Shown: in pieces, positions 1-64,000 of the stretch
Numbering within the stretch: the first letter of the stretch is position 1
Layout: every line of letters begins with the position of its first letter
Origin: a virus
IMG/VR virus record: IMGVR_UViG_3300022902_000004
Coordinates: 126,268 to 190,267 of that record
Length of the DNA stretch: 64,000 bases
Reading direction: 5' to 3' (one strand)
Program-made: the position numbers and the translations under genes
Notes under the pieces: generated by a model
What the model was told of the DNA's origin: nothing
Seen by the model: only the letters and a program-made list of their open reading frames with translations
Databases searched by the model: none

Positions 1-3000
1 AACGTCGATCGCCGCCCCGAAGGCATCAAATGTTGGCCCAATTATTTTCGATGTCCTCAATAACTCGTCAGCGTCTATGACCTTAGAAATGCCAATCAAC
101 GCAGACATCAGTGTTTGCATTGAAAAATCAATGTCCATCTGGAGTTTAACAATATCTATTGCCATCAATTTTTTCGTTGACTTAACAATCTTTTTTTCTA
201 AATCGGCGATAGAATCGATGATGCCGATCATCTTGTGTGCCGCAGCCATCTTCGTTATGCTCTTTTTCGCTTTGGCATCATCCTCTGCAGCGAGCATCGC
301 CTTCTCAATCTTGCTAATGTTCTTGCCCGCGGCCAATTTCGCCGACGCCAAAAAATGTTCGCGGTATGTCTGCTGCACGTCGCCCGACATTTTCGAAAAA
401 CCATCTTTGTCAGACGCGATTGCTTTTTGAAGTTGCATTTGGGCGTAGAGACCAATGGCACCTTGTTTGTCACCTTTTTTCAGCGCTTCTTTATACCAAG
501 TTTGCATGAGCTTTTCATTAGCACCTGCTTCTTTGATTACGGCGTTATTGAGCCTGACTGCCGTTGTTTTCACAGCGCCGTTTATGGTTTTCTCAATCTC
601 TCTGAGCTTCTTCATCCCTCCGCCTGTGATATAGTCAGATACGCCAAACGTCATCGCGGAGAGCATTGACTCAGCAAAAACAACTCCCCTGTGCACGCCT
701 AGTTTCGAGAGACGTTTATCTTGTGAATCACCTCCAAATGTGACTGCGTCATACAGCCCAAATGCTGCTGCGACGATTGTTCCCAAGAAAGGTATCGCTT
801 TTAGAGCTGCAGTAATTTTTGGTAAAAACTTGCCGAGACCCTTTACCATTCCTGCCATCCGACCGCCCATTCCTTTCATGAACCCCGAGCCTTTCAGCAT
901 TTTGCCGAACCCGGTGGCCAGGAGCGACCCACCGATGGTTATCATGCTTGATGTGATCGATGATAAAAAACCACTCATGAATGCAGCTCCGGCGACGGTG
1001 GCAACATCCTTAAGCATCGGCTTAATGATTGGCCACAGTGTTTTCCAAATCTTTTCCAGTTGTGGCTTCAGGCTTGTCCATGCATTTCCTAGCGCTGCGA
1101 TAACAGGTTCTAAAAAAGAGCCTGCGCTTGCTTTTGCAGCACCCCCGCCGCCCATGTTGAACAATATTTCAAATATGTTCATGCCATCGGCTCCTTTGCC
1201 CGCCTCTTTCTTGATAGCCGCCGTTAGCTTGTCAAGAAACCCTTGAATTGCTGGCAGTACTGTATCAAACAGCTTCGTTGCAGCCGTTTCAATCGTCAGT
1301 GCTACCCCTTTCATGATGAATCCGGCAAACTTATTAAATCCTGTCTTCAGCTTTGTGAGGATGCTTCCGCCAGGACCTGCTTGTTCTTCGAACACTTTTT
1401 CAATGTTTGTAAAAAACGCGCTCCATCCATTTTCAGACTTGAACAGCTTTTCGAATGCGCCCTTTATACCATCAGTGAAGTTTTTTATCTTTGCAGGATC
1501 AAACAATTCGCTGATAGCTGACAGCATAGTTTTCACGCCAGGGAAATATTTCACAAACATATACGCGACTTCTCGGCCTGCTTTGTGTACCTTCAGAAGT
1601 GCCTTCTGGATATCTTTCAGAGCACCTCGCATTCCGCCTGCCTTCATGAGACCGACACCGAAGCCTTTGATGAACGCGTCGAAGAAGCCGGCATATTTTT
1701 CGACGTTCATCAAGTGATTGAGTTTCTTGATTTGCTTACCAAGATCTTGCATCACTTTCTTTTGTGTAATCTGTTGCTTGCCGGCTTTTTTGGCTTGCTT
1801 CTCAATATTCTCATATGAGAGCCCCTGCTTTTCCAGCGAGAATGCTGCCTCAAGCGCCGTGCCCTCAAGACCGGTTGTTTGCTCGAGGTATTGTCGTTGC
1901 TGGTAGCTCATCTTCGAAATATCGTTTCCGGCATTGAAGAATGATTTCCTCAACATATCAATTTTCTTGGCAGGATTCTGCGCTGCCATCAGCTTCATAG
2001 CGTCGATGTTCATACCGAAACCCTGAGCCAATTCTGATGCAGCCTTTGCCGTGTCAGAAAATCCGGAGAACTTTTTCATCGTGCCGGCCAGTTGCTTCAC
2101 CTCGATACCCAATTTCTTTGCATACACAACCATCGGTGCAAATGCTTTCGGGCCCAGGTGACCAAACGTCGAGACATCTATGTTAAGCTCTGCCATTCCC
2201 TTGGCCATGGTTTTGACACCCATCCCAAACTCTTCAGCCGTTTGCAGCGTTATTTTTGAGAATTCCTCGATTGCCCGGCCGACATCCTTTCCGCGGAGCT
2301 CAGCAATATTCATCAACTGGCCCATGTTTTCAGCCGTGACGCCCAAACCTTTTTGCATCATCGTAAGCTGCAAGCCTGACTCTTGGAAAACCCCTTTCAA
2401 TCGCGTGAACGATTCACCTGTTCCTTGAGCCAATTCGTTTACAGCCTTGAGTGCCCCTGCAATTCCCTCAGCACCGAAACCGAAAACACGAGTAACACTC
2501 AATCCAGTTCCGGCCAGATCTCTTGCTGATTTGCTAATCGTGTTTAGCTGGCTTGCGACAGCTTTTCCTGGCCCTGTGGCAATATCACCGAAAATGTCTC
2601 TAATTTCTTCGAGTGCGTCGGCGATTGCGGTGTTTCTCGGCAGAGTTTGGGCTGTTTCAATAAACGCATCGAATATCTTAAACGGGGTCGATAGGATTGT
2701 GATTCCTAACTCGCCGATTGCGCCTGCGATATTAAGGATTGCACTTCCAACATTTGTCATTGTGCTAAGGCCAGCAGACATTGCATCAGCAAATGCCCCG
2801 AAAACCTTCTTGCCAGTGATCAGAGGCTTTTTTGCCTTCTCCATCTTTTGACCAGTTTCTGCGGCGGCGGTGCCTAGATCACGGTTACCTTCTGCAGCTT
2901 TTTCGCTAGCGATAACATTTGCGTCCAAAGATGTGGTGACATCGTCAATTGCCTTTTGTGCTTCTTTGAGGCCCTCACCTTTCAAAGCATTACGCATCTT

Positions 3001-3123
3001 GACAACCAAATCAAGTTGTGTCGACAAAATCTTAGTTTGAGTATTAAGCAAAGTAGAACGAGCTTTCAACGCTTCGTTCATTTGATTTTGTATTTGTAGT
3101 TGGACTGAACCTTCATCTGCCAT
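1..3123 (-). CDS. tail tape measure protein (partial; ORF runs off window start)
   Basis: Manual reverse-strand translation from ATG (rc of cat at 3121..3123; start MADEGSVQLQIQNQMNEALKAR...) gives >500 codons with no stop. Product is alpha-helical, Ala/Gly/Lys-rich with long low-complexity stretches typical of TMPs. SD GAGGT lies 6 nt upstream. Position downstream of tail tube and two small genes fits a TMP. Not in ORF track because no stop codon occurs inside the window. Confidence 0.6.
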   Translation of the reverse strand, partial: MADEGSVQLQIQNQMNEALKARSTLLNTQTKILSTQLDLVVKMRNALKGEGLKEAQKAIDDVTTSLDANVIASEKAAEGNRDLGTAAAETGQKMEKAKKPLITGKKVFGAFADAMSAGLSTMTNVGSAILNIAGAIGELGITILSTPFKIFDAFIETAQTLPRNTAIADALEEIRDIFGDIATGPGKAVASQLNTISKSARDLAGTGLSVTRVFGFGAEGIAGALKAVNELAQGTGESFTRLKGVFQESGLQLTMMQKGLGVTAENMGQLMNIAELRGKDVGRAIEEFSKITLQTAEEFGMGVKTMAKGMAELNIDVSTFGHLGPKAFAPMVVYAKKLGIEVKQLAGTMKKFSGFSDTAKAASELAQGFGMNIDAMKLMAAQNPAKKIDMLRKSFFNAGNDISKMSYQQRQYLEQTTGLEGTALEAAFSLEKQGLSYENIEKQAKKAGKQQITQKKVMQDLGKQIKKLNHLMNVEKYAGFFDAFIKGFGVGLMKAGGMRGALKDIQKALLKVHKAGREVAYMFVKYFPGVKTMLSAISELFDPAKIKNFTDGIKGAFEKLFKSENGWSAFFTNIEKVFEEQAGPGGSILTKLKTGFNKFAGFIMKGVALTIETAATKLFDTVLPAIQGFLDKLTAAIKKEAGKGADGMNIFEILFNMGGGGAAKASAGSFLEPVIAALGNAWTSLKPQLEKIWKTLWPIIKPMLKDVATVAGAAFMSGFLSSITSSMITIGGSLLATGFGKMLKGSGFMKGMGGRMAGMVKGLGKFLPKITAALKAIPFLGTIVAAAFGLYDAVTFGGDSQDKRLSKLGVHRGVVFAESMLSAMTFGVSDYITGGGMKKLREIEKTINGAVKTTAVRLNNAVIKEAGANEKLMQTWYKEALKKGDKQGAIGLYAQMQLQKAIASDKDGFSKMSGDVQQTYREHFLASAKLAAGKNISKIEKAMLAAEDDAKAKKSITKMAAAHKMIGIIDSIADLEKKIVKSTKKLMAIDIVKLQMDIDFSMQTLMSALIGISKVIDADELLRTSKIIGPTFDAFGAAIDV

Positions 3124-3393
3124 GCCATACCTCTATACTAAATATGACTTCGAAAAAGTTAGGTGAATCTACGTAACCTTGCCGGCACTTGTTCTCTCTG
3201 GCGTCCCATTAATGCTCTTTGGTCTGGAGTGTTGTCAGACGCACTTTTTGATGTGTTGCTTGAATCAATCTCAGTAACAAACCTTTGTACAAACCATTTG
3301 CGTTGCCAAATCGGCAAATTCATCGCGTCATGAAACGTAAAGCCCATGTAATACATCAATGCAAATATAGGCTCGAGGTAGACCTCTTTGTCA

Positions 3394-4248
3394 TTAGGCG
3401 TCAGGCCAAAAAAACGAAGTGCCGATGGGCAGGTCTACCTCCGAAGACTCATAGCAACTTTCACAAGTCATAACGCACTTCATCTCGATGCCCGGCTCAT
3501 TGTCATTCATGAACTTGCGAAGTGCCCGACTGTCTCGGGCTGGCATGTTATGCACAAACATTGCTAGCTTTGAACGGTCTTCGATGTTGTCAACGGCAAC
3601 AACGGCTGCCTGGAGCCGACTGGTCACCATGCTATCGAGATCACCCGACAACTTCTTCTTTCTTTTTCGCTCTGCCGTTAGTGCAATATTTTGCTCGTCG
3701 GCGCCCGTTAGGAACCTGAACGTTACAACCTTCTTGCTGACTGGCAAAGTAAAGGTGAATTTGTTCTCGCCTGGTTCTGACGGTTCAATTTCGAGTCGCT
3801 TGATAGGAAGTTCTGCAAGACTGAATGACTGCTTTTGAGACACATCGCATTCTGGGCAAGGAATTTCGACCTCGTAATCAGAGCCGTACCCTGTAATCCT
3901 GACGGCAACCATTAGCGCATTACGGTCTCCGGAGATAAGCTGATCAACCCGGACTGCTTTGTTTACCAGACATGAACGAAGAAGTGCCGTGATGACAGTG
4001 CCCTTCTTGAGGAGAGCGCGACTGGTTAGAATATCCTCGTCCTTTGCCGTCATGGCCCGGATTTCAAGCGTTTCACAATTGTGCGCCGCCGAACCCTCTG
4101 GGTAGATTTTCCCCTGTGATGGCAGTGGTGCGGCATCAACTGGAATTTCCATTCCAAAATCTTCCCTCATCACATTTCTTGTCTGCATTCCACTAGCTTG
4201 CGCTCGCTGGGCATCGAAAACATGGTTCCCTTCTCTTTTGTTGCTCAC
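3394..4248 (-). CDS. hypothetical protein with two CxxC pairs (zinc-ribbon-like), in tail assembly/baseplate-hub position
   Basis: 284-aa ORF with GTG start preceded by SD AGGAGTG. Motifs CPEC...CESC. Lies between tail tube and TMP genes. Confidence 0.45.
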   Translation of the reverse strand: MSNKREGNHVFDAQRAQASGMQTRNVMREDFGMEIPVDAAPLPSQGKIYPEGSAAHNCETLEIRAMTAKDEDILTSRALLKKGTVITALLRSCLVNKAVRVDQLISGDRNALMVAVRITGYGSDYEVEIPCPECDVSQKQSFSLAELPIKRLEIEPSEPGENKFTFTLPVSKKVVTFRFLTGADEQNIALTAERKRKKKLSGDLDSMVTSRLQAAVVAVDNIEDRSKLAMFVHNMPARDSRALRKFMNDNEPGIEMKCVMTCESCYESSEVDLPIGTSFFWPDA

Positions 4249-4335
4249 GTATCACTCCTGTAATTGTCACCTGCATACTGTAGTCCTGTATGCACGCTTG
4301 TAAACATAAGTATAAGTGTGTGAAAGTCGTAGGAG

Positions 4336-5118
4336 TTAGTTTTCTGTGTCGTGTTTTATGTTATAAAATTCGTCTGCTGCGTTCCACAAAATATCTTCAA
4401 GCTCATGACTTGGAATGCCCAACTTAACATCAATGTATTTTTCTAGTCTTTTAAATGATGAAATCATTGATTCAACGTCTGGTTTTTTGCCCGTAAGATG
4501 GTATGATGAATCCAAAAAATTACCGAAGTTTTCTTTTCCAGGATTGTGTACGCGGGCGTCATCAGATTTTTGTGGGGTTATGGGTTTCTTTTTGTTATCT
4601 AGCGGCGTAGATTCAACGTCAGCGCGCTTGTTTTTGTAATATTTCCAGACGCGCTGAGCTGACGGTGATACACCAGGCTGCCTGTCTGGCATTAATTCAC
4701 CTGTTTCCGCCATGGCTATATCATACATGAGCGGACCAAAATTTTTCGATGCGGCTGGGCCATGCACCATACTAGCACCATTGCTGTTACTTGACGCTTT
4801 TTCTATATCAATCGTCCCCATAATGAATGATTCTGCATGTCCAGCCATTCCATCTGGAAGTATCCCGGCATGGTCGTCAAAATCGGCGAGAATGTCGCTG
4901 ACTGACACTTTACTTGCGCGGGCCATATCCTTAATTTCCTGAATTAGAAAATGTATAAACATACTCCTGTCAAAAAGAATGTACAGGATGTCGCCAGGTC
5001 CATCGCGATCCTTGTATACGGCTAACGCTAAATTGTCATTCGACGCCATTTTGGCGGTACGTGCTTTTTCTTGTAGGAGAGTTGTGCGGACGAAGGTCCT
5101 GATTGATGAGATGTTCAT
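4336..5118 (-). CDS. hypothetical protein (tail assembly module position)
   Basis: 260-aa ORF on the dominant coding strand between tube gene and TMP. No recognizable motifs. Confidence 0.4.
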   Translation of the reverse strand: MNISSIRTFVRTTLLQEKARTAKMASNDNLALAVYKDRDGPGDILYILFDRSMFIHFLIQEIKDMARASKVSVSDILADFDDHAGILPDGMAGHAESFIMGTIDIEKASSNSNGASMVHGPAASKNFGPLMYDIAMAETGELMPDRQPGVSPSAQRVWKYYKNKRADVESTPLDNKKKPITPQKSDDARVHNPGKENFGNFLDSSYHLTGKKPDVESMISSFKRLEKYIDVKLGIPSHELEDILWNAADEFYNIKHDTEN

Positions 5119-5244
5119 ATTACTAATTATCGTGCAGGATGGGTTCTGGACGTATCAATCACCAATGTGTATGTAGTATGTATTGAAATGATTCGGGAAG
5201 CACACGGGATGAGGTGGGACTGTTAGGTGATTGACATGATTGAG

Positions 5245-6048
5245 CTAGTTGTCAAAGTTCAAAGATGGATGTTCGTGCCCGTGGCAAATCTTACATAGAA
5301 CGATTCCGGATACATTTTGTGACGTGTGGTAATCAATCACTTTTTCAACGATTATTCTATTTTGTTCTGGTGTCAAGACATGACAATCAACGTCACTGCG
5401 GAACTTCTTGATTATCGCTGCCATTTTTTCTTTATCATGATGGATGTGCAATTTTGTTGTGCTTGAGCATCTTTCACACTTGAATTTTGCTGCGGCGAGC
5501 TTTGGAAATTTCCATTCGCTGTATAGTCGGTTATTTGAATGGCAAAGAGCACCGATTGTTGACGTTCCGCCTTTCCATTGCGGGTGTTCTGATCCTGTCA
5601 AAGATGGAATAATACCGGCCAATCTATTTTTTGACATTATTTTGCTATACTTTTCTCGTTTTTCGGTTGTCCATGTTTTTGCGACCGATCTTCCGGCAAT
5701 GCGGAGTCTTTCATCATCATGCTTCGTTATCCCTTTATTCCAGACAATCATTTCTCCAGATTTCAACATTTCCCGCCGGGAAGCCTGGCTTTTCTTTTGT
5801 GCGTTTTCATTGTGGCCCCAGTTATTTTTGATACGCGCTTGATGACCTGGGCAAAACTTTGAATATCCTTTTGTGATTCCATGGAATTTTGTCTTTGACA
5901 TGCAACCACAAGCACACGTAGGCTGTTTATGCTTGACAACTGCAGCCAGATATATTGCCTCGCTTGAAAGCTTATGCGCTTTTTGTGCATGAATACGCAA
6001 TGAGTTAATTTTTTCAGTTTTGTAATTACAACTTGGACATAAAAACAT
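5245..6048 (-). CDS. freestanding homing endonuclease-like protein (HNH-like with NUMOD3-like repeats and N-terminal C2H2-type zinc finger)
   Basis: N-terminal CPSC...H...H. Repeats WNKGITKHDDE / EHPQWKGG resemble NUMOD3. C-terminal KLHIHHDKE...LTPEQNRII...CKICHGHEH is HNH-like. Inserted between tube gene and tail assembly genes. Confidence 0.5.
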   Translation of the reverse strand: MFLCPSCNYKTEKINSLRIHAQKAHKLSSEAIYLAAVVKHKQPTCACGCMSKTKFHGITKGYSKFCPGHQARIKNNWGHNENAQKKSQASRREMLKSGEMIVWNKGITKHDDERLRIAGRSVAKTWTTEKREKYSKIMSKNRLAGIIPSLTGSEHPQWKGGTSTIGALCHSNNRLYSEWKFPKLAAAKFKCERCSSTTKLHIHHDKEKMAAIIKKFRSDVDCHVLTPEQNRIIVEKVIDYHTSQNVSGIVLCKICHGHEHPSLNFDN

Positions 6049-6088
6049 AGTCCCTCCCTATGACACTAGTATATCAATGGGAGGGACT
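6049..6088 (-). promoter_or_regulatory. GC-rich hairpin (AGTCCCTCCC-loop20-GGGAGGGACT) sequestering the SD of the HNH-like HEG; doubles as terminator-like structure after tail tube gene
   Basis: The 3' arm GGGAGGGACT directly abuts the HEG ATG (6048) on the minus strand, followed by UUUUUAU. Confidence 0.55.
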
Positions 6089-6117
6089 ATGTAAAACCTC
6101 GTTATCGTAACGTTACA

Positions 6118-6606
6118 TCAAAATTGAAGCACGGCGTTGTCATACCTGACCGTGAGTGCAATCTCTGATGCGTCTGACGTGCTGTAATCTAGTGCACCGA
6201 AATCAGCCGCTGTCAAGAATGCACCACGGATATCCCACAATTCAACGACTGTACCGACCGGATCAAGCATCTTCAACTGAATGTCGCGCTTGTAGAAGTC
6301 TGCGTAGCCTGCTCGACCTGAGACCGACTCGAAGTGTGTTCGAATCCATTCCATAACCTGCTGAGCGCCGGATGGAGCAATTGGGTCGTGAAGCGTAATC
6401 GATAGTGTTTCGAATGTTGCCTTGCCTGCCACATATCGTTTGTGATTGATATACGGAATTTCCAGCTCTTCAATCGCAATGTTTGGTCGCGAGGCAGTCT
6501 TCACAATGAAGGCGTCGATGCCTTCAACAGCAAGGACCCACCTAAACTGACGTTTTGGCTCAAATTTATTCGGAAGCATGTCCGTTACTGATAGTGTTTC
6601 TGCCAT
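6118..6606 (-). CDS. tail tube protein (T4 gp19-like)
   Basis: 162 aa (T4 gp19 is 163 aa). N-terminal RQFRWVLAVEGI and C-terminal ELWDIRGAF...DYSTSDASEIALTVRYDNAVLQF resemble gp19 C-terminus (LWP..VG..LDW...TFEVTLALDYWE). Lies directly downstream of the sheath genes. Confidence 0.7.
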   Translation of the reverse strand: MAETLSVTDMLPNKFEPKRQFRWVLAVEGIDAFIVKTASRPNIAIEELEIPYINHKRYVAGKATFETLSITLHDPIAPSGAQQVMEWIRTHFESVSGRAGYADFYKRDIQLKMLDPVGTVVELWDIRGAFLTAADFGALDYSTSDASEIALTVRYDNAVLQF

Positions 6607-6660
6607 TTTAATCTCCTAAGACTGAGGCTTCGTTATGTTACAGGTCTAAGTATGGTAAAC

Positions 6661-7179
6661 CTAGAATCCCGACAACACAGCTTCCATTTTTTCTGCCATC
6701 TCGTCGTAATTGCTACTTCCGTTGGCACCCATGTTGACGACCTTTCTGCCGTTTACAATGATCCACCCGTTTCTGCCGTCAATTTTTATTTCTGCATCTG
6801 GGTATCGGCGCTTGAATTTTGCCCTCAACGATTTTGCAGCAGACATTGATGCGGGACCTGCTTGGTTATAGCTTCGTTTGCGGGGCTTTCTGCCTGTCGG
6901 TGAGTAACCATAATTCTGATCGCGACCATAATTTTGTTCATTGACCTGTTTCGAAGGTGCCAGTCGATTCGTCATGATCCCATAAACGTCTCCGTTTCCA
7001 AAATCTACGTCGGCCATGTCACCCATTTTGTGCATTTTCTTGACAGTGCCTTTCCTTGTTTTACCAAAGATCTCCGTTGTAACAATATCGCCTGGTTTTA
7101 CTACCTTTCCTACTGGTTTGGCACGCCATGGTGTGCTTTCTCGAATCAAGTTTCTAATTTGTCGTCGTGTGATTTTCAT
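6661..7179 (-). CDS. MKIT-tag family protein (basic; putative capsid-targeted internal protein)
   Basis: Starts MKITRRQIRNLIRE. 172 aa, Lys/Arg-rich. SD AAGGTGGA. Paralog of the 20.7-25.4 kb cluster. Confidence 0.6.
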   Translation of the reverse strand: MKITRRQIRNLIRESTPWRAKPVGKVVKPGDIVTTEIFGKTRKGTVKKMHKMGDMADVDFGNGDVYGIMTNRLAPSKQVNEQNYGRDQNYGYSPTGRKPRKRSYNQAGPASMSAAKSLRAKFKRRYPDAEIKIDGRNGWIIVNGRKVVNMGANGSSNYDEMAEKMEAVLSGF

Positions 7180-7182
7180 GGG

Positions 7183-7440
7183 TTACATCCACCTTTGTAC
7201 TTTTCTATTGAGTACCTTCATCGCCTGATATTTGATTCCTGGTGCTCTAAAACCGCCGCCGATACGTTCAGCCTCATCGTCGATATACCTGATCAGTGAG
7301 TCAATCTCTCTTTCAACGTTTGCCATAAGGTCGTCGCGCTCCTGGTCCTCATCATCAGAAACCGTGCCGTCCGCGTTCATCTCTGAGAGGATCTTCTCTT
7401 CATTGATAAGTCTTCGTAATTGTTTTTTTGTAATTTTCAC
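7183..7440 (-). CDS. MKIT-tag family protein (acidic; putative capsid-targeted internal protein)
   Basis: GTG start, MKITKKQLRRLINEE. SD AGGAA overlaps the sheath stop codon. 85 aa, acidic C-terminus. Confidence 0.55.
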   Translation of the reverse strand: MKITKKQLRRLINEEKILSEMNADGTVSDDEDQERDDLMANVEREIDSLIRYIDDEAERIGGGFRAPGIKYQAMKVLNRKVQRWM

Positions 7441-7449
7441 GTGCTATTC

Positions 7450-10400
7450 CTAGATATTGTTGCTTACCACGAAGTCAAGCGAGACGAACTCGATTGATTT
7501 TGTTGGCTGTAAGAAGATTTTACCGCGGATGGTGTTATTCTCAATGTCAGCCTGTGTCGTTGTCGACGCGTCAATCTTGACCTTGAATCTATCCAACCCA
7601 CCTTGTGACTGGACGGCTGCCAAGATCGGTTGTACCCTCGCTTCAAATGATGCGATTGTAGATGCCTGGTTTGGCTCAAACAAGAATGTTCGTGCCACAT
7701 CTCTGACCTTTCTACGAATGTCGATTAGCAAACGTCGTACGTTCACACGGTCGAGAGCGCTCTGTGCTGCAAGCAATGTTTTCTGGCCGAATACGGTTAC
7801 TCCGGAATTTGCCTGGACGTCACCGATGATTGGGTTGACATCAGCGCTGTAAAGTGCATCACGATTTGCCTGTAGAAGCTCAACCGTTGGATACAATGCA
7901 CTCTGCAAAGCACCTCGTGAGAAGCCTGCAGGTGCGAACCAAGGATGACCAATTGCATCATTCAGTGCCATGGCACCAAGAACAACAGCCGAAGACGGTG
8001 CTTTCACATTCGTCTTGGTTGCAACATCCTGAATTACCACGTCTGGGAAGTATGCTGCCGCAAACGATGAATCCAAAGCCCTCGATTGGAAAGCGTTGAC
8101 CGTGTTCGTCACGCTGATTACCTGAGCTGATGATGTCACGAACGTGTTAACTTCGTCCTTTTCCTCGATGTCCATGACATACAATGCATCAAATCGTCGT
8201 TCGACTGATTCGATTGCGTAGTCTGTAACAGATGAGTGACGAAGTCCAGGGATTGCCAACAACTGAATGTCAACATCCTGTTTTGCTTCCATCACGTCGA
8301 CTGCTTTTCGCAACGCTGCAACGGTTGGTCCGTTCTTGCCGCCCTGCAAAGTCGAGTCATCCATCTCACGACGAACAGCCGTATCGGTGAATTTCGATTT
8401 CTCAGAGTCAAATACGTTGGTTCCGTCATATCCGCCCTGGAGTGGGAATGTGAACTTCAAGTATTTCTGGCTTGGAATGTGCGCAAAATCCTTAGTTGAA
8501 TCCAAGAATCGAACGTTGGTCTTCGAAGTTCCGTCACGGTCATCAAGCGATGATGCCTGCGTTCCATTTCGGCGATACGAAGCAGCTGCCCACTGTTGTG
8601 GGTCTGGCCTGTCATTCGATCCAGTAATAACCTGCACCCTCTCAAGAGAGAAGAAGTTGTTGTTGAAACGGTCAGCGTCGAAAATCGTTCCGCCCACGTC
8701 AGCAGCTCCAGCATTATCACCGACTAGTGGGTTCTGCCAACTTGTGTGGAATTTCGGGTAATACCTTGTGAAGGATAGCAACGATGCATCCAGTTTTTCA
8801 TTCTTGTTAGGAAGTGAAACGCTTGTCTTCGTTTCGAATTGGATTCCCCATGTGAATGACTGCTGGACGTTTTTCTTTGGTGAAGCACCGGTAGAGATCG
8901 ACTCACGCATTGGGATAGGAGGCTGAACAACCCGTTTGAGCAGATCAGATGAAATGCTGGCTGACATCGAACCTCGCAATGTGGCAAAGCTTCCTGTTAG
9001 GATTGAGCCTGCTGTTCCTGCGATTGTTGTGCCTGACGTAATCAAGTGATGAATTCCACGGAAACCTGTTGGCAATGCCGTTGGGTCCAATCGATCATTC
9101 TTCAAGTCGCTACTCAACGTCACTCGGACGTAGTTTGAAACGCTTGGGTAATCACCTTCGACAACGATCTTCTGGTTTCCAGTTGCTGCTTCGAAGTCGA
9201 AGTATGTTCGCTGGTCACCGATTCGCTTTGCAATGTAGTTGTCAGACGACGGATCCAAACTCAAGCCTCTGAATGATTCCAGAACTGCTGGGTTCAAATC
9301 GTTGTCTGTGAAGCGTCGAATCAACACATCGAAAGTGCCGTACTTATTATTCGCCTTTGATGAAGCCGCGATGTTTTCAATCGTGACCTTGACTTCGCCT
9401 GCACCGATGAGACCGTCAGACAATGTTGTTAGTCTGAACAAATCCTTGTTTGCGCCACCGAATTTCTGTGATACGACGAATGGACTGAATGCCGCCTCAA
9501 ACCTGTCCTCGAAGTTCTCGAAGTTAGGTACACCAACGGTTGTTGCCGATGTTGCAGAACCTACGTCCCGGTTGAGTGTCGAAGTCAAAAGCAAAGCAAC
9601 TGGCTCAAGATTTGTGAACCAGACTGTTGGGTTGATCACGCTTGTACCGGTCGCAACAGCAAGTGCTGGATCGATATCGTAGTGCGTATATAGATAATGC
9701 CCAGCATCTTCGATTTTCAATGGGTCTGTGTTGAGCACGTTTACGAAGTAGTTTGGAACGCTGGGGTCGAATGATGCCGTAACAACATTCTTGTATGTTG
9801 CGTTATTTTTGTGACCGTTGAATAGGAGAACGAACTCCTGCTTCGAGTTACTAACATCGACGCTACCAATGTTTCCGCCAGCATTACCGACACCTGATCC
9901 GCCAAATGATGGATAAGCGGCTTCGTTTGCAGCCGGAGCCATGTTACCAGCAAGGTCAAGTGAGTGACTCAATGCCGGGATAACACCAGAAGGTGCCATT
10001 AGCATACCACGGAGAATCGGAGTTGCGTTGACGTTCTTCTGGATGCCAGCGTCGCTAAGGTATGTTGAACCGTTTGACTCAGACATGATAGCTGCCAGCA
10101 TGTATGAACGGCCGAGCGCTCCACCTGGTAAGTTTTCAGCACCTGAATATGAGTTATCGCCGACGAGCCCGTTTGACTGGACAAGCCTATCACCAACAAC
10201 AAATCCTGCGTTGGTTACCTTGCCCTGGTTGTTACCCGTCGAGAGCCTTGCAGAACCGTCACCGGCACCAAGAACACGAACGAATACACCCGAATCGGCG
10301 TTCCTCAACCATTCACGCATTGCAATCGGTCCAAATTTTGTGCCGTCGCTATTCCCGAACGTTGAAATAAAGTCTTGAAATGTTGCCATAGTCACTGGGA

Positions 10401-10533
10401 CGAAAGCAGGACCTCGTACTGACGTTCCTACAACACCTGCAGGAATTCCAGAGGGAGAAACCTGTGTGGGTCCTGAAAGGTCAATTTCATTCGCCACTAC
10501 GCCCGGACTAACTGGAAAAGTGAATTCTGCCAT
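7450..10533 (-). CDS. contractile tail sheath protein, paralog 1 (gp18-like, ~1027 aa)
   Basis: N-terminus SPGVVANEIDLSG...GVVGTS.RGPAFVPV and C-terminus FGQKTLLAAQSALDRVNVRRLLIDIRRKV match conserved sheath N- and C-domains. Roughly 50% identical to the adjacent paralog in those domains. Confidence 0.85.
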   Translation of the reverse strand: MAEFTFPVSPGVVANEIDLSGPTQVSPSGIPAGVVGTSVRGPAFVPVTMATFQDFISTFGNSDGTKFGPIAMREWLRNADSGVFVRVLGAGDGSARLSTGNNQGKVTNAGFVVGDRLVQSNGLVGDNSYSGAENLPGGALGRSYMLAAIMSESNGSTYLSDAGIQKNVNATPILRGMLMAPSGVIPALSHSLDLAGNMAPAANEAAYPSFGGSGVGNAGGNIGSVDVSNSKQEFVLLFNGHKNNATYKNVVTASFDPSVPNYFVNVLNTDPLKIEDAGHYLYTHYDIDPALAVATGTSVINPTVWFTNLEPVALLLTSTLNRDVGSATSATTVGVPNFENFEDRFEAAFSPFVVSQKFGGANKDLFRLTTLSDGLIGAGEVKVTIENIAASSKANNKYGTFDVLIRRFTDNDLNPAVLESFRGLSLDPSSDNYIAKRIGDQRTYFDFEAATGNQKIVVEGDYPSVSNYVRVTLSSDLKNDRLDPTALPTGFRGIHHLITSGTTIAGTAGSILTGSFATLRGSMSASISSDLLKRVVQPPIPMRESISTGASPKKNVQQSFTWGIQFETKTSVSLPNKNEKLDASLLSFTRYYPKFHTSWQNPLVGDNAGAADVGGTIFDADRFNNNFFSLERVQVITGSNDRPDPQQWAAASYRRNGTQASSLDDRDGTSKTNVRFLDSTKDFAHIPSQKYLKFTFPLQGGYDGTNVFDSEKSKFTDTAVRREMDDSTLQGGKNGPTVAALRKAVDVMEAKQDVDIQLLAIPGLRHSSVTDYAIESVERRFDALYVMDIEEKDEVNTFVTSSAQVISVTNTVNAFQSRALDSSFAAAYFPDVVIQDVATKTNVKAPSSAVVLGAMALNDAIGHPWFAPAGFSRGALQSALYPTVELLQANRDALYSADVNPIIGDVQANSGVTVFGQKTLLAAQSALDRVNVRRLLIDIRRKVRDVARTFLFEPNQASTIASFEARVQPILAAVQSQGGLDRFKVKIDASTTTQADIENNTIRGKIFLQPTKSIEFVSLDFVVSNNI

Positions 10534-10559
10534 TTTATCTCCTACCTTTACGTATCGTC

Positions 10560-13500
10560 TTATTCAAAACTTACGCCATTGTTTGTAATAATGAAGTCAA
10601 CCGAGATGAACTCAATCGCTCGGGTGGGCTTCACTTTGATTTGACCACGAAGTTTGTTCTGGTCAATTTCCGCCTTTGTGTTATTGCTTTCATCACAAAT
10701 AACCTGGAATGCTTCGATTCCCTGTCGGGCTTGAACGTATGTCAGCTCACGGATTGAATCAGCAGAGAACTTCTTTCGAGTTGTCGCATCATTCTGTTCG
10801 AATGCAAGACCTTGCGCGATAGAACGAATCCTTCGCTTTACGTCAATCAACATCCTTCTTGTGTTGATTCTGTTTAGTGCCGTTTGTGCAACCTGTAGCG
10901 TTTTCTGGCCGAAGATTACGTAGCCTGATCGTGGGAACGTTGCGATTGGGTTGATTTTAGCATCGTATAGAGAATCCCTATCCTTTGCTGACAACCTATT
11001 CTCAACGTTTTTCACGAAGCCTAGCGCTCCACGGTTGAAGCCTGCCGGAGCAAACCAAACCTGCTGGACACGGTCGTTGAAACCTAGTGCGCCCATTGCG
11101 GCAACAGACGGTGGAACCTGAACGACCCGGTTATTCACCTTGTCCTCGATTGTAACATCTGGGAAGTATGTCGCGACGTAGTTGTTATCAATCGCACGTG
11201 TTTCGAACTGGTCAATTGTCTTTGTGACATCAGAATTTGCTTCAGAGTCGTCGTACAATCGGTTCGAGCTCTTGTCGAATTCCACAGCATCCATAACATA
11301 CAATGCAAGACCGTATTTCTTGACCGCATCTGAAGCATGGTCGGTTACGAATGGCTCTCTCACACCAGGGATTGCCAACAGGTTGATCCTTGATGAGATT
11401 GGGTTTGTGATGATGTCCACAGCGGTTCGAATCGATGCAACATTGTTGTTGAGTCGTCCGCCGCCCGCCTGGTTAGCAGTTCCGATTAGTGCAAGACCAA
11501 TTCTGTCTGCGGCTCCGGGTGTTGGTTGTGCTTTACCGCCTGTGTCAGATGACAATGCTTTGTCACGGAAGTATCCTTGGTCTTCATCAAGGATGTTCGT
11601 TCCGTCAAATCCACCGTAGAACACGTTTGTGAACTTGTGGTACTCGGTGAAGCGATTGAACAGTGCCGATGATGTTGCGATCAACGACGCCATGGTGATT
11701 CGTCCTGTCCGTGCACCGTCAGTAACGGTGTATGTGGATGGGTTCGGACGACCATTTCGTACGTATGCAGCTTGGAGCATGTGCTCTCGGGCTGTGCCGG
11801 TGACTTGCGTCGTGACATCAGAAAGCTGTGTTGCGGCATTATATAGGGCCACTCGTGCCAAGGTGAATTTGTTATCGTTGAAGAAGTCTGCACCGGAACC
11901 GGTTACCAAACTGTCCATCTTCGAGATACCCTGGAACTTCGTGTATGTTCTAACAAGTGGGTTGATTCCTGCACCTTCATTTGAACGAAGGACCGCATCA
12001 GTGATACCGAGTGTCGAATCGTTGCTTGATGAAACAGGCAGCGGATCAGTTTTGACGCCCCAGTATAGTCGACCGTCAACACGTTCTGTGCTGCCAGGAT
12101 CGCCTAGGAATGTTGGGCTTATACCCTGGACTGCACCCTTCGTCACTTTCACTCGGAAAGGAAGAGGAGGTACGATAGAACCGGTGGTGGCCATAACTGA
12201 TGTGCCTGATGTATGGTAAACACCAAGGCGACGCCTTGTTACATCACCAATTGTTTCTCCGTTGAGACCTGTAAGTGCCGTTGAGCTATCAGTCAGCGTA
12301 TCAGTCGTCTTGATGACCGGAACTCCCCGGAAACCGAATGGCAACGAAGTTTTTGGAACCTTCTCCAACTCAACCTGCTCATTCATTACGATCCGAACAC
12401 GCTGCGAAACGTTCGGGTATTTTCCTGTTACAACTAGGCGGCGCTCATCTGGTGATTCCTGGTCCCAATCAAATCGAACCTTTTTGTCGCCAATGAGGCG
12501 TGCAACGTATCGCTCAGAGTTCGGGCCAAGTGAGCAGTTCGGGTACCTTTCCAGAATTGCTGAATTGCCGTCGCTGTCCTCGAATGATCTGATTTGCACC
12601 TCGAACAAACCGTATGGTTGTTTTTCGTTTGTGCTTGCTCGCAGACCTGCAATCGAAACCTTGAATTTTTCGTTGGCGTAAACACCATCGTCAATTGTTT
12701 CAAAACTGAACAAGTCATACTCAGCATCACCATATGGCTGTGAGATGAAATTCGTTGTTCGTGGAGTCTGGTATCGTGTATCATATCGACCGAATAGCTG
12801 CATAAACCCGACCGGAGTTCCGGCGGATGTGCTTTTGTTCGCTGAACCTGAAACCAACGCGACAGTTGGTACAACACTTGAAATCACAGGAGCAAGTGCA
12901 TGCTCGACTGCGAAATCGAGGTAAAGCAGATGCTCTTCCTCTTGGAACTTGAGTGGATCTGTGTTCAGGACCTTGCCGATGTAGTTCGCGTCGTGGGGAT
13001 CGAGTGAGGCGGTCAGAATTTTGATTCCGTCATAGCCTTCATCATACGCCCAGTCTTTTCCAGACGAAGAGCTAAGAATCAGTTTGAAATATTTGTTTTG
13101 TGTCAATGGGCTGGATGGAATTGAACCGACGAGTGCCGAGTTGTACCCGGGCGCAGACTGATCAGCGTAGGTTCCTGTATTGTCTAGCGCCATCATTCTT
13201 GTGCCAGTGGCGAGCAAAACTGCGCCCCGGACGAGGTTCATAGACGATGCATTGTTGATGCTGCTATTGTCAGTAAACATCGGGTAGCCATTTGTTTCAT
13301 CGTTTGCAACAGCATCATGCCGCGCGACGATGAACTGGACAAGCCCTTGACTGCCAGGCAAATCAGTATTCAACGAATCGCTGCCTGTAATTCTAAATCC
13401 TGCATTCTTGACAATTCCTGACCCGCGGGTGTTTGAAATATCGGTCGCAGTCTCATTTGCACCGGCACCGAGTAATCTCACATATGTAAGTGCTGTCCTA

Positions 13501-13727
13501 TTGTCAAGCCACTGCTTAACAGCATATGGACCAAACCGCTTTGCGTTGAGTGTTCCAAATTTTGTTTCGAAATCAGCGAAAGATCCGACAGTAACCGGAA
13601 CGAATGCCGGTCCTTTCTCAGATGTGCCGACAACACCGGCTGGCACACCCGTTGGCGCAACCTGCTGACCTGATAGGTCTATTTCCTGGTCGAAAAATCC
13701 AGGAGATCGAAATGTTTGCTCAGCCAT
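10560..13727 (-). CDS. contractile tail sheath protein, paralog 2 (gp18-like, ~1055 aa)
   Basis: N-terminus SPGFFDQEIDLSG...GVVGTSEKGPAFVPV, C-terminus FGQKTLQVAQTALNRINTRRMLIDVKRRIR. SD AAGGAGAAAAC. Collinear homology with paralog 1 throughout. Confidence 0.85.
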   Translation of the reverse strand: MAEQTFRSPGFFDQEIDLSGQQVAPTGVPAGVVGTSEKGPAFVPVTVGSFADFETKFGTLNAKRFGPYAVKQWLDNRTALTYVRLLGAGANETATDISNTRGSGIVKNAGFRITGSDSLNTDLPGSQGLVQFIVARHDAVANDETNGYPMFTDNSSINNASSMNLVRGAVLLATGTRMMALDNTGTYADQSAPGYNSALVGSIPSSPLTQNKYFKLILSSSSGKDWAYDEGYDGIKILTASLDPHDANYIGKVLNTDPLKFQEEEHLLYLDFAVEHALAPVISSVVPTVALVSGSANKSTSAGTPVGFMQLFGRYDTRYQTPRTTNFISQPYGDAEYDLFSFETIDDGVYANEKFKVSIAGLRASTNEKQPYGLFEVQIRSFEDSDGNSAILERYPNCSLGPNSERYVARLIGDKKVRFDWDQESPDERRLVVTGKYPNVSQRVRIVMNEQVELEKVPKTSLPFGFRGVPVIKTTDTLTDSSTALTGLNGETIGDVTRRRLGVYHTSGTSVMATTGSIVPPLPFRVKVTKGAVQGISPTFLGDPGSTERVDGRLYWGVKTDPLPVSSSNDSTLGITDAVLRSNEGAGINPLVRTYTKFQGISKMDSLVTGSGADFFNDNKFTLARVALYNAATQLSDVTTQVTGTAREHMLQAAYVRNGRPNPSTYTVTDGARTGRITMASLIATSSALFNRFTEYHKFTNVFYGGFDGTNILDEDQGYFRDKALSSDTGGKAQPTPGAADRIGLALIGTANQAGGGRLNNNVASIRTAVDIITNPISSRINLLAIPGVREPFVTDHASDAVKKYGLALYVMDAVEFDKSSNRLYDDSEANSDVTKTIDQFETRAIDNNYVATYFPDVTIEDKVNNRVVQVPPSVAAMGALGFNDRVQQVWFAPAGFNRGALGFVKNVENRLSAKDRDSLYDAKINPIATFPRSGYVIFGQKTLQVAQTALNRINTRRMLIDVKRRIRSIAQGLAFEQNDATTRKKFSADSIRELTYVQARQGIEAFQVICDESNNTKAEIDQNKLRGQIKVKPTRAIEFISVDFIITNNGVSFE

Positions 13728-13808
13728 GTTTTCTCCTTAGCTTCAAATGTTCAAGAAGCGTCCATTGTAAGTATCCTCGAGAATGCAAAAATCAAATATT
13801 TCATGCAA

Positions 13809-15086
13809 CTAAAAAATCTCGCGATAAATAGTTTCGCCACTTCTATTTGTCCTCGTTTTGACAACATTGTACCGGCGGGTTGTTTTCCCGGTGAACGGAT
13901 CAACAAATGACTCAACAGTACGCACGTTCACATCGTTCACGGCACCGCCGATCATCGCAGATTCATCTCTGTCATGTGACTTTGCATTCAGGTTTTTCGA
14001 ATTATTGTACGTCACCGACTCTTGGCCGGCAACAGCCCCACCTGGCAATGGCGCAAACAATTGCCGCGAGTCATCCAGCACATAGTCACCGGGATCACCA
14101 CTTGGTGAACCAACAACAACATCATCAACGATCTGTACGGATGTCATGTCCATTTCAAATGATATTTGAGGCTGCGACAGAATCGACCGAAGACGATTCG
14201 GGGCGCCGGGGTATGTTTCCCCTAGCAAAAAACCTGGCACTTTCATTGTGAACGACGTGCGAACAATCCGTTCGTCATCTGTGAAATCATCAAAATTGTT
14301 TGCTGGATCGAATGATGAATCCATGTAGGCGACGTATGAATATCCCTTTGCTGATTCAATTCTGAACGTCCTTTGCGCATAATTTTGTGCATTTGTCATG
14401 ATTGCCATTACAATGTCATTCATCTGTATCACATATTGCGCCCAAATTGTAATATCATATGTTGCAGTGATAAAAGTAGGAGGTGGCATCTCAATCACTT
14501 CAAAAATATTGTTGTCTAGTTTCGGGGTGAGCAGGTTTCCAGATCTTACGTTGTCTGATAGCTCGTATTCGCCCCGGCGAGAAGCAACACGACCCGGGCT
14601 CGCGCCTTTTAGTGGAGCTTCTGTTCCATCGTTCATGAATGCTTCGCCGGTTGCCAAATCATCAGAGTTCTTGAGACCTGTCTTGTTTAGTAAACGCTGA
14701 TACCTGGGATCTTTTTTCGATAGGCGTTTCTTAATGATATGCGGAACTGTGGTATTTGATGCCATACCCATTTCATTATCTTGCGTTACGTTTGTACGCA
14801 TTATTGAAATGATGGGCAATATCAGGGCGCCAGCTTTGTCGCGGAGGGGCTTCTTTCTGGCTATTAATGCAAACCTCTCGCCAGATGCAAACACAATCGG
14901 TATTTTTTTCGGTTCTTTTTTATATGAATATGTTAGTGGAAGATCTTTATCGAACAAATTGAACAACGCACGATCGATGTCCTCAATCGTGCTGCTTGGG
15001 AGCTCTAGGTTGATGCCTGACGTATTGTCGCCGGCTGCAGGTGGATTACCACCTCTGTTGGCTTCGAGTTGTTCGCGTGTTGACAT
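13809..15086 (-). CDS. hypothetical structural protein (neck/tail-completion module position upstream of sheath)
   Basis: 425-aa ORF immediately upstream of the sheath genes, tightly packed in the same operon. No diagnostic motifs. Confidence 0.5.
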   Translation of the reverse strand: MSTREQLEANRGGNPPAAGDNTSGINLELPSSTIEDIDRALFNLFDKDLPLTYSYKKEPKKIPIVFASGERFALIARKKPLRDKAGALILPIISIMRTNVTQDNEMGMASNTTVPHIIKKRLSKKDPRYQRLLNKTGLKNSDDLATGEAFMNDGTEAPLKGASPGRVASRRGEYELSDNVRSGNLLTPKLDNNIFEVIEMPPPTFITATYDITIWAQYVIQMNDIVMAIMTNAQNYAQRTFRIESAKGYSYVAYMDSSFDPANNFDDFTDDERIVRTSFTMKVPGFLLGETYPGAPNRLRSILSQPQISFEMDMTSVQIVDDVVVGSPSGDPGDYVLDDSRQLFAPLPGGAVAGQESVTYNNSKNLNAKSHDRDESAMIGGAVNDVNVRTVESFVDPFTGKTTRRYNVVKTRTNRSGETIYREIF

Positions 15087-15088
15087 AG

Positions 15089-15754
15089 TTAACTTTCGTC
15101 GTAAAATGAAGATCCTGCGTCTGTTTCATCGCCCTTCGATGAAACCTCGGCTGGTCCTGAAATTGGCGCTGTTAGAACACCTTTTTGTTGCAGCGATCGA
15201 ATATCATCTGTCGCCCCGAGTCTGTTCTCCTCGAAACCTCGTTGCTGGACAAATGTATCCTGCACTGCATCCGGATCGGTGTACTCTTCGAACGTTGGGC
15301 CGTGCGGTGTCTGTGACATCTGGCCTTTTCTTGCCTGACGACCCATCAATTTCACGCCCATGACATGTTCAATTTGCCCATAAATTGAGTTATCGTACTG
15401 GTGCTGTATTACCTCAAAGAACGTCACATCGTATGAAAAGTAATCGCCAATTTTCGTTTCAATCCCACGATCTAGTAAGTCCCTGTAATGCAGATATACC
15501 TCAATCGTATAAAACTCTTCGATTCCGTAGCGGTTGATTCTGTTCTCATCAGGTTTGTAGTCGACTCGCGCCTCGATCTCAATTGGCGGATCGAATACTT
15601 TGCTTGGAGATTCTTCATACACATCATGGATTTTCATGATGTCAGGTCTGACAGGATAATAATAAATCTTCTGCCCTACAACATCCTTGATAAGCTCTTT
15701 GTTCACATCGTTGATGTAATCTATTTCTCGCGGCGATAAAAATAACCTTGCCAT
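15089..15754 (-). CDS. hypothetical structural protein (tail completion module position)
   Basis: 221-aa ORF, 2-nt gap to the downstream gene. Same operon. Confidence 0.5.
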   Translation of the reverse strand: MARLFLSPREIDYINDVNKELIKDVVGQKIYYYPVRPDIMKIHDVYEESPSKVFDPPIEIEARVDYKPDENRINRYGIEEFYTIEVYLHYRDLLDRGIETKIGDYFSYDVTFFEVIQHQYDNSIYGQIEHVMGVKLMGRQARKGQMSQTPHGPTFEEYTDPDAVQDTFVQQRGFEENRLGATDDIRSLQQKGVLTAPISGPAEVSSKGDETDAGSSFYDES

Positions 15755-15758
15755 GATG

Positions 15759-16928
15759 TTATCCTATGAAAATCGCGCGCCCATTTGGAGTTGGGATGCT
15801 TCGTAATATTTTTTGTAGACTCTCGACCGCAGCAGCTTCTACTTCGACAAGTTTCTCGTATGTAGTTGACTCTAGCATTTCTCGCAATGATGTCACCAAT
15901 TTCTCTTTGTCTTCTCGGCCATGCGTCAGCAATTCCTGCCCATTGAGACTAAGATCGCCGCCTGGAATTGGGACAGATGCGAACTTTGTTCGAATCCAAC
16001 CGAGTAGCTCCATCGCAAGTGCCATGGCATATTGTCTGACCCACTGACGGCCGATGGAGTTGATTTTCGAGAATTGAATGTTTCCAAACGGAATGTTTGA
16101 CAGGTTTGAAACGCCGTAAATTGACGGATCATTAATGTCTGGATCCGTCGGATCAGGCTCAAACATTACCCTCATCCACAACTTCTGTGGATCGTATGAC
16201 GATGGCACTGGAAATATTCGAATGTTTTGGCCAACAATTTTGTACGTGTAGTTTGACCGCCTAACCCTGTTCGACAAATCAAGCATTCCGCCACGCAAGA
16301 TGTCCTCAAATACAGGTAGCACGTAAAAAACTGTTTCTGGTGTGAAAGACTCGAACGAGAACTCGTTTGCAAGATAATTCGTTGCAGATGACTGGTTGAA
16401 AAAACGATATGCAGCGTGAGGATTGAAATGAAACACTTCCATGATTTTCATTTTGCCTCCAGTTTTATTGAGGCTAGAATCGACGAGTGGGTCGCCGGCG
16501 GCATCGTTTAGCGTTTCATAGATGTTGTAGTCTTGTTGGCCTTTCACTAATGTGATTGAGCCTGAGGCTGCATTGTATGAGCCACCCAAACCCGCCTGCA
16601 TCGCATACGGCTCTGCTTTCCTGAGAAAGAACTCTAGAGTCTCGCGTGAATATTTCTGCTCTTGGCCTTCTAGCGATCCTGTAGCGACGCCCAAGAAGTT
16701 TGCCAGTTGGCTCTTGGCTTGGTACTCATTTACAATTTTTCCGTATTCGAAGAGCGACTCTTCAAGGCACATCCAAATCATCTTTTTCGTTAACTCGACG
16801 CTAAGAACATCATCGCCGAGCTTTCGCTTGACAAACAGAACGAGACTGTCTGCTTCACTTTGAAATGCTAAGTCAGAATCAAAAATGCCATACGGTGTTG
16901 GGTTTAGTGTATTTAGAAAACTCGCCAT
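15759..16928 (-). CDS. hypothetical structural protein (neck/tail module position)
   Basis: 389-aa ORF. SD AGGTGAGG before ATG. First gene of the long operon running through sheath and tube. Confidence 0.5.
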   Translation of the reverse strand: MASFLNTLNPTPYGIFDSDLAFQSEADSLVLFVKRKLGDDVLSVELTKKMIWMCLEESLFEYGKIVNEYQAKSQLANFLGVATGSLEGQEQKYSRETLEFFLRKAEPYAMQAGLGGSYNAASGSITLVKGQQDYNIYETLNDAAGDPLVDSSLNKTGGKMKIMEVFHFNPHAAYRFFNQSSATNYLANEFSFESFTPETVFYVLPVFEDILRGGMLDLSNRVRRSNYTYKIVGQNIRIFPVPSSYDPQKLWMRVMFEPDPTDPDINDPSIYGVSNLSNIPFGNIQFSKINSIGRQWVRQYAMALAMELLGWIRTKFASVPIPGGDLSLNGQELLTHGREDKEKLVTSLREMLESTTYEKLVEVEAAAVESLQKILRSIPTPNGRAIFIG

Positions 16929-16971
16929 AATTCGACCTCACCTATAAATATCAGTGAGGGGAGACGGCGAG

Positions 16972-17310
16972 CTAAAAAAGCTTCATTACTGCCATGGCTC
17001 CTGCCATTATAACTTGTATGACTGCGAAGGCAGTAACTGCTCTGACCATGAATATTTCGTGCTTATTTACTTTTTCGACGAGTGTCTTGAGTTGAGCTGG
17101 CGACGCGACTTCGTCGATCTTGTCTTTCCATGCCTTGAGTTCATCGATTTTCGATTCTCTGGCCGACAGTGTCGCAAAACTCAGTTTTAGCGCTTTCATT
17201 TCCTCAGACAGCCCGTCGATTCCAGTCGCTAAAGTTTCTAATTCCTTTAGCACAAGCTTAGAATATTCGTTCCAGTTACTTTGGTCTTTTTCTTCGGCCA
17301 TGTTACACAA
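16972..17310 (-). CDS. coiled-coil protein with C-terminal transmembrane anchor
   Basis: Probable start at MAEEKDQ. Heptad-like charged N-terminus. C-terminal hydrophobic stretch AVTAFAVIQVIMAGAMAVM. Confidence 0.4.
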   Translation of the reverse strand: MCNMAEEKDQSNWNEYSKLVLKELETLATGIDGLSEEMKALKLSFATLSARESKIDELKAWKDKIDEVASPAQLKTLVEKVNKHEIFMVRAVTAFAVIQVIMAGAMAVMKLF

Positions 17311-17548
17311 CCTGTTGTGTTGTGATCTGTTCTATTCTGTCTATTTTCTCTGTTGCTGTTTCAGCAAGCACTAAAACGTCCATGATCCTATCGTATAGCT
17401 TCGCTTTTTGCAGATATTGATTTTCAAGTTCCGTGATCGTATCAATCATTTTGCGAAGGTGAGTGAACTGTCGTGCTGCTTTGAACTCACACCTGGGTTT
17501 GACTATTTTTTCTTGCATTGAATTGACTCTTGTGTTTTCTTTCAGCAT
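17303..17548 (-). CDS. hypothetical protein
   Basis: 81-aa ORF. 8-nt overlap with the downstream gene. Dominant strand. Confidence 0.35.
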   Translation of the reverse strand: MLKENTRVNSMQEKIVKPRCEFKAARQFTHLRKMIDTITELENQYLQKAKLYDRIMDVLVLAETATEKIDRIEQITTQQVV

Positions 17549-17605
17549 TAACTATAAGTATTGAGGAATTCGTAAAATAGTCAAAACCGTATCCGGTGGT
17601 GGTAT

Positions 17606-18013
17606 CTATTTTGAGCGAGTGAGATTATGCTTTTGTGCTAGCTCATTGCATAGTTTTTCTCGTTCGTGGTATGAAAAGTATTTCACGACAGTTCGGAGGT
17701 GCTCAGCATTCTCATCGACCATTTTTATAGCGATTGGGTGTGCTTCCGCATGTGAAAGAACGAAAAACTCGTTTGCCATAATATCTTCGCAGACCTCATG
17801 AATTTTCTTGTTGCGGACTTTCGGATCTGGTGCTGCTGGGGTTACGACCTTGGGAGTCACAACTTTAGGAGCGACAACAACAGGTTTTGGTGTTTCCGCT
17901 TTTACTACGACAGGCTTCGGAGCTGCTGGCTTCGGAGCAACTGCTTTGGGCGTTGTCTTTGTCGTTGTTGTTGATTTTGGTTTTGTATCTTTAGCCATGT
18001 GTTTCTTCTCCAT
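17606..18013 (-). CDS. Pro/Lys/Val-repeat (histone H1 tail-like) protein with C-terminal globular domain
   Basis: N-terminal PKPxxPKPVVV / PKVVTPKVVTP repeats, then a globular C-domain. More likely start is the second ATG (17998), which has SD GGAGAAG 8 nt upstream. TATAAATA lies about 54 nt upstream on the coding strand. Confidence 0.5.
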   Translation of the reverse strand: MEKKHMAKDTKPKSTTTTKTTPKAVAPKPAAPKPVVVKAETPKPVVVAPKVVTPKVVTPAAPDPKVRNKKIHEVCEDIMANEFFVLSHAEAHPIAIKMVDENAEHLRTVVKYFSYHEREKLCNELAQKHNLTRSK

Positions 18014-18064
18014 TGAAGTTCAAAAATAAATATCTTGCTGAGAGCGAAACGTATATTTATATGC

Positions 18065-18784
18065 ATGTCACGTAGCGATCAACAATTTGAAACATTCGTC
18101 CGGTCAGTCCTCAAAGAGATCCGGGATGAAAGAAAAGGAAGTCGTGTGCTCTATCGCATTGATAAACGACCTGTCCAGGTTAGGCCTGAGCGTCGAGGTG
18201 AGGGATGGAGCAGAGACTGGTTAGCAGGTCGGGAAGACGGCGGAATCTTTATGTCGACCAATCCGCGAGGTATTCGAGCCAACCATCACATTGTTGGTCA
18301 CGTTTATGCTTATCGCGTTCCTGAGTGGGCTATCGCTAAGAGCGGTGGCTTACATCGTTTCGACTGGGGAACTGAGGTTCTTATCAAAAATGACATCTGG
18401 GAAAAAATCAAACACACCGGGGAACTCAAATTTTTGGGTAAATCAATGTCAGACGATAAACTTGACATGGATGCTTGGTATGGTGATGGTTCAGCATGGG
18501 AAAGAAGGGAAGCTGATGATTTCAGAAGAAGACAGAACAAAGATCCTGCCGTAAAATTTGAGGTAGAGTTACGGCGCATGTTGGGTTCTGCAAAGGCTGC
18601 ACACCAAGATCCGGAGCATAGCCTGCTAGGCGTCCAGATGTTATCGTTGCGTGACAGGAGGCATCGCTTTTCGATTGTCAATCAGGCGATCAAAACGGAT
18701 CACCGATTCATTATACCAACAGAGTTGCCGGCATGGAAAACATTACGGGACATACTTCGAGATTCAATCGCTGAAGATTCTTAG
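18065..18784 (+). CDS. hypothetical protein, plus-strand; possible ADP-ribosyltransferase-like motif order (YR ... STN ... E)
   Basis: Starts MSRSDQQFETF (ATG 18065). Divergent from the 17606..18013 gene. Motifs LYRID, FMSTNPRG, GTEVLI. Speculative. Confidence 0.45.
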   Translation: MSRSDQQFETFVRSVLKEIRDERKGSRVLYRIDKRPVQVRPERRGEGWSRDWLAGREDGGIFMSTNPRGIRANHHIVGHVYAYRVPEWAIAKSGGLHRFDWGTEVLIKNDIWEKIKHTGELKFLGKSMSDDKLDMDAWYGDGSAWERREADDFRRRQNKDPAVKFEVELRRMLGSAKAAHQDPEHSLLGVQMLSLRDRRHRFSIVNQAIKTDHRFIIPTELPAWKTLRDILRDSIAEDS

Positions 18785-19287
18785 ATGATCCTGTCCATTC
18801 CTTTAATTCTAATCTCCGCAGTGGCTTCAAGATCGCATTTATCGCAACCCGTCATAAACACAACAACCTTGTTTCCCACTTCATCGCTGGCATAAACAGG
18901 AATCCCGTCTAAAGTCCCGATCACTGGCCATTCTGTTTTCGCCGTGCAGCAACTGCAATGATGGTATATTCCGCGAAACCAATGCGTTGCCTCAAGGACA
19001 TTTTGAATATCACGTGAAACAATGATTCCCGATGTCATCCCTGTTATACCGTTGTCTGTTATTTTCCGCCATGCGTCGTGGACAGCCTCGGCCAAAATCG
19101 AATACCACTCTGTCACAGTTCCATAAAACAATGGGCGTGCCTCCTCGTCGGCGCAATCCTCACCTGTCTCTTTTAAGACATACCTTCCCGGCATTCGATG
19201 CCAATATGTCACGTAGTCAGGCGGTCGGCTTCCATCAAGAATTTTGCGCATAACTGCTGGGTCTGGTGTCGGATATGGTTTTATCAT
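18781..19287 (-). CDS. hypothetical protein (Cys-rich: HHCSCC, CDKCD)
   Basis: 168-aa ORF. -10-like TATAAT and SD AGAGGTAAAATAA precede the ATG. Confidence 0.5.
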   Translation of the reverse strand: MIKPYPTPDPAVMRKILDGSRPPDYVTYWHRMPGRYVLKETGEDCADEEARPLFYGTVTEWYSILAEAVHDAWRKITDNGITGMTSGIIVSRDIQNVLEATHWFRGIYHHCSCCTAKTEWPVIGTLDGIPVYASDEVGNKVVVFMTGCDKCDLEATAEIRIKGMDRII

Positions 19288-19341
19288 TTATTTTACCTCT
19301 GTATGAAAATATTATACTATGATTCAAGAGGAAATAAAATT

Positions 19342-19731
19342 ATGAAACACAAAACAAAACATAAGATAATCACGCCGGCGGATCTTCCTGATTACGAAGA
19401 AATGGGTGAACTGTACACTGATATGAATGACTTCCTGGGCAAAACACCGATGCTGGGGACACATATCATGCAATCTGAGTTGCCGTCCTGTCTTGTTTTT
19501 TATGTTGCTGGTGATTCCGTGCAAAGTGTTGCCGTAAGCGTTTCATCGCACAAAGACGAAATGCTATCGCTTGAAGAGCTTGTTGAAAGACAGAACGATG
19601 ATGATTTTTACGTTGTGTATAAAAACAGGGTTCCTAGCGCAACGTTCAGCCCGCGTGGTGCCCCGATCGTGGATCCAAGTAAATGTTATCGATTCAAGAA
19701 AGTCCCTGTCTACAGAGACTTTAGCATTTAG
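19342..19731 (+). CDS. hypothetical protein, plus-strand
   Basis: Starts MKHKTKHKIITPADL. SD GAGGAA 9 nt upstream. TATACT -10-like element upstream. Converges on and overlaps the ParB-like gene by 11 nt. Confidence 0.35.
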   Translation: MKHKTKHKIITPADLPDYEEMGELYTDMNDFLGKTPMLGTHIMQSELPSCLVFYVAGDSVQSVAVSVSSHKDEMLSLEELVERQNDDDFYVVYKNRVPSATFSPRGAPIVDPSKCYRFKKVPVYRDFSI

Positions 19732-20692
19732 CCAATTGGCACCAACGCTCTGTCAATAGATTCCCATCACGCTCAGCAGATTCTTTCTGTGGGCTTAATG
19801 GGCTTTTGATATTGATTTCAGCGTTCTGCAGCTTGTCATAAATCGCTGCCTTTCCAGCTTTACCGCCAATTGATTTGTCGTCAAGTTGGGGCATATCCTC
19901 TCGGGCGGGCGCTTTCGTGTTGCTTGGCACAGTTGCCAGGTTTGCCGAAATCTTCTTGATGATTTTCACGATCACTTCTTTAGGATCAGCACCTGGTTTG
20001 AAGCCTGCCCATTTTGCAATGGTCTTATCTTTTGATGAGTTCGAAACCATTTCATCGTTTAGCATTGGGCCGGGGGCTCGACGGTCTACCTGGCGTCCCA
20101 CATTTGCTGCCATCATCTTTTCAATTTCGCTCGATGACTTGCCCAGAATGTTGTTTGCGATCTTTCCTGATGCTGTTGGCATATCCTGGTTTGGATCTTT
20201 GTGTGCTGCGATGGCAAGTTGAGCTGCGGCGAGTTTCTGGGTTGTGTCTCCAGGAAGCTCTAAATCTTCGGCGCTGATTACACCATCCGGTCCACTGATT
20301 GCCCATACACCTGACCATCTATGGTGCCCATCGATCACATCATCGCCTGATACGGTAATTGAGCCGGGAGCGTCTGTTGTGTTTGAGGAGATTGCTTTTG
20401 CAAGAGCCTTTGCACTTCCCAATGGAAACGCCGCCGACTTCATCATGTCAATTTCTTTCTGTGTAGGTTTGAAATCCCGAATTTGTCTCATTGCTGGTTT
20501 TGACACTTTCGTCGTGTCGTCCGCTTTGACATTGTCGTGAGTGCCATGAAGGGCAGCCTTCAACTCATCCGGGTCAGGATGGTTGTCTACGAACGATCGT
20601 ACTGCACCGGGTCCACCCTTGGCAGCCTTGGCAATATCGTCAGTCACATCCTCAAAAAGGACATCAACAAGTTTTGGATAACGATATGCCAT
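19721..20692 (-). CDS. ParB/Srx-like nuclease-domain protein (putative)
   Basis: Motif VIDGHHRW after FKPTQKEID resembles the ParB N-terminal nuclease fold core (DGHHR). Confidence 0.4.
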   Translation of the reverse strand: MAYRYPKLVDVLFEDVTDDIAKAAKGGPGAVRSFVDNHPDPDELKAALHGTHDNVKADDTTKVSKPAMRQIRDFKPTQKEIDMMKSAAFPLGSAKALAKAISSNTTDAPGSITVSGDDVIDGHHRWSGVWAISGPDGVISAEDLELPGDTTQKLAAAQLAIAAHKDPNQDMPTASGKIANNILGKSSSEIEKMMAANVGRQVDRRAPGPMLNDEMVSNSSKDKTIAKWAGFKPGADPKEVIVKIIKKISANLATVPSNTKAPAREDMPQLDDKSIGGKAGKAAIYDKLQNAEINIKSPLSPQKESAERDGNLLTERWCQLAKC

Positions 20693-21006
20693 TAGTAATG
20701 CGAGTACCGTTTTGTTTCAATTGCCCTTAGCTCCCTGGCAAGGGTAAGATAACCTAGCGTATCTGCTGGCCCCGCGACTACTTCTAGCAAGGCAAGTTCA
20801 GCGAATTCGCCACCCTCATCATCACCCAACTCATCAGCCGCATCGGCCATTACAATTTCAAGAAAATTCTCAACCTGATATTCAAGTGCAGATCGTGTTT
20901 CAATGGGGGTGTGCATGGCTAGCGCTCGTTTGCCGACGCGTCCTTCGCTCATTTTTGATTTTTCTTTACGGATTGCTTTCCGTAATTGGTTTTCTGTTAT
21001 TTTCAT
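20692..21006 (-). CDS. MKIT-tag family protein (putative internal protein)
   Basis: Family-conserved start MKITENQLRKAIRKE at 21006 (SD AGGAAAGGA). The ORF-track 5' extension is unsupported by family conservation. Confidence 0.55.
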   Translation of the reverse strand: MKITENQLRKAIRKEKSKMSEGRVGKRALAMHTPIETRSALEYQVENFLEIVMADAADELGDDEGGEFAELALLEVVAGPADTLGYLTLARELRAIETKRYSHY

Positions 21007-21080
21007 GATACCTGTGTCCTTTCCTGTACGCCCTAAACACGCCATTGGTAGGTTACCTAAGCGTAATGTAAAGAAGCTGC

Positions 21081-21320
21081 CTAGTATGCATCGTGTGATT
21101 GCTCGTATCCATCATCCCGAACTTGCTGCAGGGCGTATCTGAATTCTTCTTCTATGTCGGAATATGACAGACCGGTCGACAGTCCGCCCGTAATCAATGT
21201 TTTTAGATCTTCCGCAAAGAAGTTGCTTGTTTGAAAACGACCATCTGGACTTTTCATTTCTGCCAGTTTTGATTTTTCGTGGCGGATAACATTACGTAGC
21301 TGGTTTTCTGTAATCTTCAT
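21081..21320 (-). CDS. MKIT-tag family protein (putative internal protein)
   Basis: MKITENQLRNVIRHE. SD GGAG. Preceded by a member of the conserved promoter family (21373..21400). Confidence 0.6.
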   Translation of the reverse strand: MKITENQLRNVIRHEKSKLAEMKSPDGRFQTSNFFAEDLKTLITGGLSTGLSYSDIEEEFRYALQQVRDDGYEQSHDAY

Positions 21321-21372
21321 TCTGATGCTCCGTTACGATCATAAATATCATGTCGGGTCGCTTTATGAATAT

Positions 21373-21400
21373 ATTTTATCACACCAGCACGAAACTTACA
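21373..21400 (-). promoter_or_regulatory. sigma70-like promoter family member (TGTAAG-N16-TAAAAT)
   Basis: Coding-strand sequence CGTGTAAG TTTCGTGCTGGTGTGA TAAAAT. Overlaps the stop codon of the upstream gene. Precedes MKIT genes 21320..20692. Confidence 0.5.
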
Positions 21401-22085
21401 CGGGCCCAACTTTCTTTGCAGGAACAGTTTTTCCGCGCCACATGGTGCCGTAGGTTTTGTTGCGCCTGTTCGGTGGGATACGGTCGCCATAAGAGTTGCT
21501 TGCAGCCAGGAATGGGGTGTGAATATGCCTCACCACCGGCCCATCATAATTCTTGTATTGTGCCATCGATGCTTTATCAACAAGCACGATGTTGTTGAAC
21601 TCTTCGATGAATTGGCCAACCATGATGTCAAACCAAACAGTAAGCCCGTCCATGCGACTGAATTCTTCAGATTGAACTCGGTGCTCATAATCAGTCAGAG
21701 AGAATTTTGTCCTCAACCTTGATGTTTCTGCGCAGCCCACACCTTCTTCATATGGGGTCTCCATTGCTTTCCATTCAAAATCGACGCCGTCAAAAACTCG
21801 CCTGATAAGCGGAAACACATTTTGTTGGGCCAGGTTGAACGCTTCCTGATTCCACGTTCTTGGACACGAACGATGTCGGGAATGCATATCTTCAATTTCG
21901 CGCAGAATTAGTTTCGATTGATTCTCAAAAAGGATTGCGTAATTGAGAGCTTTTTCCTGAGACAGGTTGTCCAGGATTTGGGTGTGACTCCACTTACTGA
22001 TGAGATGCTGGTGATGCTGACTTAACACGGCGGGTGTCACAGTAACATCGTCATTGTTAGATTCATTTAGCATGTTAGCTGACAT
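21396..22085 (-). CDS. hypothetical protein
   Basis: 229-aa ORF between MKIT family clusters. Overlaps the next gene by 19 nt. Confidence 0.5.
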   Translation of the reverse strand: MSANMLNESNNDDVTVTPAVLSQHHQHLISKWSHTQILDNLSQEKALNYAILFENQSKLILREIEDMHSRHRSCPRTWNQEAFNLAQQNVFPLIRRVFDGVDFEWKAMETPYEEGVGCAETSRLRTKFSLTDYEHRVQSEEFSRMDGLTVWFDIMVGQFIEEFNNIVLVDKASMAQYKNYDGPVVRHIHTPFLAASNSYGDRIPPNRRNKTYGTMWRGKTVPAKKVGPV

Positions 22086-22492
22086 TTTATTCCTGGGTCG
22101 ACATCGTATTTCCCGATCGGGGTTTTGAGCTGCGTATGAAGATCTGCAAGCGTCTTGTTTGCAAGTGCTTCACCATATGCCGACGCGACCTCTCCTATCG
22201 GTAATGTGCCTGCTTTCGTTAGCTTTAGTCCGGGTGGTCCACCGACAGATGAGCAAACCACGCGCTCATCTTTGAATGGGTATGGCATTGGGTCGATTAC
22301 TTTTCTTGCTGGTTGCCATGGTGGGTAATCGACTTTGGGCTCCCCTTTGAGCTCCTCCATTGTCGGTGTTACCTTTGTCAAGACCAACGCTAGGTGTGCC
22401 TTTATCATTCGTACCTGTTCTGGTTTTACGTCGTCCGTATCAGAGATTTCAAAGAATCCCTGGAGCCAGTATGCAAAATCTCTTGCTGTCAT
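22067..22492 (-). CDS. hypothetical protein
   Basis: 141-aa ORF on the dominant strand. Confidence 0.45.
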   Translation of the reverse strand: MTARDFAYWLQGFFEISDTDDVKPEQVRMIKAHLALVLTKVTPTMEELKGEPKVDYPPWQPARKVIDPMPYPFKDERVVCSSVGGPPGLKLTKAGTLPIGEVASAYGEALANKTLADLHTQLKTPIGKYDVDPGIKCQLTC

Positions 22493-22504
22493 TTCGTTCT
22501 CCTG

Positions 22505-22780
22505 TTATAGTCTTGGTTCGATTTGTTCTGCTGCCAATAACTCTACGGCTGTGTCGGCAAACTCAGCGAACCAAAGAACCTGATCCCAGCATTTTCGATG
22601 TACATCAGCCCGAAAGAATGCGATTGGTTTCAAAATGCTGGGTGAATGCTCAGCAATGATGATATTTGGTGTAATGTCAATATACGCCGCGAACTTTGTT
22701 GCATTGGTTAGGGGCTGGTACGATGCTACTTTGCGTACGATGTGAAAAGGAGCCAGGGCGAATTTTGTTAGGCGGTTCAT
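22505..22780 (-). CDS. hypothetical protein
   Basis: 91-aa ORF filling what would otherwise be a 284-nt gap. ATGA-type overlap with the upstream gene. Confidence 0.3.
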   Translation of the reverse strand: MNRLTKFALAPFHIVRKVASYQPLTNATKFAAYIDITPNIIIAEHSPSILKPIAFFRADVHRKCWDQVLWFAEFADTAVELLAAEQIEPRL

Positions 22781-23466
22781 TCGTCGTCCTCGTCAATGTA
22801 CTCTATTTTGTTCATCCCGAGACGTTCCATCATGCTGTCTATAAGTTCGTCGGCACCCTCTTCGATTGGAATCGCTGGGATGTGAAATTCTTGATATAAA
22901 AGGCTGTGAAATTCTTGATGCGTTTTGCATTCGGTGTATGGTTTTAAGTCTTTTCTTTCTATAACAACGCCGGGTGCATTGAGCCTACAATATTTTGTGG
23001 CTTCGTACGCTTCATCGCTTGTCGCATAACCCGCACCTAAAATATGACCAAACTCCCAAACGGCTGCGCGCAAATCCCACTCTGGATTCATTTCCCAGCG
23101 AGGCATGTCTCGTGAAACAACGAAAAAATTGCCTGTGGATGCGGCCGCATCTTGGTACGATATTTCGCTAGCATATACTTCTGCGCGTGTCTTGGACATA
23201 TCGCATTGAGAAGGCCAGGAATGACCCACCGGCCAGTGATTATTGCCTCCGAAAGCTTTTGCGTATTGTGTGTTCCATTCTTTGACGCACTCGTCGGCAC
23301 CACCACCGTGGTCCAAAGCGCCTTGGATAAACCCTTCCAAATTCATATTGCGGATTTCTTCAGCGATTGCTTTGACATTGCTAATCACCGGGCGTAACTT
23401 CGTCGAGAACGCAATATCCGTACCTACAACGCGAAGCGTCAACAAAAACATGGGCTTACTCATCAC
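22777..23466 (-). CDS. hypothetical protein with degenerate metzincin-like motif (WEFGHILGAGY)
   Basis: GTG-ATG start. -10 TATAAT and SD GGAGG upstream. Motif aligns to HEFGHxLGxxH with first and third His replaced. Confidence 0.45.
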   Translation of the reverse strand: MMSKPMFLLTLRVVGTDIAFSTKLRPVISNVKAIAEEIRNMNLEGFIQGALDHGGGADECVKEWNTQYAKAFGGNNHWPVGHSWPSQCDMSKTRAEVYASEISYQDAAASTGNFFVVSRDMPRWEMNPEWDLRAAVWEFGHILGAGYATSDEAYEATKYCRLNAPGVVIERKDLKPYTECKTHQEFHSLLYQEFHIPAIPIEEGADELIDSMMERLGMNKIEYIDEDDE

Positions 23467-23507
23467 AACCTCCGTTTAGAGATTATATGATGAATGAGCT
23501 GGATGTA

Positions 23508-23861
23508 TTATGTTACGAAATCTAAGTGGGTGTATTTCCTGGGTGCACGCTTATTTAGCATCCCCTTACCTGCGTTTGCTGCCATGAACTGAACGAATTC
23601 TTCTTTCGTTCCCGGGCTGTCATTGTGGCTAAAATCGATGTTCATTAAGCTTTCATCAGCGTAATCTTCTGATGGGAAACGGGCCGGCGGGGAAACCCTT
23701 ACATATGACTTGTATGGTTTGTAGCCCATCGTCTTCAAATCTTCCGGTGTCAGCGTTTCCATCCAGAGTTCACCAGACATAAACCTGAGCCAGGCCTCCG
23801 TTTTGTTTCCACCTAAGGATTCCCGAATGAGATGCCTGAGTTTGGATTCTGTGATTTTCAT
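23508..23861 (-). CDS. MKIT-tag family protein (putative internal protein)
   Basis: Family start MKITESKLRHLIRE at 23861. ATGA overlap with the upstream member. SD AGGA. Confidence 0.55.
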   Translation of the reverse strand: MKITESKLRHLIRESLGGNKTEAWLRFMSGELWMETLTPEDLKTMGYKPYKSYVRVSPPARFPSEDYADESLMNIDFSHNDSPGTKEEFVQFMAANAGKGMLNKRAPRKYTHLDFVT

Positions 23862-24100
23862 TCGTAATCCTGGTACACCGTGTTTTGGCTTTGTTGGCCG
23901 TCTCTTCGTCTGCCGGCCACAGATCGACGAACTGCTTGAATACATTTATCAACAATCGTCGCGGCCTGATAGTGTCCTGCTTCTTCTAGTTTCCATATTG
24001 CACTGCCGAGACTTTGTATCGCCTCACTAACTAGTCGAGCTTTTTCGTTTGAGGAGGTTTCTTTTACCAGCTTCCTGAGTTGAGATTCTGTGATTTTCAT
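23858..24100 (-). CDS. MKIT-tag family protein (putative internal protein)
   Basis: MKITESQLRKLVKE. SD AAGGTAGG. Translationally coupled (ATGA overlaps). Confidence 0.6.
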   Translation of the reverse strand: MKITESQLRKLVKETSSNEKARLVSEAIQSLGSAIWKLEEAGHYQAATIVDKCIQAVRRSVAGRRRDGQQSQNTVYQDYE

Positions 24101-24576
24101 TGATGCCTACCTTTGTATTTTCTTGTCGCTACAACCGGTTCTGCAAATGTAAGGACTGTCTCATACGTCGTTCTATTCCCAGAAAAGCGAGCCAATGACC
24201 AAGAATTGCCGGAGGAATCCGTCCATGTATGTTTCGATTTAGTCCAGTTTCCGGCGGGATGATGGTCATCCGAAGCACCTGAGTGTTTGAAACCTAACGC
24301 CTCCATCGCTTCCACCAGTTGCCAGTCAAAGAAATTCCGCAGTGTCTTCGACCATGAAACACGGGTCGCCATTCCAGGAACAGTGTCATCAACATCAGTC
24401 GATCGTCCGTTTCCTCCAGGGATTCCCGCTTTGATCGCAGCGAGCTGTTTTTCCGTTACTTCCAAACGCGTACGACTATTAAAACTGTCAGAAACAGTGA
24501 TGTACCTCTTTCGCGATGATTGCTCAGATAGCAGCTTCTTCACGACAATTTTTAGTTGTGATTCGGTGATTTTCAT
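24097..24576 (-). CDS. MKIT-tag family protein (putative internal protein, 159 aa)
   Basis: MKITESQLKIVVKKLLSE. SD AGGAAGG. Confidence 0.6.
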   Translation of the reverse strand: MKITESQLKIVVKKLLSEQSSRKRYITVSDSFNSRTRLEVTEKQLAAIKAGIPGGNGRSTDVDDTVPGMATRVSWSKTLRNFFDWQLVEAMEALGFKHSGASDDHHPAGNWTKSKHTWTDSSGNSWSLARFSGNRTTYETVLTFAEPVVATRKYKGRHQ

Positions 24577-24815
24577 TGTGACCTTCCTATCAGGGTCAGG
24601 GCAATCGCCCGAATGACAGGCAGCTTCCCAACTTGTTCACCGTGTGTCGCGAGCTCTTTCGCAATTGCTTGACAAAACTCTTTCTTTCCCAACAGGCTTT
24701 CGATGGCTTTTTGTTCGTCTGGGCCTAACTGATTGAATAGCTGTTCTGCCCGATCGGTTTTGCCTTCAGCTTGCTCTCGGATTAGTTTCCTGAGCTGTGT
24801 TTCTGTGATTTTCAT
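24573..24815 (-). CDS. MKIT-tag family protein (putative internal protein)
   Basis: MKITETQLRKLIRE. SD GGTGGAGAA. Confidence 0.6.
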   Translation of the reverse strand: MKITETQLRKLIREQAEGKTDRAEQLFNQLGPDEQKAIESLLGKKEFCQAIAKELATHGEQVGKLPVIRAIALTLIGRSQ

Positions 24816-25027
24816 TGGTTCTCCACCGCGGTGTCGATCGCACTACGAACAGCATCGGCTCCGATTTCATGACCGATGGAAGCCAGAATAACCTCGGCGC
24901 GCTTTAGGAACTCCAGTGCCCTGTCCATCTCATGATCCCAAGTGAAATCTGATGTTTCATTTTGGCCCCAGTCTGAGACGTGCGATTCTTTTATCAGTTT
25001 TCTGAGTTCTGATTCTGTGATTTTCAT
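24812..25027 (-). CDS. MKIT-tag family protein (putative internal protein)
   Basis: MKITESELRKLIKE. First gene after promoter 25083..25110. Confidence 0.6.
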   Translation of the reverse strand: MKITESELRKLIKESHVSDWGQNETSDFTWDHEMDRALEFLKRAEVILASIGHEIGADAVRSAIDTAVENQ

Positions 25028-25082
25028 TTGTGCCTCGTATATGTATCACTAAATATCTAATTGCACCCGAAATTACATAAAT

Positions 25083-25110
25083 ATTATACCACACATACAC
25101 GAATATTACA
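25083..25110 (-). promoter_or_regulatory. sigma70-like promoter (TGTAAT-N16-TATAAT with TGG extended -10), member of conserved family
   Basis: Coding-strand sequence ATGTAAT ATTCGTGTATGTGTGG TATAAT. Drives the coupled MKIT gene operon 25027..23508. Confidence 0.55.
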
Positions 25111-25112
25111 TG

Positions 25113-25149
25113 CCAAAGACGAAGGGCTCCCAGATTTCTCCAGGAGCCC
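25113..25149 (-). terminator. hairpin terminator after first MKIT-family gene
   Basis: Minus-strand RNA reads GAAGGGCUCC-loop12-GGAGCCCUUC followed by GUCUUUGG. Confidence 0.5.
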
Positions 25150-25180
25150 TTCAAACGTTTAGCTAACCGAAGCTAGCCAG

Positions 25181-25432
25181 TCACACAGACATTGGGTCAT
25201 CAAGATCGAGACCCTCAGCATTGTAGTCCATCCAGTACAAATCAGAATCGTCGGCCTCAGACTGAATGTAGTTCATTATCTCATCCTTGCTATGACCTGT
25301 TTCATGTTCCGCTTCGGCCCATGGGATTATGCCTGGTGATGGCGCGAGATTGTGGAGCGTTATCCAGAGATCACGACGCGAATGTTTTTGCTCTCTGATG
25401 AGTTTCCTGAGATTTGATTTTGTGATTTTCAT
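25181..25432 (-). CDS. MKIT-tag family protein (putative internal protein)
   Basis: MKITKSNLRKLIRE. Followed by a hairpin terminator. Confidence 0.6.
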   Translation of the reverse strand: MKITKSNLRKLIREQKHSRRDLWITLHNLAPSPGIIPWAEAEHETGHSKDEIMNYIQSEADDSDLYWMDYNAEGLDLDDPMSV

Positions 25433-25464
25433 TGATGTCCCCTATTGTATTTCTAATTATCTGC

Positions 25465-26460
25465 TTAGAATCGAATCACACAAAATTCCTTATCGTTCTG
25501 AAAGCTCCAATCGATTGCCGCTTGATATTTCAATGGGTCGTTGTCATTTTCCTGACCTTTGACTTCGTAAAGCATTGAACCTGAGAGTGATAGGAAGTCT
25601 GGGACATAGGTTCGCTCGACGCCGTTTGGGTCTTTGTATGGGATGCGGATGTCGTGTTTCTTGGTGACTGGCTCGCCCCGAGATACACATTCGTCCAGGA
25701 AACGGGACTCCCACCCGGAGTGCATGTATTCTTCTTGCTGTGTGAACGGGTTGAACTTCCACTCGGTCTTGAATGGCGCCTGCGGCCCGATGACGCCGTC
25801 CTCTAGCAACTGGATGGCACGTTCGCTGTATACTTTTTTCATTTCTGGATTGTTTTGCCACCAACGTTTTGATGCAACTGATTTCTTCTTCTTTACATCC
25901 TGCCTTGCGGCGGTTTTATGGCCGGCAAGTCTTTGCTTCTCACGGTACTCGTCAGTTCTTAGCACCTCAACCCTTTTATCATAATCCTCGTCCCACCTTT
26001 TTTGAGCCGCCTTACTGTAACGCTCTTTTTGCTCAGATGTTCTTACCTTTCCAAAGTTTGGACTGTCGGCTCCTCGTTTTCCATACATTCCATTATTTTT
26101 GCCTTTGTTACTGTGTCCACGAAGATATTCAGGAAACCCGCCCTTCGCCCATTTGAGTTTCGTATTGCAGCCGCACTTGCATACCGGCCAGATGTTGTTA
26201 TGTTCTGTACGAACTTGATATGCCGGCCATTCAATTTTATGCTCTTTTCTTACGTGACGAGCAAGAACATTGTTTGAATTTGCAACAAGCTCGTCGCAAA
26301 TCTTACACTTTATTGTGAACTCGACGACAGGTTTTGCATAAATCTCTTTTGCGATATCCTTATGCCAATAACCAACATGAGCACCGACGGATCTCGGCGT
26401 ATTTCTCAACATCTTGTCGCAGTACTTGCACTTTACTTTTTCTATTTGTTTTTCCATCAT
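25465..26460 (-). CDS. freestanding homing endonuclease-like protein (NUMOD3-like repeats + C-terminal PD-(D/E)xK nuclease motif)
   Basis: Probable start MMEKQIEKVKCKYC at 26460. NUMOD3-like MYGKRGADSPNFGKVRTSEQKERYSK. C-terminal YVPDF...YEVKG is PD-(D/E)xK-like. Inserted between MCP gene and MKIT cluster. Confidence 0.55.
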   Translation of the reverse strand: MMEKQIEKVKCKYCDKMLRNTPRSVGAHVGYWHKDIAKEIYAKPVVEFTIKCKICDELVANSNNVLARHVRKEHKIEWPAYQVRTEHNNIWPVCKCGCNTKLKWAKGGFPEYLRGHSNKGKNNGMYGKRGADSPNFGKVRTSEQKERYSKAAQKRWDEDYDKRVEVLRTDEYREKQRLAGHKTAARQDVKKKKSVASKRWWQNNPEMKKVYSERAIQLLEDGVIGPQAPFKTEWKFNPFTQQEEYMHSGWESRFLDECVSRGEPVTKKHDIRIPYKDPNGVERTYVPDFLSLSGSMLYEVKGQENDNDPLKYQAAIDWSFQNDKEFCVIRF

Positions 26461-26508
26461 ACAATAAATATATAGGAAATGAATGAATTGTATAGGAAAA
26501 AGATGGTT

Positions 26509-26546
26509 AAAAAGGAAAAGGCGCCCTTTGTGGGGGCGCCTTTCCA
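26509..26546 (-). terminator. intrinsic terminator downstream of major capsid gene (GC hairpin GGCGCCC/GGGCGCC + U-tract), palindromic and potentially bidirectional
   Basis: Minus-strand RNA reads GGCGCCCCCACAAAGGGCGCC UUUUCCUUUUU. Preceded by a second AU-rich 8-bp hairpin (26549..26568). Confidence 0.7.
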
Positions 26547-26574
26547 ATCATCTAGTGGTAACTAGATGGTCAAC

Positions 26575-28473
26575 CTAGATAACGTTCATGTCAAGACATG
26601 TCACAGTTCCGTAGAAATCGTTACGGACCATTTTCTTACCGTACCGAGTCATCACGCCCTTTCGAGGAGTGAAGTCTTCCGGTGCGAAGATGGTAGGAGT
26701 CACGATCAGCGGGACGTAAGGAGCGTAGACGTATCCTGTCTCCAGGTAGCTTCCGCCCTTGTATCCAACCAGAATCTGGTTGCGTGGGAAGTAAGGGTCC
26801 TTGTAAACCGAGAATCGATTCGACAGGGTACCAACCTTCTCAGCACCGATAACCATCGGGCCAACCTGTCCGTCAGCGTCAAGCGAGAAGCTTGGCTTGT
26901 ACAGGATTGAAGACTCGAAGATTGTTGCAACATCCGGGCCGACAACGATGAAGTTAGCCGAACCACGTAGCGTCTTACGATGAATCTCGTTAGCAACGTC
27001 GATGATGGTCTCGATAAGAGTCTCGTACCACTCTCGAACTGTACCGGTGAATGCCGGGCCAGGTGTCAACGAGTTTGTACGGTTGACTTCGATACCAGTC
27101 TGCTTGTTGAGGAACTTACCTGGGCTACGTGACCAGTAGAAGCGCGCAGCTCCAGCCTGTGTCAGCAAGTCATTCAAGATCTCTCGGTCAAGCTCCATTG
27201 CGATCTGCTCGGACAGGATGTGTGTCAGCTCAACCTCAGCGTCAAGGCTGTGGTAAGCGTTCAGGTCCTGTGCCATTTCTGGCGACCAGCGGGCACGCAA
27301 CTTACGAGTCTCAGCCACAACAGCGATTGACTCGATCTTGATGTCGATTTCTGGGATTGCAGGTGATGGGTCGACCGCGAAGTCAGACTCGAACGAAGGA
27401 ATGACCAACGTATCACCAGTGTTTGCAGCCGAATCGAGTGCAGCAGCCAATGGCTTAGCAAGCACGGTTGCAGGAGCAGCGAGGCCGCCCTGGTTAGCAC
27501 CAGACACAATCATCAAGAGCGCTGCGTTAGCATCGCCTGCCTTGACCAAGCCGTTAGGCGTGAAGTTTGTGCCGTCCCAGGTTCCCATCTGGTTCAATCG
27601 ACGGATGTTAGCTGTGCTACCACCCTGGATTGCGTTACCATTGGTGTCGTTTCCAACAACCTTGTATGGGGCCACTGGAGCCAACGAGAAGTCCTTAGAC
27701 AACGTAAGGTCAGCATCACCGAAGAGCGTACCACCTGAAGCCAACGAAACCACGAGTGCGTGATATACAGCAGAACCTGTAAGAGCACCCGGTCCGCCAC
27801 CAACTGGTGCCGCGTTGTTCTCGATTGCGTTTGTGATTTGCGGGTCGTACTGAAGCAACTTGCCGTCAGAACCTGTTGCAGCCAATGTTTTAGCATTGCT
27901 GAACACTGTTCCGGAACCGAAAGCACCTGATGCCGACAATGAAACTGCAGCAGTCACACCGTAAACTCGAGAGTAACCCGAGCCAGCAAGGTCGTACTGA
28001 CCACCAACGCCCTGCGAACCAGACTGAACGCCTTTACCCGCTGGGCTGTTGTAAATTGACGAACCTGAAGAATAAGGTGTCGCCGCGCCGACCGAACCTG
28101 CCATGTTTCCACCGTAGGTGTAGTCCATGTAGAAGAGCAGTCCGGAAGGAAGGCTCATTGGCTGGATCGAAACAAGGTCGTTCGCAATCAATCCACCGAA
28201 GACTCGGCGAACCAATGGGAATGCGATGTTTGTGAAACCACGAAGGTCACCAGACGAGGTTCCGTTAGCGCCACCGGTCGAAATCGATGATGCTTCCTTG
28301 ATAACCTGGCCAGCCTGACTTTCGAGCAAGCGCGCCATGTTCTCTCGTTTCGTGCCGTCAAGGCCGCGAAGAAGACCAGTACGGTTCCACTTCTCGATGA
28401 GTAGTTTGTTTTGCGAGCCGACGTGACGTTTTTGAATCCCCTCGGTTAGCATTTCTAGATTAAATGTAGACAT
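26575..28473 (-). CDS. major capsid protein (T4 gp23-like)
   Basis: 632 aa. IAFPLVRRVFGGLIANDLVSIQPMSLPSGLLF aligns with gp23 MVRRAIPNLIAFDICGVQPMNSPTGQVF. C-terminus YFPRNQILVGYKGG...GYVYAPYVPL...TRYG aligns with gp23 DYFTVGYKGP...GIYYAPYVAL...TRYG. Putative LLE|S processing site near residue 51. SD AAGGAG. Confidence 0.9.
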   Translation of the reverse strand: MSTFNLEMLTEGIQKRHVGSQNKLLIEKWNRTGLLRGLDGTKRENMARLLESQAGQVIKEASSISTGGANGTSSGDLRGFTNIAFPLVRRVFGGLIANDLVSIQPMSLPSGLLFYMDYTYGGNMAGSVGAATPYSSGSSIYNSPAGKGVQSGSQGVGGQYDLAGSGYSRVYGVTAAVSLSASGAFGSGTVFSNAKTLAATGSDGKLLQYDPQITNAIENNAAPVGGGPGALTGSAVYHALVVSLASGGTLFGDADLTLSKDFSLAPVAPYKVVGNDTNGNAIQGGSTANIRRLNQMGTWDGTNFTPNGLVKAGDANAALLMIVSGANQGGLAAPATVLAKPLAAALDSAANTGDTLVIPSFESDFAVDPSPAIPEIDIKIESIAVVAETRKLRARWSPEMAQDLNAYHSLDAEVELTHILSEQIAMELDREILNDLLTQAGAARFYWSRSPGKFLNKQTGIEVNRTNSLTPGPAFTGTVREWYETLIETIIDVANEIHRKTLRGSANFIVVGPDVATIFESSILYKPSFSLDADGQVGPMVIGAEKVGTLSNRFSVYKDPYFPRNQILVGYKGGSYLETGYVYAPYVPLIVTPTIFAPEDFTPRKGVMTRYGKKMVRNDFYGTVTCLDMNVI

Positions 28474-28516
28474 TATATGTTCTCCTTTGAACTTAAGTAT
28501 TGTTGTCTATGACTTT

Positions 28517-28534
28517 CGGCAAAATTATTTGCCG
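28517..28534 (-). promoter_or_regulatory. 7-bp stem / 4-nt loop hairpin (CGGCAAA-UAAU-UUUGCCG) whose loop contains the scaffold gene stop codon, 40 nt upstream of MCP start
   Basis: Perfect palindrome seen in sequence. Function unknown (possible RNA processing or stability element). Confidence 0.35.
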
Positions 28535-30267
28535 GGAAGACCTGCTAGGACTGCCCATCGACCTGCATCAACGCCACTTTTGGCAGGTTGTCCTGACCGG
28601 GTTGATCTGGAAGACGACCCGAGAGTCCTTTTTCCTTCACTCAGCATGTTGCCACCTTGGCCCCTACGAGTGAGTGACTCGGAGAGTGATTTGTAAAGCA
28701 GTTTTGCCTCACGGAGCGTCTTGGCATTATCGATCGCCTCAACAATTGCTCGCTGTTGTTTTACGGTTAGACCCTTGTTCTGGAGCAACTTGTTAGCAAA
28801 CAAGAGCTTCGCGTTGAACATGTTCATTTCAACCAGTTGTTTCTTCAACTTGGTTGCCGCTGTTTTGTATGTCTTTGCTTCTTTCATAGCACGTGAGTGG
28901 CCTCGCGATGGGCGAGCTGGACGTCGCCCTCGACCTTCAGCAACTCGACGACGACCAGCTCGTCGTCGACGACTTTCAGCAACACTACCAAGCTCATCCG
29001 CTAGGACGTTGATCAGTGTGTCTTCATCGATTTCAATCACGTCACCGAGAATCTTGCCATCACCAAACTGGTCGGCCTCATCTTCAGCGGCTTCGCGAAC
29101 CATTCGGCGTAGTTTTGAACGACCACGTGACTCTCGGATCTTGCGACCATTACCATTTCTCATGCGTGAAAGCTCCTTACGAAGAACCGACTCATCGATT
29201 TCGTATACTTCATCCAAGTCGTCAGACTCTTTCAGTCCGCTCCATGCAGACTCCTCAAGGTCAACGTCCAATTCTTCGACATCGTCGAACCCTTCTTCGC
29301 CACCTTCCTCATAGTCCATTTCGTCACCACCTTCGCCAGCAATCTCAAGGTCAAGACCAAGAGCAGAGCCTAGACTCTGTAGCGCAGCAGTTGCAGCGTC
29401 GACGTCAACATCGCCTGTTGGGACGCCTTCTTCTTCGACATCCAAATCAAGCTCTTCGCCCGAATCCTCGAGCCCACCATCAAGAACCTCAACGTCCTCT
29501 CCAGTTTCTTCCTGCTCGTTCACGGCGTCGTCCGCATCTTTCTTCTTCGATTCAGCGGCATCGCCCTCGAAAAGAAAGTCGAAAATGTTCTTTTTGTATT
29601 TACTTGACATTTCTCTCATCTCCTTAATGGTAGAATTCAGCTTTGCATGAAGGCGCCGATGACCCGTTCCACTCAATTTTACTTCATTCTGCAAGGACAC
29701 AGCGTCCTTAACACATGACATAAAACCCAGTTCTAATCGTTTTCTTTTAACGGTTGATAGTTTGCTCTCTCGGAGCACGCTCACCACATCGCCGAGTTTC
29801 TTAACTCGCTTCGATAGGGCGTCGATTTTTTCTTCAAGACGGCGTGGGGCGACGAAGTCCTTATTAATAAGGGAAGCAAGAACGTTTGCGCCGGCTTCAC
29901 CTAGCATCATTTCGTCGTGTGACTCTGATACGTTAATGTTTACGTCGCCTGCGGCGTGAACTGAAACAGAACCTGCCTGCGTGACTGCCTCTTGCGACGC
30001 AGCATCTTCGAAATCAACTCCGACATCTGGCATTCCGTCGAGCATGGATTCTAGATCGTAATCGTCTTCCATTCCGCCCATCGCGCCGTCGCCGTCTTCA
30101 TCAGAATCATCATCATCAACTTCGTCTTGTTCGAACAAGATTCTGTTGTTGATCATTTCCCTGATTTGCGGAGTTATCGTTTCCATAATTCGAGCCTGTG
30201 CAGCCTGTTCGGCTGCGTCTCGAATCTTTCGCGCGTCTAGCAATGCTTCGTCATATACTGTTGACAT
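28525..30267 (-). CDS. prohead scaffold protein (gp22-like, putative)
   Basis: 580 aa, strongly acidic (poly-D/E tracts), predicted helical/coiled coil. Immediately upstream of the MCP gene. Confidence 0.5.
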   Translation of the reverse strand: MSTVYDEALLDARKIRDAAEQAAQARIMETITPQIREMINNRILFEQDEVDDDDSDEDGDGAMGGMEDDYDLESMLDGMPDVGVDFEDAASQEAVTQAGSVSVHAAGDVNINVSESHDEMMLGEAGANVLASLINKDFVAPRRLEEKIDALSKRVKKLGDVVSVLRESKLSTVKRKRLELGFMSCVKDAVSLQNEVKLSGTGHRRLHAKLNSTIKEMREMSSKYKKNIFDFLFEGDAAESKKKDADDAVNEQEETGEDVEVLDGGLEDSGEELDLDVEEEGVPTGDVDVDAATAALQSLGSALGLDLEIAGEGGDEMDYEEGGEEGFDDVEELDVDLEESAWSGLKESDDLDEVYEIDESVLRKELSRMRNGNGRKIRESRGRSKLRRMVREAAEDEADQFGDGKILGDVIEIDEDTLINVLADELGSVAESRRRRAGRRRVAEGRGRRPARPSRGHSRAMKEAKTYKTAATKLKKQLVEMNMFNAKLLFANKLLQNKGLTVKQQRAIVEAIDNAKTLREAKLLYKSLSESLTRRGQGGNMLSEGKRTLGSSSRSTRSGQPAKSGVDAGRWAVLAGLPGK

Positions 30268-30308
30268 CCATAACCTCTTGCAACTAAGTATTCGGTAACT
30301 TTGGAAAA

Positions 30309-30827
30309 CTAACTTTCGTCTTCATTTTTTACCAAATCTTGCACTGAATAAATATGCTCTTCATTTTCAAAATCATCAGAATTTTCTTCTGCTGCAGGAA
30401 ATGATTCCGGTGGAGCTGATGCCCAACCCCTCAATGACCCTGTCCGTTTGTAATTAGAACCAGCCACACCGCCACTAGCACTCACGCCAGCATCATAGTT
30501 TGCCATCTCAATGATAACCTGTTCACAATCCCAGAAGCAGCCACACAAGCTATCTGTGCCTTCAGAAAAATAGTATGGATTCGGGCGGGAGCTGATGTGA
30601 AAACTGTCTGATGGGATAAACCCGGCACCCTTATTTGTAACAGCGTCGACGTCTAATTCGTCTGCGTCAGGTGCGTCTTTGTAAGGATCATCTTCAACGT
30701 ATGGAAATGATGAGCCAGATTCTTTCTCGTCATGAAATTGGGGTTCAAGCATGCCGAAGCCCAAGCCGGTTCTGGCGTCGGGTTTCGACATTGCTTCGTG
30801 GAGTTTGTCAATAATCATTTTTATCAA
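30309..30827 (-). CDS. hypothetical acidic head-module protein
   Basis: 172 aa within the head morphogenesis operon. N-terminal KLHE motif. Confidence 0.45.
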   Translation of the reverse strand: MIKMIIDKLHEAMSKPDARTGLGFGMLEPQFHDEKESGSSFPYVEDDPYKDAPDADELDVDAVTNKGAGFIPSDSFHISSRPNPYYFSEGTDSLCGCFWDCEQVIIEMANYDAGVSASGGVAGSNYKRTGSLRGWASAPPESFPAAEENSDDFENEEHIYSVQDLVKNEDES

Positions 30828-30840
30828 CTATTCCGATTGT

Positions 30841-31416
30841 CTATAGACGATCTTTTATCTGCTTAGCGGTGTTGGTTGGGTTTCGTGCAGGCTCAGCTTT
30901 CGTTCCATCAGATGGTAGCGAAACGCTAGCACCGGAGAATGGTGCACTTGGTGTCTGCTTGTTAACGAATCCTTCTGGGGCTGCGGCCATTGTAGATGGG
31001 TTGACACTTCCTTCACCAGGAGAAACAGGGTTGGGAACGAAAGGTGTTGCCGGAAGACCAGCGGCACCCGTCTTTACGCCATTCATGTCAGGAAGGTTTG
31101 TTGTCTTATCATTATAGTCAAGATGGAATTGTCCGAGACCGTAAGCCTCATCGTTGACATTTCCTTTCACGACGTTGTTGATGAACCACTTTCGGTATGC
31201 CGCAGCATCCGAAGTATCAATATCATCCTTCTCGCCGCCGACCTTGATTTTCGTTGGGGAGTAACCTGGAAGTGGAGAGCCCTTAAAAATAGATGTTAGA
31301 GCTGTAGCGTTTGCTTTGCCCATTGCACCTTCCGTGTTTAGGTTTCCACGATATCCCAACTTCTTGTCGGGCTCGATAGTAACCTGCTCTGATTTTTTAA
31401 TGACTTCAATCGCCAT
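30841..31416 (-). CDS. hypothetical head-module protein
   Basis: 191 aa, Pro/Gly-rich C-terminus. In head operon. Confidence 0.45.
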   Translation of the reverse strand: MAIEVIKKSEQVTIEPDKKLGYRGNLNTEGAMGKANATALTSIFKGSPLPGYSPTKIKVGGEKDDIDTSDAAAYRKWFINNVVKGNVNDEAYGLGQFHLDYNDKTTNLPDMNGVKTGAAGLPATPFVPNPVSPGEGSVNPSTMAAAPEGFVNKQTPSAPFSGASVSLPSDGTKAEPARNPTNTAKQIKDRL

Positions 31417-31445
31417 GATATTCCCCTTCTAGCTTAACCAAGTTC

Positions 31446-31724
31446 TTAGATTCGGCGACCAATTCGACGACGCAACTTTGATTTCTGCTCGCGCAATCGC
31501 TTGAGACCGCGAACCATCTTTGCTTCCTTGATCTTCAGTGCCTTGATAAAGTCAAGATCCTGCTCAAGCGTACCGGCCAGTGCGTCAGCATCAACTTCGT
31601 CAGCATTGACATCTTCTGCTTCCTTCTTGCCCTGCTCGATCGTTTCTAGTTTTAGTTTCCTAGCCTCTTGAATGATAATCTTCTTCAGGAAGCCAGGTGT
31701 AATTCGTCGTACTCTCTTTGCCAT
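31446..31724 (-). CDS. small charged prohead-core-like protein (gp67/gp68-like, putative)
   Basis: 92 aa, highly charged. N-terminal IIQE / KLE motifs resemble gp21 cleavage sites. SD AAGGAG. Confidence 0.4.
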   Translation of the reverse strand: MAKRVRRITPGFLKKIIIQEARKLKLETIEQGKKEAEDVNADEVDADALAGTLEQDLDFIKALKIKEAKMVRGLKRLREQKSKLRRRIGRRI

Positions 31725-31764
31725 AAAATTCTCCTTCGCCTTGTGGGCTCTTGTCTAAATATGC

Positions 31765-32337
31765 TTATGGAAGTTTTTTAGTCGTCGAACGCTCTAAAAC
31801 TTCGCTCCAATTCGCCGCGGCATCACCAAACAACGCATTGATGTCAAGACCGGCGGCAGCCTGGTGTTGAACAGGAGGTTGAGGCCGCCTTGTATACGCT
31901 GCCTCCGGCATGTTTTCCTGGACCATGCCATATGCATCTCGAGGGCCCGGCAAAGATGGTGCTGACATCCGAGGGACCGACGGCACATTTGTTTCGTGTT
32001 TCATTCGTTCGCGGTACGTTGTATTCGCCGTCTCATTCAAAATACTTTGAAGCATCACATCATCGGTTGCCATCGTTGCCAAGTTTGATGTGGTATCATT
32101 TCCACCAAAACGTTGCTGGAAAGACTCGTCCATTTGATCAAAAATGGATGTTCTTTTCTGCTGACGTTTTGGTTGACGCCGCTGTTGGCGTTGTGGGCGT
32201 CGCAATTCTTGCACAGGTTCTCGGCGACGTGAGCCCTCAGTTAGACTTTGCTGCGGAACGCCGAGCCCCTCACTTAGAAGTTCAACGAGGCATTCCTTGA
32301 TGAGACCCTTCAACGACGCCTTTGTCATTTTTGCCAT
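31765..32337 (-). CDS. prohead-core-like protein (putative)
   Basis: N-terminus MAKMTKASLKGLIKECLVELLSEGL has multiple (L/I)xE motifs. Gln/Arg-rich. Confidence 0.4.
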   Translation of the reverse strand: MAKMTKASLKGLIKECLVELLSEGLGVPQQSLTEGSRRREPVQELRRPQRQQRRQPKRQQKRTSIFDQMDESFQQRFGGNDTTSNLATMATDDVMLQSILNETANTTYRERMKHETNVPSVPRMSAPSLPGPRDAYGMVQENMPEAAYTRRPQPPVQHQAAAGLDINALFGDAAANWSEVLERSTTKKLP

Positions 32338-32741
32338 TATCCTACTCCTACGACACCGTTTGAACCTGACATTGTAAAGAAGTTCTTGCGGGGTATTGTT
32401 GTTAAACCGGCGACAATTGACACAATGTTTGGGTCTGTTCCGGCGTCTTTTCTTACGAAGACTTCATCGCACTTTAATTCAAGACGTGGTGTGTTACTCA
32501 TCGCCAAGACCAAAAAATAGTTTGATTCAGTTGGGTTTGCATTGACACCGTTTTCAGTAAACCCAACACGAACGGGTGTTGAACCCGAATTGAAAATCGT
32601 GACGTGCCTTGCCACGTATGGAAACGTGAACTTTTGTGGAGCTGTGTCCACCATAGATGCTGATGAGCTGACAAACGGTACTCCGGCTGCCTGATATTCG
32701 CTGACCATTCCGTGGCCAGGCGGTGCATATTGTTGACTCAT
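32337..32741 (-). CDS. hypothetical head-module protein
   Basis: 134 aa. ATGA overlap with the next gene. Confidence 0.45.
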   Translation of the reverse strand: MSQQYAPPGHGMVSEYQAAGVPFVSSSASMVDTAPQKFTFPYVARHVTIFNSGSTPVRVGFTENGVNANPTESNYFLVLAMSNTPRLELKCDEVFVRKDAGTDPNIVSIVAGLTTIPRKNFFTMSGSNGVVGVG

Positions 32742-33347
32742 TTACCACTCCAAAATGTCATTGAAGACTCTATCGATTCGGTCTGATTTCGTAAAGTGAC
32801 GGTTTAGATCCGCCCTTGTAAAGTCGCGGCCTTCTTTCATCATAAATGCGCCCGGTGTTGAGGGCTCACTAACGAAGTCCCAACAAATTAGTTGGAAGTC
32901 GTCCTGGACAACATCATAATCACCCTCTCTACTTGTTGATCCAACGCCGCGTGAAGAGATGCCTAATGTTACACCCGATTCTACAAGACTTTGCAGGATC
33001 TTTCCGCTTGGCGTGTCTAGCAATTCGACTAGACCGAAACATGTTTTGCCGTCCATCCACGCCTTACGAATGATATGCGACGAATTTTTTAGCTCTACAA
33101 CAGATGAATCAGGATGATCGCATTCGCCGAGGGCACGGTTCTCTTTAATAAACTTCTGATAGTTTCTCACCTCACGGGAAAGAATTGACTCTGGGTACAC
33201 GCGGCCGTTTTGGTTCAAGGTGTCTGCTTTTTGCAGAATACCCTTCATCACAATCTTACCGCCGTGCTGTTCACGGCTTTCCTTGATTTGATCTGCTGTA
33301 TAATCGAACTTCAGCCATTCTGTTAACAGGTTTCTACTTTTGCTCAT
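32742..33347 (-). CDS. prohead protease (T4 gp21-like)
   Basis: NGRVYPESILSREV...GRALGECDHPDSSVVEL..SH.I....G...GLVELLDTPSGKIL..L..GV.LGISSRGVGS matches the gp21 core. Start taken at MSKSRN (33347, SD GGAGA); ORF track extends to 33407. Confidence 0.85.
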   Translation of the reverse strand: MSKSRNLLTEWLKFDYTADQIKESREQHGGKIVMKGILQKADTLNQNGRVYPESILSREVRNYQKFIKENRALGECDHPDSSVVELKNSSHIIRKAWMDGKTCFGLVELLDTPSGKILQSLVESGVTLGISSRGVGSTSREGDYDVVQDDFQLICWDFVSEPSTPGAFMMKEGRDFTRADLNRHFTKSDRIDRVFNDILEW

Positions 33348-34176
33348 TTTTAATCTCCATTTCCTCGAGTAGGTGAACCAAGTGTAGTGTTTTCGCCACC
33401 GTATCATCAGATTTTGCCTCTGACAGCCTTTCGATTCTAGTTTTTACGTTATCGATTTTTTCGAGTAGGACGTTATTGTCACACGTTTTTTTGAACTCAT
33501 TGACAGTTATGAGAGCTTTCTTCTTAATCTCGCAAATGATTGTACTGAAATTGTTTTCGTCGCCAAGGATCGCTGATTCCAAAACGGCCTGCTGTTGTGT
33601 GCTCAGGTGCTCTTTATATTTTTCTTCGAATTTCTGGAACATCAGCTTACGAACAAGCGGGTCTGCTTCGAATGTTTCTTTCAAAACAGCAGTCGACGTG
33701 CGTGCCAGGTGCTCAACAATTTGTTCTTCGTATTTTGCCTTATTCGTCAATGAAAGAGAATCCATGCCTCGCCACTCATTGAGCATCGTCTGGACTGTTG
33801 CATACAATCTATAACTTTCGATCTTAATGTCGTAAAATCGTGCTGATTGTGAAAGGCCGTGGTTTATGTCCTTGATCAGATTTGATTTCTCTTTCCGAAG
33901 TTTTTGCGAGCTGTGAGTTATTGCTGATTTCTTGCTCTCGAGCAAAATACGTTCAGCCAAGCTCCGAGAGCCGACAGGGAGGTTCACCAACGCATTGAAG
34001 AGCCTAAACTCTCGGAAGAGCTCAGAGTCTTGCTTAAAATGCTTCGTAATAATCGCAATTGCTTTCTCTGCTGATTTCTTGTCGCGCGCTATTAGCGAGC
34101 TGGCAACGTATCTAATCAGCTGCTCGTGTATTAGACCGACATTGCGTTTTTTGTTGTGCTTTGTCATTATGATCAA
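33334..34176 (-). CDS. prohead core/scaffold-like protein (gp68-like position)
   Basis: 280 aa, helical/charged. N-terminal LIHE motif. Between portal and protease as in T4 (20-67-68-21). Confidence 0.4.
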   Translation of the reverse strand: MIIMTKHNKKRNVGLIHEQLIRYVASSLIARDKKSAEKAIAIITKHFKQDSELFREFRLFNALVNLPVGSRSLAERILLESKKSAITHSSQKLRKEKSNLIKDINHGLSQSARFYDIKIESYRLYATVQTMLNEWRGMDSLSLTNKAKYEEQIVEHLARTSTAVLKETFEADPLVRKLMFQKFEEKYKEHLSTQQQAVLESAILGDENNFSTIICEIKKKALITVNEFKKTCDNNVLLEKIDNVKTRIERLSEAKSDDTVAKTLHLVHLLEEMEIKNEQK

Positions 34177-36104
34177 TCCCCTGTGTTCAAATTCTCATTC
34201 AACAGATCTTCAGATAAAAGTTCCGTCCTATTACTACTTATCGAGTTTCCCATTGACGTGAACATTCTTTCTAAACTTCGTGTCATTTTTGGTGCCATAA
34301 TTGAATTTCTTCCTTCGGACTCGCCTAGGTTGAACAACGACTCTGCATCGAATGGTTTATTTAGCGAATCCTGTGAACGCCCTGCTTTACCTACACTCAC
34401 CATCTTTCCAAAATCGGGCATGTGTGTCTGCTCAGCACCACCTTTGACTTTTCTGTTTGGCTTGATCGGTCCACCAAAAGCATTTTTGATTTTCTTTGCG
34501 GCCTTTTCAGGGGCGTCGATGTCATCAATTGATAAATTCAGTCGGTCATCGTCTTCATCACTTTCAAGCTCAAACTCGTTTCCCGTCCCGGGAAGTGCAG
34601 TTAATAATGAACCGCCTGGCTTATCACCAGCGAATAGGTCGTCAGCGCTGTCTGCCGGACCGTCATCCATCATCTCATCACCGCCGGCGGCGGGTGCATC
34701 ATCGGCTGGTTCGCCAGCTGCTTCGACCTCCATATCCTCAAGTTTATCTGCAATCCGGCCCGCTTTGATTTCTGCAATTTGTGTTGGTGTCAAGCCGAAC
34801 ACATCACGCCTGACGTAATTCCTATCAACAACACTTTCTGGAGCGCTATTGGCGATATCAAATCGAGTTCGAATCAGCTCTAACTTCTGTTGTTGAGCAA
34901 CCGAGCTTGGGTTTGTCAATTTCAAATCGAAGTCGGCCAAATCTTCCTCGGCAAACCCGTGACAGTAAAGGTGAATCATTGCCAGGGTATTGAATTCGGC
35001 AATGATAGTCTTCTGGATTTTTGCAATTGTACGACTAAACCTGATGTCTTCCATTGCCAGTGTCGCTTTGGAGCCCACATCCTCATCATATCCAAGATAT
35101 GCTCTCGGGATTTTCAGTGCGGAAAACAGTTTCTTCTGGATGTATTCAACATCCTCAATTGCTGCTGCGTTGGAACCTCCGGCTAAGGTGTCGATCCTTG
35201 TTCCTGATTCTTGGCCTCGAACTGGCAGGAAATAATCCTCATCAACGCTGTATGGGTTGTAGCGGTAATCCATCTTGCCGTTATTCTTATCGATTGCAGG
35301 CTGGCGCTTCAGGCTCGAGACGGCGCCTTCCATGAAGTTCTCGATTTCATTCGGTGGAATGTTACCCACATCAATGTAGAAAACTCGGCGTTCAGGAGCA
35401 CGAATGATCCTGTAGACAAGCATGGCGTCTTCCATGAGAATCAGTTGACGCCAAATACGACGCGCTGACTCTAGGACAGACGAACCGTACGGCAAGAATG
35501 CATCATTACCAAGCAATCTAAAGTGAGAGACCTGCCATTTTTCGAGGATTTGATTCCCTTGTGTAATCCAGCGGAACCGGACAGCCATTGGATCTTCAGG
35601 ATCAAAGCCTTCCTCTCTTTCAATTTCGCTGATTGCAATTGGGTATGCATTTACAATGCCGAATTCTGGAGAAATGTCGTTGAAAATGAAAAAGTCGCCG
35701 TACTTGCAGAGATTGCGGACCCACATTGTCAAGTTGAAATCCACGTTCAGAATATCGTAGAAGAGCTCGCCAAGGATTTCCTGAATCCTGTTGTTCTCAG
35801 AATAGATGTGGAGGACCTTTCCCTTGTCGTCACAGCTCGCGGTTTCTTCAGCATAGATGTCGAGCGCGGAGCCAATCTCTGGTGTTGCCTCCATTTCTGA
35901 GAAATCGCTGTATCTGCTCATTCTGTCGTAGGAACCGTATGCCGACAACGTGCTGTTATAAACGTTGCTGTGTACTTTGCGGAAAGTTTCTAGCGATGTC
36001 GATGAACTCGGACCTGATACGTTCTTTACGCGGCGTCTAACGACCGGACCTGATCTGAACAATTTTGTTAGTCGGGTAAATAACGACCCTTTGATTTCAC
36101 TCAT
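34173..36104 (-). CDS. portal protein (T4 gp20-like)
   Basis: 643 aa. Motifs SALDIYAEET and LKIPRAYLGYDED resemble gp20. Acidic C-terminus. ATGA overlap downstream. Confidence 0.8.
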   Translation of the reverse strand: MSEIKGSLFTRLTKLFRSGPVVRRRVKNVSGPSSSTSLETFRKVHSNVYNSTLSAYGSYDRMSRYSDFSEMEATPEIGSALDIYAEETASCDDKGKVLHIYSENNRIQEILGELFYDILNVDFNLTMWVRNLCKYGDFFIFNDISPEFGIVNAYPIAISEIEREEGFDPEDPMAVRFRWITQGNQILEKWQVSHFRLLGNDAFLPYGSSVLESARRIWRQLILMEDAMLVYRIIRAPERRVFYIDVGNIPPNEIENFMEGAVSSLKRQPAIDKNNGKMDYRYNPYSVDEDYFLPVRGQESGTRIDTLAGGSNAAAIEDVEYIQKKLFSALKIPRAYLGYDEDVGSKATLAMEDIRFSRTIAKIQKTIIAEFNTLAMIHLYCHGFAEEDLADFDLKLTNPSSVAQQQKLELIRTRFDIANSAPESVVDRNYVRRDVFGLTPTQIAEIKAGRIADKLEDMEVEAAGEPADDAPAAGGDEMMDDGPADSADDLFAGDKPGGSLLTALPGTGNEFELESDEDDDRLNLSIDDIDAPEKAAKKIKNAFGGPIKPNRKVKGGAEQTHMPDFGKMVSVGKAGRSQDSLNKPFDAESLFNLGESEGRNSIMAPKMTRSLERMFTSMGNSISSNRTELLSEDLLNENLNTGD

Positions 36105-36156
36105 TTTTCTCCGTTCGTATGAATATCATCATATAATATGACAAAGTTCGCTTTTG

Positions 36157-37755
36157 TTATCCGAGCACCCACGAAAATTCGCTTGGGACATGTTCGGGTC
36201 GACCTCTGCTGCCATATGATCCATTCGGCATATTCATATATGGGTTCACGTTATTGACGTTTGTAACCTCACGTTGAGTGTCTTTATGCCTTTTGTTCAC
36301 GCCAAACCCTGCAAGCATGCCCTTTGCCGAGTCTTGACTTTTAACAGCACTTCCGGTGCCAGGCTCTACAAGCGAGTTTCCGATCGCCATAGCCATCACG
36401 ACATCATCGAATGAACCCTTCTTCGCGACGGGCTTATCACCCTTCATTACGAATGTTTTTAGCTCATCGACAAGCCTTGATGAACGAACCTTGATCGTGT
36501 TATTCCTTAACCGTTCTTCAAGCAATCTAAGGATTGGTCCACGTGTCTTGACACTCGTCACAAACCCGACTTTTCCTAAACTAACTTCAGTTGGGTCACC
36601 GTACATCAAATCGAATTTGTCTTTTAGCGATTTGAAATGAAGATTCTTATATCCAAGCTCAACGAGCTTTAGAATTGTCCCTTGCCCATACGTGTTATTT
36701 TCAGGACAAATTAAAGCGTTATTGAACTTCTTACCGACCTCGTCTAGCAGGACACCAAACTGATCGGGCCTTATTTTCCCTCGATATTCGCAAACCTGCT
36801 CAGCGGTGTTCTTGTTTATAACTTGGAATGATGAATAGTCATTTGCGTCGCCACGTGAAACGTCAGCCGACACTACGAATTCTTCTCCGACTTGTGGATA
36901 TGCCCATTGCCAAATTTCATTCTTGGCGCCCCATCTTTCGATCGGTGGCTCGATTTGCAGCCGTAGCCTTTCAATAATGTCGGCCGTGACGAACGTGTTA
37001 CCTGAACCTGCAAAGTCACACATCAGTTCCTGTGCAATTGCATGTGGTGTCATGTTCTTGACTTCTTTTTCCAGCCACACATCGTCTCTTTTCGGGTGAG
37101 CATGCCACATTAGCTTTGTAAGATTGAACTCACTAGTGCCTGCTTCAGCATCTTCGACTAGTTTATGATACATTCCTCCAGTACCATTCGGAGTGCTAAT
37201 AATAATAGCACGACCACCTTCTGCCAGCGTAAAATACAGACCAGTCCACAATGTATCAAAATCACGAATGAATGCAGCTTCGTCGACAATTAGTAACGAC
37301 AGTGCCTCAGAACGACCCGCATCTTCAGATGTTGGAATTGCTTTGATTTGCGAGCCATTACTGAATGCTACGAGCTGTTTTGTTCTTTCTGTCACAGACG
37401 GCAGAACAAGCCATTTTGGCAGTGCATTGAGGGCAACCTTCACCTTTTTGATAAAGTTCTGCGCAGTTGCTAACTTCGTAGCAATAACAAGAATGTTCTT
37501 GTCTCGATAAAAAATAGCCAGCCAAACTGCATAAATTGCAGTGACCGTTGAAAGGCCTAGCTGTCGAGCCTTGACGATGATGTTAAATCGATGGTCGATG
37601 AATGACTGGACACAATCATCCTGAAATTCGTATGTATCAAACTTGATCGTGCCTTTCATAGGCGTCTGGATCATCGCATACTTATTTATGAAATGAACAG
37701 GATCCTGGCCACAAAGAACAATCTCCTTTGCGTGTGTTGCAGTGGCGCGAGCCAT
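36157..37755 (-). CDS. terminase large subunit (T4 gp17-like)
   Basis: ARQLGLSTV (Walker A region, cf. gp17 SRQLGKT). LLIVDEAAFIRDF...AIIISTPNGTGGMYHKL aligns with gp17 MIYIEDCAFIPNF...KIIITTTPNGLNHFYDI. Confidence 0.9.
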   Translation of the reverse strand: MARATATHAKEIVLCGQDPVHFINKYAMIQTPMKGTIKFDTYEFQDDCVQSFIDHRFNIIVKARQLGLSTVTAIYAVWLAIFYRDKNILVIATKLATAQNFIKKVKVALNALPKWLVLPSVTERTKQLVAFSNGSQIKAIPTSEDAGRSEALSLLIVDEAAFIRDFDTLWTGLYFTLAEGGRAIIISTPNGTGGMYHKLVEDAEAGTSEFNLTKLMWHAHPKRDDVWLEKEVKNMTPHAIAQELMCDFAGSGNTFVTADIIERLRLQIEPPIERWGAKNEIWQWAYPQVGEEFVVSADVSRGDANDYSSFQVINKNTAEQVCEYRGKIRPDQFGVLLDEVGKKFNNALICPENNTYGQGTILKLVELGYKNLHFKSLKDKFDLMYGDPTEVSLGKVGFVTSVKTRGPILRLLEERLRNNTIKVRSSRLVDELKTFVMKGDKPVAKKGSFDDVVMAMAIGNSLVEPGTGSAVKSQDSAKGMLAGFGVNKRHKDTQREVTNVNNVNPYMNMPNGSYGSRGRPEHVPSEFSWVLG

Positions 37756-38130
37756 TTATGCAACCTTCAATACCCAGGTCATTCTGTAATACGCAATTTT
37801 TCTGGGTGAATTTGATGTCGCTGAAATCAGTTCGACATTGTCTGACGTCGAACTTTTCGTCGTACTTAGGGTGCTTCCGGCTTCGGCCTTGAACTCTTTT
37901 TTTAGCAAGGTCATGTACTCGGTGAGCCTTTGTGTTGCCTCATCTGTACATCGAATGACCTGCTCGCGAAGAGCATTCTCGGTTGCAAAGTGCACTATCA
38001 TCGTGTAATTTAGCACTAAGTTCTCGCCGGCCTGTTTGCATTTGATAGAATACGAACCATCTCGTGAAGATGACTTTCCAAATGTCGTATCAATCAAATT
38101 GCCCAGGACGTTCACGTCATTAAAGTTCAT
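37756..38130 (-). CDS. hypothetical protein (possible terminase small subunit by position)
   Basis: 124-aa ORF abutting the terminase large subunit start (TAAATG junction). No sequence signature. Confidence 0.3.
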   Translation of the reverse strand: MNFNDVNVLGNLIDTTFGKSSSRDGSYSIKCKQAGENLVLNYTMIVHFATENALREQVIRCTDEATQRLTEYMTLLKKEFKAEAGSTLSTTKSSTSDNVELISATSNSPRKIAYYRMTWVLKVA

Positions 38131-38374
38131 TTTTTCTTACCTCATTTCTGCATGGACGCCACCCGGTTTTCCACCGTTTGGCATTGATGTAGTAATAAGT
38201 ATCTACGCAATTGGTACATGCGTCTTTATCATGATATGATTCGAAATCTTTATCATCGCGAAGTAGGTGGTCGCAAACGGGACAAACATAAACTCTAACA
38301 ATGTCTGGCAGGACTAAACGATAACTGCCACGGAACACATTCTGCTTTTTCATTTTGTAAGTGTAAAACGACAT
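38120..38374 (-). CDS. small zinc-ribbon protein (CPVC...CTNC)
   Basis: 84-aa ORF with two Cys pairs. Start ambiguous. Confidence 0.35.
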   Translation of the reverse strand: MSFYTYKMKKQNVFRGSYRLVLPDIVRVYVCPVCDHLLRDDKDFESYHDKDACTNCVDTYYYINAKRWKTGWRPCRNEVRKNEL

Positions 38375-39192
38375 CCGCCGTTTGTAACACCTGGTGCTGA
38401 CAAAGCAACCGCCCTTGCGACTCTAGAACCGTACATCCTACTAATATCCTCGATGAACTTACCCACCGCCGGTGGAAGGGCTTTCTTGATTTCCGATACC
38501 CTTATCTTCGTTGAGATTGAATAACCCCATTGCTTATCTACATCGCTGAACCCGAGCTTTAGCATCTCTTCTTCAAATTTTTCTGCTGCCCAGAAGAAAA
38601 CATGACCGAGATTCTTTTCCTTCTCGACGTTGTGGAATTCACGATCTTCTGTGTTCATAGGCGACGAGATCAGAACCTTCCCACCTGGCTTCAACAAACG
38701 AAACGCCTCTTTGAAGAATAGCAGGTTTTGTTCGTATGAAAGATGTTCCACAGTCTCGCTCAGGACGACTGCGGAAATTGTTCCTGCCTTGATTGGAAGT
38801 GGCTTGGTGATGTCTGCACAAAGTGCCAACACATTTTTTCTGTTTTTGAACTTAGATGAAATGAGATAGTCTCGCCTAATGTCCACTCCGATGTAGTTCG
38901 GGTATGTTCGCTGCATTTTGTATGCGTTTTAGATTGGAATTTCCGCGCAGCCCATTTCTAGAATCACATCATTCTTATGATCTTCCATGGCGTTGAAACT
39001 ATGTAGCGCTCCCCAGGTACGCTCAAATGCCCCGAACAACCCATCATAGATTCCTTCCTGATCTGCCTGTCGTTTGGCAACGCTGTGCTTCATCAGCCCG
39101 GCGTTGTAGAATGCAACCCCTTCATCAAACTCAAGTGGTGCTGTAATGATGTCGGTGATTGCTTCTTTTTTGTTTGCTAGATTTTGTTGCAT
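38350..39192 (-). pseudogene. class I SAM-dependent methyltransferase interrupted by in-frame TAA (38929..38931)
   Basis: Upstream ORF ends ...DVILEMGCAEIPI* (start of motif I). Downstream ORF starts 12 nt later in the same frame with IGVDI (post-I), ADITKLP, VVLSETVEHL, LLKPGGKVLIS. A single MTase fold is split by one stop codon. Confidence 0.45.
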
Positions 39193-39199
39193 TATTTTC

Positions 39200-42100
39200 C
39201 TATAAAAATTTGACCTGGGCATCATGGCCCTTGGTTGTTGAAATCTCAATGATGTTGTCGACGACGTCTTTCACCGTGTCGACGTGTGATATTATTAAAA
39301 TCAGCCTGAACGTCTTTGTTAAACTCCTGAGCAGAGTTGTACAGGCTTCTACATTTGTCGCGTCGAGAGCACCAAACCCTTCATCAATAATCAGGACATC
39401 AGCTTTTGGAAGACTCGAAACTCGAACCAAAGCCGTACGAATTGCCAAGGATGACATCATTTTTTCCATGCCGCTACAGCACTCGATCACTCGTTTGGAG
39501 TCGCCGTAGTTTAGGATGATGTCCATACCTGCCGAATCGTCCACGGTCAGCTCAACAGTGAAACCGGTAATCCCCTGGAGGATGTTTGCAATCTCGACAT
39601 TGATTACCGGCAACTTACGCTTGACAATCTGGAGCGGGATTCCATTACGACTCAGTGCCTTGCCCAAGAGCGTCAATATTTGAACCTGTTGGTTGTTTTT
39701 CTCGAATTGGATTTTATCTGTTCGAAGGCGCTTCACCTCTGATGTCAACAGGCCGATTCGTTCACTCAGGGTTTGGATTCGTAACTTTGCCTCTTGCAGT
39801 TTTTCAGTTGCAAGCTTCTTCTTAGCCACCAGAATCTTGCGTTCCTTGGCACTTTCAGTTGAGCATAGATTGATTTTCATTCGTGACAACATTGAATTGT
39901 CAACGGCTAAATCTCGCTCGACGTTTGAAATACGACTCTCCAACCCGAGTATTTTCATGCTCAGTTTTGACTTGCTTTGTGCCAATAAGAACAGTTTTTC
40001 ATCATGCTCTTGTTTCTGGGCCAATTTCTCATCGACGTTTTCTTTGAGTAATTTCTTTAGAGATGACTTCAATGCGGCGACTCGTTTCTTCGATGCTAGC
40101 AAATCATCTTTTTTCTCGAGCATGTTCTTTTCGGCTTTCTTGGCGCTGATTATGTACTTGCATTGCGGAAAAGTGTCAGCACAGGGCACATCGCTTAGCT
40201 TTTTTACAGCTCGTTTGTCTGCCCGAAGCTTGGACGACTTTGTTTCAATTTCGCCTGTTGCCACAATGATCCCGTGCTCAGAATCAACAATCGCAACCTT
40301 TTTCTTTTTGAGTTTGGCAAAATCGATGTCCTGAATCTTGGTTTTCATCTCAGTAATTGTGGCATTGATTACGTCACGCTCGAGTGAAGCGACAGACATG
40401 GTTTCCATAAACTCGTCACGATCTTCATTTGCCTTTCTGATTTTCTCAGCCTGATCGTCAATTTCAGTCTGGACATACATTTCTTTTGTTTGTGAGTCCA
40501 ATGCAGAGTTTATGTTGTTCAAAATCCTCGTGATCTTTCCAAGGGAGTCAGATTCGGCAGTACGCTCCGCGATTCTCGCTTTTACCTTTGCCGTCTTATC
40601 AACAATCTTTGCATCGAACTGTTGTTCAGGTGCAGATTTGAGCATTTTCTTTGCGATGGACAAATCTTGCTTGACCAATTCAAATAGCGTGTCAAGGATA
40701 TCGAGCCTCAGGAATTTAGCCAGGATTGATTTTCTTGTTGCAGAACCTTGGTCCACAAAACGATTGATGTCGCCTTGGGATGCCAACGTCGTCAAAAGGA
40801 AGTCGTCCAAGGTTCCAACCAGCCCACGCAATATCTTTTCGGTTTCTCTGCGTTGCTCCTCAGAAATATCCTTCAGGGGTGTTCCTGTTTCATCGGATTC
40901 AAAAAGGTTCAGGTGGGTCACTGCATGGTGATCTCCTTTTTTCGTCGTCTTTTTTACAGTCTGACGCTCTACAAGGTAGTTTTTTCCCTTCTTTGAGATG
41001 AGAGCCTTGGCAACACAATATCCTTTTCTTGCATTCACAATGTGCATGTTCTTCATTGCGCCACGATCTGTACCGTTGAATAATGCGTAAGTTGCTGCAC
41101 CACACAAAGATGATTTTCCTGACCGATTCTTACCAAAAATGCCCGTAATACCGCTTGCGGACTCAAAGTTTACAATGTTTCCTTCACCGTACCCGAATAT
41201 ATTATCAAACTCCATTCGACGGAGAGACCACCGACCGGACGTTGAGTTATCAGCGAGTTTTGCAGACTTCCAAACGCCTGATAAGGTCTTCGCCATCTCA
41301 TTTATTGTTTCATCGTCCAATTTTGCGTTGGCATAGAACTCTTTGATTAGATTGTTTACCGCGTCGAAGCTGTCGAGTTTTATTGTTTCATCAAGGAGTT
41401 CATCTGAAAGTTCTAATGTTGCAGCATCTACCTCTCGTTTGAAAACAATTTCGGTTGGACCGGAGACGCTTTTTATTGCTGCGCGAATTTGTGACATGTC
41501 GGCTTGGGTTGCGGCACTCTGAATCTTGACTCTCACGTGCGCTGACGATGGATAGTCTTCCATTTCAGATTGCAGCTTGTCTAGATCATCGTCGTAATCC
41601 AAAGTCACGAATGGATGCTCATGTTTGATCTCGACATGCTTCACATCAAAATCATCTTTCGATTTGATGTCCCACATTAGGAAACCCTTTCCAGGGGTCT
41701 CGGCGTAGTTTTGTTGAATTGCGCTGCCGCTAAATCTGATCCGACCGGCCTTGTCAAGAATCTGTTGCTTGTGAATGTCACCTAGCATGACGAAATCATA
41801 CCCTTCAAAGAACTTCAAATTGACATCACTTTCAAGAGCCCAGGCGGCATCTGTTTCCGAATTGTGGACGACGCCATGGAACGTCGCAATGTTGATCTTT
41901 CCTTCTTCAGGCTTCACATCCGGCCATCCGGCTTCATCGAAACATGAAAAAACACAAATGTTGCACTCATCATTCATAGGATATGTGCCGGACTTTTTGT
42001 ATAGCTTGATTCTGGGATTGTCGATTGCAGCGAGGATCGGTGAGATTGCATCCTCTCTGTCTGGATTCAAAATAAGGCCGTCATGGTTGCCAAGGGTCAC

Positions 42101-42352
42101 GTGGACCTCTGCTATTTCAGCCAAACCGTTGAACCACCATGTCAAATTTGAAATCAGTTCAGGGGAAATGCCTTGGGTTTTTGAGTGAACGATGTCACCG
42201 GCGATGAAAATAATGTCTGGTTTCAAAGTATGCAACTTTGAAAATGCGTCTTCAAACGCTGTGCGATATTCATCGTGCCTAGAAAGAGAGCGCCAGTGTA
42301 TATCGCTTAAATGACAGATCTTAGTAATGTGACACCTCGAGGTTATTTTCAA
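39200..42352 (-). CDS. fused Mre11-Rad50 (SbcD-SbcC; T4 gp47-gp46 equivalent) recombination nuclease/ATPase
   Basis: N-terminal calcineurin-like phosphoesterase motifs (HLSDIHW, GDIVH, GNHD, TFHG). Then Rad50 Walker A FGKNRSGKSSL, long coiled coils, C-terminal signature/Walker B LIIDEGFGALD and ILIISHVDTV. Confidence 0.8.
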   Translation of the reverse strand: MKITSRCHITKICHLSDIHWRSLSRHDEYRTAFEDAFSKLHTLKPDIIFIAGDIVHSKTQGISPELISNLTWWFNGLAEIAEVHVTLGNHDGLILNPDREDAISPILAAIDNPRIKLYKKSGTYPMNDECNICVFSCFDEAGWPDVKPEEGKINIATFHGVVHNSETDAAWALESDVNLKFFEGYDFVMLGDIHKQQILDKAGRIRFSGSAIQQNYAETPGKGFLMWDIKSKDDFDVKHVEIKHEHPFVTLDYDDDLDKLQSEMEDYPSSAHVRVKIQSAATQADMSQIRAAIKSVSGPTEIVFKREVDAATLELSDELLDETIKLDSFDAVNNLIKEFYANAKLDDETINEMAKTLSGVWKSAKLADNSTSGRWSLRRMEFDNIFGYGEGNIVNFESASGITGIFGKNRSGKSSLCGAATYALFNGTDRGAMKNMHIVNARKGYCVAKALISKKGKNYLVERQTVKKTTKKGDHHAVTHLNLFESDETGTPLKDISEEQRRETEKILRGLVGTLDDFLLTTLASQGDINRFVDQGSATRKSILAKFLRLDILDTLFELVKQDLSIAKKMLKSAPEQQFDAKIVDKTAKVKARIAERTAESDSLGKITRILNNINSALDSQTKEMYVQTEIDDQAEKIRKANEDRDEFMETMSVASLERDVINATITEMKTKIQDIDFAKLKKKKVAIVDSEHGIIVATGEIETKSSKLRADKRAVKKLSDVPCADTFPQCKYIISAKKAEKNMLEKKDDLLASKKRVAALKSSLKKLLKENVDEKLAQKQEHDEKLFLLAQSKSKLSMKILGLESRISNVERDLAVDNSMLSRMKINLCSTESAKERKILVAKKKLATEKLQEAKLRIQTLSERIGLLTSEVKRLRTDKIQFEKNNQQVQILTLLGKALSRNGIPLQIVKRKLPVINVEIANILQGITGFTVELTVDDSAGMDIILNYGDSKRVIECCSGMEKMMSSLAIRTALVRVSSLPKADVLIIDEGFGALDATNVEACTTLLRSLTKTFRLILIISHVDTVKDVVDNIIEISTTKGHDAQVKFL

Positions 42353-43130
42353 AAATCATAACATACGTCCAATTCTTGTTATTACAAAAACCTATTGCAG
42401 CTCTTTTTTTTGCATCTACTTTTTCTGGGTCCCTTATAAACCCTTTGATTTCTTCAATGCATGTACTTCCGGAACAGCTTTCTACTAGTATATCCGGTAT
42501 GTATATATGTTCGGATCCGTCATGACTATATTTTATTTTTATGCCGTGCGACGTTGTAAACTTAACAACTTCATCACATGATTCAAGAAATCGCAATCTG
42601 CGCAGTTCGTATGACGACATATAATACATTCGTTCACCAGCTTTCTTCGAATAAAACCAGCCTCTTGCTGTGTTTTTCATTTGACCGGATTTTATAAAAA
42701 TCTTCTCAATTATTTCATCAAATTCTTTTTCGCTCTTTTTTGACCAATGGTTTTCTTTTATTAGTTGCCTTGTTTTATTCGAAACTGTTTTCCCGGTGCA
42801 GGCACTGCTATGCTTGTCTTTTCTGTCGTCAGTCCAGTACTCTTTTGCGTGTTTTTTTGTCCACCTAAACGCCTTACCGGTTTCATTGATTTGTTTCATG
42901 ACCCGACTGCCATTACTCGAAATAGCTTTTCGAATTTTCTTAGTTTCTTCTTTTGGTTTTTTTGACCAGTGATTTTCTTTAATTTTTTTGCTCACTTCTT
43001 TCTTCTTTTCACTTGTCATGACATCACCATACAATCGCCGATATTCGGCAACCCCCATATTATGTTTAAACTTCAAGTGAGAAGGAGAAATAATTCCAAA
43101 TTTTTTGTGGCATAGCTGACATTCTATCAT
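42321..43130 (-). CDS. freestanding homing endonuclease-like protein (zinc finger + ENHWSKK repeats + PD-(D/E)xK-like C-domain)
   Basis: Probable start MIECQLCHKKFG at 43130 (SD GAGGT). C-terminal YIPDILVE...CIEEIKG. 3' end overlaps the sbcCD-like start. Inserted between primase and Mre11-Rad50 genes. Confidence 0.5.
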   Translation of the reverse strand: MIECQLCHKKFGIISPSHLKFKHNMGVAEYRRLYGDVMTSEKKKEVSKKIKENHWSKKPKEETKKIRKAISSNGSRVMKQINETGKAFRWTKKHAKEYWTDDRKDKHSSACTGKTVSNKTRQLIKENHWSKKSEKEFDEIIEKIFIKSGQMKNTARGWFYSKKAGERMYYMSSYELRRLRFLESCDEVVKFTTSHGIKIKYSHDGSEHIYIPDILVESCSGSTCIEEIKGFIRDPEKVDAKKRAAIGFCNNKNWTYVMIFENNLEVSHY

Positions 43131-43185
43131 TTTAGATACCTCGCAGATATAAGTATCTTGACATCGGCCATGTGGCAAATTTTTG

Positions 43186-44145
43186 TCATAGTATAGAACC
43201 GCTCTTGATTTTTGAAATCTTGTGATTGAGAAAAGAAACTGGAGTCCACCGTGCCGTCGTCGCCAAAATGTCACGAACATCGCTTTTCGTTCTGCTGCCT
43301 AGGTCGTTACCCTTGATCGTTAAGTTATAAACGGAACAACCGGCAAGAGATAAACGGCGACATACGTCATGAATTCTGCTTTCTGCATCTTCATCAAACG
43401 CCACGATAACCGTACTTTCATGTTGCTTCAACCTCATAAATAAATTACTGCCTGATGCTAGCGAAGAACCTAACACAGGAACTGTATTCTCCGGACATTT
43501 TACTGCATCGAACACACCTTCCACAAGAATGATCGGTTCATCCCAGTTGATGTCGAACTCGTTAAAAATGACCGTTCGTTTCGGCACGTCAGCATTTTTG
43601 TATTTGAATTTTGTTTCATCGATGCACCTCGCCGTGTAGTAGTTGAGCTGGCCTGAGGCTGTAAATGACGGGAAGATTGCCTTGCGGCGAAACTTGAACT
43701 CATTTGACACACATATGCGCCATCTATACATATCCATTTTCGTCAGGCCACGGGCTTTTAGGTATCTTTTTACATCATTTGCGTCGGGATCATTTTTCGC
43801 GGACATTAACAAAACTGAATCTTCCGGCAGTTCCGGCGGCAGAATGATCTCTTCGAGAGCCTGCTGGTCTGTATATGACCGGTCTTCATGAAATAATTGT
43901 GCGCATCGAGGGGCATAATTTTTAGCGAACTTGCGAAACAAAAAGTTGATGTTTTTGCCAGAGGTGCCGCATACCCAACAATGATACCAGCCGGTTGCCA
44001 GCTCAATATATAGCTTTTTCTTATTTTTTCGGCCATCTTTGCAACTTGGACAGGAAACGTGGAAGTTTACCTTCCCAGTTTCCATGTAACCAGATCCAAA
44101 CGCAGCTTCAAATAAAGCAGTCTTTTTTGATATTTCTAAGCCCAC
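43186..44145 (-). CDS. DNA primase (DnaG/T4 gp61-like)
   Basis: Zinc-binding CPSCKDGRKNKKKLYIE...WYHCWVCGTSGKNINFL. Toprim motifs ILVEGVFDA and VIVAFDEDAES. Confidence 0.8.
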   Translation of the reverse strand: MGLEISKKTALFEAAFGSGYMETGKVNFHVSCPSCKDGRKNKKKLYIELATGWYHCWVCGTSGKNINFLFRKFAKNYAPRCAQLFHEDRSYTDQQALEEIILPPELPEDSVLLMSAKNDPDANDVKRYLKARGLTKMDMYRWRICVSNEFKFRRKAIFPSFTASGQLNYYTARCIDETKFKYKNADVPKRTVIFNEFDINWDEPIILVEGVFDAVKCPENTVPVLGSSLASGSNLFMRLKQHESTVIVAFDEDAESRIHDVCRRLSLAGCSVYNLTIKGNDLGSRTKSDVRDILATTARWTPVSFLNHKISKIKSGSIL

Positions 44146-44735
44146 TATACATTTGTATCACTAATGTCTGTGGTTTTCAAAACATCGGCGCCAAAACGAG
44201 CAACAACATATGCATCGGCGATGTCAAAACAAACTGCCTCATTACGTGTGATACCCTTATTCTTCCCGCTTTTGAGTACTTTTGTGGGCCATGGGTATGA
44301 AATCATGTCTGGTTGAACCTTCACCCACTCAAAAACTTGGTCTTTCGTGTTGAGGGGTAGTTTCCTGTTGACGAAGCACCCGACGGCTTTCCTCGTGGAA
44401 ATCACATTGGCCAGGTATAATGGGCAATCAAAAATTGAACGAGCGAGGTAACTAGCAATACCGTTGAACCGGTTTAGCTTCGCCAACGTCCCAGCAGAAG
44501 ACATCCTGCTTCTAAACGCCTGGAGAGCCTCCTCAACAACAATCACGTCAATCTCGTGATCGTACGCCACATCGGAAAGATGTTCCCTCAACATGCACGA
44601 CTTCGTATAGAGACCTTTTGTTTTTGTCATCGAAATACCGTCGGCAATGACAACACGATCTTCCATTGGTAACGATGTGTCAATTACACAAACACCCACG
44701 TTTGACGTTGAAACGTCCAATCCTAAAACTTTCAT
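44145..44735 (-). CDS. RuvC-like Holliday junction resolvase
   Basis: MKVLGLDVSTSNVGVCVID (Asp7 equivalent), VIVVEEAL (Glu66 equivalent), FDIADAY (DxxD). Confidence 0.65.
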   Translation of the reverse strand: MKVLGLDVSTSNVGVCVIDTSLPMEDRVVIADGISMTKTKGLYTKSCMLREHLSDVAYDHEIDVIVVEEALQAFRSRMSSAGTLAKLNRFNGIASYLARSIFDCPLYLANVISTRKAVGCFVNRKLPLNTKDQVFEWVKVQPDMISYPWPTKVLKSGKNKGITRNEAVCFDIADAYVVARFGADVLKTTDISDTNV

Positions 44736-44742
44736 ACACGTA

Positions 44743-45741
44743 TTATGACATAATTTTTAGTTCGCGTAAATCGTGTTCTGTTATGAATCGATATTCGTTG
44801 ATCCCTTCAGACTCACAGAATTTTCGGGATGCTAATGCTTTTTGTTGAACTTTTTCTGTGTTTATAAACATTGACGGTTTCACTTCCCATATTTGTCTTG
44901 TTCCGTCACTAAATTCAACCAAAAAATCAGGAATATACCACCTTTTTTCCCCATTGTAACGATATGGAATTTTAATTGTTTCATATCCATATGATGCTAC
45001 ATTATCATCATTGTCGAGAAAGTTCATTGTTATTAGTTCCCAACCGGAACGATAGAACATTTTCTTGCCTGTTTTTGGTGAAACGTGTTCACCGGCTTGG
45101 CGATTTTTTCCGTACGGCTTTATTTTGCCAGCTAACATCATTTCTGCACGTTTTAGCGACATAATTGCCTTAGATTCAACAGTATGGCACTTTCCATACA
45201 TCGGATTGTTTTTTCCCTTCGAGCGATTTGAATTACGTTGCTCGGCGCTCATTTTCTTTTTTGATTCTTCGCTATGCTTTCGACCTGTCCATGGGTGAAC
45301 ATATGTCCCTTCTTTTTGCTTTTTACGAATTGTACGACTAATATTTGCACGGGCTTCTGGCGTCATACTTTTCTCATGCCAAATCGCATAAGTTTCTGGG
45401 TTTTTTGATTTCCATGATCCGTAACATTGAGGTTTGCAAAAGCTTCCATGAATTTCATTTGGGGCAGCCTGAGACGTCCATCGCTCAATTAGTTTTCCGC
45501 AATCTCTGCAGTTTGCTTTTGTTATTGCTGCACCGTGACCGCCGAAGCCGTCAGACTTACGATGACCGTATGTACATTTTTTTGAACATCGATGTATTTT
45601 TGCTCTTACGTATGCAGTTCTATATTTTCCAGCACGCTCAAACGTCGAACCACAAATATCACATTTGATGACTACAACCGTTGGTGGATTACCAGGAGCG
45701 CCCGGTCTTTTTCTTGGAAGTTGTTTTATTTCTATGATCAT
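44743..45741 (-). CDS. freestanding homing endonuclease-like protein (NUMOD3-like repeats + PD-(D/E)xK)
   Basis: HPWTGRKHSEESKKKMSAEQR and NNPMYGKCHTVESKAIMS are NUMOD3-like. C-terminal WYIPDFLVEF...IWEVKP. Paralogous architecture to 25465..26460. Confidence 0.55.
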   Translation of the reverse strand: MIIEIKQLPRKRPGAPGNPPTVVVIKCDICGSTFERAGKYRTAYVRAKIHRCSKKCTYGHRKSDGFGGHGAAITKANCRDCGKLIERWTSQAAPNEIHGSFCKPQCYGSWKSKNPETYAIWHEKSMTPEARANISRTIRKKQKEGTYVHPWTGRKHSEESKKKMSAEQRNSNRSKGKNNPMYGKCHTVESKAIMSLKRAEMMLAGKIKPYGKNRQAGEHVSPKTGKKMFYRSGWELITMNFLDNDDNVASYGYETIKIPYRYNGEKRWYIPDFLVEFSDGTRQIWEVKPSMFINTEKVQQKALASRKFCESEGINEYRFITEHDLRELKIMS

Positions 45742-45781
45742 GTTTCTAAGTATAGCGTCATCTCAGAAAATGTATAGGAAA

Positions 45782-48277
45782 TTAATAATCGAGGCGGACT
45801 CTTACCACGTATCGGTCGCCGTCTCGCTTAATTGCAGGTTGTGCGAAGTTGGCACGACCTACAACGTTTAGGTTCTCATCATGGAATTGCATTCCCGTCA
45901 GGTATACAAATGACTTCGCCGTTTCATTGGGGTAATCACTTGGAACCATGTCCTGGTATGTCGGGTTCGGCGATGAGTTGACGAAACCCTTGTCGACAGG
46001 GACGTTGACTTCAAGGACGTGGATATTTCGCTGGCCTTCAAATGAGATTTCCCAGGCATCAGAACCAAACATAGGAAGATTCGGAGATTTGACAACGAGG
46101 ATTCCCTCTTCATAAATCACATTTCCAACCGACGCCCAGGTTGCATGTGAGCCCTCCGAATCAGCTCGGTACAGGTTACCATACCCATCGTCTTTCAGGG
46201 TTATCTGGACCCTCCCGTTCGACCCTGTTACAGCCAAATCCTTCAACACAATCGATTTTGGTTTCAATTGGTCGCCATAGAACATGTTTGACACATCAAA
46301 GAACACAACTTCATTCGAACTCGGGTCCTTTGTTCGCTGGAGAATTGTCAGAATGTTCGCGGGAGAAACAGCAGGATCCTCAGGGGTCGGACCGATTAGC
46401 GGAGCAACAATAGATCCAGAGATAAGTTTTGCCGTCCCTTGCTGGTCATCAAATTTTGGAAGAAATTCTGTGCTGACCAGATTTTCCAACGTAATCAATG
46501 ACAGGTCAATATTTCCAAAATCATTTCTAAATTTGTCCAGAATCGAACCGCTGGTAGCTTTGTCCAAGTTTCCTGAAAGCAACATTTTGAAATTCGGTGT
46601 GAACCTTCCGTTATCGCATGGAAGAATCGACAAGTTTCGTTTTCTATGGCTGCCGGATTCGTAGATCCAGTAGTTTGCAGATTTCGGTGTGATCGTCGTC
46701 GAATCAATTTGTGATGTTTCAAGACCGAGGTGCCGCGGTGTGGTTCCACGAACAAACTCACGAGTGAAGTTTTGAATGTTTAGCTCATGACCTCCAACAC
46801 CAAATGACATCGCTACGTTGAATGGATCGTTTGTCGTTCCAGTCGTATAGAAGAATGGAGTTTGATTCACATATCGAGGTTGGACTGCTTTGACGAAGAA
46901 TGGTGGCACATAGAATAACAACCCATCATTCGCAGAGCTTCCAGACAATTTTTGATCCGTGCCGGTCACATTACCATGAATGTAGTAATCACTAAATTCG
47001 GCACCTTTCATCGATGATGTCAGTATTTGTTGGTTGCTTCGGTAATTGTCGTAAATCTTGAGATCGTGAACCTCAGCATTCAACGGGTGACTGAACGATG
47101 AATCCGTCGGGTCTGTAGCACCATCATCGTCGTTGAAGTTCAGAACTCCGAATTGCCTGTGAGCTGTTGGGTTGAAATATCCTGCGATCGGTTTTGTGTC
47201 GTAGTTGCTTCCATCATAGAAGTTGCCGATGAACAAAGCATCAGCATCATGGTACTCATTCGATGTTACAATCGGTTGCATGACTGAAGCGCTTGTGATT
47301 GGGAATGTTCCCTTTTCCTGGCCGTCGATTACAAACGATCCGGTGCCACGAGCAACATTCTCACCTCCCCAACGGACAGCAATATGGTGCCACTTGTTGA
47401 AGGATAATGAGTTGTCGTCTGACATGAATAAGAAGCCCGGGTCAGCAGTCGCTCCTGGTGCAGTAACTGAATCGCCTGAGATTGTTATTTCGCTGGGTTT
47501 GATTTCTGCCGACTGGCTCAATTGGAGCAACAAACGGAAACCATCAGGCTTCGCCGTCTTCGATGAAATAGATGAACCGGTCACCAAACTAATCGCGTAT
47601 GACGACGACATATGGAAAATCGTGCCGGGTCGGTACTCATCCCCTACGTTCTCAGTTGTGTATCTCGGGTTGACATAGAAATCAAATGTGAAACTGGAAC
47701 TTGGGGCGTAAACATTTGTATCCTCAAGCGCGACCGTTCCAGTTCCTGCCGGGTAAATCAGGCATGTGTTCTCGGGAAGGTATGAGGATGTCACGAAATT
47801 CAGCGAATGATAGTTTGAATATGCCCATTGCAAAGTTGGGTATGCATGCCTGTAGAATGGAAACAATGATGTCTTCGTTACTCGTTTGCGCTGGAAATTC
47901 TTATCAATCTTGATTCCAGGCTCAAATCGTATGACATTTTGCTTCTTGTCGAATTGTGATGAACTTACAAGTCCGTGTACCTTGGAAATATATGCATCGA
48001 TAGCGCCGAAAGCGTTTATAGAGTTAGAAGCAGCCTCGACTGCGGCAGCTCTCAGGTTTTCTACTTGTTCATCATTTGCTGGATCAGCATTCAACCCAAC
48101 GTCAGAAAACACATCCTTGAACGCAGATGAGCCATCGGCGAATAAAGGAAGGGCACCGGTGATTCCAGAAGGGGTGACATGTACCATTGCCAGCGACGCA
48201 GATTTGTAGGTGCGCGCAGGTTCGGCTCGTAACGAATACCTTTCTACATTTTCTTTCGTGATCTTGATAATTGACAT
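45782..48277 (-). CDS. large structural protein (baseplate/tail fiber module, 831 aa)
   Basis: Long ORF, Ser/Thr/Gly/Asn-rich beta-type composition typical of baseplate wedge or fiber proteins. Confidence 0.5.
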   Translation of the reverse strand: MSIIKITKENVERYSLRAEPARTYKSASLAMVHVTPSGITGALPLFADGSSAFKDVFSDVGLNADPANDEQVENLRAAAVEAASNSINAFGAIDAYISKVHGLVSSSQFDKKQNVIRFEPGIKIDKNFQRKRVTKTSLFPFYRHAYPTLQWAYSNYHSLNFVTSSYLPENTCLIYPAGTGTVALEDTNVYAPSSSFTFDFYVNPRYTTENVGDEYRPGTIFHMSSSYAISLVTGSSISSKTAKPDGFRLLLQLSQSAEIKPSEITISGDSVTAPGATADPGFLFMSDDNSLSFNKWHHIAVRWGGENVARGTGSFVIDGQEKGTFPITSASVMQPIVTSNEYHDADALFIGNFYDGSNYDTKPIAGYFNPTAHRQFGVLNFNDDDGATDPTDSSFSHPLNAEVHDLKIYDNYRSNQQILTSSMKGAEFSDYYIHGNVTGTDQKLSGSSANDGLLFYVPPFFVKAVQPRYVNQTPFFYTTGTTNDPFNVAMSFGVGGHELNIQNFTREFVRGTTPRHLGLETSQIDSTTITPKSANYWIYESGSHRKRNLSILPCDNGRFTPNFKMLLSGNLDKATSGSILDKFRNDFGNIDLSLITLENLVSTEFLPKFDDQQGTAKLISGSIVAPLIGPTPEDPAVSPANILTILQRTKDPSSNEVVFFDVSNMFYGDQLKPKSIVLKDLAVTGSNGRVQITLKDDGYGNLYRADSEGSHATWASVGNVIYEEGILVVKSPNLPMFGSDAWEISFEGQRNIHVLEVNVPVDKGFVNSSPNPTYQDMVPSDYPNETAKSFVYLTGMQFHDENLNVVGRANFAQPAIKRDGDRYVVRVRLDY

Positions 48278-48343
48278 ATACAGTTCCGTCGGTCAGGCAC
48301 ACTACAACGTGTAATCCTAATTATCGACGGGCGCAAAGTAAAC

Positions 48344-48589
48344 TCAATCTACATCACCAACCAATTGTTTTCGTTGTGCATGTGACAAGAAAAGAATCCG
48401 ATTTGCTAGAATATAGCACTCGGTGCAACCCTCGCCTAGGGCGAATGTAATGCAGTGCATGATGTCGTCGTCGTTGACATTGAAGTCATCTAAGACGATA
48501 TGTAAGCAACACCCGGCAGCGTTACGGTTGTATGCAGCTTCAACGCCGGCATATATTTTGTGATCAATTACAAGCTTATTTTCGTTCAT
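48344..48589 (-). CDS. hypothetical Cys-rich small protein
   Basis: Probable start MNENKLVIDH (48589, SD GGAG). Part of the early-gene island. Confidence 0.3.
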   Translation of the reverse strand: MNENKLVIDHKIYAGVEAAYNRNAAGCCLHIVLDDFNVNDDDIMHCITFALGEGCTECYILANRILFLSHAQRKQLVGDVD

Positions 48590-48857
48590 CGAGGAACTCC
48601 GACACTTTCTTGTTCCATACAACAACTGCTGGCCACCAATTATAGCCTGGATCGGGTACGTGGTAAACGACCTGCCCAATAGCGACAGTCCAACCGTCGG
48701 GTACACGCATAACATGAGGCGGCGTCGGTCCTGCGGAGATGCGGAAATTCCTGGCACCGACCCATTTCTCTTCAGCTAACGCTGCCCAGGTCATGCCGTC
48801 TAGATACTCACGTCTTCCGAGATCGCGGGTTTCAAGAGCTTCCATTTTATCTTTCAT
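48576..48857 (-). CDS. hypothetical protein
   Basis: Probable start MKDKMEALETRD at 48857. Trp-rich. Confidence 0.3.
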   Translation of the reverse strand: MKDKMEALETRDLGRREYLDGMTWAALAEEKWVGARNFRISAGPTPPHVMRVPDGWTVAIGQVVYHVPDPGYNWWPAVVVWNKKVSEFLDERK

Positions 48858-49752
48858 GCTGATCCTCATCCCACATGTATCGCGGGTCATCAGCGAAATT
48901 CTTGTACAATGTGGCGCCACCGGCGACCAACCCAAATACGTCCAGATCGAACTCAGCCTTTCCCTTTGTCATGGAAAACTGGCCAGGCTTCCCTTTCTCA
49001 TAGTCGGCGACCTTGCGATAAATGTCAACCGGAGGAACCCATTTGAACGGAATGTGTGTGGTGCAGTGCTCGCCTGCATTGTAATACGGCACTCGCTGGA
49101 TCGGATCATCAGGATCATCCAAAATGATGTCAGGATGGGCAGCCAAAATCTCCGCTGCTTTCTTGAGATCATATCGACCTTCGGTGAATGAACCATTCAT
49201 GTAGTCGTAGTGACGACCTGCCGGTAATGGTAAACCCTTTGCATCAAAAATGAGGTGATTGTAATTGTATTCCTCGATCAAAATCAACTTTTTGCCTTTC
49301 TCAATCGCAGCAAACGGTTTCTCACACTCACAAGCACTCAATTTGTCATAAACGTCCATGTACCCATAGCCGACTGACTGAACGATATCGAGATATTCCT
49401 GGGTGACAAGCTTGAAAATAGTATGGTTACCGTCACGCGTGGTGAAGTAGCTGCGCGACATTCGGAGCTGACCTTGACCTCGCAGGATTGCATCGAGCTC
49501 TGATTTCAAACAGATCCCTTCTGACATTTCAACATCATACTTCTTGCGCTGGGATTCATCCTGTAGGTTCACCAGAGATTCATCTTCGGCTCGTGATGCC
49601 ATTCGACACACAACGAAACCCAGATCGTTGTCTGGAAGAGGCAGAAATTCAATGTTGCGGGATGTGACCCTTGTAACCTTACTCCAGTTTCGTTGTGCGT
49701 TTTTCATCCTAACCCTCCCTGGCACCCAATGATTTCCTTGAGCACAGCCCAC
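48847..49752 (-). CDS. hypothetical protein (301 aa)
   Basis: Dominant-strand ORF in the early-gene island. No motif recognized. Confidence 0.45.
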   Translation of the reverse strand: MGCAQGNHWVPGRVRMKNAQRNWSKVTRVTSRNIEFLPLPDNDLGFVVCRMASRAEDESLVNLQDESQRKKYDVEMSEGICLKSELDAILRGQGQLRMSRSYFTTRDGNHTIFKLVTQEYLDIVQSVGYGYMDVYDKLSACECEKPFAAIEKGKKLILIEEYNYNHLIFDAKGLPLPAGRHYDYMNGSFTEGRYDLKKAAEILAAHPDIILDDPDDPIQRVPYYNAGEHCTTHIPFKWVPPVDIYRKVADYEKGKPGQFSMTKGKAEFDLDVFGLVAGGATLYKNFADDPRYMWDEDQHER

Positions 49753-49970
49753 GGGATTTCTGCTGTTACCGCCTGGAATCCGGCGTAACCTTGTCCGCTC
49801 GTCTCACCTAAAGCGCTAAGGCCGAGGTCACCACACCAGACTTCGATGTTCTCTGGTCCTTCAATGTCGAAGCCAGGCTGACCTGACCGGATCGTGATCT
49901 CCCAGCCCTGACAATGCCAGCGGGAAATTCCGTACTCGTCAGTTTTCCAAGTTTTTTCTTCGTGTGTCAT
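49704..49970 (-). CDS. hypothetical protein
   Basis: 88-aa ORF directly downstream of promoter 49992..50019. SD GGGGGTGA. Confidence 0.4.
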   Translation of the reverse strand: MTHEEKTWKTDEYGISRWHCQGWEITIRSGQPGFDIEGPENIEVWCGDLGLSALGETSGQGYAGFQAVTAEIPWAVLKEIIGCQGGLG

Positions 49971-49991
49971 GCTTCACCCCCGTACACATCA

Positions 49992-50019
49992 ATTATACCA
50001 CGATATGATGACTCTTACA
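49992..50019 (-). promoter_or_regulatory. sigma70-like promoter family member (TGTAAG-N16-TATAAT)
   Basis: Coding-strand sequence CGTGTAAG AGTCATCATATCGTGG TATAAT, 20 nt before the SD of 49704..49970. Confidence 0.55.
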
Positions 50020-50491
50020 CGATTCGGCTGGAGTTATTTGTCTCCATTTTGTCTGGTTCGAAACCTGGGATGCGAATCTTATATGTTGATGCCTGCCATG
50101 CTGACTCGTCATGACCGTACCACATCCATCCTGCCCTGGCATTATGCGGCGCTACATTGGCACGCTGATAAACAAGACCTTCACGGTTCAGTCGCATCAA
50201 TGCCTTGTGAACATCTTTTTCATATGCTTCAAGCTTGATCGCTAGCCCCTCTTTCGTCACACGGGGCATAAAATGATGGACTTCGAATGGGTCATCCTTC
50301 GTTTTGCTTTTGACAACCCATTCTCGAATTTTTGCTTGTACTACTTCCTTGACCTCTTCGTAGCAATCTCGTTTCTTTCGCCGGATGTGAACCTTTTTAC
50401 GCTTATGGTTTCCGCCACCTGAGAGTCTCCCGGCGGGATGCATTGGGAGCTCACGCCTATCCGGACTATTACTTGAATACTTTCCGTGCAT
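50015..50491 (-). CDS. hypothetical basic protein, possible winged-helix DNA-binding (LMRLNREGLV)
   Basis: 158 aa with a K/R-rich N-terminus. ATGA overlap with the upstream gene. Confidence 0.4.
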   Translation of the reverse strand: MHGKYSSNSPDRRELPMHPAGRLSGGGNHKRKKVHIRRKKRDCYEEVKEVVQAKIREWVVKSKTKDDPFEVHHFMPRVTKEGLAIKLEAYEKDVHKALMRLNREGLVYQRANVAPHNARAGWMWYGHDESAWQASTYKIRIPGFEPDKMETNNSSRIV

Positions 50492-50829
50492 TACACATTC
50501 TCCTTGACATATGCGAACACAAGTTCCTTCTCGTCTGGCGTCAGTTTCTTCAGCGCTTGCGACAAGGCAACATGTTTTAGTTGTCCCGAGTCCAGGACTC
50601 CTTTTAGATATGTCGCCGGGACGTTTTGGTCAGTGATGCACTGAATCGCAGTGCTGTACACCTTCACTTCCCTAATCGCAAAAGAGGCTTCGTAAGGGCC
50701 ACCCATCGCTTCATGCTTCCAGCCAGATTTGCGGATAACATCGGCGTCCTCGTAGTTTAGAAAATAACCTACTGTTTTGCTGCTTCGCCCTTCACAATCG
50801 GCGGCGGCCTTTAGCTCGAAAACTTTCAT
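50491..50829 (-). CDS. hypothetical protein
   Basis: 112-aa ORF, translationally coupled to its neighbours. Confidence 0.4.
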   Translation of the reverse strand: MKVFELKAAADCEGRSSKTVGYFLNYEDADVIRKSGWKHEAMGGPYEASFAIREVKVYSTAIQCITDQNVPATYLKGVLDSGQLKHVALSQALKKLTPDEKELVFAYVKENV

Positions 50830-51533
50830 TTCTTACCTTCCTGGACGTGAATTAACACATCAAGCAATCCGCGCTGGTTGCGGAGGATGATTTTGAGGTT
50901 CTCATACGCCGGGTATTGACGTGGGAACTTTCGGCGGGCATGCCGAATCATTGGGAAGAACCACGTGTCCAGCTCACCGACGTACTTTTTCTGCTTGGGA
51001 ACGTCGAAAACGCCCTGCATCGTTTGGAGATTGTGGGCACGGTCAGCCAATTTCACCAGGCTGGCGATTGGATCCTCACTCATCTCACTGAAATACGAAT
51101 CGTATGTCTTGACAAGACCGGCTGATTTCTTCGAAAGGTGCCAGACTGCAGTAGCAACTCGCTCGCCGAACTTTGTCTCAAGATCGTTTCGAGTGAAACG
51201 TTCGGAGTGATCTTCCAGCACGTCATGAAGAATCGCCGCTGCCAGCGTATCCTCAGGGAACATAAAATTCGCCTCGAGGGTTGTTAATAGCCGGGTCACC
51301 GAAAGCTGGTGATGAAACTTAGGAGTCAGTCCATCCTTACGGGTTCCGCATTCAAGGGCACGGACCAGCTCCAACGCCTCGAGTGCCTTGTAATAACCCT
51401 TACCGTCAAGCCAGCCTCGCATGGTGGAAAGCTGCTTACGATGACGAACCTCAATCTCTGACGGTTCATGACATGCTGGTAACTGTTCAATGGTTTTCAT
51501 AGGCACCTCTAGTCGTTCAAAACGTGCAAGCAA
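50826..51533 (-). CDS. RelA/SpoT-type HD-domain hydrolase (small alarmone hydrolase-like, putative (p)ppGpp/ppApp pyrophosphohydrolase)
   Basis: FHHQLSVTRL ... AAILHDVLEDHSERFTRNDLETKFGERVATAVWHLSKK ... KLADRAHNLQTM match the Rel/SpoT hydrolase signature (H..H, HDxxED, FG..VA.LV, KLADRLHNMRT). Confidence 0.75.
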   Translation of the reverse strand: MLARFERLEVPMKTIEQLPACHEPSEIEVRHRKQLSTMRGWLDGKGYYKALEALELVRALECGTRKDGLTPKFHHQLSVTRLLTTLEANFMFPEDTLAAAILHDVLEDHSERFTRNDLETKFGERVATAVWHLSKKSAGLVKTYDSYFSEMSEDPIASLVKLADRAHNLQTMQGVFDVPKQKKYVGELDTWFFPMIRHARRKFPRQYPAYENLKIILRNQRGLLDVLIHVQEGKK

Positions 51534-51763
51534 ATGCCAGTTTCCTCGTTCTTGTATTTCGTTCCGCGGATTTCATTCATGTGCTCGACATATCCGGTGA
51601 ATTGGAACATCTTCTTTTCACCAGTGTGATGACTCACAACAATCGGCTCGTTGGTCCATGAGTAGAAATTGCCTGGCCAACGAAGATCAGATGCCTCAGC
51701 GACCAACAGCTTATCTGCTGAGTGCCAGCTCATGGTATGTGTGCTAATCTCTTCAAGAAACAT
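51509..51763 (-). CDS. hypothetical protein
   Basis: 84-aa ORF. Start ambiguous (M1 or M11). Confidence 0.3.
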   Translation of the reverse strand: MFLEEISTHTMSWHSADKLLVAEASDLRWPGNFYSWTNEPIVVSHHTGEKKMFQFTGYVEHMNEIRGTKYKNEETGICLHVLND

Positions 51764-51896
51764 GGTGTTGTCCCTGGTCGTATGTTGTGCTGCCTGGTAC
51801 CTTAGTATGCATTGAAATCATTCGGAGCGTACACAGGTCATTCTGGGGTCCTTCATGTTCATTCGTAAGCATCTGGTTTCCCCTGGTTACATAAGA

Positions 51897-51924
51897 ATTA
51901 TATCACGTTTTTCGGACTCTTACA
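51897..51924 (-). promoter_or_regulatory. sigma70-like promoter family member (TGTAAG-N16-TATAAT)
   Basis: Coding-strand sequence CGTGTAAG AGTCCGAAAAACGTGA TATAAT. Confidence 0.5.
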
Positions 51925-52141
51925 CGTTATACACGACATATTTCCAAGACGGGAAACAAACATATCCTGAGTCGCATAGCACCTGGGCCGTGGTTGTTTC
52001 ATAACTGTACCCGCCATGACTAGACAGCCTTGTCCCAGTCTTATGAACTGCAATGAAAAGGCCGAACCCACAATGCTCTGCGGTGCTGCGTGTCATGACA
52101 GCAACCAAATCACCCTTCTTCATGCTCACCTTTCGATTCAT
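51920..52141 (-). CDS. small hypothetical protein
   Basis: Likely start MKKGDLVAVM (SD AAGGTGA). Directly downstream of promoter 52152..52179. Confidence 0.3.
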   Translation of the reverse strand: MNRKVSMKKGDLVAVMTRSTAEHCGFGLFIAVHKTGTRLSSHGGYSYETTTAQVLCDSGYVCFPSWKYVVYNV

Positions 52142-52151
52142 GGTACAATAG

Positions 52152-52179
52152 TACTATATCACGACGGAAGGAAGATTAC
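52152..52179 (-). promoter_or_regulatory. sigma70-like promoter family member (TGTAAT-N16-TATAGT)
   Basis: Coding-strand sequence CGTGTAAT CTTCCTTCCGTCGTGA TATAGT. First promoter after structural gene 52191..53480. Confidence 0.5.
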
Positions 52180-52190
52180 ACGAAAATACC

Positions 52191-53480
52191 CTAGAAGTCC
52201 ATACGAATTCTGAACGTCACGTCTTTCTCATCATTCTTCTCGATGGGACGTGAAACCTTCGCAACGGCAAGTAGATTACCGAACTCGTCGTGAAGACCAA
52301 CCGTCGTCGGCATTGTAAATGTTCGCTGGACGTCTTCCTGCCCACTGTCGACAACGCGGATTCGACCGGTTGAGTCTGCGAAGGTTGGGTTCGTTGAGTA
52401 ATTGAACTCATCCGCGGTTGCACGACAGAAAACCAGTGTGCTGTTGATGTTAGTGCTATTCTGGAACGTTGCTGCCGTCAGGGTTCCGGATTGGAAACGA
52501 GCGTTGGCAACGTGATCAACAATATCGTCAATTGAGGCTGATACAAGGAAGTCCGGGATGAACTTTGCCAAGTCGTTGCCAGCTCCTGAGCCTGTCGTTC
52601 CTAGGACGATTTTACCGGCGGCAACGGATGCACCGTTGATTGTCGCTGCTGTGGACATGGCGTCAATTGTGCCAGACATTTTTTGTGAGCCTGAGAACAC
52701 CTTCGCCATGTCCAGTACAATCATTCCTGCGTCGTAGAAGATCAAACCGGCGTTGATGTTGGTGTTGGCTGCGTTCTTGATAGCGCCGACGCCACCGCCG
52801 AATGTTCGACGTTGGTTTGTACTAGCACCAATGTCGGTGAAGATACCGGAGCCTGAAACTGACGTGTGATTGATGTTGTCGCGGCCGTACCCGATCAGAG
52901 ATGTGTCTTCGCCATGGTCAGCAACCGACGCACTCTGGAACAATCGTACCGCAAAGGTTTCTCGCTTGATTCCATCTCGAGTGAAGAGTCGCTTGAAGTT
53001 GAGGAATAGTGCATTGTCGATGCGATTGCCGGTCGTATCGGTGCCCGGGGTCGTCTTGATTTGGAATGGCGAGAAGAATGCTTGGTCGGCGTCGCCGAGC
53101 AATGACGCCGCAAACTGCCTATAAACGTCCACCTTCTCGCGCATCATCAAACTTTGTGATTGAAACAGCAACTTTCCAGCCGAATCCTCACCGGTTTTTG
53201 CGTCCTGCACTGTAGAACCGCTATACCATAAACCAACGGTCATGTCCATAACCGGGTTGGCAGTTTGCAACGTAAAGTCTTGGTCGTAAACTGTTTGGAA
53301 TAACGAACTTGTCACTCCCGGGCCGATGCCTCCCGTTACAAAAATCTGGTACGCACGGCGAGTGGTGCTTCCTGATACGTCTTCCTGGATTACATCAACG
53401 AGTTGATGCAAAACAGACCGAGAGACCTTGATGTCCTCAGGTGAAATTCTTTTGAAGCTTCCGCCAACTACTTTTGCCAT
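52191..53480 (-). CDS. structural protein (baseplate/tail fiber module, 429 aa)
   Basis: Gly/Ser/Thr/Asn-rich. SD GAGAGA. Same operon as the large structural genes. Confidence 0.5.
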   Translation of the reverse strand: MAKVVGGSFKRISPEDIKVSRSVLHQLVDVIQEDVSGSTTRRAYQIFVTGGIGPGVTSSLFQTVYDQDFTLQTANPVMDMTVGLWYSGSTVQDAKTGEDSAGKLLFQSQSLMMREKVDVYRQFAASLLGDADQAFFSPFQIKTTPGTDTTGNRIDNALFLNFKRLFTRDGIKRETFAVRLFQSASVADHGEDTSLIGYGRDNINHTSVSGSGIFTDIGASTNQRRTFGGGVGAIKNAANTNINAGLIFYDAGMIVLDMAKVFSGSQKMSGTIDAMSTAATINGASVAAGKIVLGTTGSGAGNDLAKFIPDFLVSASIDDIVDHVANARFQSGTLTAATFQNSTNINSTLVFCRATADEFNYSTNPTFADSTGRIRVVDSGQEDVQRTFTMPTTVGLHDEFGNLLAVAKVSRPIEKNDEKDVTFRIRMDF

Positions 53481-53495
53481 GGTTTATATCTCTCG

Positions 53496-54185
53496 TTATT
53501 TGGTAATCGTAACACTAAATTCTTTTCGAAGACCTGATTGGTCGCCGACCACCGCTACGACTGTGTTGATTGTTGTACCGTCGCCATAAACACTGAACAT
53601 TGTGTCATCCAGTGACGTCCGGGTTTGTAAGTCGAAACTTGTTTGCGCGCCATTCTTACTTGACGTTGACTTCCTAACAAGGTTGTAACTTGCGATTCTT
53701 GTGATTGCTTCAATCTGCAGCGGGCTCGAACCTGGTATAGTCAGGAACCGATCTGGCACGAAGACGGAGAACGTCACGTCCGATGTTCCATCTGGAATCT
53801 TCGTCTCAGAATCGATTCGTTGTTCGACCTTTACGTTTCTCGTTTTGTCGTTGTTTCTTGTGAATGCAATCGTATTGTCTGTTAGTCCGGTGGAACCTGC
53901 AATCGACAGTGTTGGAAGGCGGATAATCGTTGGGTCAGGAAGTGTCAGTAGGCGATTTTTTAGTGCCAAATTACCTTGCGTTTGTGCTTCGAAGATAGGC
54001 GTGTTCTTGGTGATTTTCTCTTTGCCCACCGTTCTTCCAAACTTTTGAATGACTGTGTAGTCGACTTCATCGTCCGCTAGCGAAAAGAAAGCGATTTTGA
54101 AACTGCCGTTGTTGTCGGCTAATTTCCGGCGACCCGTGTCCGTTAGAACCGCGTCGATGATTATGTTGTTTGTAGAATTGTCCAA
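53496..54185 (-). CDS. structural protein (baseplate module, 229 aa)
   Basis: TTG start 10 nt after the GIY-YIG HEG stop. Beta-rich composition. Confidence 0.45.
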   Translation of the reverse strand: MDNSTNNIIIDAVLTDTGRRKLADNNGSFKIAFFSLADDEVDYTVIQKFGRTVGKEKITKNTPIFEAQTQGNLALKNRLLTLPDPTIIRLPTLSIAGSTGLTDNTIAFTRNNDKTRNVKVEQRIDSETKIPDGTSDVTFSVFVPDRFLTIPGSSPLQIEAITRIASYNLVRKSTSSKNGAQTSFDLQTRTSLDDTMFSVYGDGTTINTVVAVVGDQSGLRKEFSVTITK

Positions 54186-54195
54186 AAAACCGATA

Positions 54196-54870
54196 TCACA
54201 CCTCCAGTGACGTATAACGCCACATGCACTTTTTATGCGTTGCTCTGTAACCTTTACAACATGCTAAAATGTTGTGGTCTTGACCACCAACGTGTTTTGC
54301 AGCATGTTGTGCCGATTCAAACCTTTGAATCTCTTTACCGGCCAAATCGAGTTGAGTTACCGGAGTTACCTTTCTTATTCTTTTTCGTAATGCAGCCGAT
54401 ATCTTCGCTCGGGCAGCCTGTGATTGCGGAGTCCCAAATGGTCGGCCACCATTACCAGGCAGGTCTGCGGCAAACAATCCTTTTGAAATTGCAGCGCAGT
54501 GTGCCTTTGATAGTTTCTTCCCCATTCGCGATTCGCTCATCTTCTTTTTTGTTTCTTCAGTGTGACGATATCCAAGCAGTCCGTCGCCGGCCAGCGTCAT
54601 GTTGTACCCACCATGATCAAGGTGTGTTTTTTCTTTTGCAATCCAAAACTTCTCTCGTTCGCGAAGAAGAGCTGTTTCACAAATCTCCAGGCACTCAACA
54701 TCAAAACTTGCTTCCCCGTATTTCCGGATTGCCTTTGATAAGACCGCTGTTGATTTCTTCCTTCGTGACGCTACAATATGCAATTTCCACCGGTCTTCGA
54801 TAGTCATCGTCGTCAACCCTACATATTGCCGATTGTTTTTGCAATTGGTAATTTTGTAGATGTTTCCCAC
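54196..54870 (-). CDS. GIY-YIG homing endonuclease (Seg-like) with NUMOD3 and NUMOD1 modules
   Basis: GNIYKITNCKNNRQYVGLTT (GIY-X10-YVG), R/E catalytic positions. NUMOD3-like GYRHTEETKKKMSESR. C-terminal NUMOD1-like FESAQHAAKHVGGQDHNILACCKGYRATHKKCMWRY. GTG start with SD AGGAGA. Confidence 0.8.
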   Translation of the reverse strand: MGNIYKITNCKNNRQYVGLTTMTIEDRWKLHIVASRRKKSTAVLSKAIRKYGEASFDVECLEICETALLREREKFWIAKEKTHLDHGGYNMTLAGDGLLGYRHTEETKKKMSESRMGKKLSKAHCAAISKGLFAADLPGNGGRPFGTPQSQAARAKISAALRKRIRKVTPVTQLDLAGKEIQRFESAQHAAKHVGGQDHNILACCKGYRATHKKCMWRYTSLEV

Positions 54871-54930
54871 GGTTTCTCCTATAATGATTGCCGGATAATG
54901 AGGTCCCGCACATAACTAAATATCACATAC

Positions 54931-56709
54931 TCACAAATTTTGTAAATCATCGACCTTGAGCTCGACAGTCGTCGATTTTTGTAAGTCGAGATTCAAAACG
55001 TGCACTTTATATTTGCCCTGGTCGTTATCAGTAGAGACAATGTTCGAAATTTTTCCGGCGGTGGTCTCAATTGTCTTTGCATCCGGCGTGAAATACACAT
55101 CCATTTTCATATGGCCGCTGTCAAAAATTGCGTCCTGTGAGAAACTGTCTACCGCGAGGTTGTCATCCAAATCTGGATCAATGAAAAAGTTGGGATATTG
55201 TTTTGGGGCGTCCGGTTTCGAGATGTTCTTCAACGTCAGTACGTTCTTCGTTTTGTCGAACCCGACCAACGTTTGTGCCGAATATCCTGATGTCATGCCA
55301 TGAGCATCAATTGCGCAAACAGAATAAATCGCCGGTGGGCTCTCTCGTGAAAAGGACATGTCTTCAAATGATGTGGCAGCGCCGGGTGTTCTGATTACCA
55401 TATCCGGGCGTACCATTTCCGGGCGTAAGGTTCGGACCTCGGAATCATCGAAATTCAGTTCGGCAATGCACTTGAACGGTTCATAGATTGATCTACGCTT
55501 GAAAACCTGGAAGAATTTCACATCCCTCGAGGAACCCGGTGGAATCTGCCAATTTAGAATAAGACCTTTTGCAGCGCCATAATTGAAATGATAGAACAAT
55601 CCATCTGGTGCCAATGGCGGCTCATATTCCTCGGTTTTCACAGTCGCAAATGATGTTGGTCTGGATGCAATGTATGTTGAGATTCGAAACTTTCTAGTCT
55701 TATCGCCATCTGGGGCTGCAACAATTGCGTCGAGTTGATATATCGCTTTCACAGCATATGCATATTTCGATCCGTATATGATGTTGTCGTCGAGGTATCT
55801 TGTGTTGTCGCGACCTGAAATCGTAAAGTAGCTCGGGTTCAATATGTTGCCGTCAGGTGACATTTGATAACGAATGATGCGGTACCCGAGAATGTTTACG
55901 CCTAGGATTTTCGAATCCTCAGTCGGCATTACCTCAATCGGTGCTATCCTAGGAAGAATCGATGCCTCAATATCATCTTCTGTCAAACTAAATTCATTTG
56001 CTGTCACCAAGAATTCTTTCGAAACTTTCTGTGCCTCCGCTTGCAACTTCAGTCTGCTCAGTGGCGAAACATCATCGCCGCCGAGCGACGAAATACCAAT
56101 AAATCGTTTGCTTACCAATGAGTTCAGTGAAAGTTGCGTCGCGGTGTCATACATCGTTGCTACTGATGCCAATGGCTTTGTATTGACACCCATCGACGAT
56201 TTGTCTCCATACGGCGAAATCAGCGTCTGGACTTTGTCCTTTGACACACCTAGCATATCAGACAGGATTTCAGACTGGAACGGATCCGAGAAATCAAGCC
56301 CGCTTATGTTCGACAGCGCCTTCATTTTTTCAGCGATCCTGGAACTTGCAACTGGATCACTTTCACGAACCGCAACAAACGCCGCATTGGTGATTTCTTC
56401 CTCGCCGGAGATGTCATTATATTCCTTATCCTCGAGATTGACGGTGTTCTTGGCATCACCGAAATTCCCGAACTCAACGATCGTTGGGGGCTTGAAGTTT
56501 ATGTTGATATACCTGGGAATTTCAGAACGCAAAACCCCATTGTTGATCATACTTTGGGTCGCACCGGCATGTGCCGCTCCAGGCACACGCAGATCACCGG
56601 AATCATTCAGGCGCTCATCTGGCACAAAAAAATTGTAAACAAATTCTGCCTTTATTTCTAATGGATCTGGAAGGTCTACAAGCGTGAATCGTCTACTTTG
56701 CTTTGTCAT
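54931..56709 (-). CDS. structural protein (592 aa, baseplate/fiber module)
   Basis: Long ORF. 1-nt overlap with the upstream giant gene. Confidence 0.5.
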   Translation of the reverse strand: MTKQSRRFTLVDLPDPLEIKAEFVYNFFVPDERLNDSGDLRVPGAAHAGATQSMINNGVLRSEIPRYININFKPPTIVEFGNFGDAKNTVNLEDKEYNDISGEEEITNAAFVAVRESDPVASSRIAEKMKALSNISGLDFSDPFQSEILSDMLGVSKDKVQTLISPYGDKSSMGVNTKPLASVATMYDTATQLSLNSLVSKRFIGISSLGGDDVSPLSRLKLQAEAQKVSKEFLVTANEFSLTEDDIEASILPRIAPIEVMPTEDSKILGVNILGYRIIRYQMSPDGNILNPSYFTISGRDNTRYLDDNIIYGSKYAYAVKAIYQLDAIVAAPDGDKTRKFRISTYIASRPTSFATVKTEEYEPPLAPDGLFYHFNYGAAKGLILNWQIPPGSSRDVKFFQVFKRRSIYEPFKCIAELNFDDSEVRTLRPEMVRPDMVIRTPGAATSFEDMSFSRESPPAIYSVCAIDAHGMTSGYSAQTLVGFDKTKNVLTLKNISKPDAPKQYPNFFIDPDLDDNLAVDSFSQDAIFDSGHMKMDVYFTPDAKTIETTAGKISNIVSTDNDQGKYKVHVLNLDLQKSTTVELKVDDLQNL

Positions 56710-59700
56710 TATTTGAGCACCATTGGTGGAGCAGGAACTGCATTTGAAGAATATGTCATGACAGAAACTGTTGATTGTGATGCATCCGAACCTGCCAAGC
56801 TTAGTTTTGCTTTATCATTCGCATCTATTGTTTTCCCGCCCTTCACCTTTGTTTCTGGTCCGGTTGAAAGCGTCGCAAATTCGCCTGCATAAAAAAGGAC
56901 ACCGATTGTCTTATCGAAGTATGATGGTGCAAAGACATATTCATTGATGATTCCATCATAAAAATAGACGGAACCGAATATATCGTAAAAAAGTTCTGCA
57001 TCACCTAAATTGAGTAACTGCGGTTTTATTTTTTGTCCTGTTGCTGTTTTTTTGACCTTCGAAGTCGTGTGAGCCAGCAATGCGTCCTCAGATAATTGTG
57101 TTACATCAGATTCTTGATTCAAAAATACATCTTCGAATATCTTTTCGTCATGCCCTAATGTTTTTGCAACAGTCTTCGCCAGCGACGAAGATCCAGGGCC
57201 GCGGCGAGAAAAATCGAATTTCACCAAATTCTTCTCAGATGTGTCAGACACGGACAAAATTGAGAAAGCTTTTTTCAGTAGAAACGAATACACTTCATTT
57301 TTTAACAGCACCCGAGCCCGAGACGGGACAGCATATTTGTTGATGAATTGCTTACCGTTTTCTCCTGATGTCAGCAATACCCTGGAAACAATGTCATCCA
57401 TTGTCGTAGGCTTTGATTTGACGAACGGTGAAAAACTGTTCTCATCAATAAGTCGCAGAACAGAGAATTCCCGGGTGAGCGGTTGATAATCGATTTCGTC
57501 GAGTACACCGTCCTGCAATACATTTAATGTCAGAACAGTTTCCATTGGGCTGGCCTCAAACCCTGTGGAGAGCCTGAACTTTGGGAGCAAATTTCCTGAT
57601 AAGAAGTCACCAGGTAACCCAAACATCCCAAAAACCAAATTGTCTGTCGGGAGTGATGATATTTCCTTGAATAGCTTTTTCATACAGAATACCTCGCCAA
57701 GGGTTATCTTGGGCACCTTTTTGCTAGATCCTGCCATGCCGTTCTTGAAAACGTTAAGACGATCTTGCGAGATGTCAAGCGAGTAATCAGTGACAGATAG
57801 CAGGAATGTTTTTCCTAGGAATGTCTTTGAGAACGCTGATAGAGCTGCCGACAATTGCGATTGTTCTTTTTCTCCGCGTAATTCCGCAGCAAGGTTCGAA
57901 ATGTTTCTTGTTTGCTGGAATGTGTGTTGTAGCATTGCAGAAACGCCTGCCAGTGCAGCTAACGGAATGTCTCTTTCCTTTGCCAAATCAATAAACATGT
58001 CTTCGAATGACAACCACGACAATTGTTGCTGGTAACTTGGTGTTGTTAATGGATCATTCTTTGAAATATTGTCAATGTCAGGAATGGTTCCCGCAGCGGA
58101 TATTGCATTCGAAAAGTTGTTATTTTTTGATGCTGCGACTAGCATATTTATTGCTTTCCTTGATTTTTCATTCGTGCTATCCGGGCCGACCGGCATGACA
58201 GCTTTCAGCTTAAACTTCGTTGAGCCCTTTCGAATTTCGGCATCAACAAAAATAGAAATCAAATCGAGCATTGCTTCAAATAGCATTGATATTGCCAGTG
58301 AGCCGTCGAGTTGCGAATTTCTTGTAAGTCGCCCGGGTGCGAGCCAGGTTGACATATCATTTTCTGTTTTTGCAGCCGCTTTTGCCTCATCATGCAATTC
58401 GATGAAGACACTTGCCAAGCGACTTATAAGTGACTTATTTGACGATTGAATGTCCTTTAGGAGGTTCGCCATTGAGCTGTTGAACACACCAAAATTTTTC
58501 GGCAGGTCATGCAATCCGGCCTTGGCACCGAGCTTATATAAATGACTATACACAATAGAATTGTTTGGAATCCAGACTAAACCTGCCGCATAAGAATCAG
58601 TTGGCGAAAAACGAATCATGTCATCAGGAAATTCAACATTTTTTGCCGCTGGTGAAGATGCTTCATTTTGTGTCGTGTCAATTGTAAATGTGTCGCCGGT
58701 CTTTGCTTTTCCCTTTTTTATTGTCACCGTTGTTGAAGTCGATGGCGATTTCTTTTCAGCTTGAGCATTTGTTTCAGGCTGGCTTTTATCACTTTCTAAA
58801 AGTGAAAGCATTGACTTATGTGCTATCATACCAAGAAAAAACTGCTTAATTACAGTTGTGTGACCGAACGGCGTAACAACGTTTCTAGACTGTATAGCCA
58901 AATCACGGAGAACAGTTAGCTCCATAATCACCGTCGAATCTCCTAAGCCTTTCGGTGCCGCGCATTGCTCAAGCGCTTTTGACAATTCGTCGAGCAGCCT
59001 TGTGTACAATCCACGTGGGGTAAGAAGTGTTGGTTCTTTATCTCGCAAATGAAGCTTCTTATAGAACTGCAAGCCGTCATCAAACGACGAGTTCGCAGCA
59101 ATGAGGGCATCATCAAATCTTTTCACCTTATTATTTTGCGGGCTCCTAGCAATAGATTTTAGAAACGAGCTGAATGCATTTTGCATCGCCTGATTGCCTT
59201 TAACGTTGTCACCATCGAGAAGCACGACGCGCTGTTTTTTGTATGCCGATGCCGATCCGTCGGTTGCAACCACAAAACTATCGACCAAACTGTTGACATG
59301 CGCTGTCTCTTTTGAAGCGTTTGATATTCCGGCTGTTCCCAAAAATGATGCAATGAAATCAGATGAATCGGATCCAAAACGATTGCCCAACGGTGTCCCT
59401 GATAATCTTCCTAAACCGGCAGACACTGCAAATTCATTTGCTATCATCGTTGACAACATCAGGGCTCTTCTATGGGCCGGAACCTTCAGATTTTTGTAGA
59501 ACGGATGAGTCGTATACATAATTCCCGGTGAACCGAAACCGAATGCAAAGCTTGATGCTGGTGAATTGTGTGCAGACAACAGCTTTAGACTGACCGGATA
59601 TTTTTCATCATGTGTTCCCTTCTTGAAAAGATTTTGTGCCACCCGCATTTGTCCTTTTGGGATATTCACGACTGCGTCGTTCAGTATTGCTGGTGTGTAT

Positions 59701-60680
59701 CCTCTTCCTATGGATTGTGCAGCCACTTGAAGGGCCTGGGTCGCCAATGCAGTCCTCGATTTTGTATCAAGGTTCTGTGCAGTCAAATGATAACCGAAAC
59801 GATTCAAAAATGATTTCGGGCCAGTTGATAATCGATTCTTTATCAGTAGCTGTTCAGGTTTGCACAGCGCTGTAGCCGTCTTCAGGGCAATCGATGAAAT
59901 ACTTTCGTGCCCCTGGGACGCGTCCATTGACATATTTGTGACTTTCAGTAAATCAAACACTAAAAATAACTGGTCTATCGAGTTTTGAGTCAATGCCAAT
60001 TGTTGGTTTATTCGAGACTCAATTTGTGATAGGTCATCACCCCCGGCGTTGATTTTTGAAAATGTTGTCGACAGATATTTTTGTGAAATTCTATCTTCAA
60101 GATATGTCTGCTCGATCGCTGCAAGCATTGGTGAATACGGCTTACCTTTGAAATCTATTGCTCTAATGTTTGAAATAACGAATGGTTCGATTCTTGATTT
60201 GTTGATTGCCACATCTTTGTTTGTCGACGGCGTATTTTCATCTTGATCGTCATCGTCTTCATACGCGATTGTTTTTATTGATGCGTTTGCGTTTACGTAT
60301 GCTTGCAAATGTAACTGTGCGATCTTTATCGATGCCTTTGGCGAAACAGGAACCAAAATTGCTGCAATTTTCTGTGTTTCGCCGGTCATCTCACCGACTG
60401 AGTTTCCCTTCTTTTTCGGGTCCGATAGCAATAACGGTGGCTCGCCTGGTAATGTGAATTCTGGGGCTGTCCCTTTCGAATTTGATTTCGATTCAAACTC
60501 AGTCTTTTTCTGTGCCCCGCCGTCTCGCCCACGTGGCGCTGGGCTTGAGGTCCTTCCGCCGTTGGTTGGACCTTGTCTAGGCGCAGGAGTCTTTTTTGAC
60601 GTAACAACAGCCAGTCCATTGTCTGCTGAAATTGGACTTACTGCTTGCGATGAAATTGTTGCTGTTAGTGTCTTAATCAT
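56709..60680 (-). CDS. giant structural protein (1323 aa) with disordered Pro/Gly/Ser-rich N-terminal region
   Basis: Long ORF abutting the upstream gene (60680/60681). Confidence 0.5.
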   Translation of the reverse strand: MIKTLTATISSQAVSPISADNGLAVVTSKKTPAPRQGPTNGGRTSSPAPRGRDGGAQKKTEFESKSNSKGTAPEFTLPGEPPLLLSDPKKKGNSVGEMTGETQKIAAILVPVSPKASIKIAQLHLQAYVNANASIKTIAYEDDDDQDENTPSTNKDVAINKSRIEPFVISNIRAIDFKGKPYSPMLAAIEQTYLEDRISQKYLSTTFSKINAGGDDLSQIESRINQQLALTQNSIDQLFLVFDLLKVTNMSMDASQGHESISSIALKTATALCKPEQLLIKNRLSTGPKSFLNRFGYHLTAQNLDTKSRTALATQALQVAAQSIGRGYTPAILNDAVVNIPKGQMRVAQNLFKKGTHDEKYPVSLKLLSAHNSPASSFAFGFGSPGIMYTTHPFYKNLKVPAHRRALMLSTMIANEFAVSAGLGRLSGTPLGNRFGSDSSDFIASFLGTAGISNASKETAHVNSLVDSFVVATDGSASAYKKQRVVLLDGDNVKGNQAMQNAFSSFLKSIARSPQNNKVKRFDDALIAANSSFDDGLQFYKKLHLRDKEPTLLTPRGLYTRLLDELSKALEQCAAPKGLGDSTVIMELTVLRDLAIQSRNVVTPFGHTTVIKQFFLGMIAHKSMLSLLESDKSQPETNAQAEKKSPSTSTTVTIKKGKAKTGDTFTIDTTQNEASSPAAKNVEFPDDMIRFSPTDSYAAGLVWIPNNSIVYSHLYKLGAKAGLHDLPKNFGVFNSSMANLLKDIQSSNKSLISRLASVFIELHDEAKAAAKTENDMSTWLAPGRLTRNSQLDGSLAISMLFEAMLDLISIFVDAEIRKGSTKFKLKAVMPVGPDSTNEKSRKAINMLVAASKNNNFSNAISAAGTIPDIDNISKNDPLTTPSYQQQLSWLSFEDMFIDLAKERDIPLAALAGVSAMLQHTFQQTRNISNLAAELRGEKEQSQLSAALSAFSKTFLGKTFLLSVTDYSLDISQDRLNVFKNGMAGSSKKVPKITLGEVFCMKKLFKEISSLPTDNLVFGMFGLPGDFLSGNLLPKFRLSTGFEASPMETVLTLNVLQDGVLDEIDYQPLTREFSVLRLIDENSFSPFVKSKPTTMDDIVSRVLLTSGENGKQFINKYAVPSRARVLLKNEVYSFLLKKAFSILSVSDTSEKNLVKFDFSRRGPGSSSLAKTVAKTLGHDEKIFEDVFLNQESDVTQLSEDALLAHTTSKVKKTATGQKIKPQLLNLGDAELFYDIFGSVYFYDGIINEYVFAPSYFDKTIGVLFYAGEFATLSTGPETKVKGGKTIDANDKAKLSLAGSDASQSTVSVMTYSSNAVPAPPMVLK

Positions 60681-63449
60681 TTAGTTGCCGTCCATCGTTA
60701 AATCATTTATATTTGCAATCAATGATCCATATTTTTGTGGGCGATCTTGACTTGTCCCACCAGCATATTTTTTCGGTATCGGTTTTGGTTGAATTTTTGT
60801 CGTGCGATATTCACCTAAGAGAGATCCGATCGTCGGTGAATCCGCCTCATCGACGTCCAGCGGTTTAATAAAACTTCCATTTTTTTGCCGAGAATAAAAT
60901 GATGCAGGTTCGACATTCATAATTTTTGGTTTGCCGGCAACCGTTAATAGCACAACGCCATCGAACATATTTTCTGGCACAGAAAAATTCCTATTTGTTT
61001 TCGCAAGTGGCGAAGTCATAATCTCGTCATCATCAAAGTTTATGACCTTCACGCTGTACGTCTTTTCACCAACTTCGTCGAAAAACCTGTCGTCACGGAA
61101 CCTGTACACTGATGCAGACTCCGTTGCCGCCGTTGCACCAAGTAGTTGCTCATGCCCATCGATGTTGCAATATACCAGAAAATAGCTGACCTCTGCTGTG
61201 TTCCCGGTGACACGCCACGTCAAAAAATTGTATGCCACCTTATTAATTATGTCTATGTGCTCAACAATTGGGTTTGCCGCTGGCAAACTTATCCTGACTG
61301 CCTGTTCCTGCCCGATTTGTGACTCAAGCACAAGACTTTCGATCGATTTTCCATTCAAAATATCTGATTCTGGTGGTAAGATGCCCAACTTATCATATAT
61401 TAGCCTACCGAATCTTGCTGCCGATTTCGAGAACTCTTTATTTTCACGATTGATAACACCAATATTTGAAGACTGCAGAAAAACAGATGGCTGTTGCAAG
61501 CACGTTTTTATGATATACTCGTATCTTTTGCCTGCGATTGGAGACGGAATCCCACGAGGTAAACGTGACTTTGGTGAATCTACGAACTTTCCTGGTGGAA
61601 CTAACCCGAATGACGCCCGAATACCCGTCGCAACTTCAAAACGTTCAACGAGAAACATTGTGAATAGTTTTGTTTTTGTTTCATCGTTTTGAAGCTTTGA
61701 AATGAATTCATCAGCGATTCCTGCTTCTCGTAATGAGTGAATCACGGTGCTAAATAAATCAGCAGTTGCCTCGACAACAATCTCAAACGAGACAGATATG
61801 TTATTGTTAGTATCAGTTTCCACGGTGTCAGACGTCACATCAATCGCGAAGGGCAACTCACCCAAGAAAAACTTACGAATGATTACTTCATCCTCATCAG
61901 ATATTATTTCCTGGGATCTTGATGCATCGCCCGGTTGACCGATTCGGAGTGCGGTAAAGTATCGGTATTTTCTTCCTAAAATCGTAGTGTCATCATGGAA
62001 CTCGATTTCTGTTTTTGAACCGTTGAGCACAGTTGTCGTTTCGTTGTCTGTTGATTGCAAAGTAACTATACCTTCACTAAAGTTCCCTGTTTTTTCTAAT
62101 TCTTGTCGCAGGAGACGCAACGTCAAAATGTCTCGTGACAGAGGGACAACGTTGATGCTTATCCTGTCTTGCGTATTGATTGCACGAATTGAAACAGGTG
62201 TGCCGGCGGAATTCAGCGGGTCAGACACTTTTTTGAATGACGGGATCACAATACTCGAGAAGTCACCGACTGATCCATCACCGTTTATGACAACAACACG
62301 ATACACGACATGGTTTGGTTTGATGTTGTCAACCCGGTCGTCGAATTTTATGACAGACTCTTTTCCAAACGAAACGTCAGAAACGTCAGTTACCTGTGTG
62401 CGATTCATATTCGGGTTTGTAACAATCCTTACGATTCTCACGTTTTTCAGCGTTGGATCATCTTTTTGAATTCGAATCGAGACATGTGATTGTGACGCGC
62501 CCAACAAAGAAACATCTGGCGCCTCAGGGTTTGCTAAGAACTCAAACAGTTCCCGTCCATGGTTGACCTCGACGTTCTTTTTTCCAAATGTATTTCTTGA
62601 GTCGCTTTTTGTGATTGCGGTAATCGCCACAAACAACCTCTCAGCACCTTGCATTTCATCTTTTTTGATGTTGATGCTTCTAATATATTCTTTTTTCGCA
62701 GGTATTAATGTCACGCAAGCTACAGGAGCTCTTCGTGTTGGACGAGGCGGTGATAATGCCGCTGCTACTTCGTTGTCTTGGTTCGACCGAGTCGCCCGAC
62801 GTGAGACCGATCTTGTCGCAGACAGACTCTCTCGTGACTCAATACGTGTTGAAGTCGAACGGATATCCTCGTGGCGGTTGCCCGCTCGTTGGTTTGTTGA
62901 GTCTCGTGAAGTGGCCGCTCTCGATGTTGCTGCAGAAAAGTTTCCTGATCGAGCCAACGCCGCGGGATCACGATTGTTACCACGGGCCGCCTTTGATGTA
63001 TGCCTCAATGTGTTTGCTCTCGGTGGCGTTCTTCCAGGCAAAATCATCCCAGCAGGAAGTGCTGCCGGTAGTTGCTTCGAAACAAAAACCTCATGCTGAT
63101 CATTTTGCCAAGAACCTTGTTGGCGACCGGTCGTTGTTTCTAAGATCTTTTTCGTTTCGTGGAACCTTATTTCCATCGTCTTTATTGCATCAACTGACTG
63201 CAATGTTTCATTTACTGGATCACGGATGAACACGTCAAGTTTTACACCGATCACTCCCAGCTTCTTGGCCATGGTTTGATCAAGCAAAAAATGGGTACGA
63301 TATGAATACTCACCGGGGGCAACATCAAACGCAAGGCCGGACTGCTGCATACGATCATTTATGATGTCCACCAATTCAAACGGATCCGAACCCTCCGCAA
63401 ATTCGAAAAAGCTATCAATGGAAAACTTTCTTGTTGTTAATCTTACCAT
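60681..63449 (-). CDS. large structural protein (922 aa) with Arg/Ser/Thr-rich low-complexity segment
   Basis: Long ORF. Residues ~130-250 are R/S/T/A-rich and disordered. Confidence 0.5.
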   Translation of the reverse strand: MVRLTTRKFSIDSFFEFAEGSDPFELVDIINDRMQQSGLAFDVAPGEYSYRTHFLLDQTMAKKLGVIGVKLDVFIRDPVNETLQSVDAIKTMEIRFHETKKILETTTGRQQGSWQNDQHEVFVSKQLPAALPAGMILPGRTPPRANTLRHTSKAARGNNRDPAALARSGNFSAATSRAATSRDSTNQRAGNRHEDIRSTSTRIESRESLSATRSVSRRATRSNQDNEVAAALSPPRPTRRAPVACVTLIPAKKEYIRSINIKKDEMQGAERLFVAITAITKSDSRNTFGKKNVEVNHGRELFEFLANPEAPDVSLLGASQSHVSIRIQKDDPTLKNVRIVRIVTNPNMNRTQVTDVSDVSFGKESVIKFDDRVDNIKPNHVVYRVVVINGDGSVGDFSSIVIPSFKKVSDPLNSAGTPVSIRAINTQDRISINVVPLSRDILTLRLLRQELEKTGNFSEGIVTLQSTDNETTTVLNGSKTEIEFHDDTTILGRKYRYFTALRIGQPGDASRSQEIISDEDEVIIRKFFLGELPFAIDVTSDTVETDTNNNISVSFEIVVEATADLFSTVIHSLREAGIADEFISKLQNDETKTKLFTMFLVERFEVATGIRASFGLVPPGKFVDSPKSRLPRGIPSPIAGKRYEYIIKTCLQQPSVFLQSSNIGVINRENKEFSKSAARFGRLIYDKLGILPPESDILNGKSIESLVLESQIGQEQAVRISLPAANPIVEHIDIINKVAYNFLTWRVTGNTAEVSYFLVYCNIDGHEQLLGATAATESASVYRFRDDRFFDEVGEKTYSVKVINFDDDEIMTSPLAKTNRNFSVPENMFDGVVLLTVAGKPKIMNVEPASFYSRQKNGSFIKPLDVDEADSPTIGSLLGEYRTTKIQPKPIPKKYAGGTSQDRPQKYGSLIANINDLTMDGN

Positions 63450-63455
63450 TTCGTT

Positions 63456-63923
63456 CTACCTGAATATGACTGTAAATAGACACATAAATGTTTCTGATCC
63501 AAAGGCATCATGCAACATTTTTCCAACAAAGACAACTCGCGACTGCTTCGTATCTGTTTCATCGTCAATGAACATACCAAAATCGACCGCTGCCAATTTT
63601 TCTACGCCTGACTTGCCTTGTTCGAAAAACTGAATCACGTTGTTGTTTGCCCTGCTGGTTTTCGAAAAAGAAAATGCTTGCTTTTGCTTGCCTTTCAATG
63701 AATGAACCATATCCTCTAGCGTTGAGATTTCACGTTCATTGAATCTTGGATAATTGCCAAGTAGCGTTCCATTCGCTGCTCCCGGGAGGGGGACATTTTC
63801 AGGAGGCAAATATTTGAAGTTCGGGAAGTCACCAAACCTTGCATCGCTAAAGACACTCGGGACATTGTCGATGTTTACAGTTTCATTTTGACCGGAGCGT
63901 AAATACATTGTCTCATCGCCCAC
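63456..63923 (-). CDS. hypothetical structural protein (may extend 5' beyond window end)
   Basis: ORF-track GTG start at 63923, but the frame stays open to position 64000 on the reverse strand, so the true start may lie outside the window. Confidence 0.4.
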   Translation of the reverse strand: MGDETMYLRSGQNETVNIDNVPSVFSDARFGDFPNFKYLPPENVPLPGAANGTLLGNYPRFNEREISTLEDMVHSLKGKQKQAFSFSKTSRANNNVIQFFEQGKSGVEKLAAVDFGMFIDDETDTKQSRVVFVGKMLHDAFGSETFMCLFTVIFR

Positions 63924-64000
63924 TGAGAATGAGCCTGTTGAAGGCGAGATTTCAATGTTTTGATGAGCTGAGAACTCGTCAATTGAACCTATTATTTTCT

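Follow-up and report, generated by a model that had tools for sequence, protein, structure and literature searches.

A probable lineage-specific accessory region headed by repeated promoter-like motifs at a core-gene junction of a distantly T4-like marine myovirus

The question raised by this locus was how a block of small genes came to lie between two large conserved genes of a phage, and what the block may do there. The block spans positions 48278-52190 (3.9 kb) of the 64-kb window, which is the whole stretch of DNA analyzed, and all of its genes are on the minus strand. It lies between g429 (52191..53480, minus strand), a conserved 429-aa core gene on the upstream side, and g831 (45782..48277, minus strand), a conserved 831-aa core gene on the downstream side. 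The phage is an uncultured marine myovirus of a very distant T4-like group, and no isolate has a major capsid protein more than 48% identical to that of this phage. The window also carries GIY-YIG and other endonucleases beside the block. We consider the block to be probably a lineage-specific accessory region of this distant-T4-like myovirus, a small hyperplastic region composed of cassettes headed by promoters.

The initial annotation had described the flanking genes as baseplate or fiber genes, and this was not borne out. No PHROG, Pfam or PDB match was found for g429, nor any similarity to T4 gp8 or gp11, and g831 showed no similarity to T4 gp10. Comparison of the flanks with T4 gp6, gp7, gp8, gp10 and gp11 yielded hhalign probabilities of ~0.1 and nothing by BLASTP, and profiles searched against PDB sequences also returned nothing; neither flank had a PHROG match. 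The score of g831 against Laminin_G_3 was just under the cut-off, and the two flanking proteins have in common a C-terminal domain of ~90 aa (26% identical, E 4e-4).

Relatives of g429 in IMG/VR numbered 287, of which 80, at 56-77% identity, were kept for comparison, and the flanking junction was compared in 79 related phage contigs. The gene order g592-g229-g429-g831-RuvC-primase-Mre11/Rad50 was kept in the 79 relatives, with g831 directly following g429 in all of them. The gap between the two genes had a median of 24 nt in the relatives vs 3913 nt here and measured at most 100 nt (5-100 nt) in 56/79, while none of the island ORFs was found within ±10 kb of the junction in any of the 79, even at E 0.1. 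These results supported the earlier proposal that the block is an insertion; far from being conserved core genes of the relatives, its ORFs were absent there. Inserts of more than 500 nt, carrying homing endonucleases, Cys-rich ORFs and other genes, were present at the same junction in 16 of the 79 relatives, unrelated to the island and to each other. Judged from these sequences, the g429-g831 junction is a recurrent insertion hotspot.

The genes of the block were found at this junction only in the closest clade (L085-L088, flanks 91-95% identical), and there as a mosaic. P1 and P2, two of the three promoter-like motifs described below, were kept in this clade together with a leader, an 84-aa gene and a hydrolase gene, and the cargo on either side was swapped. 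The breakpoints relative to L085-L088 coincided with gene ends and with the first base of P2, exactly where DNA homology to L085 and L087 restarted. A more distant relative, L005 (77% identity), had the same promoter and the same architecture in the place of P1, but with different cargo. The presence of this promoter in L005 indicated that P1 may predate the split of these lineages, and it would favor an island ancestral to the group and deleted in most relatives, as would the reversibility of PeSL-type recombination (PMC2839356). However, the tight junctions at 56-77% identity included relatives just as close as L005 (L006, L007, L008 and L010), the island genes were nowhere in the relatives' loci, and the 16 other inserts were mutually unrelated. 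One insertion, or a few, would be more parsimonious than many independent clean deletions, and we regard ancestry with loss as very unlikely.

The promoters of the block are copies of a 30-nt promoter-like motif, CGTGTAA-N12-CGTGnTATAnT, designated P1 (CGTGTAATCTTCCTTCCGTCGTGATATAGT, 52153..52182), P2 (CGTGTAAGAGTCCGAAAAACGTGATATAAT, 51897..51926) and P3 (CGTGTAAGAGTCATCATATCGTGGTATAAT, 49992..50021), all on the minus strand. The sequence CGTGNTATANT occurred exactly three times in the 64 kb (49992, 51897 and 52153), each time on the minus strand and in an intergenic gap of the block; the chance expectation was 0.22, and three copies were reached in 0/100 shuffles. Five copies of the full motif CRTGTAA-N12-YGTGNTATANT were present in the window at 0-1 mismatch, all within lineage-specific inserts, and a repeat finder independently recovered the three island sites as one 39-nt family. 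No copy lay in or adjoining the flanking large genes. The exact-repeat count, the motif scan and the repeat finder therefore agreed with the initial annotation, which had reported three conserved promoter-type motifs in the block and none at the flanks. P1, conserved in L085 and L087, begins 9 nt past the stop codon of g429. P2 is identical or differs by one change in the relatives, and the stop codon of the preceding ORF falls within its -35 element, just as the stop codon of a 158-aa ORF falls within that of P3. The first 12 nt of P3, which lies within a segment unique to this phage, are common with P2. The L005 copy was the sole motif match in 1.44 Mb of relatives' loci. In metagenomes, the motif was present in at least 113 stretches, with up to 9 same-strand copies per contig, and a Shine-Dalgarno (SD) sequence and ORF start lay downstream (median 32 nt) at 87% of these sites vs 49% of control positions.

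The extended -10 element of the motif, TGnTATAAT, equals the consensus, and the motif is sigma-70-like mainly through this element because the -35 element GTGTAA matches TTGACA at only 3/6 positions. Being sigma-70-like, with an extended -10 and CGTGTAA at -35, P1-P3 would be readable by unmodified host RNA polymerase, independent of the late-gene program, and an early timing is suggested by the same resemblance. A late-like motif, ATA[CT]TTA, was enriched upstream of core genes (14/19 matches within 70 nt of a start) and absent from the island. A variant of it, GATAATTAGG, was held in the 66-nt leader of g831 (48278..48343, minus strand), inside a CCGTCG...CGACGG hairpin; this leader was present in island-bearing phages only, and island-less relatives had a 28-30-nt spacer with an SD sequence only. 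No stem-loop was found at P1-P3 (folding z-scores +1.37, +0.22 and -1.58), and strong hairpins preceded only the motif copy at 25083-25112 (region 25040-25180, z -5.56). Terminator-like sites numbered 11 vs 13.3 expected by chance, none of them in an intergenic gap. As terminators are not present, late read-through from upstream is also likely; with neither stem-loops nor terminators, island transcription would run into g831 and late transcripts through the island.

The weak -35 element could instead be an activator box. The motif copies would then be middle-type, activator-dependent promoters, with CGTGTAA (-36 to -30) bound by a phage activator in analogy to the T4 MotA box, and expression would come after the first early wave. 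The -35 element is conserved beyond what sigma-70 would need given the extended -10, the motif resembles a direct repeat (CGTGTAA ... CGTGGTA, 19 nt apart), and the initially transcribed region (AtatATGT) is also conserved in the metagenome copies. Against this, no MotA or AsiA homolog was seen within the 64-kb window, and an extended -10 TGnTATAAT alone suffices for sigma-70 initiation in many bacteria. Activator dependence appears rather improbable.

Variable, mostly uncharacterized genes clustered between conserved core blocks, as found here, are what define a hyperplastic region of T4-type phages, and PeSL-mediated shuffling in such regions provides a precedent (Arbiol et al. 2010, PMC2839356; Comeau et al. 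2014, PMC4122927). As in PeSL cassettes, a repeated sigma-70-like intergenic motif stands directly upstream of ORFans, takes in the stop codon of the upstream gene and clusters in the variable regions that separate conserved core blocks; where close relatives differ by indels or replacements, the breakpoints fall on the motif, and a few such cassettes lie inside the virion-gene module. Unlike PeSL cassettes, P1-P3 lack a stem-loop or terminator and have CGTGTAA at -35 where the consensus is TTGACA, and the phage belongs to a very distant T4-like group. The island would gain and lose cargo through recombination at the repeated promoter sequence as well as at gene boundaries.

Two other known arrangements were also compared. 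The T4 inserts segC, 5.1, 5.3 and 5.4, between genes 5 and 6, likewise place small accessory ORFs and a homing endonuclease among large conserved virion-module genes; however, no dedicated array of three promoters accompanies them, and the flanks here could not be matched to any T4 baseplate gene. A lambdoid moron is a gene that lies between late genes and has a promoter and a terminator of its own. The island resembles morons as autonomous promoter-headed cargo between genes that are adjacent in relatives, but it has several genes and no terminators, and its host genome is that of a virulent-type T4-like myovirus and not of a temperate phage. The moron class was rejected, as promoters were present but terminator-like sites were not above chance.

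The block holds nine credible small ORFs, and their arrangement suggests three transcription units. About ten had been counted initially; nine stood, and the tenth, a 38-codon ORF (51756-51872, minus strand), is probably not coding. It lies inside the conserved leader, ~135 nt long, that separates P2 from the 84-aa gene (51764..51896, minus strand; 95% mean column identity among relatives). Its dN/dS was ~0.9 (0.84-0.92) with a dS of 0.13 vs 0.77 for the gene that follows, and one relative has GTG as its start codon. The leader had no Rfam match and a folding z-score of +0.2. The composition features noted earlier held, with a pI of 9.9 for the basic 158-aa protein, 5 Cys residues in the 80-aa protein, and 5 Trp residues in the 88-aa and 6 in the 93-aa protein. 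GC3 was 52% in the island vs 47% in core genes. Searches of Pfam, PHROG and NCBIfam gave no recognizable function for 8/9 island genes, and two of the nine were ORFans.

In the first unit, P1 would drive one small SH3/KOW-like protein of 67 aa (51920..52123, minus strand; longest ORF extends to 52141), which begins MKKGDLVAV. Its paralog family, represented here by this one copy, is arrayed 6-7 times in the closest relatives, and near-identical phages differ in having 1 to 7 copies; the protein is 43% identical to one L087 copy, and the family alignment had no Pfam, PHROG or PDB match. In the second unit, P2 would drive the leader, the 84-aa gene (51509..51763), the HD hydrolase (50826..51500), the 112-aa gene (50491..50829) and the 158-aa gene (50015..50491), all on the minus strand. 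The 84-aa gene was 74-90% identical in L085 and L087, with a dN/dS of 0.15-0.23 that points to purifying selection; within the closest clade it always lay directly upstream of the hydrolase gene, and it was absent upstream of more distant hydrolase homologs. The 112-aa gene, absent from L087, was 73% identical to a 135-aa ORF of L085 and had a weak phrog_5370 match (E 0.0012). The 158-aa ORF, preceded by the SD sequence AAGGAG, retrieved only itself among 5.8 billion protein clusters and had no Pfam, NCBIfam, PHROG or PDB match; with a single-sequence model of pLDDT 53, which is unusable, its former description as winged-helix-like found no support.

The third unit would run from P3 through four genes on the minus strand. 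The first is an 88-aa acidic Trp-rich ORF (49704..49970) with an SD sequence and no homolog in any relative locus compared, and the second encodes a 286-aa protein (48847..49707). This protein is a member of a large uncharacterized family of 456 representatives (clusters) with conserved motifs, which occurs in phage-type arrays of small ORFs; its model was confident, yet matched no solved fold. The 93-aa Trp-rich gene (48576..48857) was 90% identical in L087 and L088, which have it immediately after the hydrolase gene, and the 80-aa Cys-rich gene (48344..48586; CC..C..C..C) was 94-96% identical in L087 and L088 and 51% in L085.

The gene with a recognizable product encodes a 224-aa protein that we assign, from its sequence and structure matches, as a single-domain RelA/SpoT-family HD hydrolase of the small alarmone hydrolase (SAH) type, and its gene serves as the island's conserved anchor. 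This family had been proposed for it before, and the proposal was confirmed by PF13328 (HD_4) at 51.8 bits vs a cut-off of 27.2, PF01966 at 29.2 vs 22, phrog_15275 at 5e-35, a TIGR00691 (spoT_relA) match confined to the hydrolase region, and intact HDxxED and DRxHN motifs. The protein matched structures of SpoT, SAH and Mesh1, with its HDVLED and KLADRAHN segments in the alignment; in SpoT (7qps), LHDVLED is paired with LHDVIED and KLADRAHNL with KLADRYHNM. Residues H92, D93, E96, D153, R154 and N157 were invariant in 39 homologs, which are 195-288 aa long. The protein stands alone, with HD_4/HD domains only and no synthetase or regulatory domains, and was 94% identical in L085 and 86% in L087. 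PbcSpo of Salmonella phage PVP-SE1 and PaSpo of phage SSU5 (Jimmy et al. 2020, PMC7229694) are likewise single-domain RelA/SpoT-family HD hydrolases of ~200 aa encoded by lytic phages, with the catalytic HDxxED and DRxHN intact, a likeness of domain and motifs. In contrast to these, the nearest isolate homologs of the hydrolase are jumbo-phage proteins (32-40% identity), and its function is read here from sequence.

The most likely substrates of the hydrolase would be (p)ppGpp- or (p)ppApp-type alarmones of the host, or what toxic alarmone synthetases produce, and their degradation would keep the infected cell productive or disarm toxSAS-type defense. Alternatively, its gene may be an auxiliary metabolic one and not a counter-defense gene: by lowering (p)ppGpp in the host it would block the stringent response and sustain macromolecular synthesis, the other ORFs being neutral or selfish cargo without a part in takeover. 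The family is common in jumbo myoviruses, in phage contigs of ~0.5 Mb homologs of ~67% identity have MazG, NUDIX and another HD_4 gene as neighbors, and most island ORFs, two ORFans included, have no detectable function; the MazG and NUDIX neighbors fit general nucleotide or alarmone metabolism as well as counter-defense. On the other side, stand-alone phage SAHs neutralized all tested toxSAS toxins experimentally (PMC7229694), so that metabolic and counter-defense roles are not exclusive, and both the purifying selection on the 84-aa gene and the breadth of the 286-aa family speak against junk. We hold the metabolic account to be a serious possibility, at somewhat less than even probability. 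The initial suggestion of a host-takeover or counter-defense cassette appears to draw on one gene of nine, and a full counter-defense locus seems doubtful. In such a locus, toxSAS/CapRel-type immunity would be disarmed by a conserved anchor made up of P2, the leader, the 84-aa gene and the alarmone hydrolase, the exchangeable cargo, including the 286-aa family and the SH3/KOW-like array, would be new anti-defense or takeover effectors, and CGTGTAA-N12-CGTGGTATAAT would be a portable promoter and recombination module by which marine phages trade cassettes.

Insertion of an accessory block is an ordinary route of gene gain in such phages, and current understanding is not overturned by our findings as an accessory region. 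The locus offers a clean comparative example of distant T4-like marine phages exchanging accessory genes at a fixed core-gene junction. Since the motif recurs across metagenome stretches, it could serve as a marker for locating accessory cassettes on contigs of uncultured phages. The alarmone hydrolase, the 456-cluster 286-aa family and the copy-number-variable small paralog family are candidates for anti-defense and takeover screens.

An uncultured myovirus, T4-like but very distant, was the source of the window, which encoded a T4-type portal and large terminase, a major capsid protein of the Gp23 type, a primase and a RuvC-like resolvase. The capsid protein reached a top identity of 48%, to an uncultured 484-kb phage, the Flavobacterium 'immuto' phages, Microcystis phage Mel-JY01 and RM378, and a megablast search of window 45000-54500 against INPHARED returned no match, with no isolate similar at the DNA level. 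The same phage was present on at least 12 metagenome contigs, including one of 184.5 kb from ENA and one of 136 kb from JGI. Several other features of the window were recorded. In T4, the counterparts of Mre11 and Rad50 are two separate genes (46 and 47), whereas here Mre11 (Metallophos) and Rad50 (SMC_N) were fused in a single 1050-aa protein (39200-42352), a fusion kept in relatives. Two giant tail-sheath proteins, paralogs of 1027 and 1055 aa encoded side by side (7450-13727), each had their sheath domains confined to the C-terminus. No tRNA genes were found within the 64-kb window, and at least four homing-endonuclease-like genes (GIY-YIG/NUMOD3, TnsA-like; 54196-54870, 44743-45741, 25465-26547 and ~42340-43185) were all variably present among relatives.

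Between the stop of the 429-aa gene upstream (g429; 52191-53480, minus strand) and the start of the 831-aa gene downstream (g831; 45782-48277, minus strand) lay nine credible minus-strand ORFs, 67-286 aa long and with SD sequences, split by three intergenic gaps with one promoter element per gap. Searching IMG/VR with the g429 product yielded 287 relatives, from which 80 at 56-77% identity were retained. tblastn with window proteins showed that these relatives kept the gene order g922-g1323-g592-g229-g429-g831-RuvC-primase-Mre11/Rad50, where g numbers give product length in aa. Among the 79 relatives with both flanks, the median g429-g831 gap was 24 nt, compared with 3913 nt in the window; gaps of up to 100 nt were found in 56/79, of 100-500 nt in 7/79, and of more than 500 nt in 16/79, with a maximum of 2287 nt. 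The window insert was the largest seen at this junction. No island ORF had a match in these 79 loci, even at E 0.1, and what the larger inserts of other relatives carried was unrelated, for example homing endonucleases and small ORFs rich in Cys. The range of gap sizes and the unrelated inserts indicated that the g429-g831 junction is a recurrent insertion site. Island-less relatives had a 28-30-nt spacer containing an SD sequence only, and island-bearing phages had a new 66-nt g831 leader. The initial annotation had described the island as a block interrupting large genes, and this was borne out, as the flanks were adjacent in most relatives and the island ORFs were absent there. The island is a real, well-delimited, lineage-specific accessory region, with three copies of a promoter motif widespread in phages and, as conserved anchor, a hydrolase of the alarmone type.

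The same annotation had assigned the flanks to the baseplate or fibers, for which we found no support. Searches against PHROG and Pfam gave only a sub-threshold Laminin_G_3 hit, profiles built from 25-30 relatives matched no PDB sequence and showed no similarity to T4 gp8, gp10 or gp11, and the neighboring giant proteins showed no BLASTP similarity to gp6 or gp7. A tblastn search with g831 gave no match, and the homologs of the flanks in Mel-JY01 were all annotated as 'hypothetical'. Both flanks are conserved core genes, and they had a C-terminal domain of about 90 aa in common, ending in R.R.D[FY] (26% identity, E 4e-4; 45785-46045 in g831 and 52194-52469 in g429), of which each genome of Mel-JY01, RM378 and the immuto phages had 2-4 copies.

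The closest clade was reached through hydrolase homologs of 94% and 86% identity and consisted of two pairs of contigs, L085/L086 and L087/L088, with flanks 91-95% identical to those of the window and an island at the same junction. Comparison by blastn revealed a sharp mosaic. Conservation extended from g429 through the first promoter (P1, 52153-52182) as far as window 52126, followed by a first variable block with one 67-aa ORF in the window versus 1.3-1.7 kb of tandem paralogs from the same family in the closest relatives. DNA homology restarted exactly at the first base (51926) of the second promoter (P2, 51897-51926), covered a leader of about 135 nt, an 84-aa gene and the hydrolase, and ended at 50827-50832. 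The second variable block spanned 1983 nt in the window (a 112-aa gene, a 158-aa gene, the third promoter P3 at 49992-50021, an 88-aa gene and a 286-aa gene) and 37 nt in L087, and held other ORFs in L085, including a copy of the 112-aa gene at 73% identity. Beyond it, the 93-aa gene, the 80-aa gene and g831 were again conserved in the closest clade. The more distant contig L005 (77% identity) carried unrelated 1.24-kb cargo at the junction, with the same promoter architecture (CGTGTAATCACTCTCCCAACATGGTATAAT) at the cargo's beginning, 8 nt past the g429 stop; this was the sole relaxed-motif match in 1.44 Mb of relatives' loci. Divergent SH3/KOW-like paralogs of about 70 aa (MKxGDLVxV...GL...VL..G) formed tandem arrays in L085 (7895-9603) and L087 (8286-9603), with 6-7 copies in these relatives with 91-95%-identical flanking genes compared with one in the window (51920-52123).

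The 64-kb window held exactly three copies of the core CGTGNTATANT, against an expected 0.22, all of them in gaps of the island, where a repeat finder grouped them as one 39-nt family. As repeats, the three conserved promoters proposed at the outset withstood scrutiny. The extended motif was CGTGTAA-N12-CGTGnTATAnT, in which 17 nt separate a -35-like GTGTAA from an extended -10. P2 and P3 had their first 12 nt in common (CGTGTAAGAGTC), and the GTG TAA within the -35 element of each formed the final sense codon and stop codon of the upstream ORF. A generic sigma-70 scan of the window did not flag P1-P3 because their -35 was too weak. Across metagenomes, CGTGTAA-N12-CGTGNTATAAT was found in at least 113 stretches, and among the matches listed several contigs had 2-9 copies on one strand. 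Conservation in the listed copies extended beyond the specified bases, with G favored in CGTGGTATAAT and AtatATGT 3' of the -10. Among 109 listed sites, 87% were followed within 150 nt (median 32 nt) by an SD sequence and the start of an ORF of 40 aa or more, compared with 49% of control positions. Contigs L204/L247 (Ga0307989_1000322), L200, L211 and L239 each had 3-9 same-strand copies spaced 0.4-3 kb apart, and in L211 and L239 a copy stood directly 3' of a hydrolase homolog of 60-67% identity.

With at most one mismatch, the full motif occurred five times in the window. The fourth (21373-21402) and fifth (25083-25112) lay inside a second, larger lineage-specific region (16929-26574), and all five copies were therefore in inserts. 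The distance from the capsid gene to the homolog of 15759-16928 was 0.9-4.7 kb in 30 relatives versus 9.6 kb in the window, where the interval held about 25 ORFs missing from those relatives. A 360-aa ORF beside the capsid gene made a poor synteny anchor, being itself a mobile endonuclease-like gene. A 229-aa ORF in this region (21396-22085) matched capsid-protein homologs at about 30% identity over their N-terminal ~80 residues and is a partial paralog of the capsid N-terminus.

A separate motif, ATA[CT]TTA, had 19 minus-strand matches (for example at 28500, 30291, 31762, 13774, 6653, 54923 and 45753) versus 3 plus-strand matches in the window. Of the minus-strand matches, 14/19 lay no more than 70 nt upstream of a gene start, the capsid and sheath genes among them, and the motif also stood upstream of both homing-endonuclease genes. 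It was absent from the island. T4 late promoters carry the element TATAAATA, and by analogy ATA[CT]TTA is a plausible late promoter. Judged from sequence, the island has its own sigma-70-like promoter class, separate from this late-like motif. These promoters would fire early in infection, and an early expression of the island genes, with a role in host takeover or counter-defense, is plausible. Alternatively, CGTGTAA, which was strongly conserved across motif copies, could be an activator box, making P1-P3 middle-type promoters.

The untranslated leader behind P2 (51764-51896) was more conserved than the genes that follow it (dS-equivalent 0.13 versus 0.77) and contained CATACTAAGG, which differs from the late-like motif at one position. 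A riboswitch or other structured RNA found no support, as the leader had no Rfam match, ordinary stability and only one compensatory pair among three sequences. A 38-codon leader ORF was rejected as a gene, with a dN/dS of about 0.9 indicating no purifying selection and a GTG start in L085.

The 224-aa hydrolase matched HD_4 at 51.8 bits (cut-off 27.2) and phrog_15275 at 5e-35, and its closest solved structures were SpoT (7qps), bacterial small alarmone hydrolases (SAHs; 7qoc, 6yvc, 6z3n) and Mesh1. Its LHDVLED and KLADRAHNL segments aligned with the catalytic motifs of SpoT/SAH/Mesh1, the catalytic residues being invariant in 39 homologs, and the protein has all the sequence-level hallmarks of a putative SAH. 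Homologs at 57-72% identity came largely from phage contigs of very large size (402-536 kb), adjoining genes for MazG and NUDIX proteins and a second HD_4 gene, and the isolated phages with homologs were jumbo myoviruses. Stand-alone SAHs of phages PVP-SE1 and SSU5 neutralize every toxSAS toxin tested (PMC7229694), and stand-alone phage SAHs were also employed in PMC9712102. Because phage SAHs can neutralize toxSAS, a counter-defense or anti-stringent role of the hydrolase is plausible and has precedent. The 84-aa gene was under purifying selection (dN/dS 0.15-0.23); as a general partner of the hydrolase it was rejected, being absent beside hydrolases outside the closest clade.

Against NCBIfam the hydrolase alone was recognized, against PADLOC no island protein was, and the remaining island proteins had no match in Pfam, PHROGs, NCBIfam or PADLOC. 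The 286-aa protein (48847-49707) belonged to a large uncharacterized family of 456 representative clusters (HMMER scan; alignment A3). Its AlphaFold model was confident (pLDDT 92.5) and had no structural neighbor in PDB or BFVD, and tblastn gave no match in isolated phages. Neither the 286-aa nor the 158-aa protein found relatives when scanned against IMG/VR, and alignment A3 proved too divergent to locate related loci. The 158-aa basic protein had no homolog and an unusable structure model, leaving its earlier winged-helix description without support.

In T4-type hyperplastic regions, repeated early-promoter cassettes (promoter-early stem-loops, PeSLs) flank ORFans and mediate insertions, deletions and replacements through recombination (PMC2839356, PMC4122927). 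The island resembled these in the distribution of its promoters and in its breakpoints, but P1-P3 had no significant stem-loops (folding z-scores +1.4, +0.2 and -1.6), and it is thus PeSL-like in behavior rather than a PeSL by definition. The motif copy at 25083 was preceded by a strong double hairpin and a T-run (z -5.6). Terminator-like sites in the window were not above chance. With neither significant stem-loops at P1-P3 nor terminators above chance level, read-through would be expected both into the island and out of it. Classical morons have terminators, whereas the island was without them. On the sequence evidence, the island behaves as the hyperplastic regions of T4-type phages do, and it is a further example of an already known genome feature. 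The top leads it offers are the 286-aa family without a known fold, the variable SH3-like paralog array and the over-conserved leader, with the promoter motif as a further lead, as a marker of such cassettes in marine phage contigs.

What the first reader, a model, noticed from the sequence alone, without database searches (positions are those of the whole stretch)
49992..52179. Family of five near-identical sigma70-like promoters with fixed architecture CRTGTAAK-N16(ending GTGR)-TATAAT
Seen in sequence on the coding (minus) strand at 25083..25110, 21373..21400, 49992..50019, 51897..51924 and 52152..52179. Each has a -35-like TGTAA(G/T), usually preceded by CG; exactly 16 nt of variable spacer whose last four bases are GTG(G/A), an extended -10-like TGn; then TATAAT (variants TAAAAT, TATAGT). 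The conservation exceeds what sigma70 needs. It resembles the way T4 early promoters have their own extended consensus (GTTTAC...TGnTATAAT). All five precede non-structural genes (MKIT family, early-gene island). That suggests a phage-specific early promoter class, possibly also recognized by a phage factor.
Basis: seen in the sequence. Interest (0 to 1): 0.6.

Follow-up and report, generated by a model that had tools for sequence, protein, structure and literature searches.

The report
Family-specific early-type promoters of a jumbo phage
The five look-alike sites are real promoters of a class that an uncultured family of very large marine phages uses by the dozen, with a perfect bacterial -10 region but its own unusual upstream box, and in this window they head gene cassettes that were inserted into the virus's structural gene block.

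Summary
There are five exact matches on the coding strand and none in shuffles; the last site is 52153-52180, one base off. They are sigma70-type extended -10 promoters: CRTGTAA at -36..-30, an invariant 17-nt spacer, YGTGR-TATAAT, and a purine 7 nt downstream. The -35-like box is not TTGACA.

They sample a much larger class. Another 21.7-kb, early-type region assigned to the same genome (>=318 kb) has ten more. Related marine contigs carry up to 16 per 12 kb. Of 193 TGnTATAAT sites there, 146 have TGTAA at exactly that distance, and most others have TGCAA.

Relatives' structural modules lack the motif (4 relaxed hits in 2.44 Mb). All five window sites lie in two lineage-specific islands (48278-52190 and 17311-26574) inserted between conserved late genes. 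In a sibling phage (~85% identity), a cassette replacement starts just after one promoter and ends exactly at the next. This resembles the PeSL cassettes of T4-like phages.

Early timing, and what reads CRTGYAA (host sigma70 region 4 or a phage factor), are inferred, not shown. The 'MKIT' genes may encode packaged head proteins rather than non-structural ones.

Verdict: a new variant of a known kind, of moderate interest.

The parts
52146..52182 (-). Promoter P5: CG-TGTAAT-N12-GTGA-TATAGT, predicted +1 G at 52146. It lies in the 49-nt gap after the conserved 429-aa gene and heads island 1 (67-aa ORF, ATG at 52123).
   Evidence: The orthologous site is conserved in sibling L314, where its -10 reads TATAAT, and in L123.
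51890..51926 (-). Promoter P4: CG-TGTAAG-N12-GTGA-TATAAT. The TAA of TGTAA is the stop of ORF 51920-52141. Downstream lie a 38-aa ORF (ATG 51871), an 84-aa ORF, and the HD-domain gene 50826-51500.
   Evidence: Homology with sibling L314 begins exactly at CGTGTAAG.
49985..50021 (-). Promoter P3: CG-TGTAAG-N12-GTGG-TATAAT. The TAA of TGTAA is the stop of ORF 50015-50491. The downstream 88-aa ORF starts at ATG 49970.
   Evidence: The ortholog in L330 differs only at 3 spacer positions. It is 29/30 identical to non-orthologous site L334:17530.
25076..25112 (-). Promoter P2: CA-TGTAAT-N12-GTGG-TATAAT. It heads the run of MKIT-family genes (first ATG at 25027).
21366..21402 (-). Promoter P1: CG-TGTAAG-N12-GTGA-TAAAAT. 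The TAA of TGTAA is the stop of ORF 21396-22085. The downstream MKIT gene is 21081-21320.
   Evidence: The 28-nt core is identical in sibling L300 while nearby sequence diverged.
25122..25177 (-). Two hairpins (25162-25177 and 25122-25151) followed by a U-rich tail, immediately upstream of P2. This is a terminator-promoter composite, the only PeSL-style stem-loop among the five sites.
   Evidence: MFE -37 kcal/mol, z -5.3
48278..52190 (-). Accessory island 1 (about 3.9 kb, about 11 small ORFs including an HD_4 hydrolase). It lies between the 429-aa gene (52191-53480) and the 831-aa gene (45782-48277), which are adjacent in relatives. It contains P5, P4 and P3.
17311..26574 (-). Accessory island 2 (about 9.2 kb) between the major capsid gene (26575-28473) and the homolog of 16972-17310, which lie 0.8-1 kb apart in the closest relatives. 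It holds a TnsA-like endonuclease gene, seven MKIT paralogs, P2 and P1.
25049..25056 (-). Second motif ATATTTAG (class ATAYTTAK, a candidate late promoter) between P2 and the first MKIT start codon.
21341..21348 (-). Second motif ATATTTAT between P1 and the MKIT start codon. It is conserved in sibling L300 while the 11 nt separating it from P1 diverged.

Best explanation
The five sites are functional promoters of one phage-family-specific class. Its consensus is C-R-T-G-Y-A-A-(G) at -36..-29, an invariant 17-nt spacer ending Y-G-T-G-R, TATAAT, usually A, and a purine start 7 nt further on. The extended -10 half (TRTGn + TATAAT) is a near-perfect target for regions 2.4 and 3.0 of a housekeeping sigma factor. 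The most likely mechanism is therefore direct recruitment of the host's sigma70-type RNA polymerase, with no need for phage protein synthesis, which makes this an early class. The upstream CRTGYAA box sits exactly where region 4 of sigma binds. It keeps the T-34, G-33 and A-30 of TTGACA but is otherwise a family-specific sequence, and what reads its extra conserved bases is not known. In the genome as a whole the class precedes almost every small gene of early-type regions. In this window the promoters occur only in two islands of accessory genes inserted into the late structural module, and there they give the inserted cassettes their own transcription, as in a moron. Because roughly 45-50 nt of promoter is nearly identical at many non-orthologous places, the promoters also act as patches of homology at which cassettes are exchanged between related phages, as proposed for the PeSL elements of T4-like phages. 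What is shown: the motif, its statistics, its position and orientation, its conservation in siblings, its genome- and family-wide distribution, and the breakpoints at promoters. What is inferred: promoter activity, use of host sigma70, early timing, and the recombination mechanism.
For: Statistics: 5 matches against 0 in shuffles.

Placement and orientation: all sites are co-directional with the genes and lie 11-55 nt upstream of start codons.

Selective constraint: in four ortholog pairs at about 81-86% identity, motif positions changed at 2/72 and spacer positions at 7/48 (Fisher p=0.03).

Same genome: the exact sequences of the window's 429-aa protein, of its capsid protein and of P0002 all report a longest contig of 318,267 bp. 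The P0002 region (L334) has 10 sites in 21.7 kb, all 20-98 nt upstream of starts of small or nucleotide-metabolism genes.

Family: dense same-strand arrays occur in marine contigs, for example 16 in 12.4 kb and 10 in 8.2 kb. Their early-region proteins are 40-57% identical to those of L334/L294.

Unbiased test of the upstream box: 146 of 193 TGnTATAAT sites have TGTAA exactly 19 nt upstream of TG, and only 2 are off by one. The freely varying positions are C-36 87%, G-35 84%, Y-17 96%, G-16 81% and R(+1) 93%.

CRTGYAA without a -10 is not enriched in the window (26 found, about 33 expected), so it is a promoter part and not a free-standing operator.

Canonical TTGACA-type matches are at shuffle level in the window and in L334.

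Structural modules of relatives have 4 relaxed hits in 2.44 Mb. The window's five sites all lie in two islands absent from relatives.

Breakpoints at promoters: window versus L314 and L334 versus L311. Promoter-only homology of 80-95% over 40-80 nt occurs between otherwise unrelated DNA.

The PeSL precedent is described in PMC4122927.
Against: There are no transcription data, so no start site or timing is demonstrated. The host is unknown and no cultured relative exists.

The -35-position hexamer GTGTAA matches TTGACA at only 3/6, yet it is conserved at 85-99%. A plain sigma70 contact does not explain this.

There is no A/T-rich UP element.

Two of the five sites drive MKIT genes. If these are packaged head proteins, they would need late expression, and a late-like motif lies between promoter and gene.

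Only one of the five sites has the upstream stem-loop that defines a PeSL.

Only about 95 kb of a genome of at least 318 kb could be inspected. L334 is assigned to the window's genome because three exact proteins report an identical longest-contig length, not because the contig itself was read.
Confidence: 0.68

Rival explanations
1. These are activator-dependent (middle-type) promoters. Host polymerase binds the extended -10, while the CRTGYAA box is read by a phage-encoded or virion-delivered protein that replaces or remodels sigma region 4, as in T4 MotA/AsiA sigma appropriation. A phage-encoded sigma with group-1-like -10 recognition is an alternative.
For: The upstream box is non-canonical yet 85-99% conserved, including two bases outside the classical hexamer. 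It is kept across related phages whose G+C ranges from 36 to 56% and which therefore probably have different hosts. The strict motif is essentially absent from 185,579 bacterial and archaeal species genomes (2 hits). About half of T4 middle promoters also carry TGn (PMC2988021).
Against: The box lies at the canonical -35 position (-36..-30, 17-nt spacer), not centred at -30 like a MotA box, and it keeps the T-34/G-33/A-30 of TTGACA. No other, canonical early class is visible in the early-type region L334. No MotA or AsiA Pfam domain is among the called genes of L003/L334, although most of the genome was not seen. An 18-base consensus would be rare even in a host that preferred it, so one search is weak evidence.
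Confidence: 0.2
2. These are ordinary host-like sigma70 promoters, and their mutual resemblance only reflects the host's consensus or chance.
For: The -10 and TGn elements are textbook sigma70 signals. Many unrelated phages in IMG/VR carry TTGTAA-N17-TGnTATAAT promoters.
Against: None of 100 shuffles had a match, against 5 found. The generic TTGACA-based scan does not call these sites and is not enriched over shuffles. C-36, G-35, the 17-nt spacing and Y-17/G-16 are conserved over about 165 sites. No bacterial genome shows the pattern repeatedly.
Confidence: 0.05
3. These are not primarily promoters. They would be repeated recombination or mobile-element sequences (ends of mobile cassettes, or homing-endonuclease-associated repeats) that merely resemble promoters.
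For: The sites coincide with indel and replacement breakpoints. Homing-endonuclease-like genes lie near both islands.
Against: The spacer and flanks vary while exactly the sigma-contact positions are fixed. Orientation is strictly co-directional with genes. The distance to Shine-Dalgarno and start codon is constant (median 24 nt from the -10 end). There is a purine at +1. There are no inverted or direct terminal repeats around the cassettes.
Confidence: 0.05

Closest known systems
T4 early promoters (Pe), the 'uber' UP/-35/TGn/-10 promoters for E. coli sigma70 polymerase (Hinton 2010, PMC2988021)
   Same: Many copies per genome. Positions outside the classical hexamers are conserved. They combine TGn with a near-perfect TATAAT, sit in front of small prereplicative genes, and belong to a phage with a T4-type capsid, terminase, portal and gp21 protease.
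   Different: There is no A/T-rich UP element. The -35-position box is CRTGYAA rather than a good TTGACA match. Spacing is essentially invariant at 17 nt. The host and timing are unknown.
PeSL (promoter-early stem-loop) cassettes of T4-like phages RB49/phi1, PST/T4 and nt-1/KVP40 (Arbiol 2010, PMC2839356; Comeau 2014, PMC4122927)
   Same: A conserved early-type promoter is repeated in hyperplastic regions and next to plastic genes inside the core. Indels and replacements between close relatives are bounded by the promoters. The promoter is the only homology between unrelated cassettes. It is associated with an internal-protein-like locus.
   Different: The defining stem-loop just upstream of the promoter is present at only one of the five window sites. 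In the early-type regions, a hairpin instead often lies at the 5' end of the transcript. The promoter consensus also differs from all reported PeSL types (TTGACA, TTTACW, TTGYVH).
T4 middle promoters (MotA box TGCTT at -30 plus a sigma70 -10, activated by MotA/AsiA)
   Same: A host-type -10 (often with TGn) is combined with a phage-specific upstream box that replaces a canonical -35.
   Different: The box sequence differs. It lies about 3 bp further upstream, at the true -35 position. No MotA or AsiA homolog was seen in the sequence available.
Extended -10 / '-16 region' TRTGn promoters (known from Gram-positive bacteria and E. coli; named from my own knowledge)
   Same: YGTGR-TATAAT fits TRTGn-TATAAT exactly.
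   Different: Such promoters usually tolerate any -35. Here a specific upstream box is retained as well.
Morons of lambdoid phages (named from my own knowledge)
   Same: Accessory genes with their own promoter are inserted between two conserved structural genes.
   Different: These are multi-gene islands. No clear downstream terminator was found, and the promoter belongs to a genome-wide class rather than being unique to the insert.

Membership tests
sigma70-type (group 1 sigma) extended -10 promoter | -10 hexamer close to TATAAT | tested here: met
   TATAAT x3, TAAAAT and TATAGT. Family-wide: T24 91%, A25 and A26 99%.
sigma70-type (group 1 sigma) extended -10 promoter | TG at -15/-14 (TGn, wider TRTGn) | tested here: met
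   GTGR in 5/5 sites. Family-wide: Y-17 96%, G-16 81%.
sigma70-type (group 1 sigma) extended -10 promoter | -35 hexamer resembling TTGACA, 16-18 nt upstream | tested here: inconclusive
   Position and spacing fit (17 nt in 146 of 148). The sequence GTGTAA matches only 3/6, and the generic scan does not call the sites.
sigma70-type (group 1 sigma) extended -10 promoter | Transcription starts about 7 nt downstream of the -10 | not testable with these tools
   Only a conserved purine at that position is seen (93% of about 165 sites).
T4 early promoters (Pe) | A/T-rich UP element at -40 to -60 | tested here: not met
   No A/T enrichment or information content upstream of -38 in 165 sites.
T4 early promoters (Pe) | Active immediately after infection without phage protein synthesis | not testable with these tools
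   The host is uncultured. Only gene context (small, nucleotide-metabolism genes) suggests an early class.
PeSL cassettes | Conserved early-type promoter repeated in hyperplastic regions | tested here: met
   The window sites occur only in lineage-specific islands.
PeSL cassettes | Stem-loop (terminator) directly upstream of the promoter | tested here: not met
   Present only at 25122-25177 before P2 (z -5.3). The upstream 45 nt of the other four sites fold no better than shuffles.
PeSL cassettes | Indels or replacements between close relatives are bounded by the elements | tested here: met
   Window versus L314: the swap runs from just after P5 to exactly the start of P4. L334 versus L311: the indel ends at a promoter and homology stops about 50 nt after it.
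PeSL cassettes | Recombination or mini-circle formation between elements | not testable with these tools
   This needs experiments or read-level data.
T4 middle promoters (MotA/AsiA dependent) | MotA box (a/t)(a/t)(a/t)TGCTT(t/c)A centred at -30, 12+/-1 bp from the -10 | tested here: not met
   The box is CRTGYAA at -36..-30, with 17 nt between it and the -10 hexamer.
T4 middle promoters (MotA/AsiA dependent) | Phage encodes MotA and AsiA homologs | tested here: inconclusive
   No such Pfam family appears among the called genes of L003/L334 or the window proteins scanned. Less than a third of the genome was visible.

The most novel reading that the evidence does not exclude
CRTGYAA at -36..-30 may be the recognition element of a phage-family-specific specificity factor: a sigma-region-4 remodeller or replacement, or a protein delivered with the DNA. 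That factor would let a whole family of uncultured jumbo marine phages, infecting hosts of very different G+C, run one private promoter code on host polymerase. It would be a second, independent 'sigma appropriation'-like system. The same conserved promoters would serve as the recombination joints that shuffle accessory cassettes across the family.
Probability: 0.2. Interest if true: 0.75.

Novelty: new variant of a known kind. Interest (0 to 1): 0.5.

Why it matters
It gives a concrete, testable promoter code for a widespread family of large marine phages that has no cultured member. More than 600 IMG/VR stretches matched the capsid query, nearly all confirmed as relatives, and the genome here is at least 318 kb. 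The code, CRTGYAAG-N11-YGTGR-TATAAT, lets one mark early-type transcription units and accessory cassettes in metagenomic contigs.

It also extends the 'conserved promoter as recombination joint' idea from cultured T4-like coliphages and vibriophages to a distant lineage.

Finally, it raises a sharp question. A box that departs from TTGACA is held almost invariant across phages of 36-56% G+C, and it is not known why. If a phage factor reads it, that would be a new way of redirecting host polymerase.

Tried and rejected
1. Megablast and tblastn against cultured phages found no close relative. The best hits were about 40% terminase identity and about 48% capsid identity, to Flavobacterium, Microcystis and Rhodothermus phages and to uncultured huge phages. 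No host or published promoter set could therefore be borrowed.

2. Homologs of the HD-domain protein (L001, L002) turned out to lie in unrelated, higher-G+C contigs without the motif.

3. Other contigs carrying the window's exact proteins are 99.99-100% identical (at most one mismatch) and gave essentially no variation.

The stricter pattern was informative.

5. Extending the window upstream by 9.4 kb found only large structural genes and no new site. Extension at the other end failed, because the plus-strand ORFs there are spurious and a coding-strand ORF of more than 1,044 aa runs off the window.

6. T4-type late promoters TATAAATA are absent (2 hits).

7. CRTGYAA as a stand-alone operator was rejected because it is not enriched without the -10.

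8. A second TGTAA at +1 as a repeated operator half-site was rejected, because it is confined to the window's close lineage and is not family-wide.

9. 5'-UTR hairpins are absent at the five window sites.

10. A literature search for the CGTGTAA motif found nothing relevant.

11. Rfam and tRNA scans of the window were empty.

12. The bacterial-genome scan gave 2 chance-level hits and no host clue.
Full report
OBSERVATION. TGTAAK-N12-GTGR-TAWART matches five times, always on the minus strand: 21373-21400, 25083-25110, 49992-50019, 51897-51924 and 52153-52180. The last is one base off the reported coordinates. None of 100 dinucleotide shuffles gave a match. Looser versions (any base at K/R/W, 12-15 nt spacing, -10 half alone plus TGTAA) recover the same five and nothing else. 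A PWM built from the five finds nothing between them (scores above 50) and the reporting threshold of 14. Aligning the sites shows more conservation than was reported. C is 2 nt before TGTAA in 5/5 and G is 1 nt before in 4/5. 'TC' occupies spacer positions 3-4 in 5/5. After the -10 hexamer come five bases and then Y-R-T-A. In promoter coordinates the upstream box occupies -36..-30, the hexamer at the -35 position is GTGTAA, the spacer is 17 nt, and YGTGR-TATAAT is an extended -10 of the TRTGn type. In three sites the TAA inside TGTAA is the stop codon of the upstream ORF.

WHAT GENOME THIS IS. Essentially all genes in the window are on the minus strand. The window encodes a T4-type large terminase, portal and major head protein and a gp21-type prohead protease (Peptidase_S77, E 8e-25). 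There is no close cultured relative. The best terminase and capsid matches (about 40% and about 48% identity) are to Flavobacterium, Microcystis and Rhodothermus phages and to uncultured huge phages. Identical copies occur in several marine metagenomes, on contigs up to 184.5 kb. The exact sequences of the window's 429-aa protein and of its capsid protein each report a longest contig of 318,267 bp, so this is a jumbo phage. IMG/VR holds many relatives. For the 429-aa protein, 287 stretches were confirmed as relatives, the 80 kept being 56-77% identical. For the capsid protein, 597 were confirmed, the 80 kept being 59-78% identical.

WHERE THE FIVE SITES LIE. In relatives the 429-aa gene is followed directly by the 831-aa gene. 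In the window, 3.9 kb of small ORFs (48278-52190) separate them, and this stretch holds the sites at 52153, 51897 and 49992. In the closest relatives the capsid gene is followed within 0.8-1 kb by the homolog of 16972-17310. The window has 9.2 kb there (17311-26574), and this stretch holds the sites at 25083 and 21373. All five sites therefore lie in two lineage-specific accessory islands inside the conserved late structural module. The structural-module loci of 160 relatives (2.44 Mb) contain only four relaxed matches. Only one of these has the CG prefix. It sits at the orthologous junction right after the 429-aa gene of the closest IMG/VR relative, L123, where it heads a different 1.2-kb island.

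THE CLASS IS MUCH LARGER. A strict version of the motif (CRTGTAAKNKTC-N8-GTGRTAWART) was scanned through IMG/VR and JGI/TARA metagenomes. Rescanning the returned loci with a relaxed pattern showed dense, same-strand arrays: 16 sites in 12.4 kb (L305), 10 in 8.2 kb (L287), 9 in 9.4 kb (L302), 7 in L294, and 6 each in L326, L316 and L311. These contigs have 36-56% G+C. Early-region proteins of L334/L294 have 40-57% identical homologs in several of them, so they belong to one broad phage family.

One array contig (L311/L285) encodes a CCA-adding enzyme. Its 80%-identical homolog P0002 reports the same 318,267-bp longest contig as the window's proteins and co-occurs with window contigs in the same samples. 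The 21.7 kb around P0002 (L334) carry ten sites, all co-directional and 20-98 nt upstream of gene starts. The genes are small ORFs, adenylosuccinate synthetase, NUDIX, a GH25 lysozyme-like gene, DenV-like Pyr_excise, a metallophosphatase and others. So in about 95 kb assigned to this genome there are 15 sites, none antisense and none deep inside a gene.

CONSENSUS. From 165 unique sites, the positions the search pattern left free are C-36 87%, G-35 84%, G-29 57%, Y-17 96%, G-16 81%, R-13 96%, T at hexamer position 3 91%, A after the hexamer 75%, and a purine at the predicted +1 93%. Nothing is conserved, and there is no A/T richness, upstream of -38. An unbiased test started from every TGnTATAAT in these loci (193 unique). 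Of these, 146 have TGTAA exactly 19 nt upstream of the TG, only one each at 18 or 20 nt, and most of the rest have CGTGCAA or CATGCAA there. The upstream box is therefore CRTGYAA and the spacing is effectively invariant. CRTGYAA without a -10 is not enriched in the window (26 found, about 33 expected). Canonical TTGACA-N16-18-TATAAT matches are at shuffle level in both window regions and in L334. In 48 of 163 sites the TAA of TGTAA is the stop codon of the upstream ORF, and in 24 more the stop is the TAA inside TATAAT. The median distance from the -10 to the start codon is 24 nt.

SELECTION. Three sibling contigs at about 81-86% nucleotide identity carry orthologs of four of the five sites. 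Across the four pairs, motif positions changed at 2 of 72; one change was R to R and the other changed TATAGT to TATAAT. Spacer positions changed at 7 of 48 (Fisher p=0.03).

CASSETTE EXCHANGE. Against sibling L314, homology runs through P5 to just past the Shine-Dalgarno sequence (window 52126). L314 then has 1.7 kb of unrelated DNA where the window has 200 nt, and homology resumes exactly at the CGTGTAAG of P4. L314 also lacks the GIY-YIG gene and the part of island 1 that holds P3. Between L334 and its sibling L311, a 390-nt indel ends at a promoter, and homology stops about 50 nt downstream of it. Several otherwise unrelated contigs match the window only over the ~50-nt promoter (80-85% identity). 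Non-orthologous promoters match each other at up to 94-95% over 39-48 nt.

This is the behaviour described for PeSL elements of T4-like phages, which are also linked to the internal-protein locus (PMC4122927). The defining upstream stem-loop is, however, present at only one window site (25122-25177, z -5.3), and the other four have none.

MECHANISM AND RIVALS. The best reading is a phage-family-specific class of strong promoters for the host's housekeeping-sigma polymerase, most likely early. These promoters give inserted cassettes autonomous expression and double as recombination joints. I put about 0.85 on 'they are promoters', about 0.55 on 'early, read by unmodified host polymerase', and 0.68 on the package.

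The main rival (0.2) is that CRTGYAA is read by a phage factor, as in the sigma appropriation seen at T4 middle promoters (PMC2988021). In its favour are the non-canonical but near-invariant box, its retention across phages of very different G+C, and its virtual absence from 185,579 species genomes (weak evidence). Against it are the canonical -35 position and spacing, the retained T-34/G-33/A-30, the lack of any other early class in L334, and the lack of a detectable MotA or AsiA domain in the limited sequence available.

Chance or host-consensus similarity, and a non-promoter repeat, are each unlikely (about 0.05).

The sites are not in an early region. They are in islands within the late module. 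The 'MKIT family' consists of seven paralogs that share only the leader MKITE(S/T/N)QLRK(L/V)IR(E/K). The phage has a gp21-type protease. From my own knowledge of T4, that enzyme cleaves after (L/I)-x-E, and T4 internal proteins carry the short N-terminal capsid-targeting leader MKTYQEFIAE. On that basis the MKIT proteins look like packaged internal proteins rather than non-structural ones.

P1 and P2 are each followed by a second motif, ATAYTTAK. This motif is 17/20 on the coding strand and mostly intergenic in front of structural genes, and at P1 it is conserved in a sibling while the sequence between it and the promoter diverged. It is a candidate late promoter, so these genes may have dual control.

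VERDICT. This is a new variant of a known kind: a T4-style early promoter class and PeSL-like cassette joints, with a previously undescribed upstream box, in an uncultured jumbo marine phage family. Interest is moderate (0.5). It would be higher if the box proves to be read by a phage factor.

Noticed in passing
window 20692-25432 (seven ORFs: 25181-25432, 24812-25027, 24573-24815, 24097-24576, 23508-23861, 21081-21320, 20692-21006) and 32742-33407: The 'MKIT' paralogs share only a 14-residue N-terminal leader, MKITE(S/T/N)QLRK(L/V)IR(E/K), and are otherwise unrelated. The phage encodes a T4 gp21-type prohead protease (Peptidase_S77, E 8e-25). This resembles the capsid-targeting leader of T4 internal proteins, cleaved after I-x-E, so the locus next to the capsid gene may be a hyperplastic internal-protein locus.
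   Followed up: partly
window, e.g. 3138-3145, 6646-6653, 30284-30291, 31755-31762, 45746-45753, 54916-54923, 25049-25056, 21341-21348: A second motif, ATAYTTAK, is 17/20 on the coding strand, with 14 copies intergenic and most of those 5-60 nt upstream of start codons, mostly of structural genes. It is a candidate late promoter. T4-type TATAAATA is absent. The nearest relatives have GTTTAGA upstream of the capsid gene.
   Followed up: partly
window 54196-54870, 44743-45741, 25465-26463: There are three homing-endonuclease-like genes: one GIY-YIG/NUMOD and two TnsA-like/NUMOD. The GIY-YIG gene is absent from sibling L314 and from L124/L126/L128, and 44743-45741 is absent from all relatives examined. 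One sits directly after the capsid gene at the edge of island 2.
   Followed up: partly
L334, L294, L326 (early-type regions of this phage lineage): Many promoter cassettes there encode a hairpin at the very 5' end of the predicted transcript (for example GUUGCCGGggauaCCGGC at +1..+18, loop GGGGAU). It could stabilise the mRNA or act as a regulatory element. It is absent at the five window sites.
   Followed up: partly
about 163 family sites in L286-L334, including window 21396-21398, 50015-50017, 51920-51922: Signals overlap. In 29% of sites the TAA of the TGTAA box is the stop codon of the upstream gene (usually Val-stop, GTG TAA). In a further 15% the stop is the TAA inside TATAAT.
   Followed up: yes
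window 26515-26545: A strong intrinsic-terminator-like hairpin (12 bp, 8 GC, U-tail) lies immediately after the major capsid gene. The ORF called at 25465-26547 therefore probably starts later.
   Followed up: no
window 21396-22085: This 229-aa island protein resembles the N-terminal region of the major capsid protein (30% identity over 82 aa, E 8e-9). It may be another capsid-directed protein.
   Followed up: no
window 50826-51500; L001, L002: Island 1 encodes an HD_4 (RelA/SpoT-type hydrolase-like) protein. Its closest IMG/VR homologs (65-67% identity) lie in unrelated contigs of 53% and 67% G+C, one of them 536 kb long. This suggests horizontal movement of the gene.
   Followed up: partly
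window 18014-19720: This 1.7-kb stretch inside island 2 has no coding-strand ORF. Only opposite-strand ORFs occur there (18035-18784, 19198-19731), without Pfam hits, and there is no Rfam or tRNA match.
   Followed up: no
window 7450-10533 and 10560-13727; 1-3132: Two adjacent paralogous proteins of about 1,030-1,055 aa are 33% identical. A coding-strand ORF of more than 1,044 aa runs off the left end of the window, and the plus-strand ORFs there are spurious.
   Followed up: no

Follow-up and report, generated by a model that had tools for sequence, protein, structure and literature searches.

A Stand-Alone RelA/SpoT-Type HD Hydrolase Encoded by a Large Myovirus and Its Probable Role in Alarmone Removal

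Introduction

The stretch of viral DNA analysed here (64,000 nucleotides, hereafter the window) belongs to a novel large myovirus and carries, at 50826..51500 on the minus strand, a gene whose predicted product is a single-domain RelA/SpoT-type HD hydrolase, or small alarmone hydrolase (SAH). This SAH is probably an active, metal-dependent alarmone 3'-pyrophosphohydrolase that keeps the infected cell from alarmone-driven shutdown. In the mechanism that we propose, the phage would produce a stand-alone enzyme of the RSH fold, using Mn2+ by analogy with its relatives, which during infection would remove the 3'-diphosphate group of hyperphosphorylated nucleotides, with (p)ppGpp as its main substrate and (p)ppApp as a probable further one. 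The infected cell would be spared shutdown whether this is imposed by the stringent response or by alarmone-synthetase toxins, and transcription, translation, and nucleotide supply would thereby continue for phage production.

Gene, Start Codon, and Immediate Flanks

A sequence-only reading of the window had drawn the gene as an open reading frame at 50826..51533 on the minus strand (235 aa, opening with TTG). The frame is present, but its start is better placed downstream: the ATG at 51500 is more likely than the TTG at 51533, and the intervening extension is probably not translated. The features concerned are as follows.

50826..51500, minus strand: SAH coding sequence, 224 aa plus a TGA stop, with the ATG at 51500 as the preferred start
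51501..51533, minus strand: N-terminal extension to the TTG, overlapping the upstream ORF and holding the ribosome-binding site of the ATG at 51500
51504..51509, minus strand: Shine-Dalgarno-like GAGGTG, read from the sequence, its last G 3 nt upstream of the ATG
50491..50829, minus strand: downstream ORF of 112 aa, its ATG overlapping the SAH stop (ATGA); context only
51509..51763, minus strand: upstream ORF of 84 aa, with 8 nt between its end and the SAH start; listed for context

A TTG start would create a 25-nt overlap with the upstream ORF, whose stop codon (51509-51511) is also overlapped by the GAGGTG element. The nearest homologues (P0001, of 225 aa and 94% identical to SAH, and P0002) share the Met at 51500 and align over the full length (100%) of the 224-aa form, and the extension encoded by 51501..51533 is missing from the homologues. 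Searches of Pfam and PHROG returned no match to either flanking ORF, and a scan for promoters and terminators around the gene gave counts no higher than those in shuffled sequence.

Domain Identity

The proposal that the product is an SAH-like hydrolase of the Rel/SpoT HD type with no synthetase domain holds up, as profile searches, residue alignment, predicted fold, and domain content all agree. The search against Pfam HD_4 (PF13328) that had been suggested as a check scored 51.8 bits, above the gathering cut-off of 27.2 (E=9.6e-14; profile positions 1-142 of 156), and Pfam HD also matched (E=1.2e-6); these two are the sole Pfam matches of the 224-aa protein, which is without synthetase (RelA_SpoT), TGS, and ACT domains. 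Because the NCBIfam models (TIGR00691, SpoT, and RelA) match in their hydrolase part only, over SAH residues 48-172, a synthetase domain is taken to be absent. The profile of PHROG 15275, a family annotated as "unknown function", aligns over positions 25-198 of 223 with SAH residues 34-209 (E=4.7e-35). A sequence search of the PDB yielded 22 matches at E<=0.01, every one labelled as an RSH hydrolase domain, an SAH, or an HD-domain protein, with SpoT, RelH, PaSAH, Rel, and MESH1 at the top; the Pfam, PHROG, and PDB matches are far too strong to be fortuitous. Full-length EcSpoT, when searched against the six-frame translation of the window, found the SAH ORF as its only match.

Active-Site Residues

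The motifs by which the protein had been recognized were all located, namely LHDVLED at residues 91-97, FGERVATAV at 111-119, KLADRAHNLQTM at 150-161, and the pair H63-H64. The codons of the putative catalytic and substrate-contacting residues, as assigned by alignment, are listed below; those of H64 and of residues 92-97 were confirmed in the nucleotide sequence.

51336..51341, minus strand: R54-K55, base/phosphate-contacting basic pair, from the HMMER alignment to SpoT (7qps/7qpr)
51309..51311, minus strand: H64, first metal-binding His, equivalent to MESH1 H35
51210..51227, minus strand: H92-D93-V94-L95-E96-D97, HD metal pair and ED catalytic pair
51021..51044, minus strand: D153 to T160 (DRAHNLQT), with the fourth metal ligand D153, N157, and T160

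The metal tetrad H64/H92-D93/D153 aligns with EcSpoT as well, and both the E96-D97 dyad and the Asn at D+4 of the KLADxxxN motif (N157) are present. Residues H92 D93 and E96 D97 align with MESH1 H61 D62 and E65 D66, D153 with MESH1 D122, N157 with MESH1 N126 and TtRel N150, and T160 with TtRel T153, while the counterparts of R54/K55 are R44/K45 in RelSeq, R43/R44 in TtRel, and R24/K25 in MESH1. The roles of the TtRel residues equivalent to R54-K55, N157, and T160 have been described (PMC10083569); the guanine-stacking Arg of TtRel is kept as R54, whereas the (p)ppApp-specific Aph1 has Asp there. Loss of the catalytic His or Asp had been named in advance as a finding that would count against the assignment; across 33 homologues at 55-94% identity to SAH, H64, H92, D93, and D153 are invariant, as are R54-K55, E96, and N157, and D97 is found in at least 90%, so that all catalytic and base-contact positions are invariant or nearly so. 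Read from these alignments, the metal-binding, catalytic, and base-contact set of SAH is intact.

This conservation bears on whether the domain might be catalytically dead or repurposed, like the pseudo-hydrolase of RelA, and might sequester alarmones or bind a host protein. The conserved helices at residues 15-49 and 167-222 could form an interaction surface for such a role, but invariance of the metal-binding and catalytic residues throughout the family would be unexpected in a pseudo-enzyme, and the dN/dS of 0.05 also speaks against it, which leaves this explanation very improbable.

Predicted Fold and Comparison with Known Enzymes

The AF2 model of SAH (pLDDT 94.8, pTM 0.90, 11 helices) confidently predicts an all-alpha RSH hydrolase fold, and the best 37 Foldseek matches in the PDB are all RSH hydrolases, headed by PaSAH. 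Identity to characterized enzymes is only 19-26%. PaSAH of P. aeruginosa (6YVC, 6Z3N, 6Z3O), the best structural match (TM 0.78-0.82 target-normalized, rmsd 2.3-3.1 A), is likewise a single-domain RSH hydrolase with identical metal and catalytic residues at 24-26% identity; PaSAH is chromosomal, whereas the phage gene is viral. The phage protein exceeds PaSAH by about 45 residues and has in addition a conserved pair of helices at the N terminus and long helices at the C terminus. These conserved, family-specific helices span residues 15-49 and 167-222, respectively. Among long RSHs (7QPR, 6S2T, 1VJ7), A. baumannii SpoT is the best PDB sequence match (E=5e-12 over SAH residues 38-187), and Foldseek aligns 215-218 columns of full-length SpoT with almost the whole of SAH, terminal helices included; unlike the long RSHs, SAH stops at the end of the hydrolase domain and lacks synthetase, TGS, and ACT domains.

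The metazoan enzyme MESH1 (human/Drosophila; 3NR1, 5VXA) is also a single-domain SAH and has the RKD, H, HD, ED, D, and N positions in common with the phage protein, at 26% identity in the residue alignment and 22-23% in Foldseek alignments. Since NADPH is the proposed main in vivo substrate of MESH1, a metabolic phosphatase acting on NADPH or on another 2'/3'-phosphorylated cofactor such as PAPS, and rewiring redox or cofactor pools, was also weighed. The shared R-K-D motif (R54 K55 D56 in SAH, R24 K25 D26 in MESH1), the presence of MESH1-NADPH and MESH1-PAPS structures (5vxa, 9chy) among the fold matches, and one orphan bacterial SAH reported to be metabolically promiscuous (PMC9765508) would favor such an activity. 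Nevertheless, bacterial SAHs and SpoT match better than MESH1 in both sequence and fold, SAH keeps the base-contacting residues that characterize (p)ppGpp hydrolases, and no phage precedent was found in the literature searched; we regard this role as improbable.

Several further comparisons are with phage-borne enzymes. PaSpo of SSU5 and PbcSpo of PVP-SE1 are also orphan phage SAH genes with no adjacent toxSAS (PMC7229694), and SSU5_099 (PaSpo), at 213 aa, is similar in size to the 224-aa SAH. PaSpo is assigned to a different SAH lineage because only its catalytic core of 74-80 residues aligns, with 29% identity over 80 residues by BLASTP (E=5e-4) and 74 core columns by hhalign (91% probability); membership of SAH in a PaSpo subfamily was accordingly rejected, as neither method gave full-length similarity. 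Aph1 of a Bacteroides temperate phage (7SMG; PMC10083569) is another phage-borne RSH-type HD hydrolase, but at about 140 aa it is without helices alpha0 and alpha9 and adjoins its cognate toxin gene (PMC10083569), and Asp (D24) replaces the base-stacking Arg, which SAH keeps as the invariant R54; SAH, unlike Aph1, has both terminal helix sets and no toxin neighbor. Aph1 ranks 29th in the fold search by Foldseek structural alignment (TM 0.50 query-normalized). An Aph1-type (p)ppApp-specific hydrolase was thus set aside, given the retained R54 and the N- and C-terminal helices. Lastly, the HD-alarmone PDEases of jumbo phages (PMC7824862) are likewise RSH-type HD enzymes predicted to degrade alarmones and probably represent the same broad gene set as this SAH; the published example is BBI90576.1, and that annotation, too, is purely computational.

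Phage Context and Lineage

That the enzyme is phage-encoded, as originally supposed, is supported by the structural and replication genes of the window and by homologues on phage-like contigs and IMG/VR viral contigs. The window encodes two tail-sheath paralogues, a major head protein, a portal, and a large terminase, together with an SbcC-like nuclease, a primase, and a RuvC-like resolvase. No DNA nearly identical to the window was found among INPHARED phages, so the phage itself is taken to be undescribed. No tRNA genes were found in the 64-kb window; a phmmer search with SpoT, of limited sensitivity, found no synthetase-like ORF there, and local HMM and jackhmmer searches of the window found no second RSH, MazG, NUDIX, or ADP-ribosylglycohydrolase (ARH).

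The SAH gene adjoins a region of small accessory genes that is an indel hotspot. The ten ORFs flanking it had no PHROG match and one marginal Pfam match (Laminin_G_3). An orthologue of the 112-aa ORF occurs in relatives' loci (L001/L020), parted from SAH there by inserted genes, and the 84-aa ORF is kept in the closest relatives only; the two were therefore rejected as operon or toxin-antitoxin partners, being limited to the closest relatives and non-contiguous with SAH in them. No toxSAS was recognized next to SAH, where the neighbors are without Pfam or PHROG matches, and precomputed Pfam annotation of the six distinct annotated relatives' loci (L001, L003, L005, L011, L012, L013) contains no RelA_SpoT domain. 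A type IV antitoxin (ATfaRel-like) or immunity (Aph1-like) SAH, which would be expected beside a toxic synthetase, was rejected on the grounds that no such neighbor was found.

The SAH lineage, which corresponds to PHROG 15275, comprises 350 clusters at 50% identity (E<=1e-30) and is defined here as a conserved lineage that appears to be phage-restricted. Homologues lie on phage-like contigs of 240-536 kb and on IMG/VR viral contigs, and every member with inspected context sits on a huge-phage-like contig; cultured jumbo phages with homologues at 33-40% identity include RsoM2USA (gene 146), RaK2/K64-1, GAP32, CBB, and Serratia BF. A motif scan of 185,579 GTDB species genomes, which covers close members with two motifs only, found no relative, and a bacterial origin or contamination was rejected on the basis of that empty scan and of the viral appearance of all inspected contexts. 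Strong purifying selection acts on the gene, with dN/dS = 0.049 in the comparison with the orthologue at 94% identity. Fusion partners, considered as a functional clue, were uninformative among the ten longest family members, which have tandem HD_4 copies, one CDP-OH_P_transf, and one Nuc_deoxyrib_tr with Sel1.

Substrates and Significance

The sequence-only reading had suggested two roles, blunting of the host stringent response through (p)ppGpp and hydrolysis of ppApp or pppApp made by toxSAS or CapRel-type toxins. The attribution of ppApp or pppApp to CapRel-type toxins has to be corrected, as these pyrophosphorylate tRNA and do not synthesize ppApp (PMC9712102; bioRxiv 10.1101/2021.04.30.441581); the relevant activity of SAH against CapRel would hence be removal of the tRNA 3'-pyrophosphate. 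Phage SAHs and jumbo-phage HD-alarmone PDEases have already been published: those of SSU5 and PVP-SE1 neutralize all five toxSAS tested, FaRel, FaRel2, PhRel, PhRel2, and CapRel (PMC7229694), SSU5 PaSpo also strips the tRNA modification, and the PDEases are predicted counter-alarmone enzymes (Iyer et al., 2021; PMC7824862). Both proposed roles are consequently plausible rather than new; (p)ppGpp blunting and reversal of toxSAS products are each consistent with the literature and inseparable by sequence. RSH hydrolases are promiscuous, with MESH1 acting on NADPH and on pyrophosphorylated tRNA too, so the physiological substrate of SAH is not readable from its sequence. Lower ppGpp need not always be advantageous, given that infection by some phages is less efficient in (p)ppGpp0 hosts (PMC12814882).

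It is possible, though clearly less probable than general alarmone hydrolysis, that the main job of the same enzyme is counter-defence, i.e., erasing the tRNA CCA 3'-pyrophosphate installed by toxSAS/CapRel toxins, or (p)ppApp, and so restoring aminoacylation. Such a function would accord with the ability of MESH1, ATfaRel, and SSU5 PaSpo to remove tRNA 3'-pyrophosphates and neutralize tRNA-targeting toxSAS, with the anti-phage activity of the CapRel system (PMC9712102), with the position of the SAH gene at the border of the indel hotspot, and with the "undoing" and RNA-repair genes beside SAH in relatives. In 27 non-redundant relatives' loci, an ARH gene lies directly downstream of SAH in six, Thg1 and a CCA-adding-type PolyA_pol each neighbor it in two, and RNA ligase, HAD_SAK_1, Macro, and Gad1 occur in one apiece. 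On the other hand, no neighbor is shared by more than 6/27 loci, SAH is without a fixed gene partner, and genes of these kinds are in any case numerous in huge phages. All of these neighbors are absent from the 64-kb window, where local HMM and jackhmmer searches also found no Thg1, CCA-adding enzyme, or RNA ligase. In addition, the enzyme has no known tRNA-recognition determinant, and an eraser function would be compatible with (p)ppGpp hydrolysis rather than exclusive of it. A more specific version, which we consider unlikely, holds that this huge-phage-restricted lineage mainly erases toxin-installed tRNA CCA 3'-pyrophosphates or (p)ppApp as part of a loose modification-reversal and RNA-repair toolkit (ADP-ribosylglycohydrolase, Macro, Thg1, CCA-adding enzyme, and RNA ligase) directed against abortive-infection toxins, with the family-specific N- and C-terminal helices serving tRNA recognition.

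If SAH is active as an alarmone hydrolase, a large lytic phage would override a signal that is central to bacterial stress and defence, which is relevant to how huge phages sustain host translation and evade abortive infection based on alarmones or tRNA pyrophosphorylation. The concept has been published and validated for other phage SAHs, and the contribution here is incremental: PHROG 15275 would gain an assigned function, and the enzyme offers a clean candidate for defining substrate range among ppGpp, ppApp, and pyrophosphorylated tRNA. The analysis also flags, in relatives, a recurrent gene pair of SAH and ADP-ribosylglycohydrolase.

Gene and Domain Identity

The open reading frame (ORF) that the sequence-only reading had assigned to a Rel/SpoT-type hydrolase is real, and profile, alignment, and fold evidence together establish its product as a stand-alone small alarmone hydrolase (SAH) of the RelA/SpoT homologue (RSH) type. 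The ORF lies on the minus strand at 50826..51533, where it spans 235 aa if counted from TTG; its extent was called correctly, save that the TTG start at 51533 is here replaced by an ATG at 51500, which yields 224 aa. The ATG is preferred because a GAGGTG Shine-Dalgarno sequence ends 3 nt upstream of it (measured from the last G), because the TTG start would overlap an upstream 84-aa ORF whose stop codon occupies 51509-51511, and because the nearest homologues, P0001 (225 aa, 94% identity) and P0002 (86%), begin at this Met and align along all 224 aa (100% coverage). At the other end, the stop and the ATG of a following ORF overlap as ATGA (50826-50829). All motifs quoted earlier were recovered, namely H63-H64, LHDVLED (91-97), FGERVATAV (111-119), and KLADRAHNLQTM (150-161). 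Comparison with the 94%-identical orthologue gave dN 0.042, dS 0.86, and dN/dS 0.049; the gene is functional and under constraint.

The protein matches Pfam HD_4 (PF13328) at E=9.6e-14 and 51.8 bits (cut-off 27.2), as anticipated, and HD at E=1.2e-6, while NCBIfam SpoT/RelA models align over the hydrolase segment alone (residues 48-172). When the entire window, translated in six frames, was searched by phmmer with E. coli SpoT, this ORF was the sole match, again by way of the hydrolase part, and no synthetase-like ORF was found, with limited sensitivity for divergent synthetases; these three results bear out the proposal of an RSH-type hydrolase without a synthetase domain. Among PHROGs, the best match is phrog_15275 ("unknown function," E=4.7e-35), followed by phrog_990 (metal-dependent phosphohydrolase). 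Twenty-two PDB sequences match at E<=0.01, each of them named as an RSH hydrolase domain, an SAH, or an HD-domain protein; among them are A. baumannii SpoT (E=5e-12), C. glutamicum RelH, P. aeruginosa SAH, several Rel enzymes, and MESH1. An AlphaFold2 model built from a 33-sequence family alignment is all-helical (pLDDT 94.8, pTM 0.90), and its best 37 Foldseek matches in the PDB are without exception RSH hydrolases, led by P. aeruginosa SAH (target-normalised TM 0.78-0.82, rmsd 2.3-3.1 Å) and followed by RelH, TtRel, SpoT, MESH1, and Aph1; matches to unrelated folds all have E>0.4. Since 215-218 columns of the model align to full-length SpoT, the family-specific N- and C-terminal helices have counterparts in the long-RSH hydrolase domain.

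Active Site and Predicted Function

In RSH hydrolases, an H/HD/D tetrad binds Mn2+ and an ED pair activates water for cleavage of the 3'-pyrophosphate (Hogg et al., 2004, and Sun et al., 2010, as cited in later work). The protein was aligned at residue level with human MESH1 (the sequence used being 100% identical to 3NR1 chain A), E. coli SpoT, SSU5 PaSpo, and RsoM2USA gp146.

Table. Active-site residues of the window SAH, their human MESH1 counterparts, and roles
H64; H35; metal ligand
H92-D93; H61-D62; metal ligands
E96-D97; E65-D66; catalytic dyad
D153; D122; metal ligand
N157; N126; conserved Asn of the KLADxxxN motif

Loss of the catalytic His/Asp, which would have spoken against the assignment, is not seen: the tetrad and the ED pair are all intact. 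A pseudo-enzyme role is unlikely, as is a MESH1-like role as an NADPH phosphatase. Across 33 family sequences (55-94% identity), R54, K55, D56, T59, P60, H64, H92, D93, E96, K150, D153, R154, N157, and T160 are invariant, and D97 is kept in 90% or more. By HMMER alignment, R54-K55-D56 falls on the R-K/R-S segment of SpoT, which in T. thermophilus Rel contacts the guanine base by stacking and hydrogen bonding, and N157 and T160 correspond to TtRel N150 and T153 (residue roles: PMC10083569). That the base-stacking Arg (R54) is kept, together with K55, N157, and T160, points to a pocket able to take guanine and probably promiscuous. In Aph1, the (p)ppApp-specific hydrolase of a Bacteroides temperate phage, Asp replaces this Arg (PMC10083569). 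Because these four residues are retained and the catalytic residues are intact, we infer, as regards both substrates and benefit to the phage, that the protein would act as a Mn2+-dependent 3'-pyrophosphohydrolase that breaks down (p)ppGpp within infected cells, and probably (p)ppApp as well.

Phage-borne stand-alone SAHs already form an established category. Those of SSU5 (PaSpo) and PVP-SE1 (PbcSpo) neutralise all five toxic alarmone synthetases (toxSAS) tested, and incoming phages have been proposed to use SAHs to bypass alarmone-based defence (Jimmy et al., 2020; PMC7229694); SAHs also reverse tRNA pyrophosphorylation (Kurata et al.), HD-alarmone PDEases of jumbo phages have been catalogued as predicted counter-alarmone enzymes (Iyer et al., 2021; PMC7824862), and SAH genes are now routinely annotated in phage genome papers, e.g., for Pseudomonas phage Adele. 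The window gene is a new, so far uncharacterised member of a known category; it is only distantly related to PaSpo, with which it shares 29% identity across a core of 80 residues. The main alternative, less probable but with experimental precedent in other SAHs and some contextual support from relatives' loci, is that the same chemistry would be aimed at toxSAS products, especially 3'-pyrophosphorylated tRNA; no feature of the window separates this reading from (p)ppGpp degradation, with which it is compatible.

Distribution and Neighbors of the Family

The window is phage DNA, as had been stated: it carries two tail-sheath paralogues and genes for a major head protein, portal, large terminase, SbcC-like nuclease, primase, RuvC-like resolvase, and homing endonucleases, with nearly all ORFs on one strand, and SAH homologues lie on large phage-like contigs. 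No near-identical DNA was present among 50,697 deposited phage records. The best homologues in cultured phages, most of them labelled "hypothetical protein," belong to jumbo myoviruses: Ralstonia phage RsoM2USA at 40% identity, and RaK2/K64-1, GAP32, CBB, Serratia BF, and Yersinia fHe-Yen9 at 33-37%. A large protein database holds 142 relatives at 55-94% identity, and a profile run against 1.84 billion cluster representatives returned 350, 1,256, and 14,289 clusters at E<=1e-30, E<=1e-10, and E<=1e-3, respectively. Every context inspected was large and phage-like (a 378-kb NCBI contig, a 520-kb scaffold with rIIB, contigs of 241 and 280 kb, and two from IMG/VR measuring 402 and 536 kb). Because a motif-seeded scan of one genome from each of 185,579 species of bacteria and archaea, which reaches only the close family, found no relative, the lineage appears to be phage-restricted.

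All ORFs within 5 kb of the SAH gene were clustered across 27 non-redundant family loci, and no neighbor is fixed or common to more than six of them. A Pfam census covered 150 neighboring ORFs of at least 150 aa.

Table. Pfam census of SAH neighbors
Methyltransf_23, 5
ADP_ribosyl_GH, 4
DFP, 4
TnpB-like (Cas12f1-like_TNB), 4
Nuc_deoxyri_tr2, 3
Endonuclease V, 3
PolyA_pol, 2
Thg1, 2
NUDIX, 2
Macro, 1
HAD_SAK_1, 1

By the more sensitive local jackhmmer, an ADP-ribosylglycohydrolase lies 11-903 nt downstream of the SAH gene on the same strand in 6/27 loci (L011, L017, L021, L023, L032, and L046), a recurrent pairing in which each enzyme could undo toxin-installed modifications; a methyltransferase is likewise nearby in six. 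A more novel but improbable reading is that huge phages use this lineage within a toolkit for reversing modifications, as an enzyme dedicated to erasing pyrophosphorylation of tRNA or (p)ppApp. Precomputed annotation of the six distinct annotated relatives' loci (L001, L003, L005, L011, L012, and L013) contains no RelA_SpoT synthetase, and the recurrent neighbor families, ADP-ribosylglycohydrolase included, are absent from the window. The window gene is therefore an orphan SAH in accessory territory and not one partner of a toxin-antitoxin pair.

Individual loci offer further observations. In one relative (280-kb contig), a PARP-like gene and a weak match to Gad1 are close to the SAH homologue, and two predicted proteins of the family, P0121 (509 aa) and P0180 (400 aa), each carry two tandem HD_4 domains, which could reflect real duplication or fused gene calls. 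The L005 cluster looks like a nucleotide-signal-degrading island, and tRNA/RNA-repair-type genes beside SAH homologues are anecdotal (2/27 loci each).

L005 (520-kb scaffold), 8001-12311: SAH with methyltransferase, LOG/DprA-like, MazG, NUDIX, and a second, divergent HD_4 protein; ART-PolyVal and rIIB nearby
L012 (241-kb contig), 1-9472: TROVE, a 764-aa PolyA_pol/CCA-adding-type nucleotidyltransferase, and RNA ligase, the SAH homologue lying between the latter two
L003, 4361-5182, and L027, 356-1159: Thg1, ~3 kb upstream of the SAH homologue
L003 (378-kb phage-like contig), 6795-7892: TnpB-like (Cas12f1-like_TNB), directly upstream of the SAH homologue, with IS605 OrfB nearby

Window Neighborhood

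ORFs flanking the window SAH gene have no PHROG match and a single, marginal Pfam match. The gene and the small genes upstream of it are collinear with those of the closest relatives, which are 85% identical at the nucleotide level; directly downstream lies an indel hotspot that looks like an accessory-gene exchange site: 48360-50540 has no counterpart in L001, L002, and L020, where 88- and 119-aa genes separate the SAH gene from the 112/135-aa gene, the orthologue of the window's 112-aa ORF.

48360-50540: four ORFs (137, 301, 88, and 158 aa) without Pfam or PHROG matches
45782-48277, minus strand: 831 aa, marginal Laminin_G_3/concanavalin-like lectin match (26.1 bits, just below cut-off), kept in relatives at 86% nucleotide identity; may be a fiber or receptor-binding protein
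54196-54870, minus strand: homing endonuclease of the GIY-YIG type (phrog_314, E=4e-34), inserted by comparison with L001, the closest relative, with blastn collinearity broken between 54191 and 54875
42321-43280 and 44743-45741, both minus strand: paralogous endonuclease/HNH-like ORFs (phrog_15427 and phrog_218) flanking the primase (43186-44145) and RuvC-like resolvase (44145-44735); may be further mobile endonucleases
7450-10533 and 10560-13727, both minus strand: neighboring tail-sheath paralogues of 1027 and 1055 aa, both very long

The two sheath paralogues each match phrog_23 and phrog_10581, chiefly by their C-terminal parts; to our knowledge, such duplication of a giant sheath gene is unusual outside some jumbo myoviruses.
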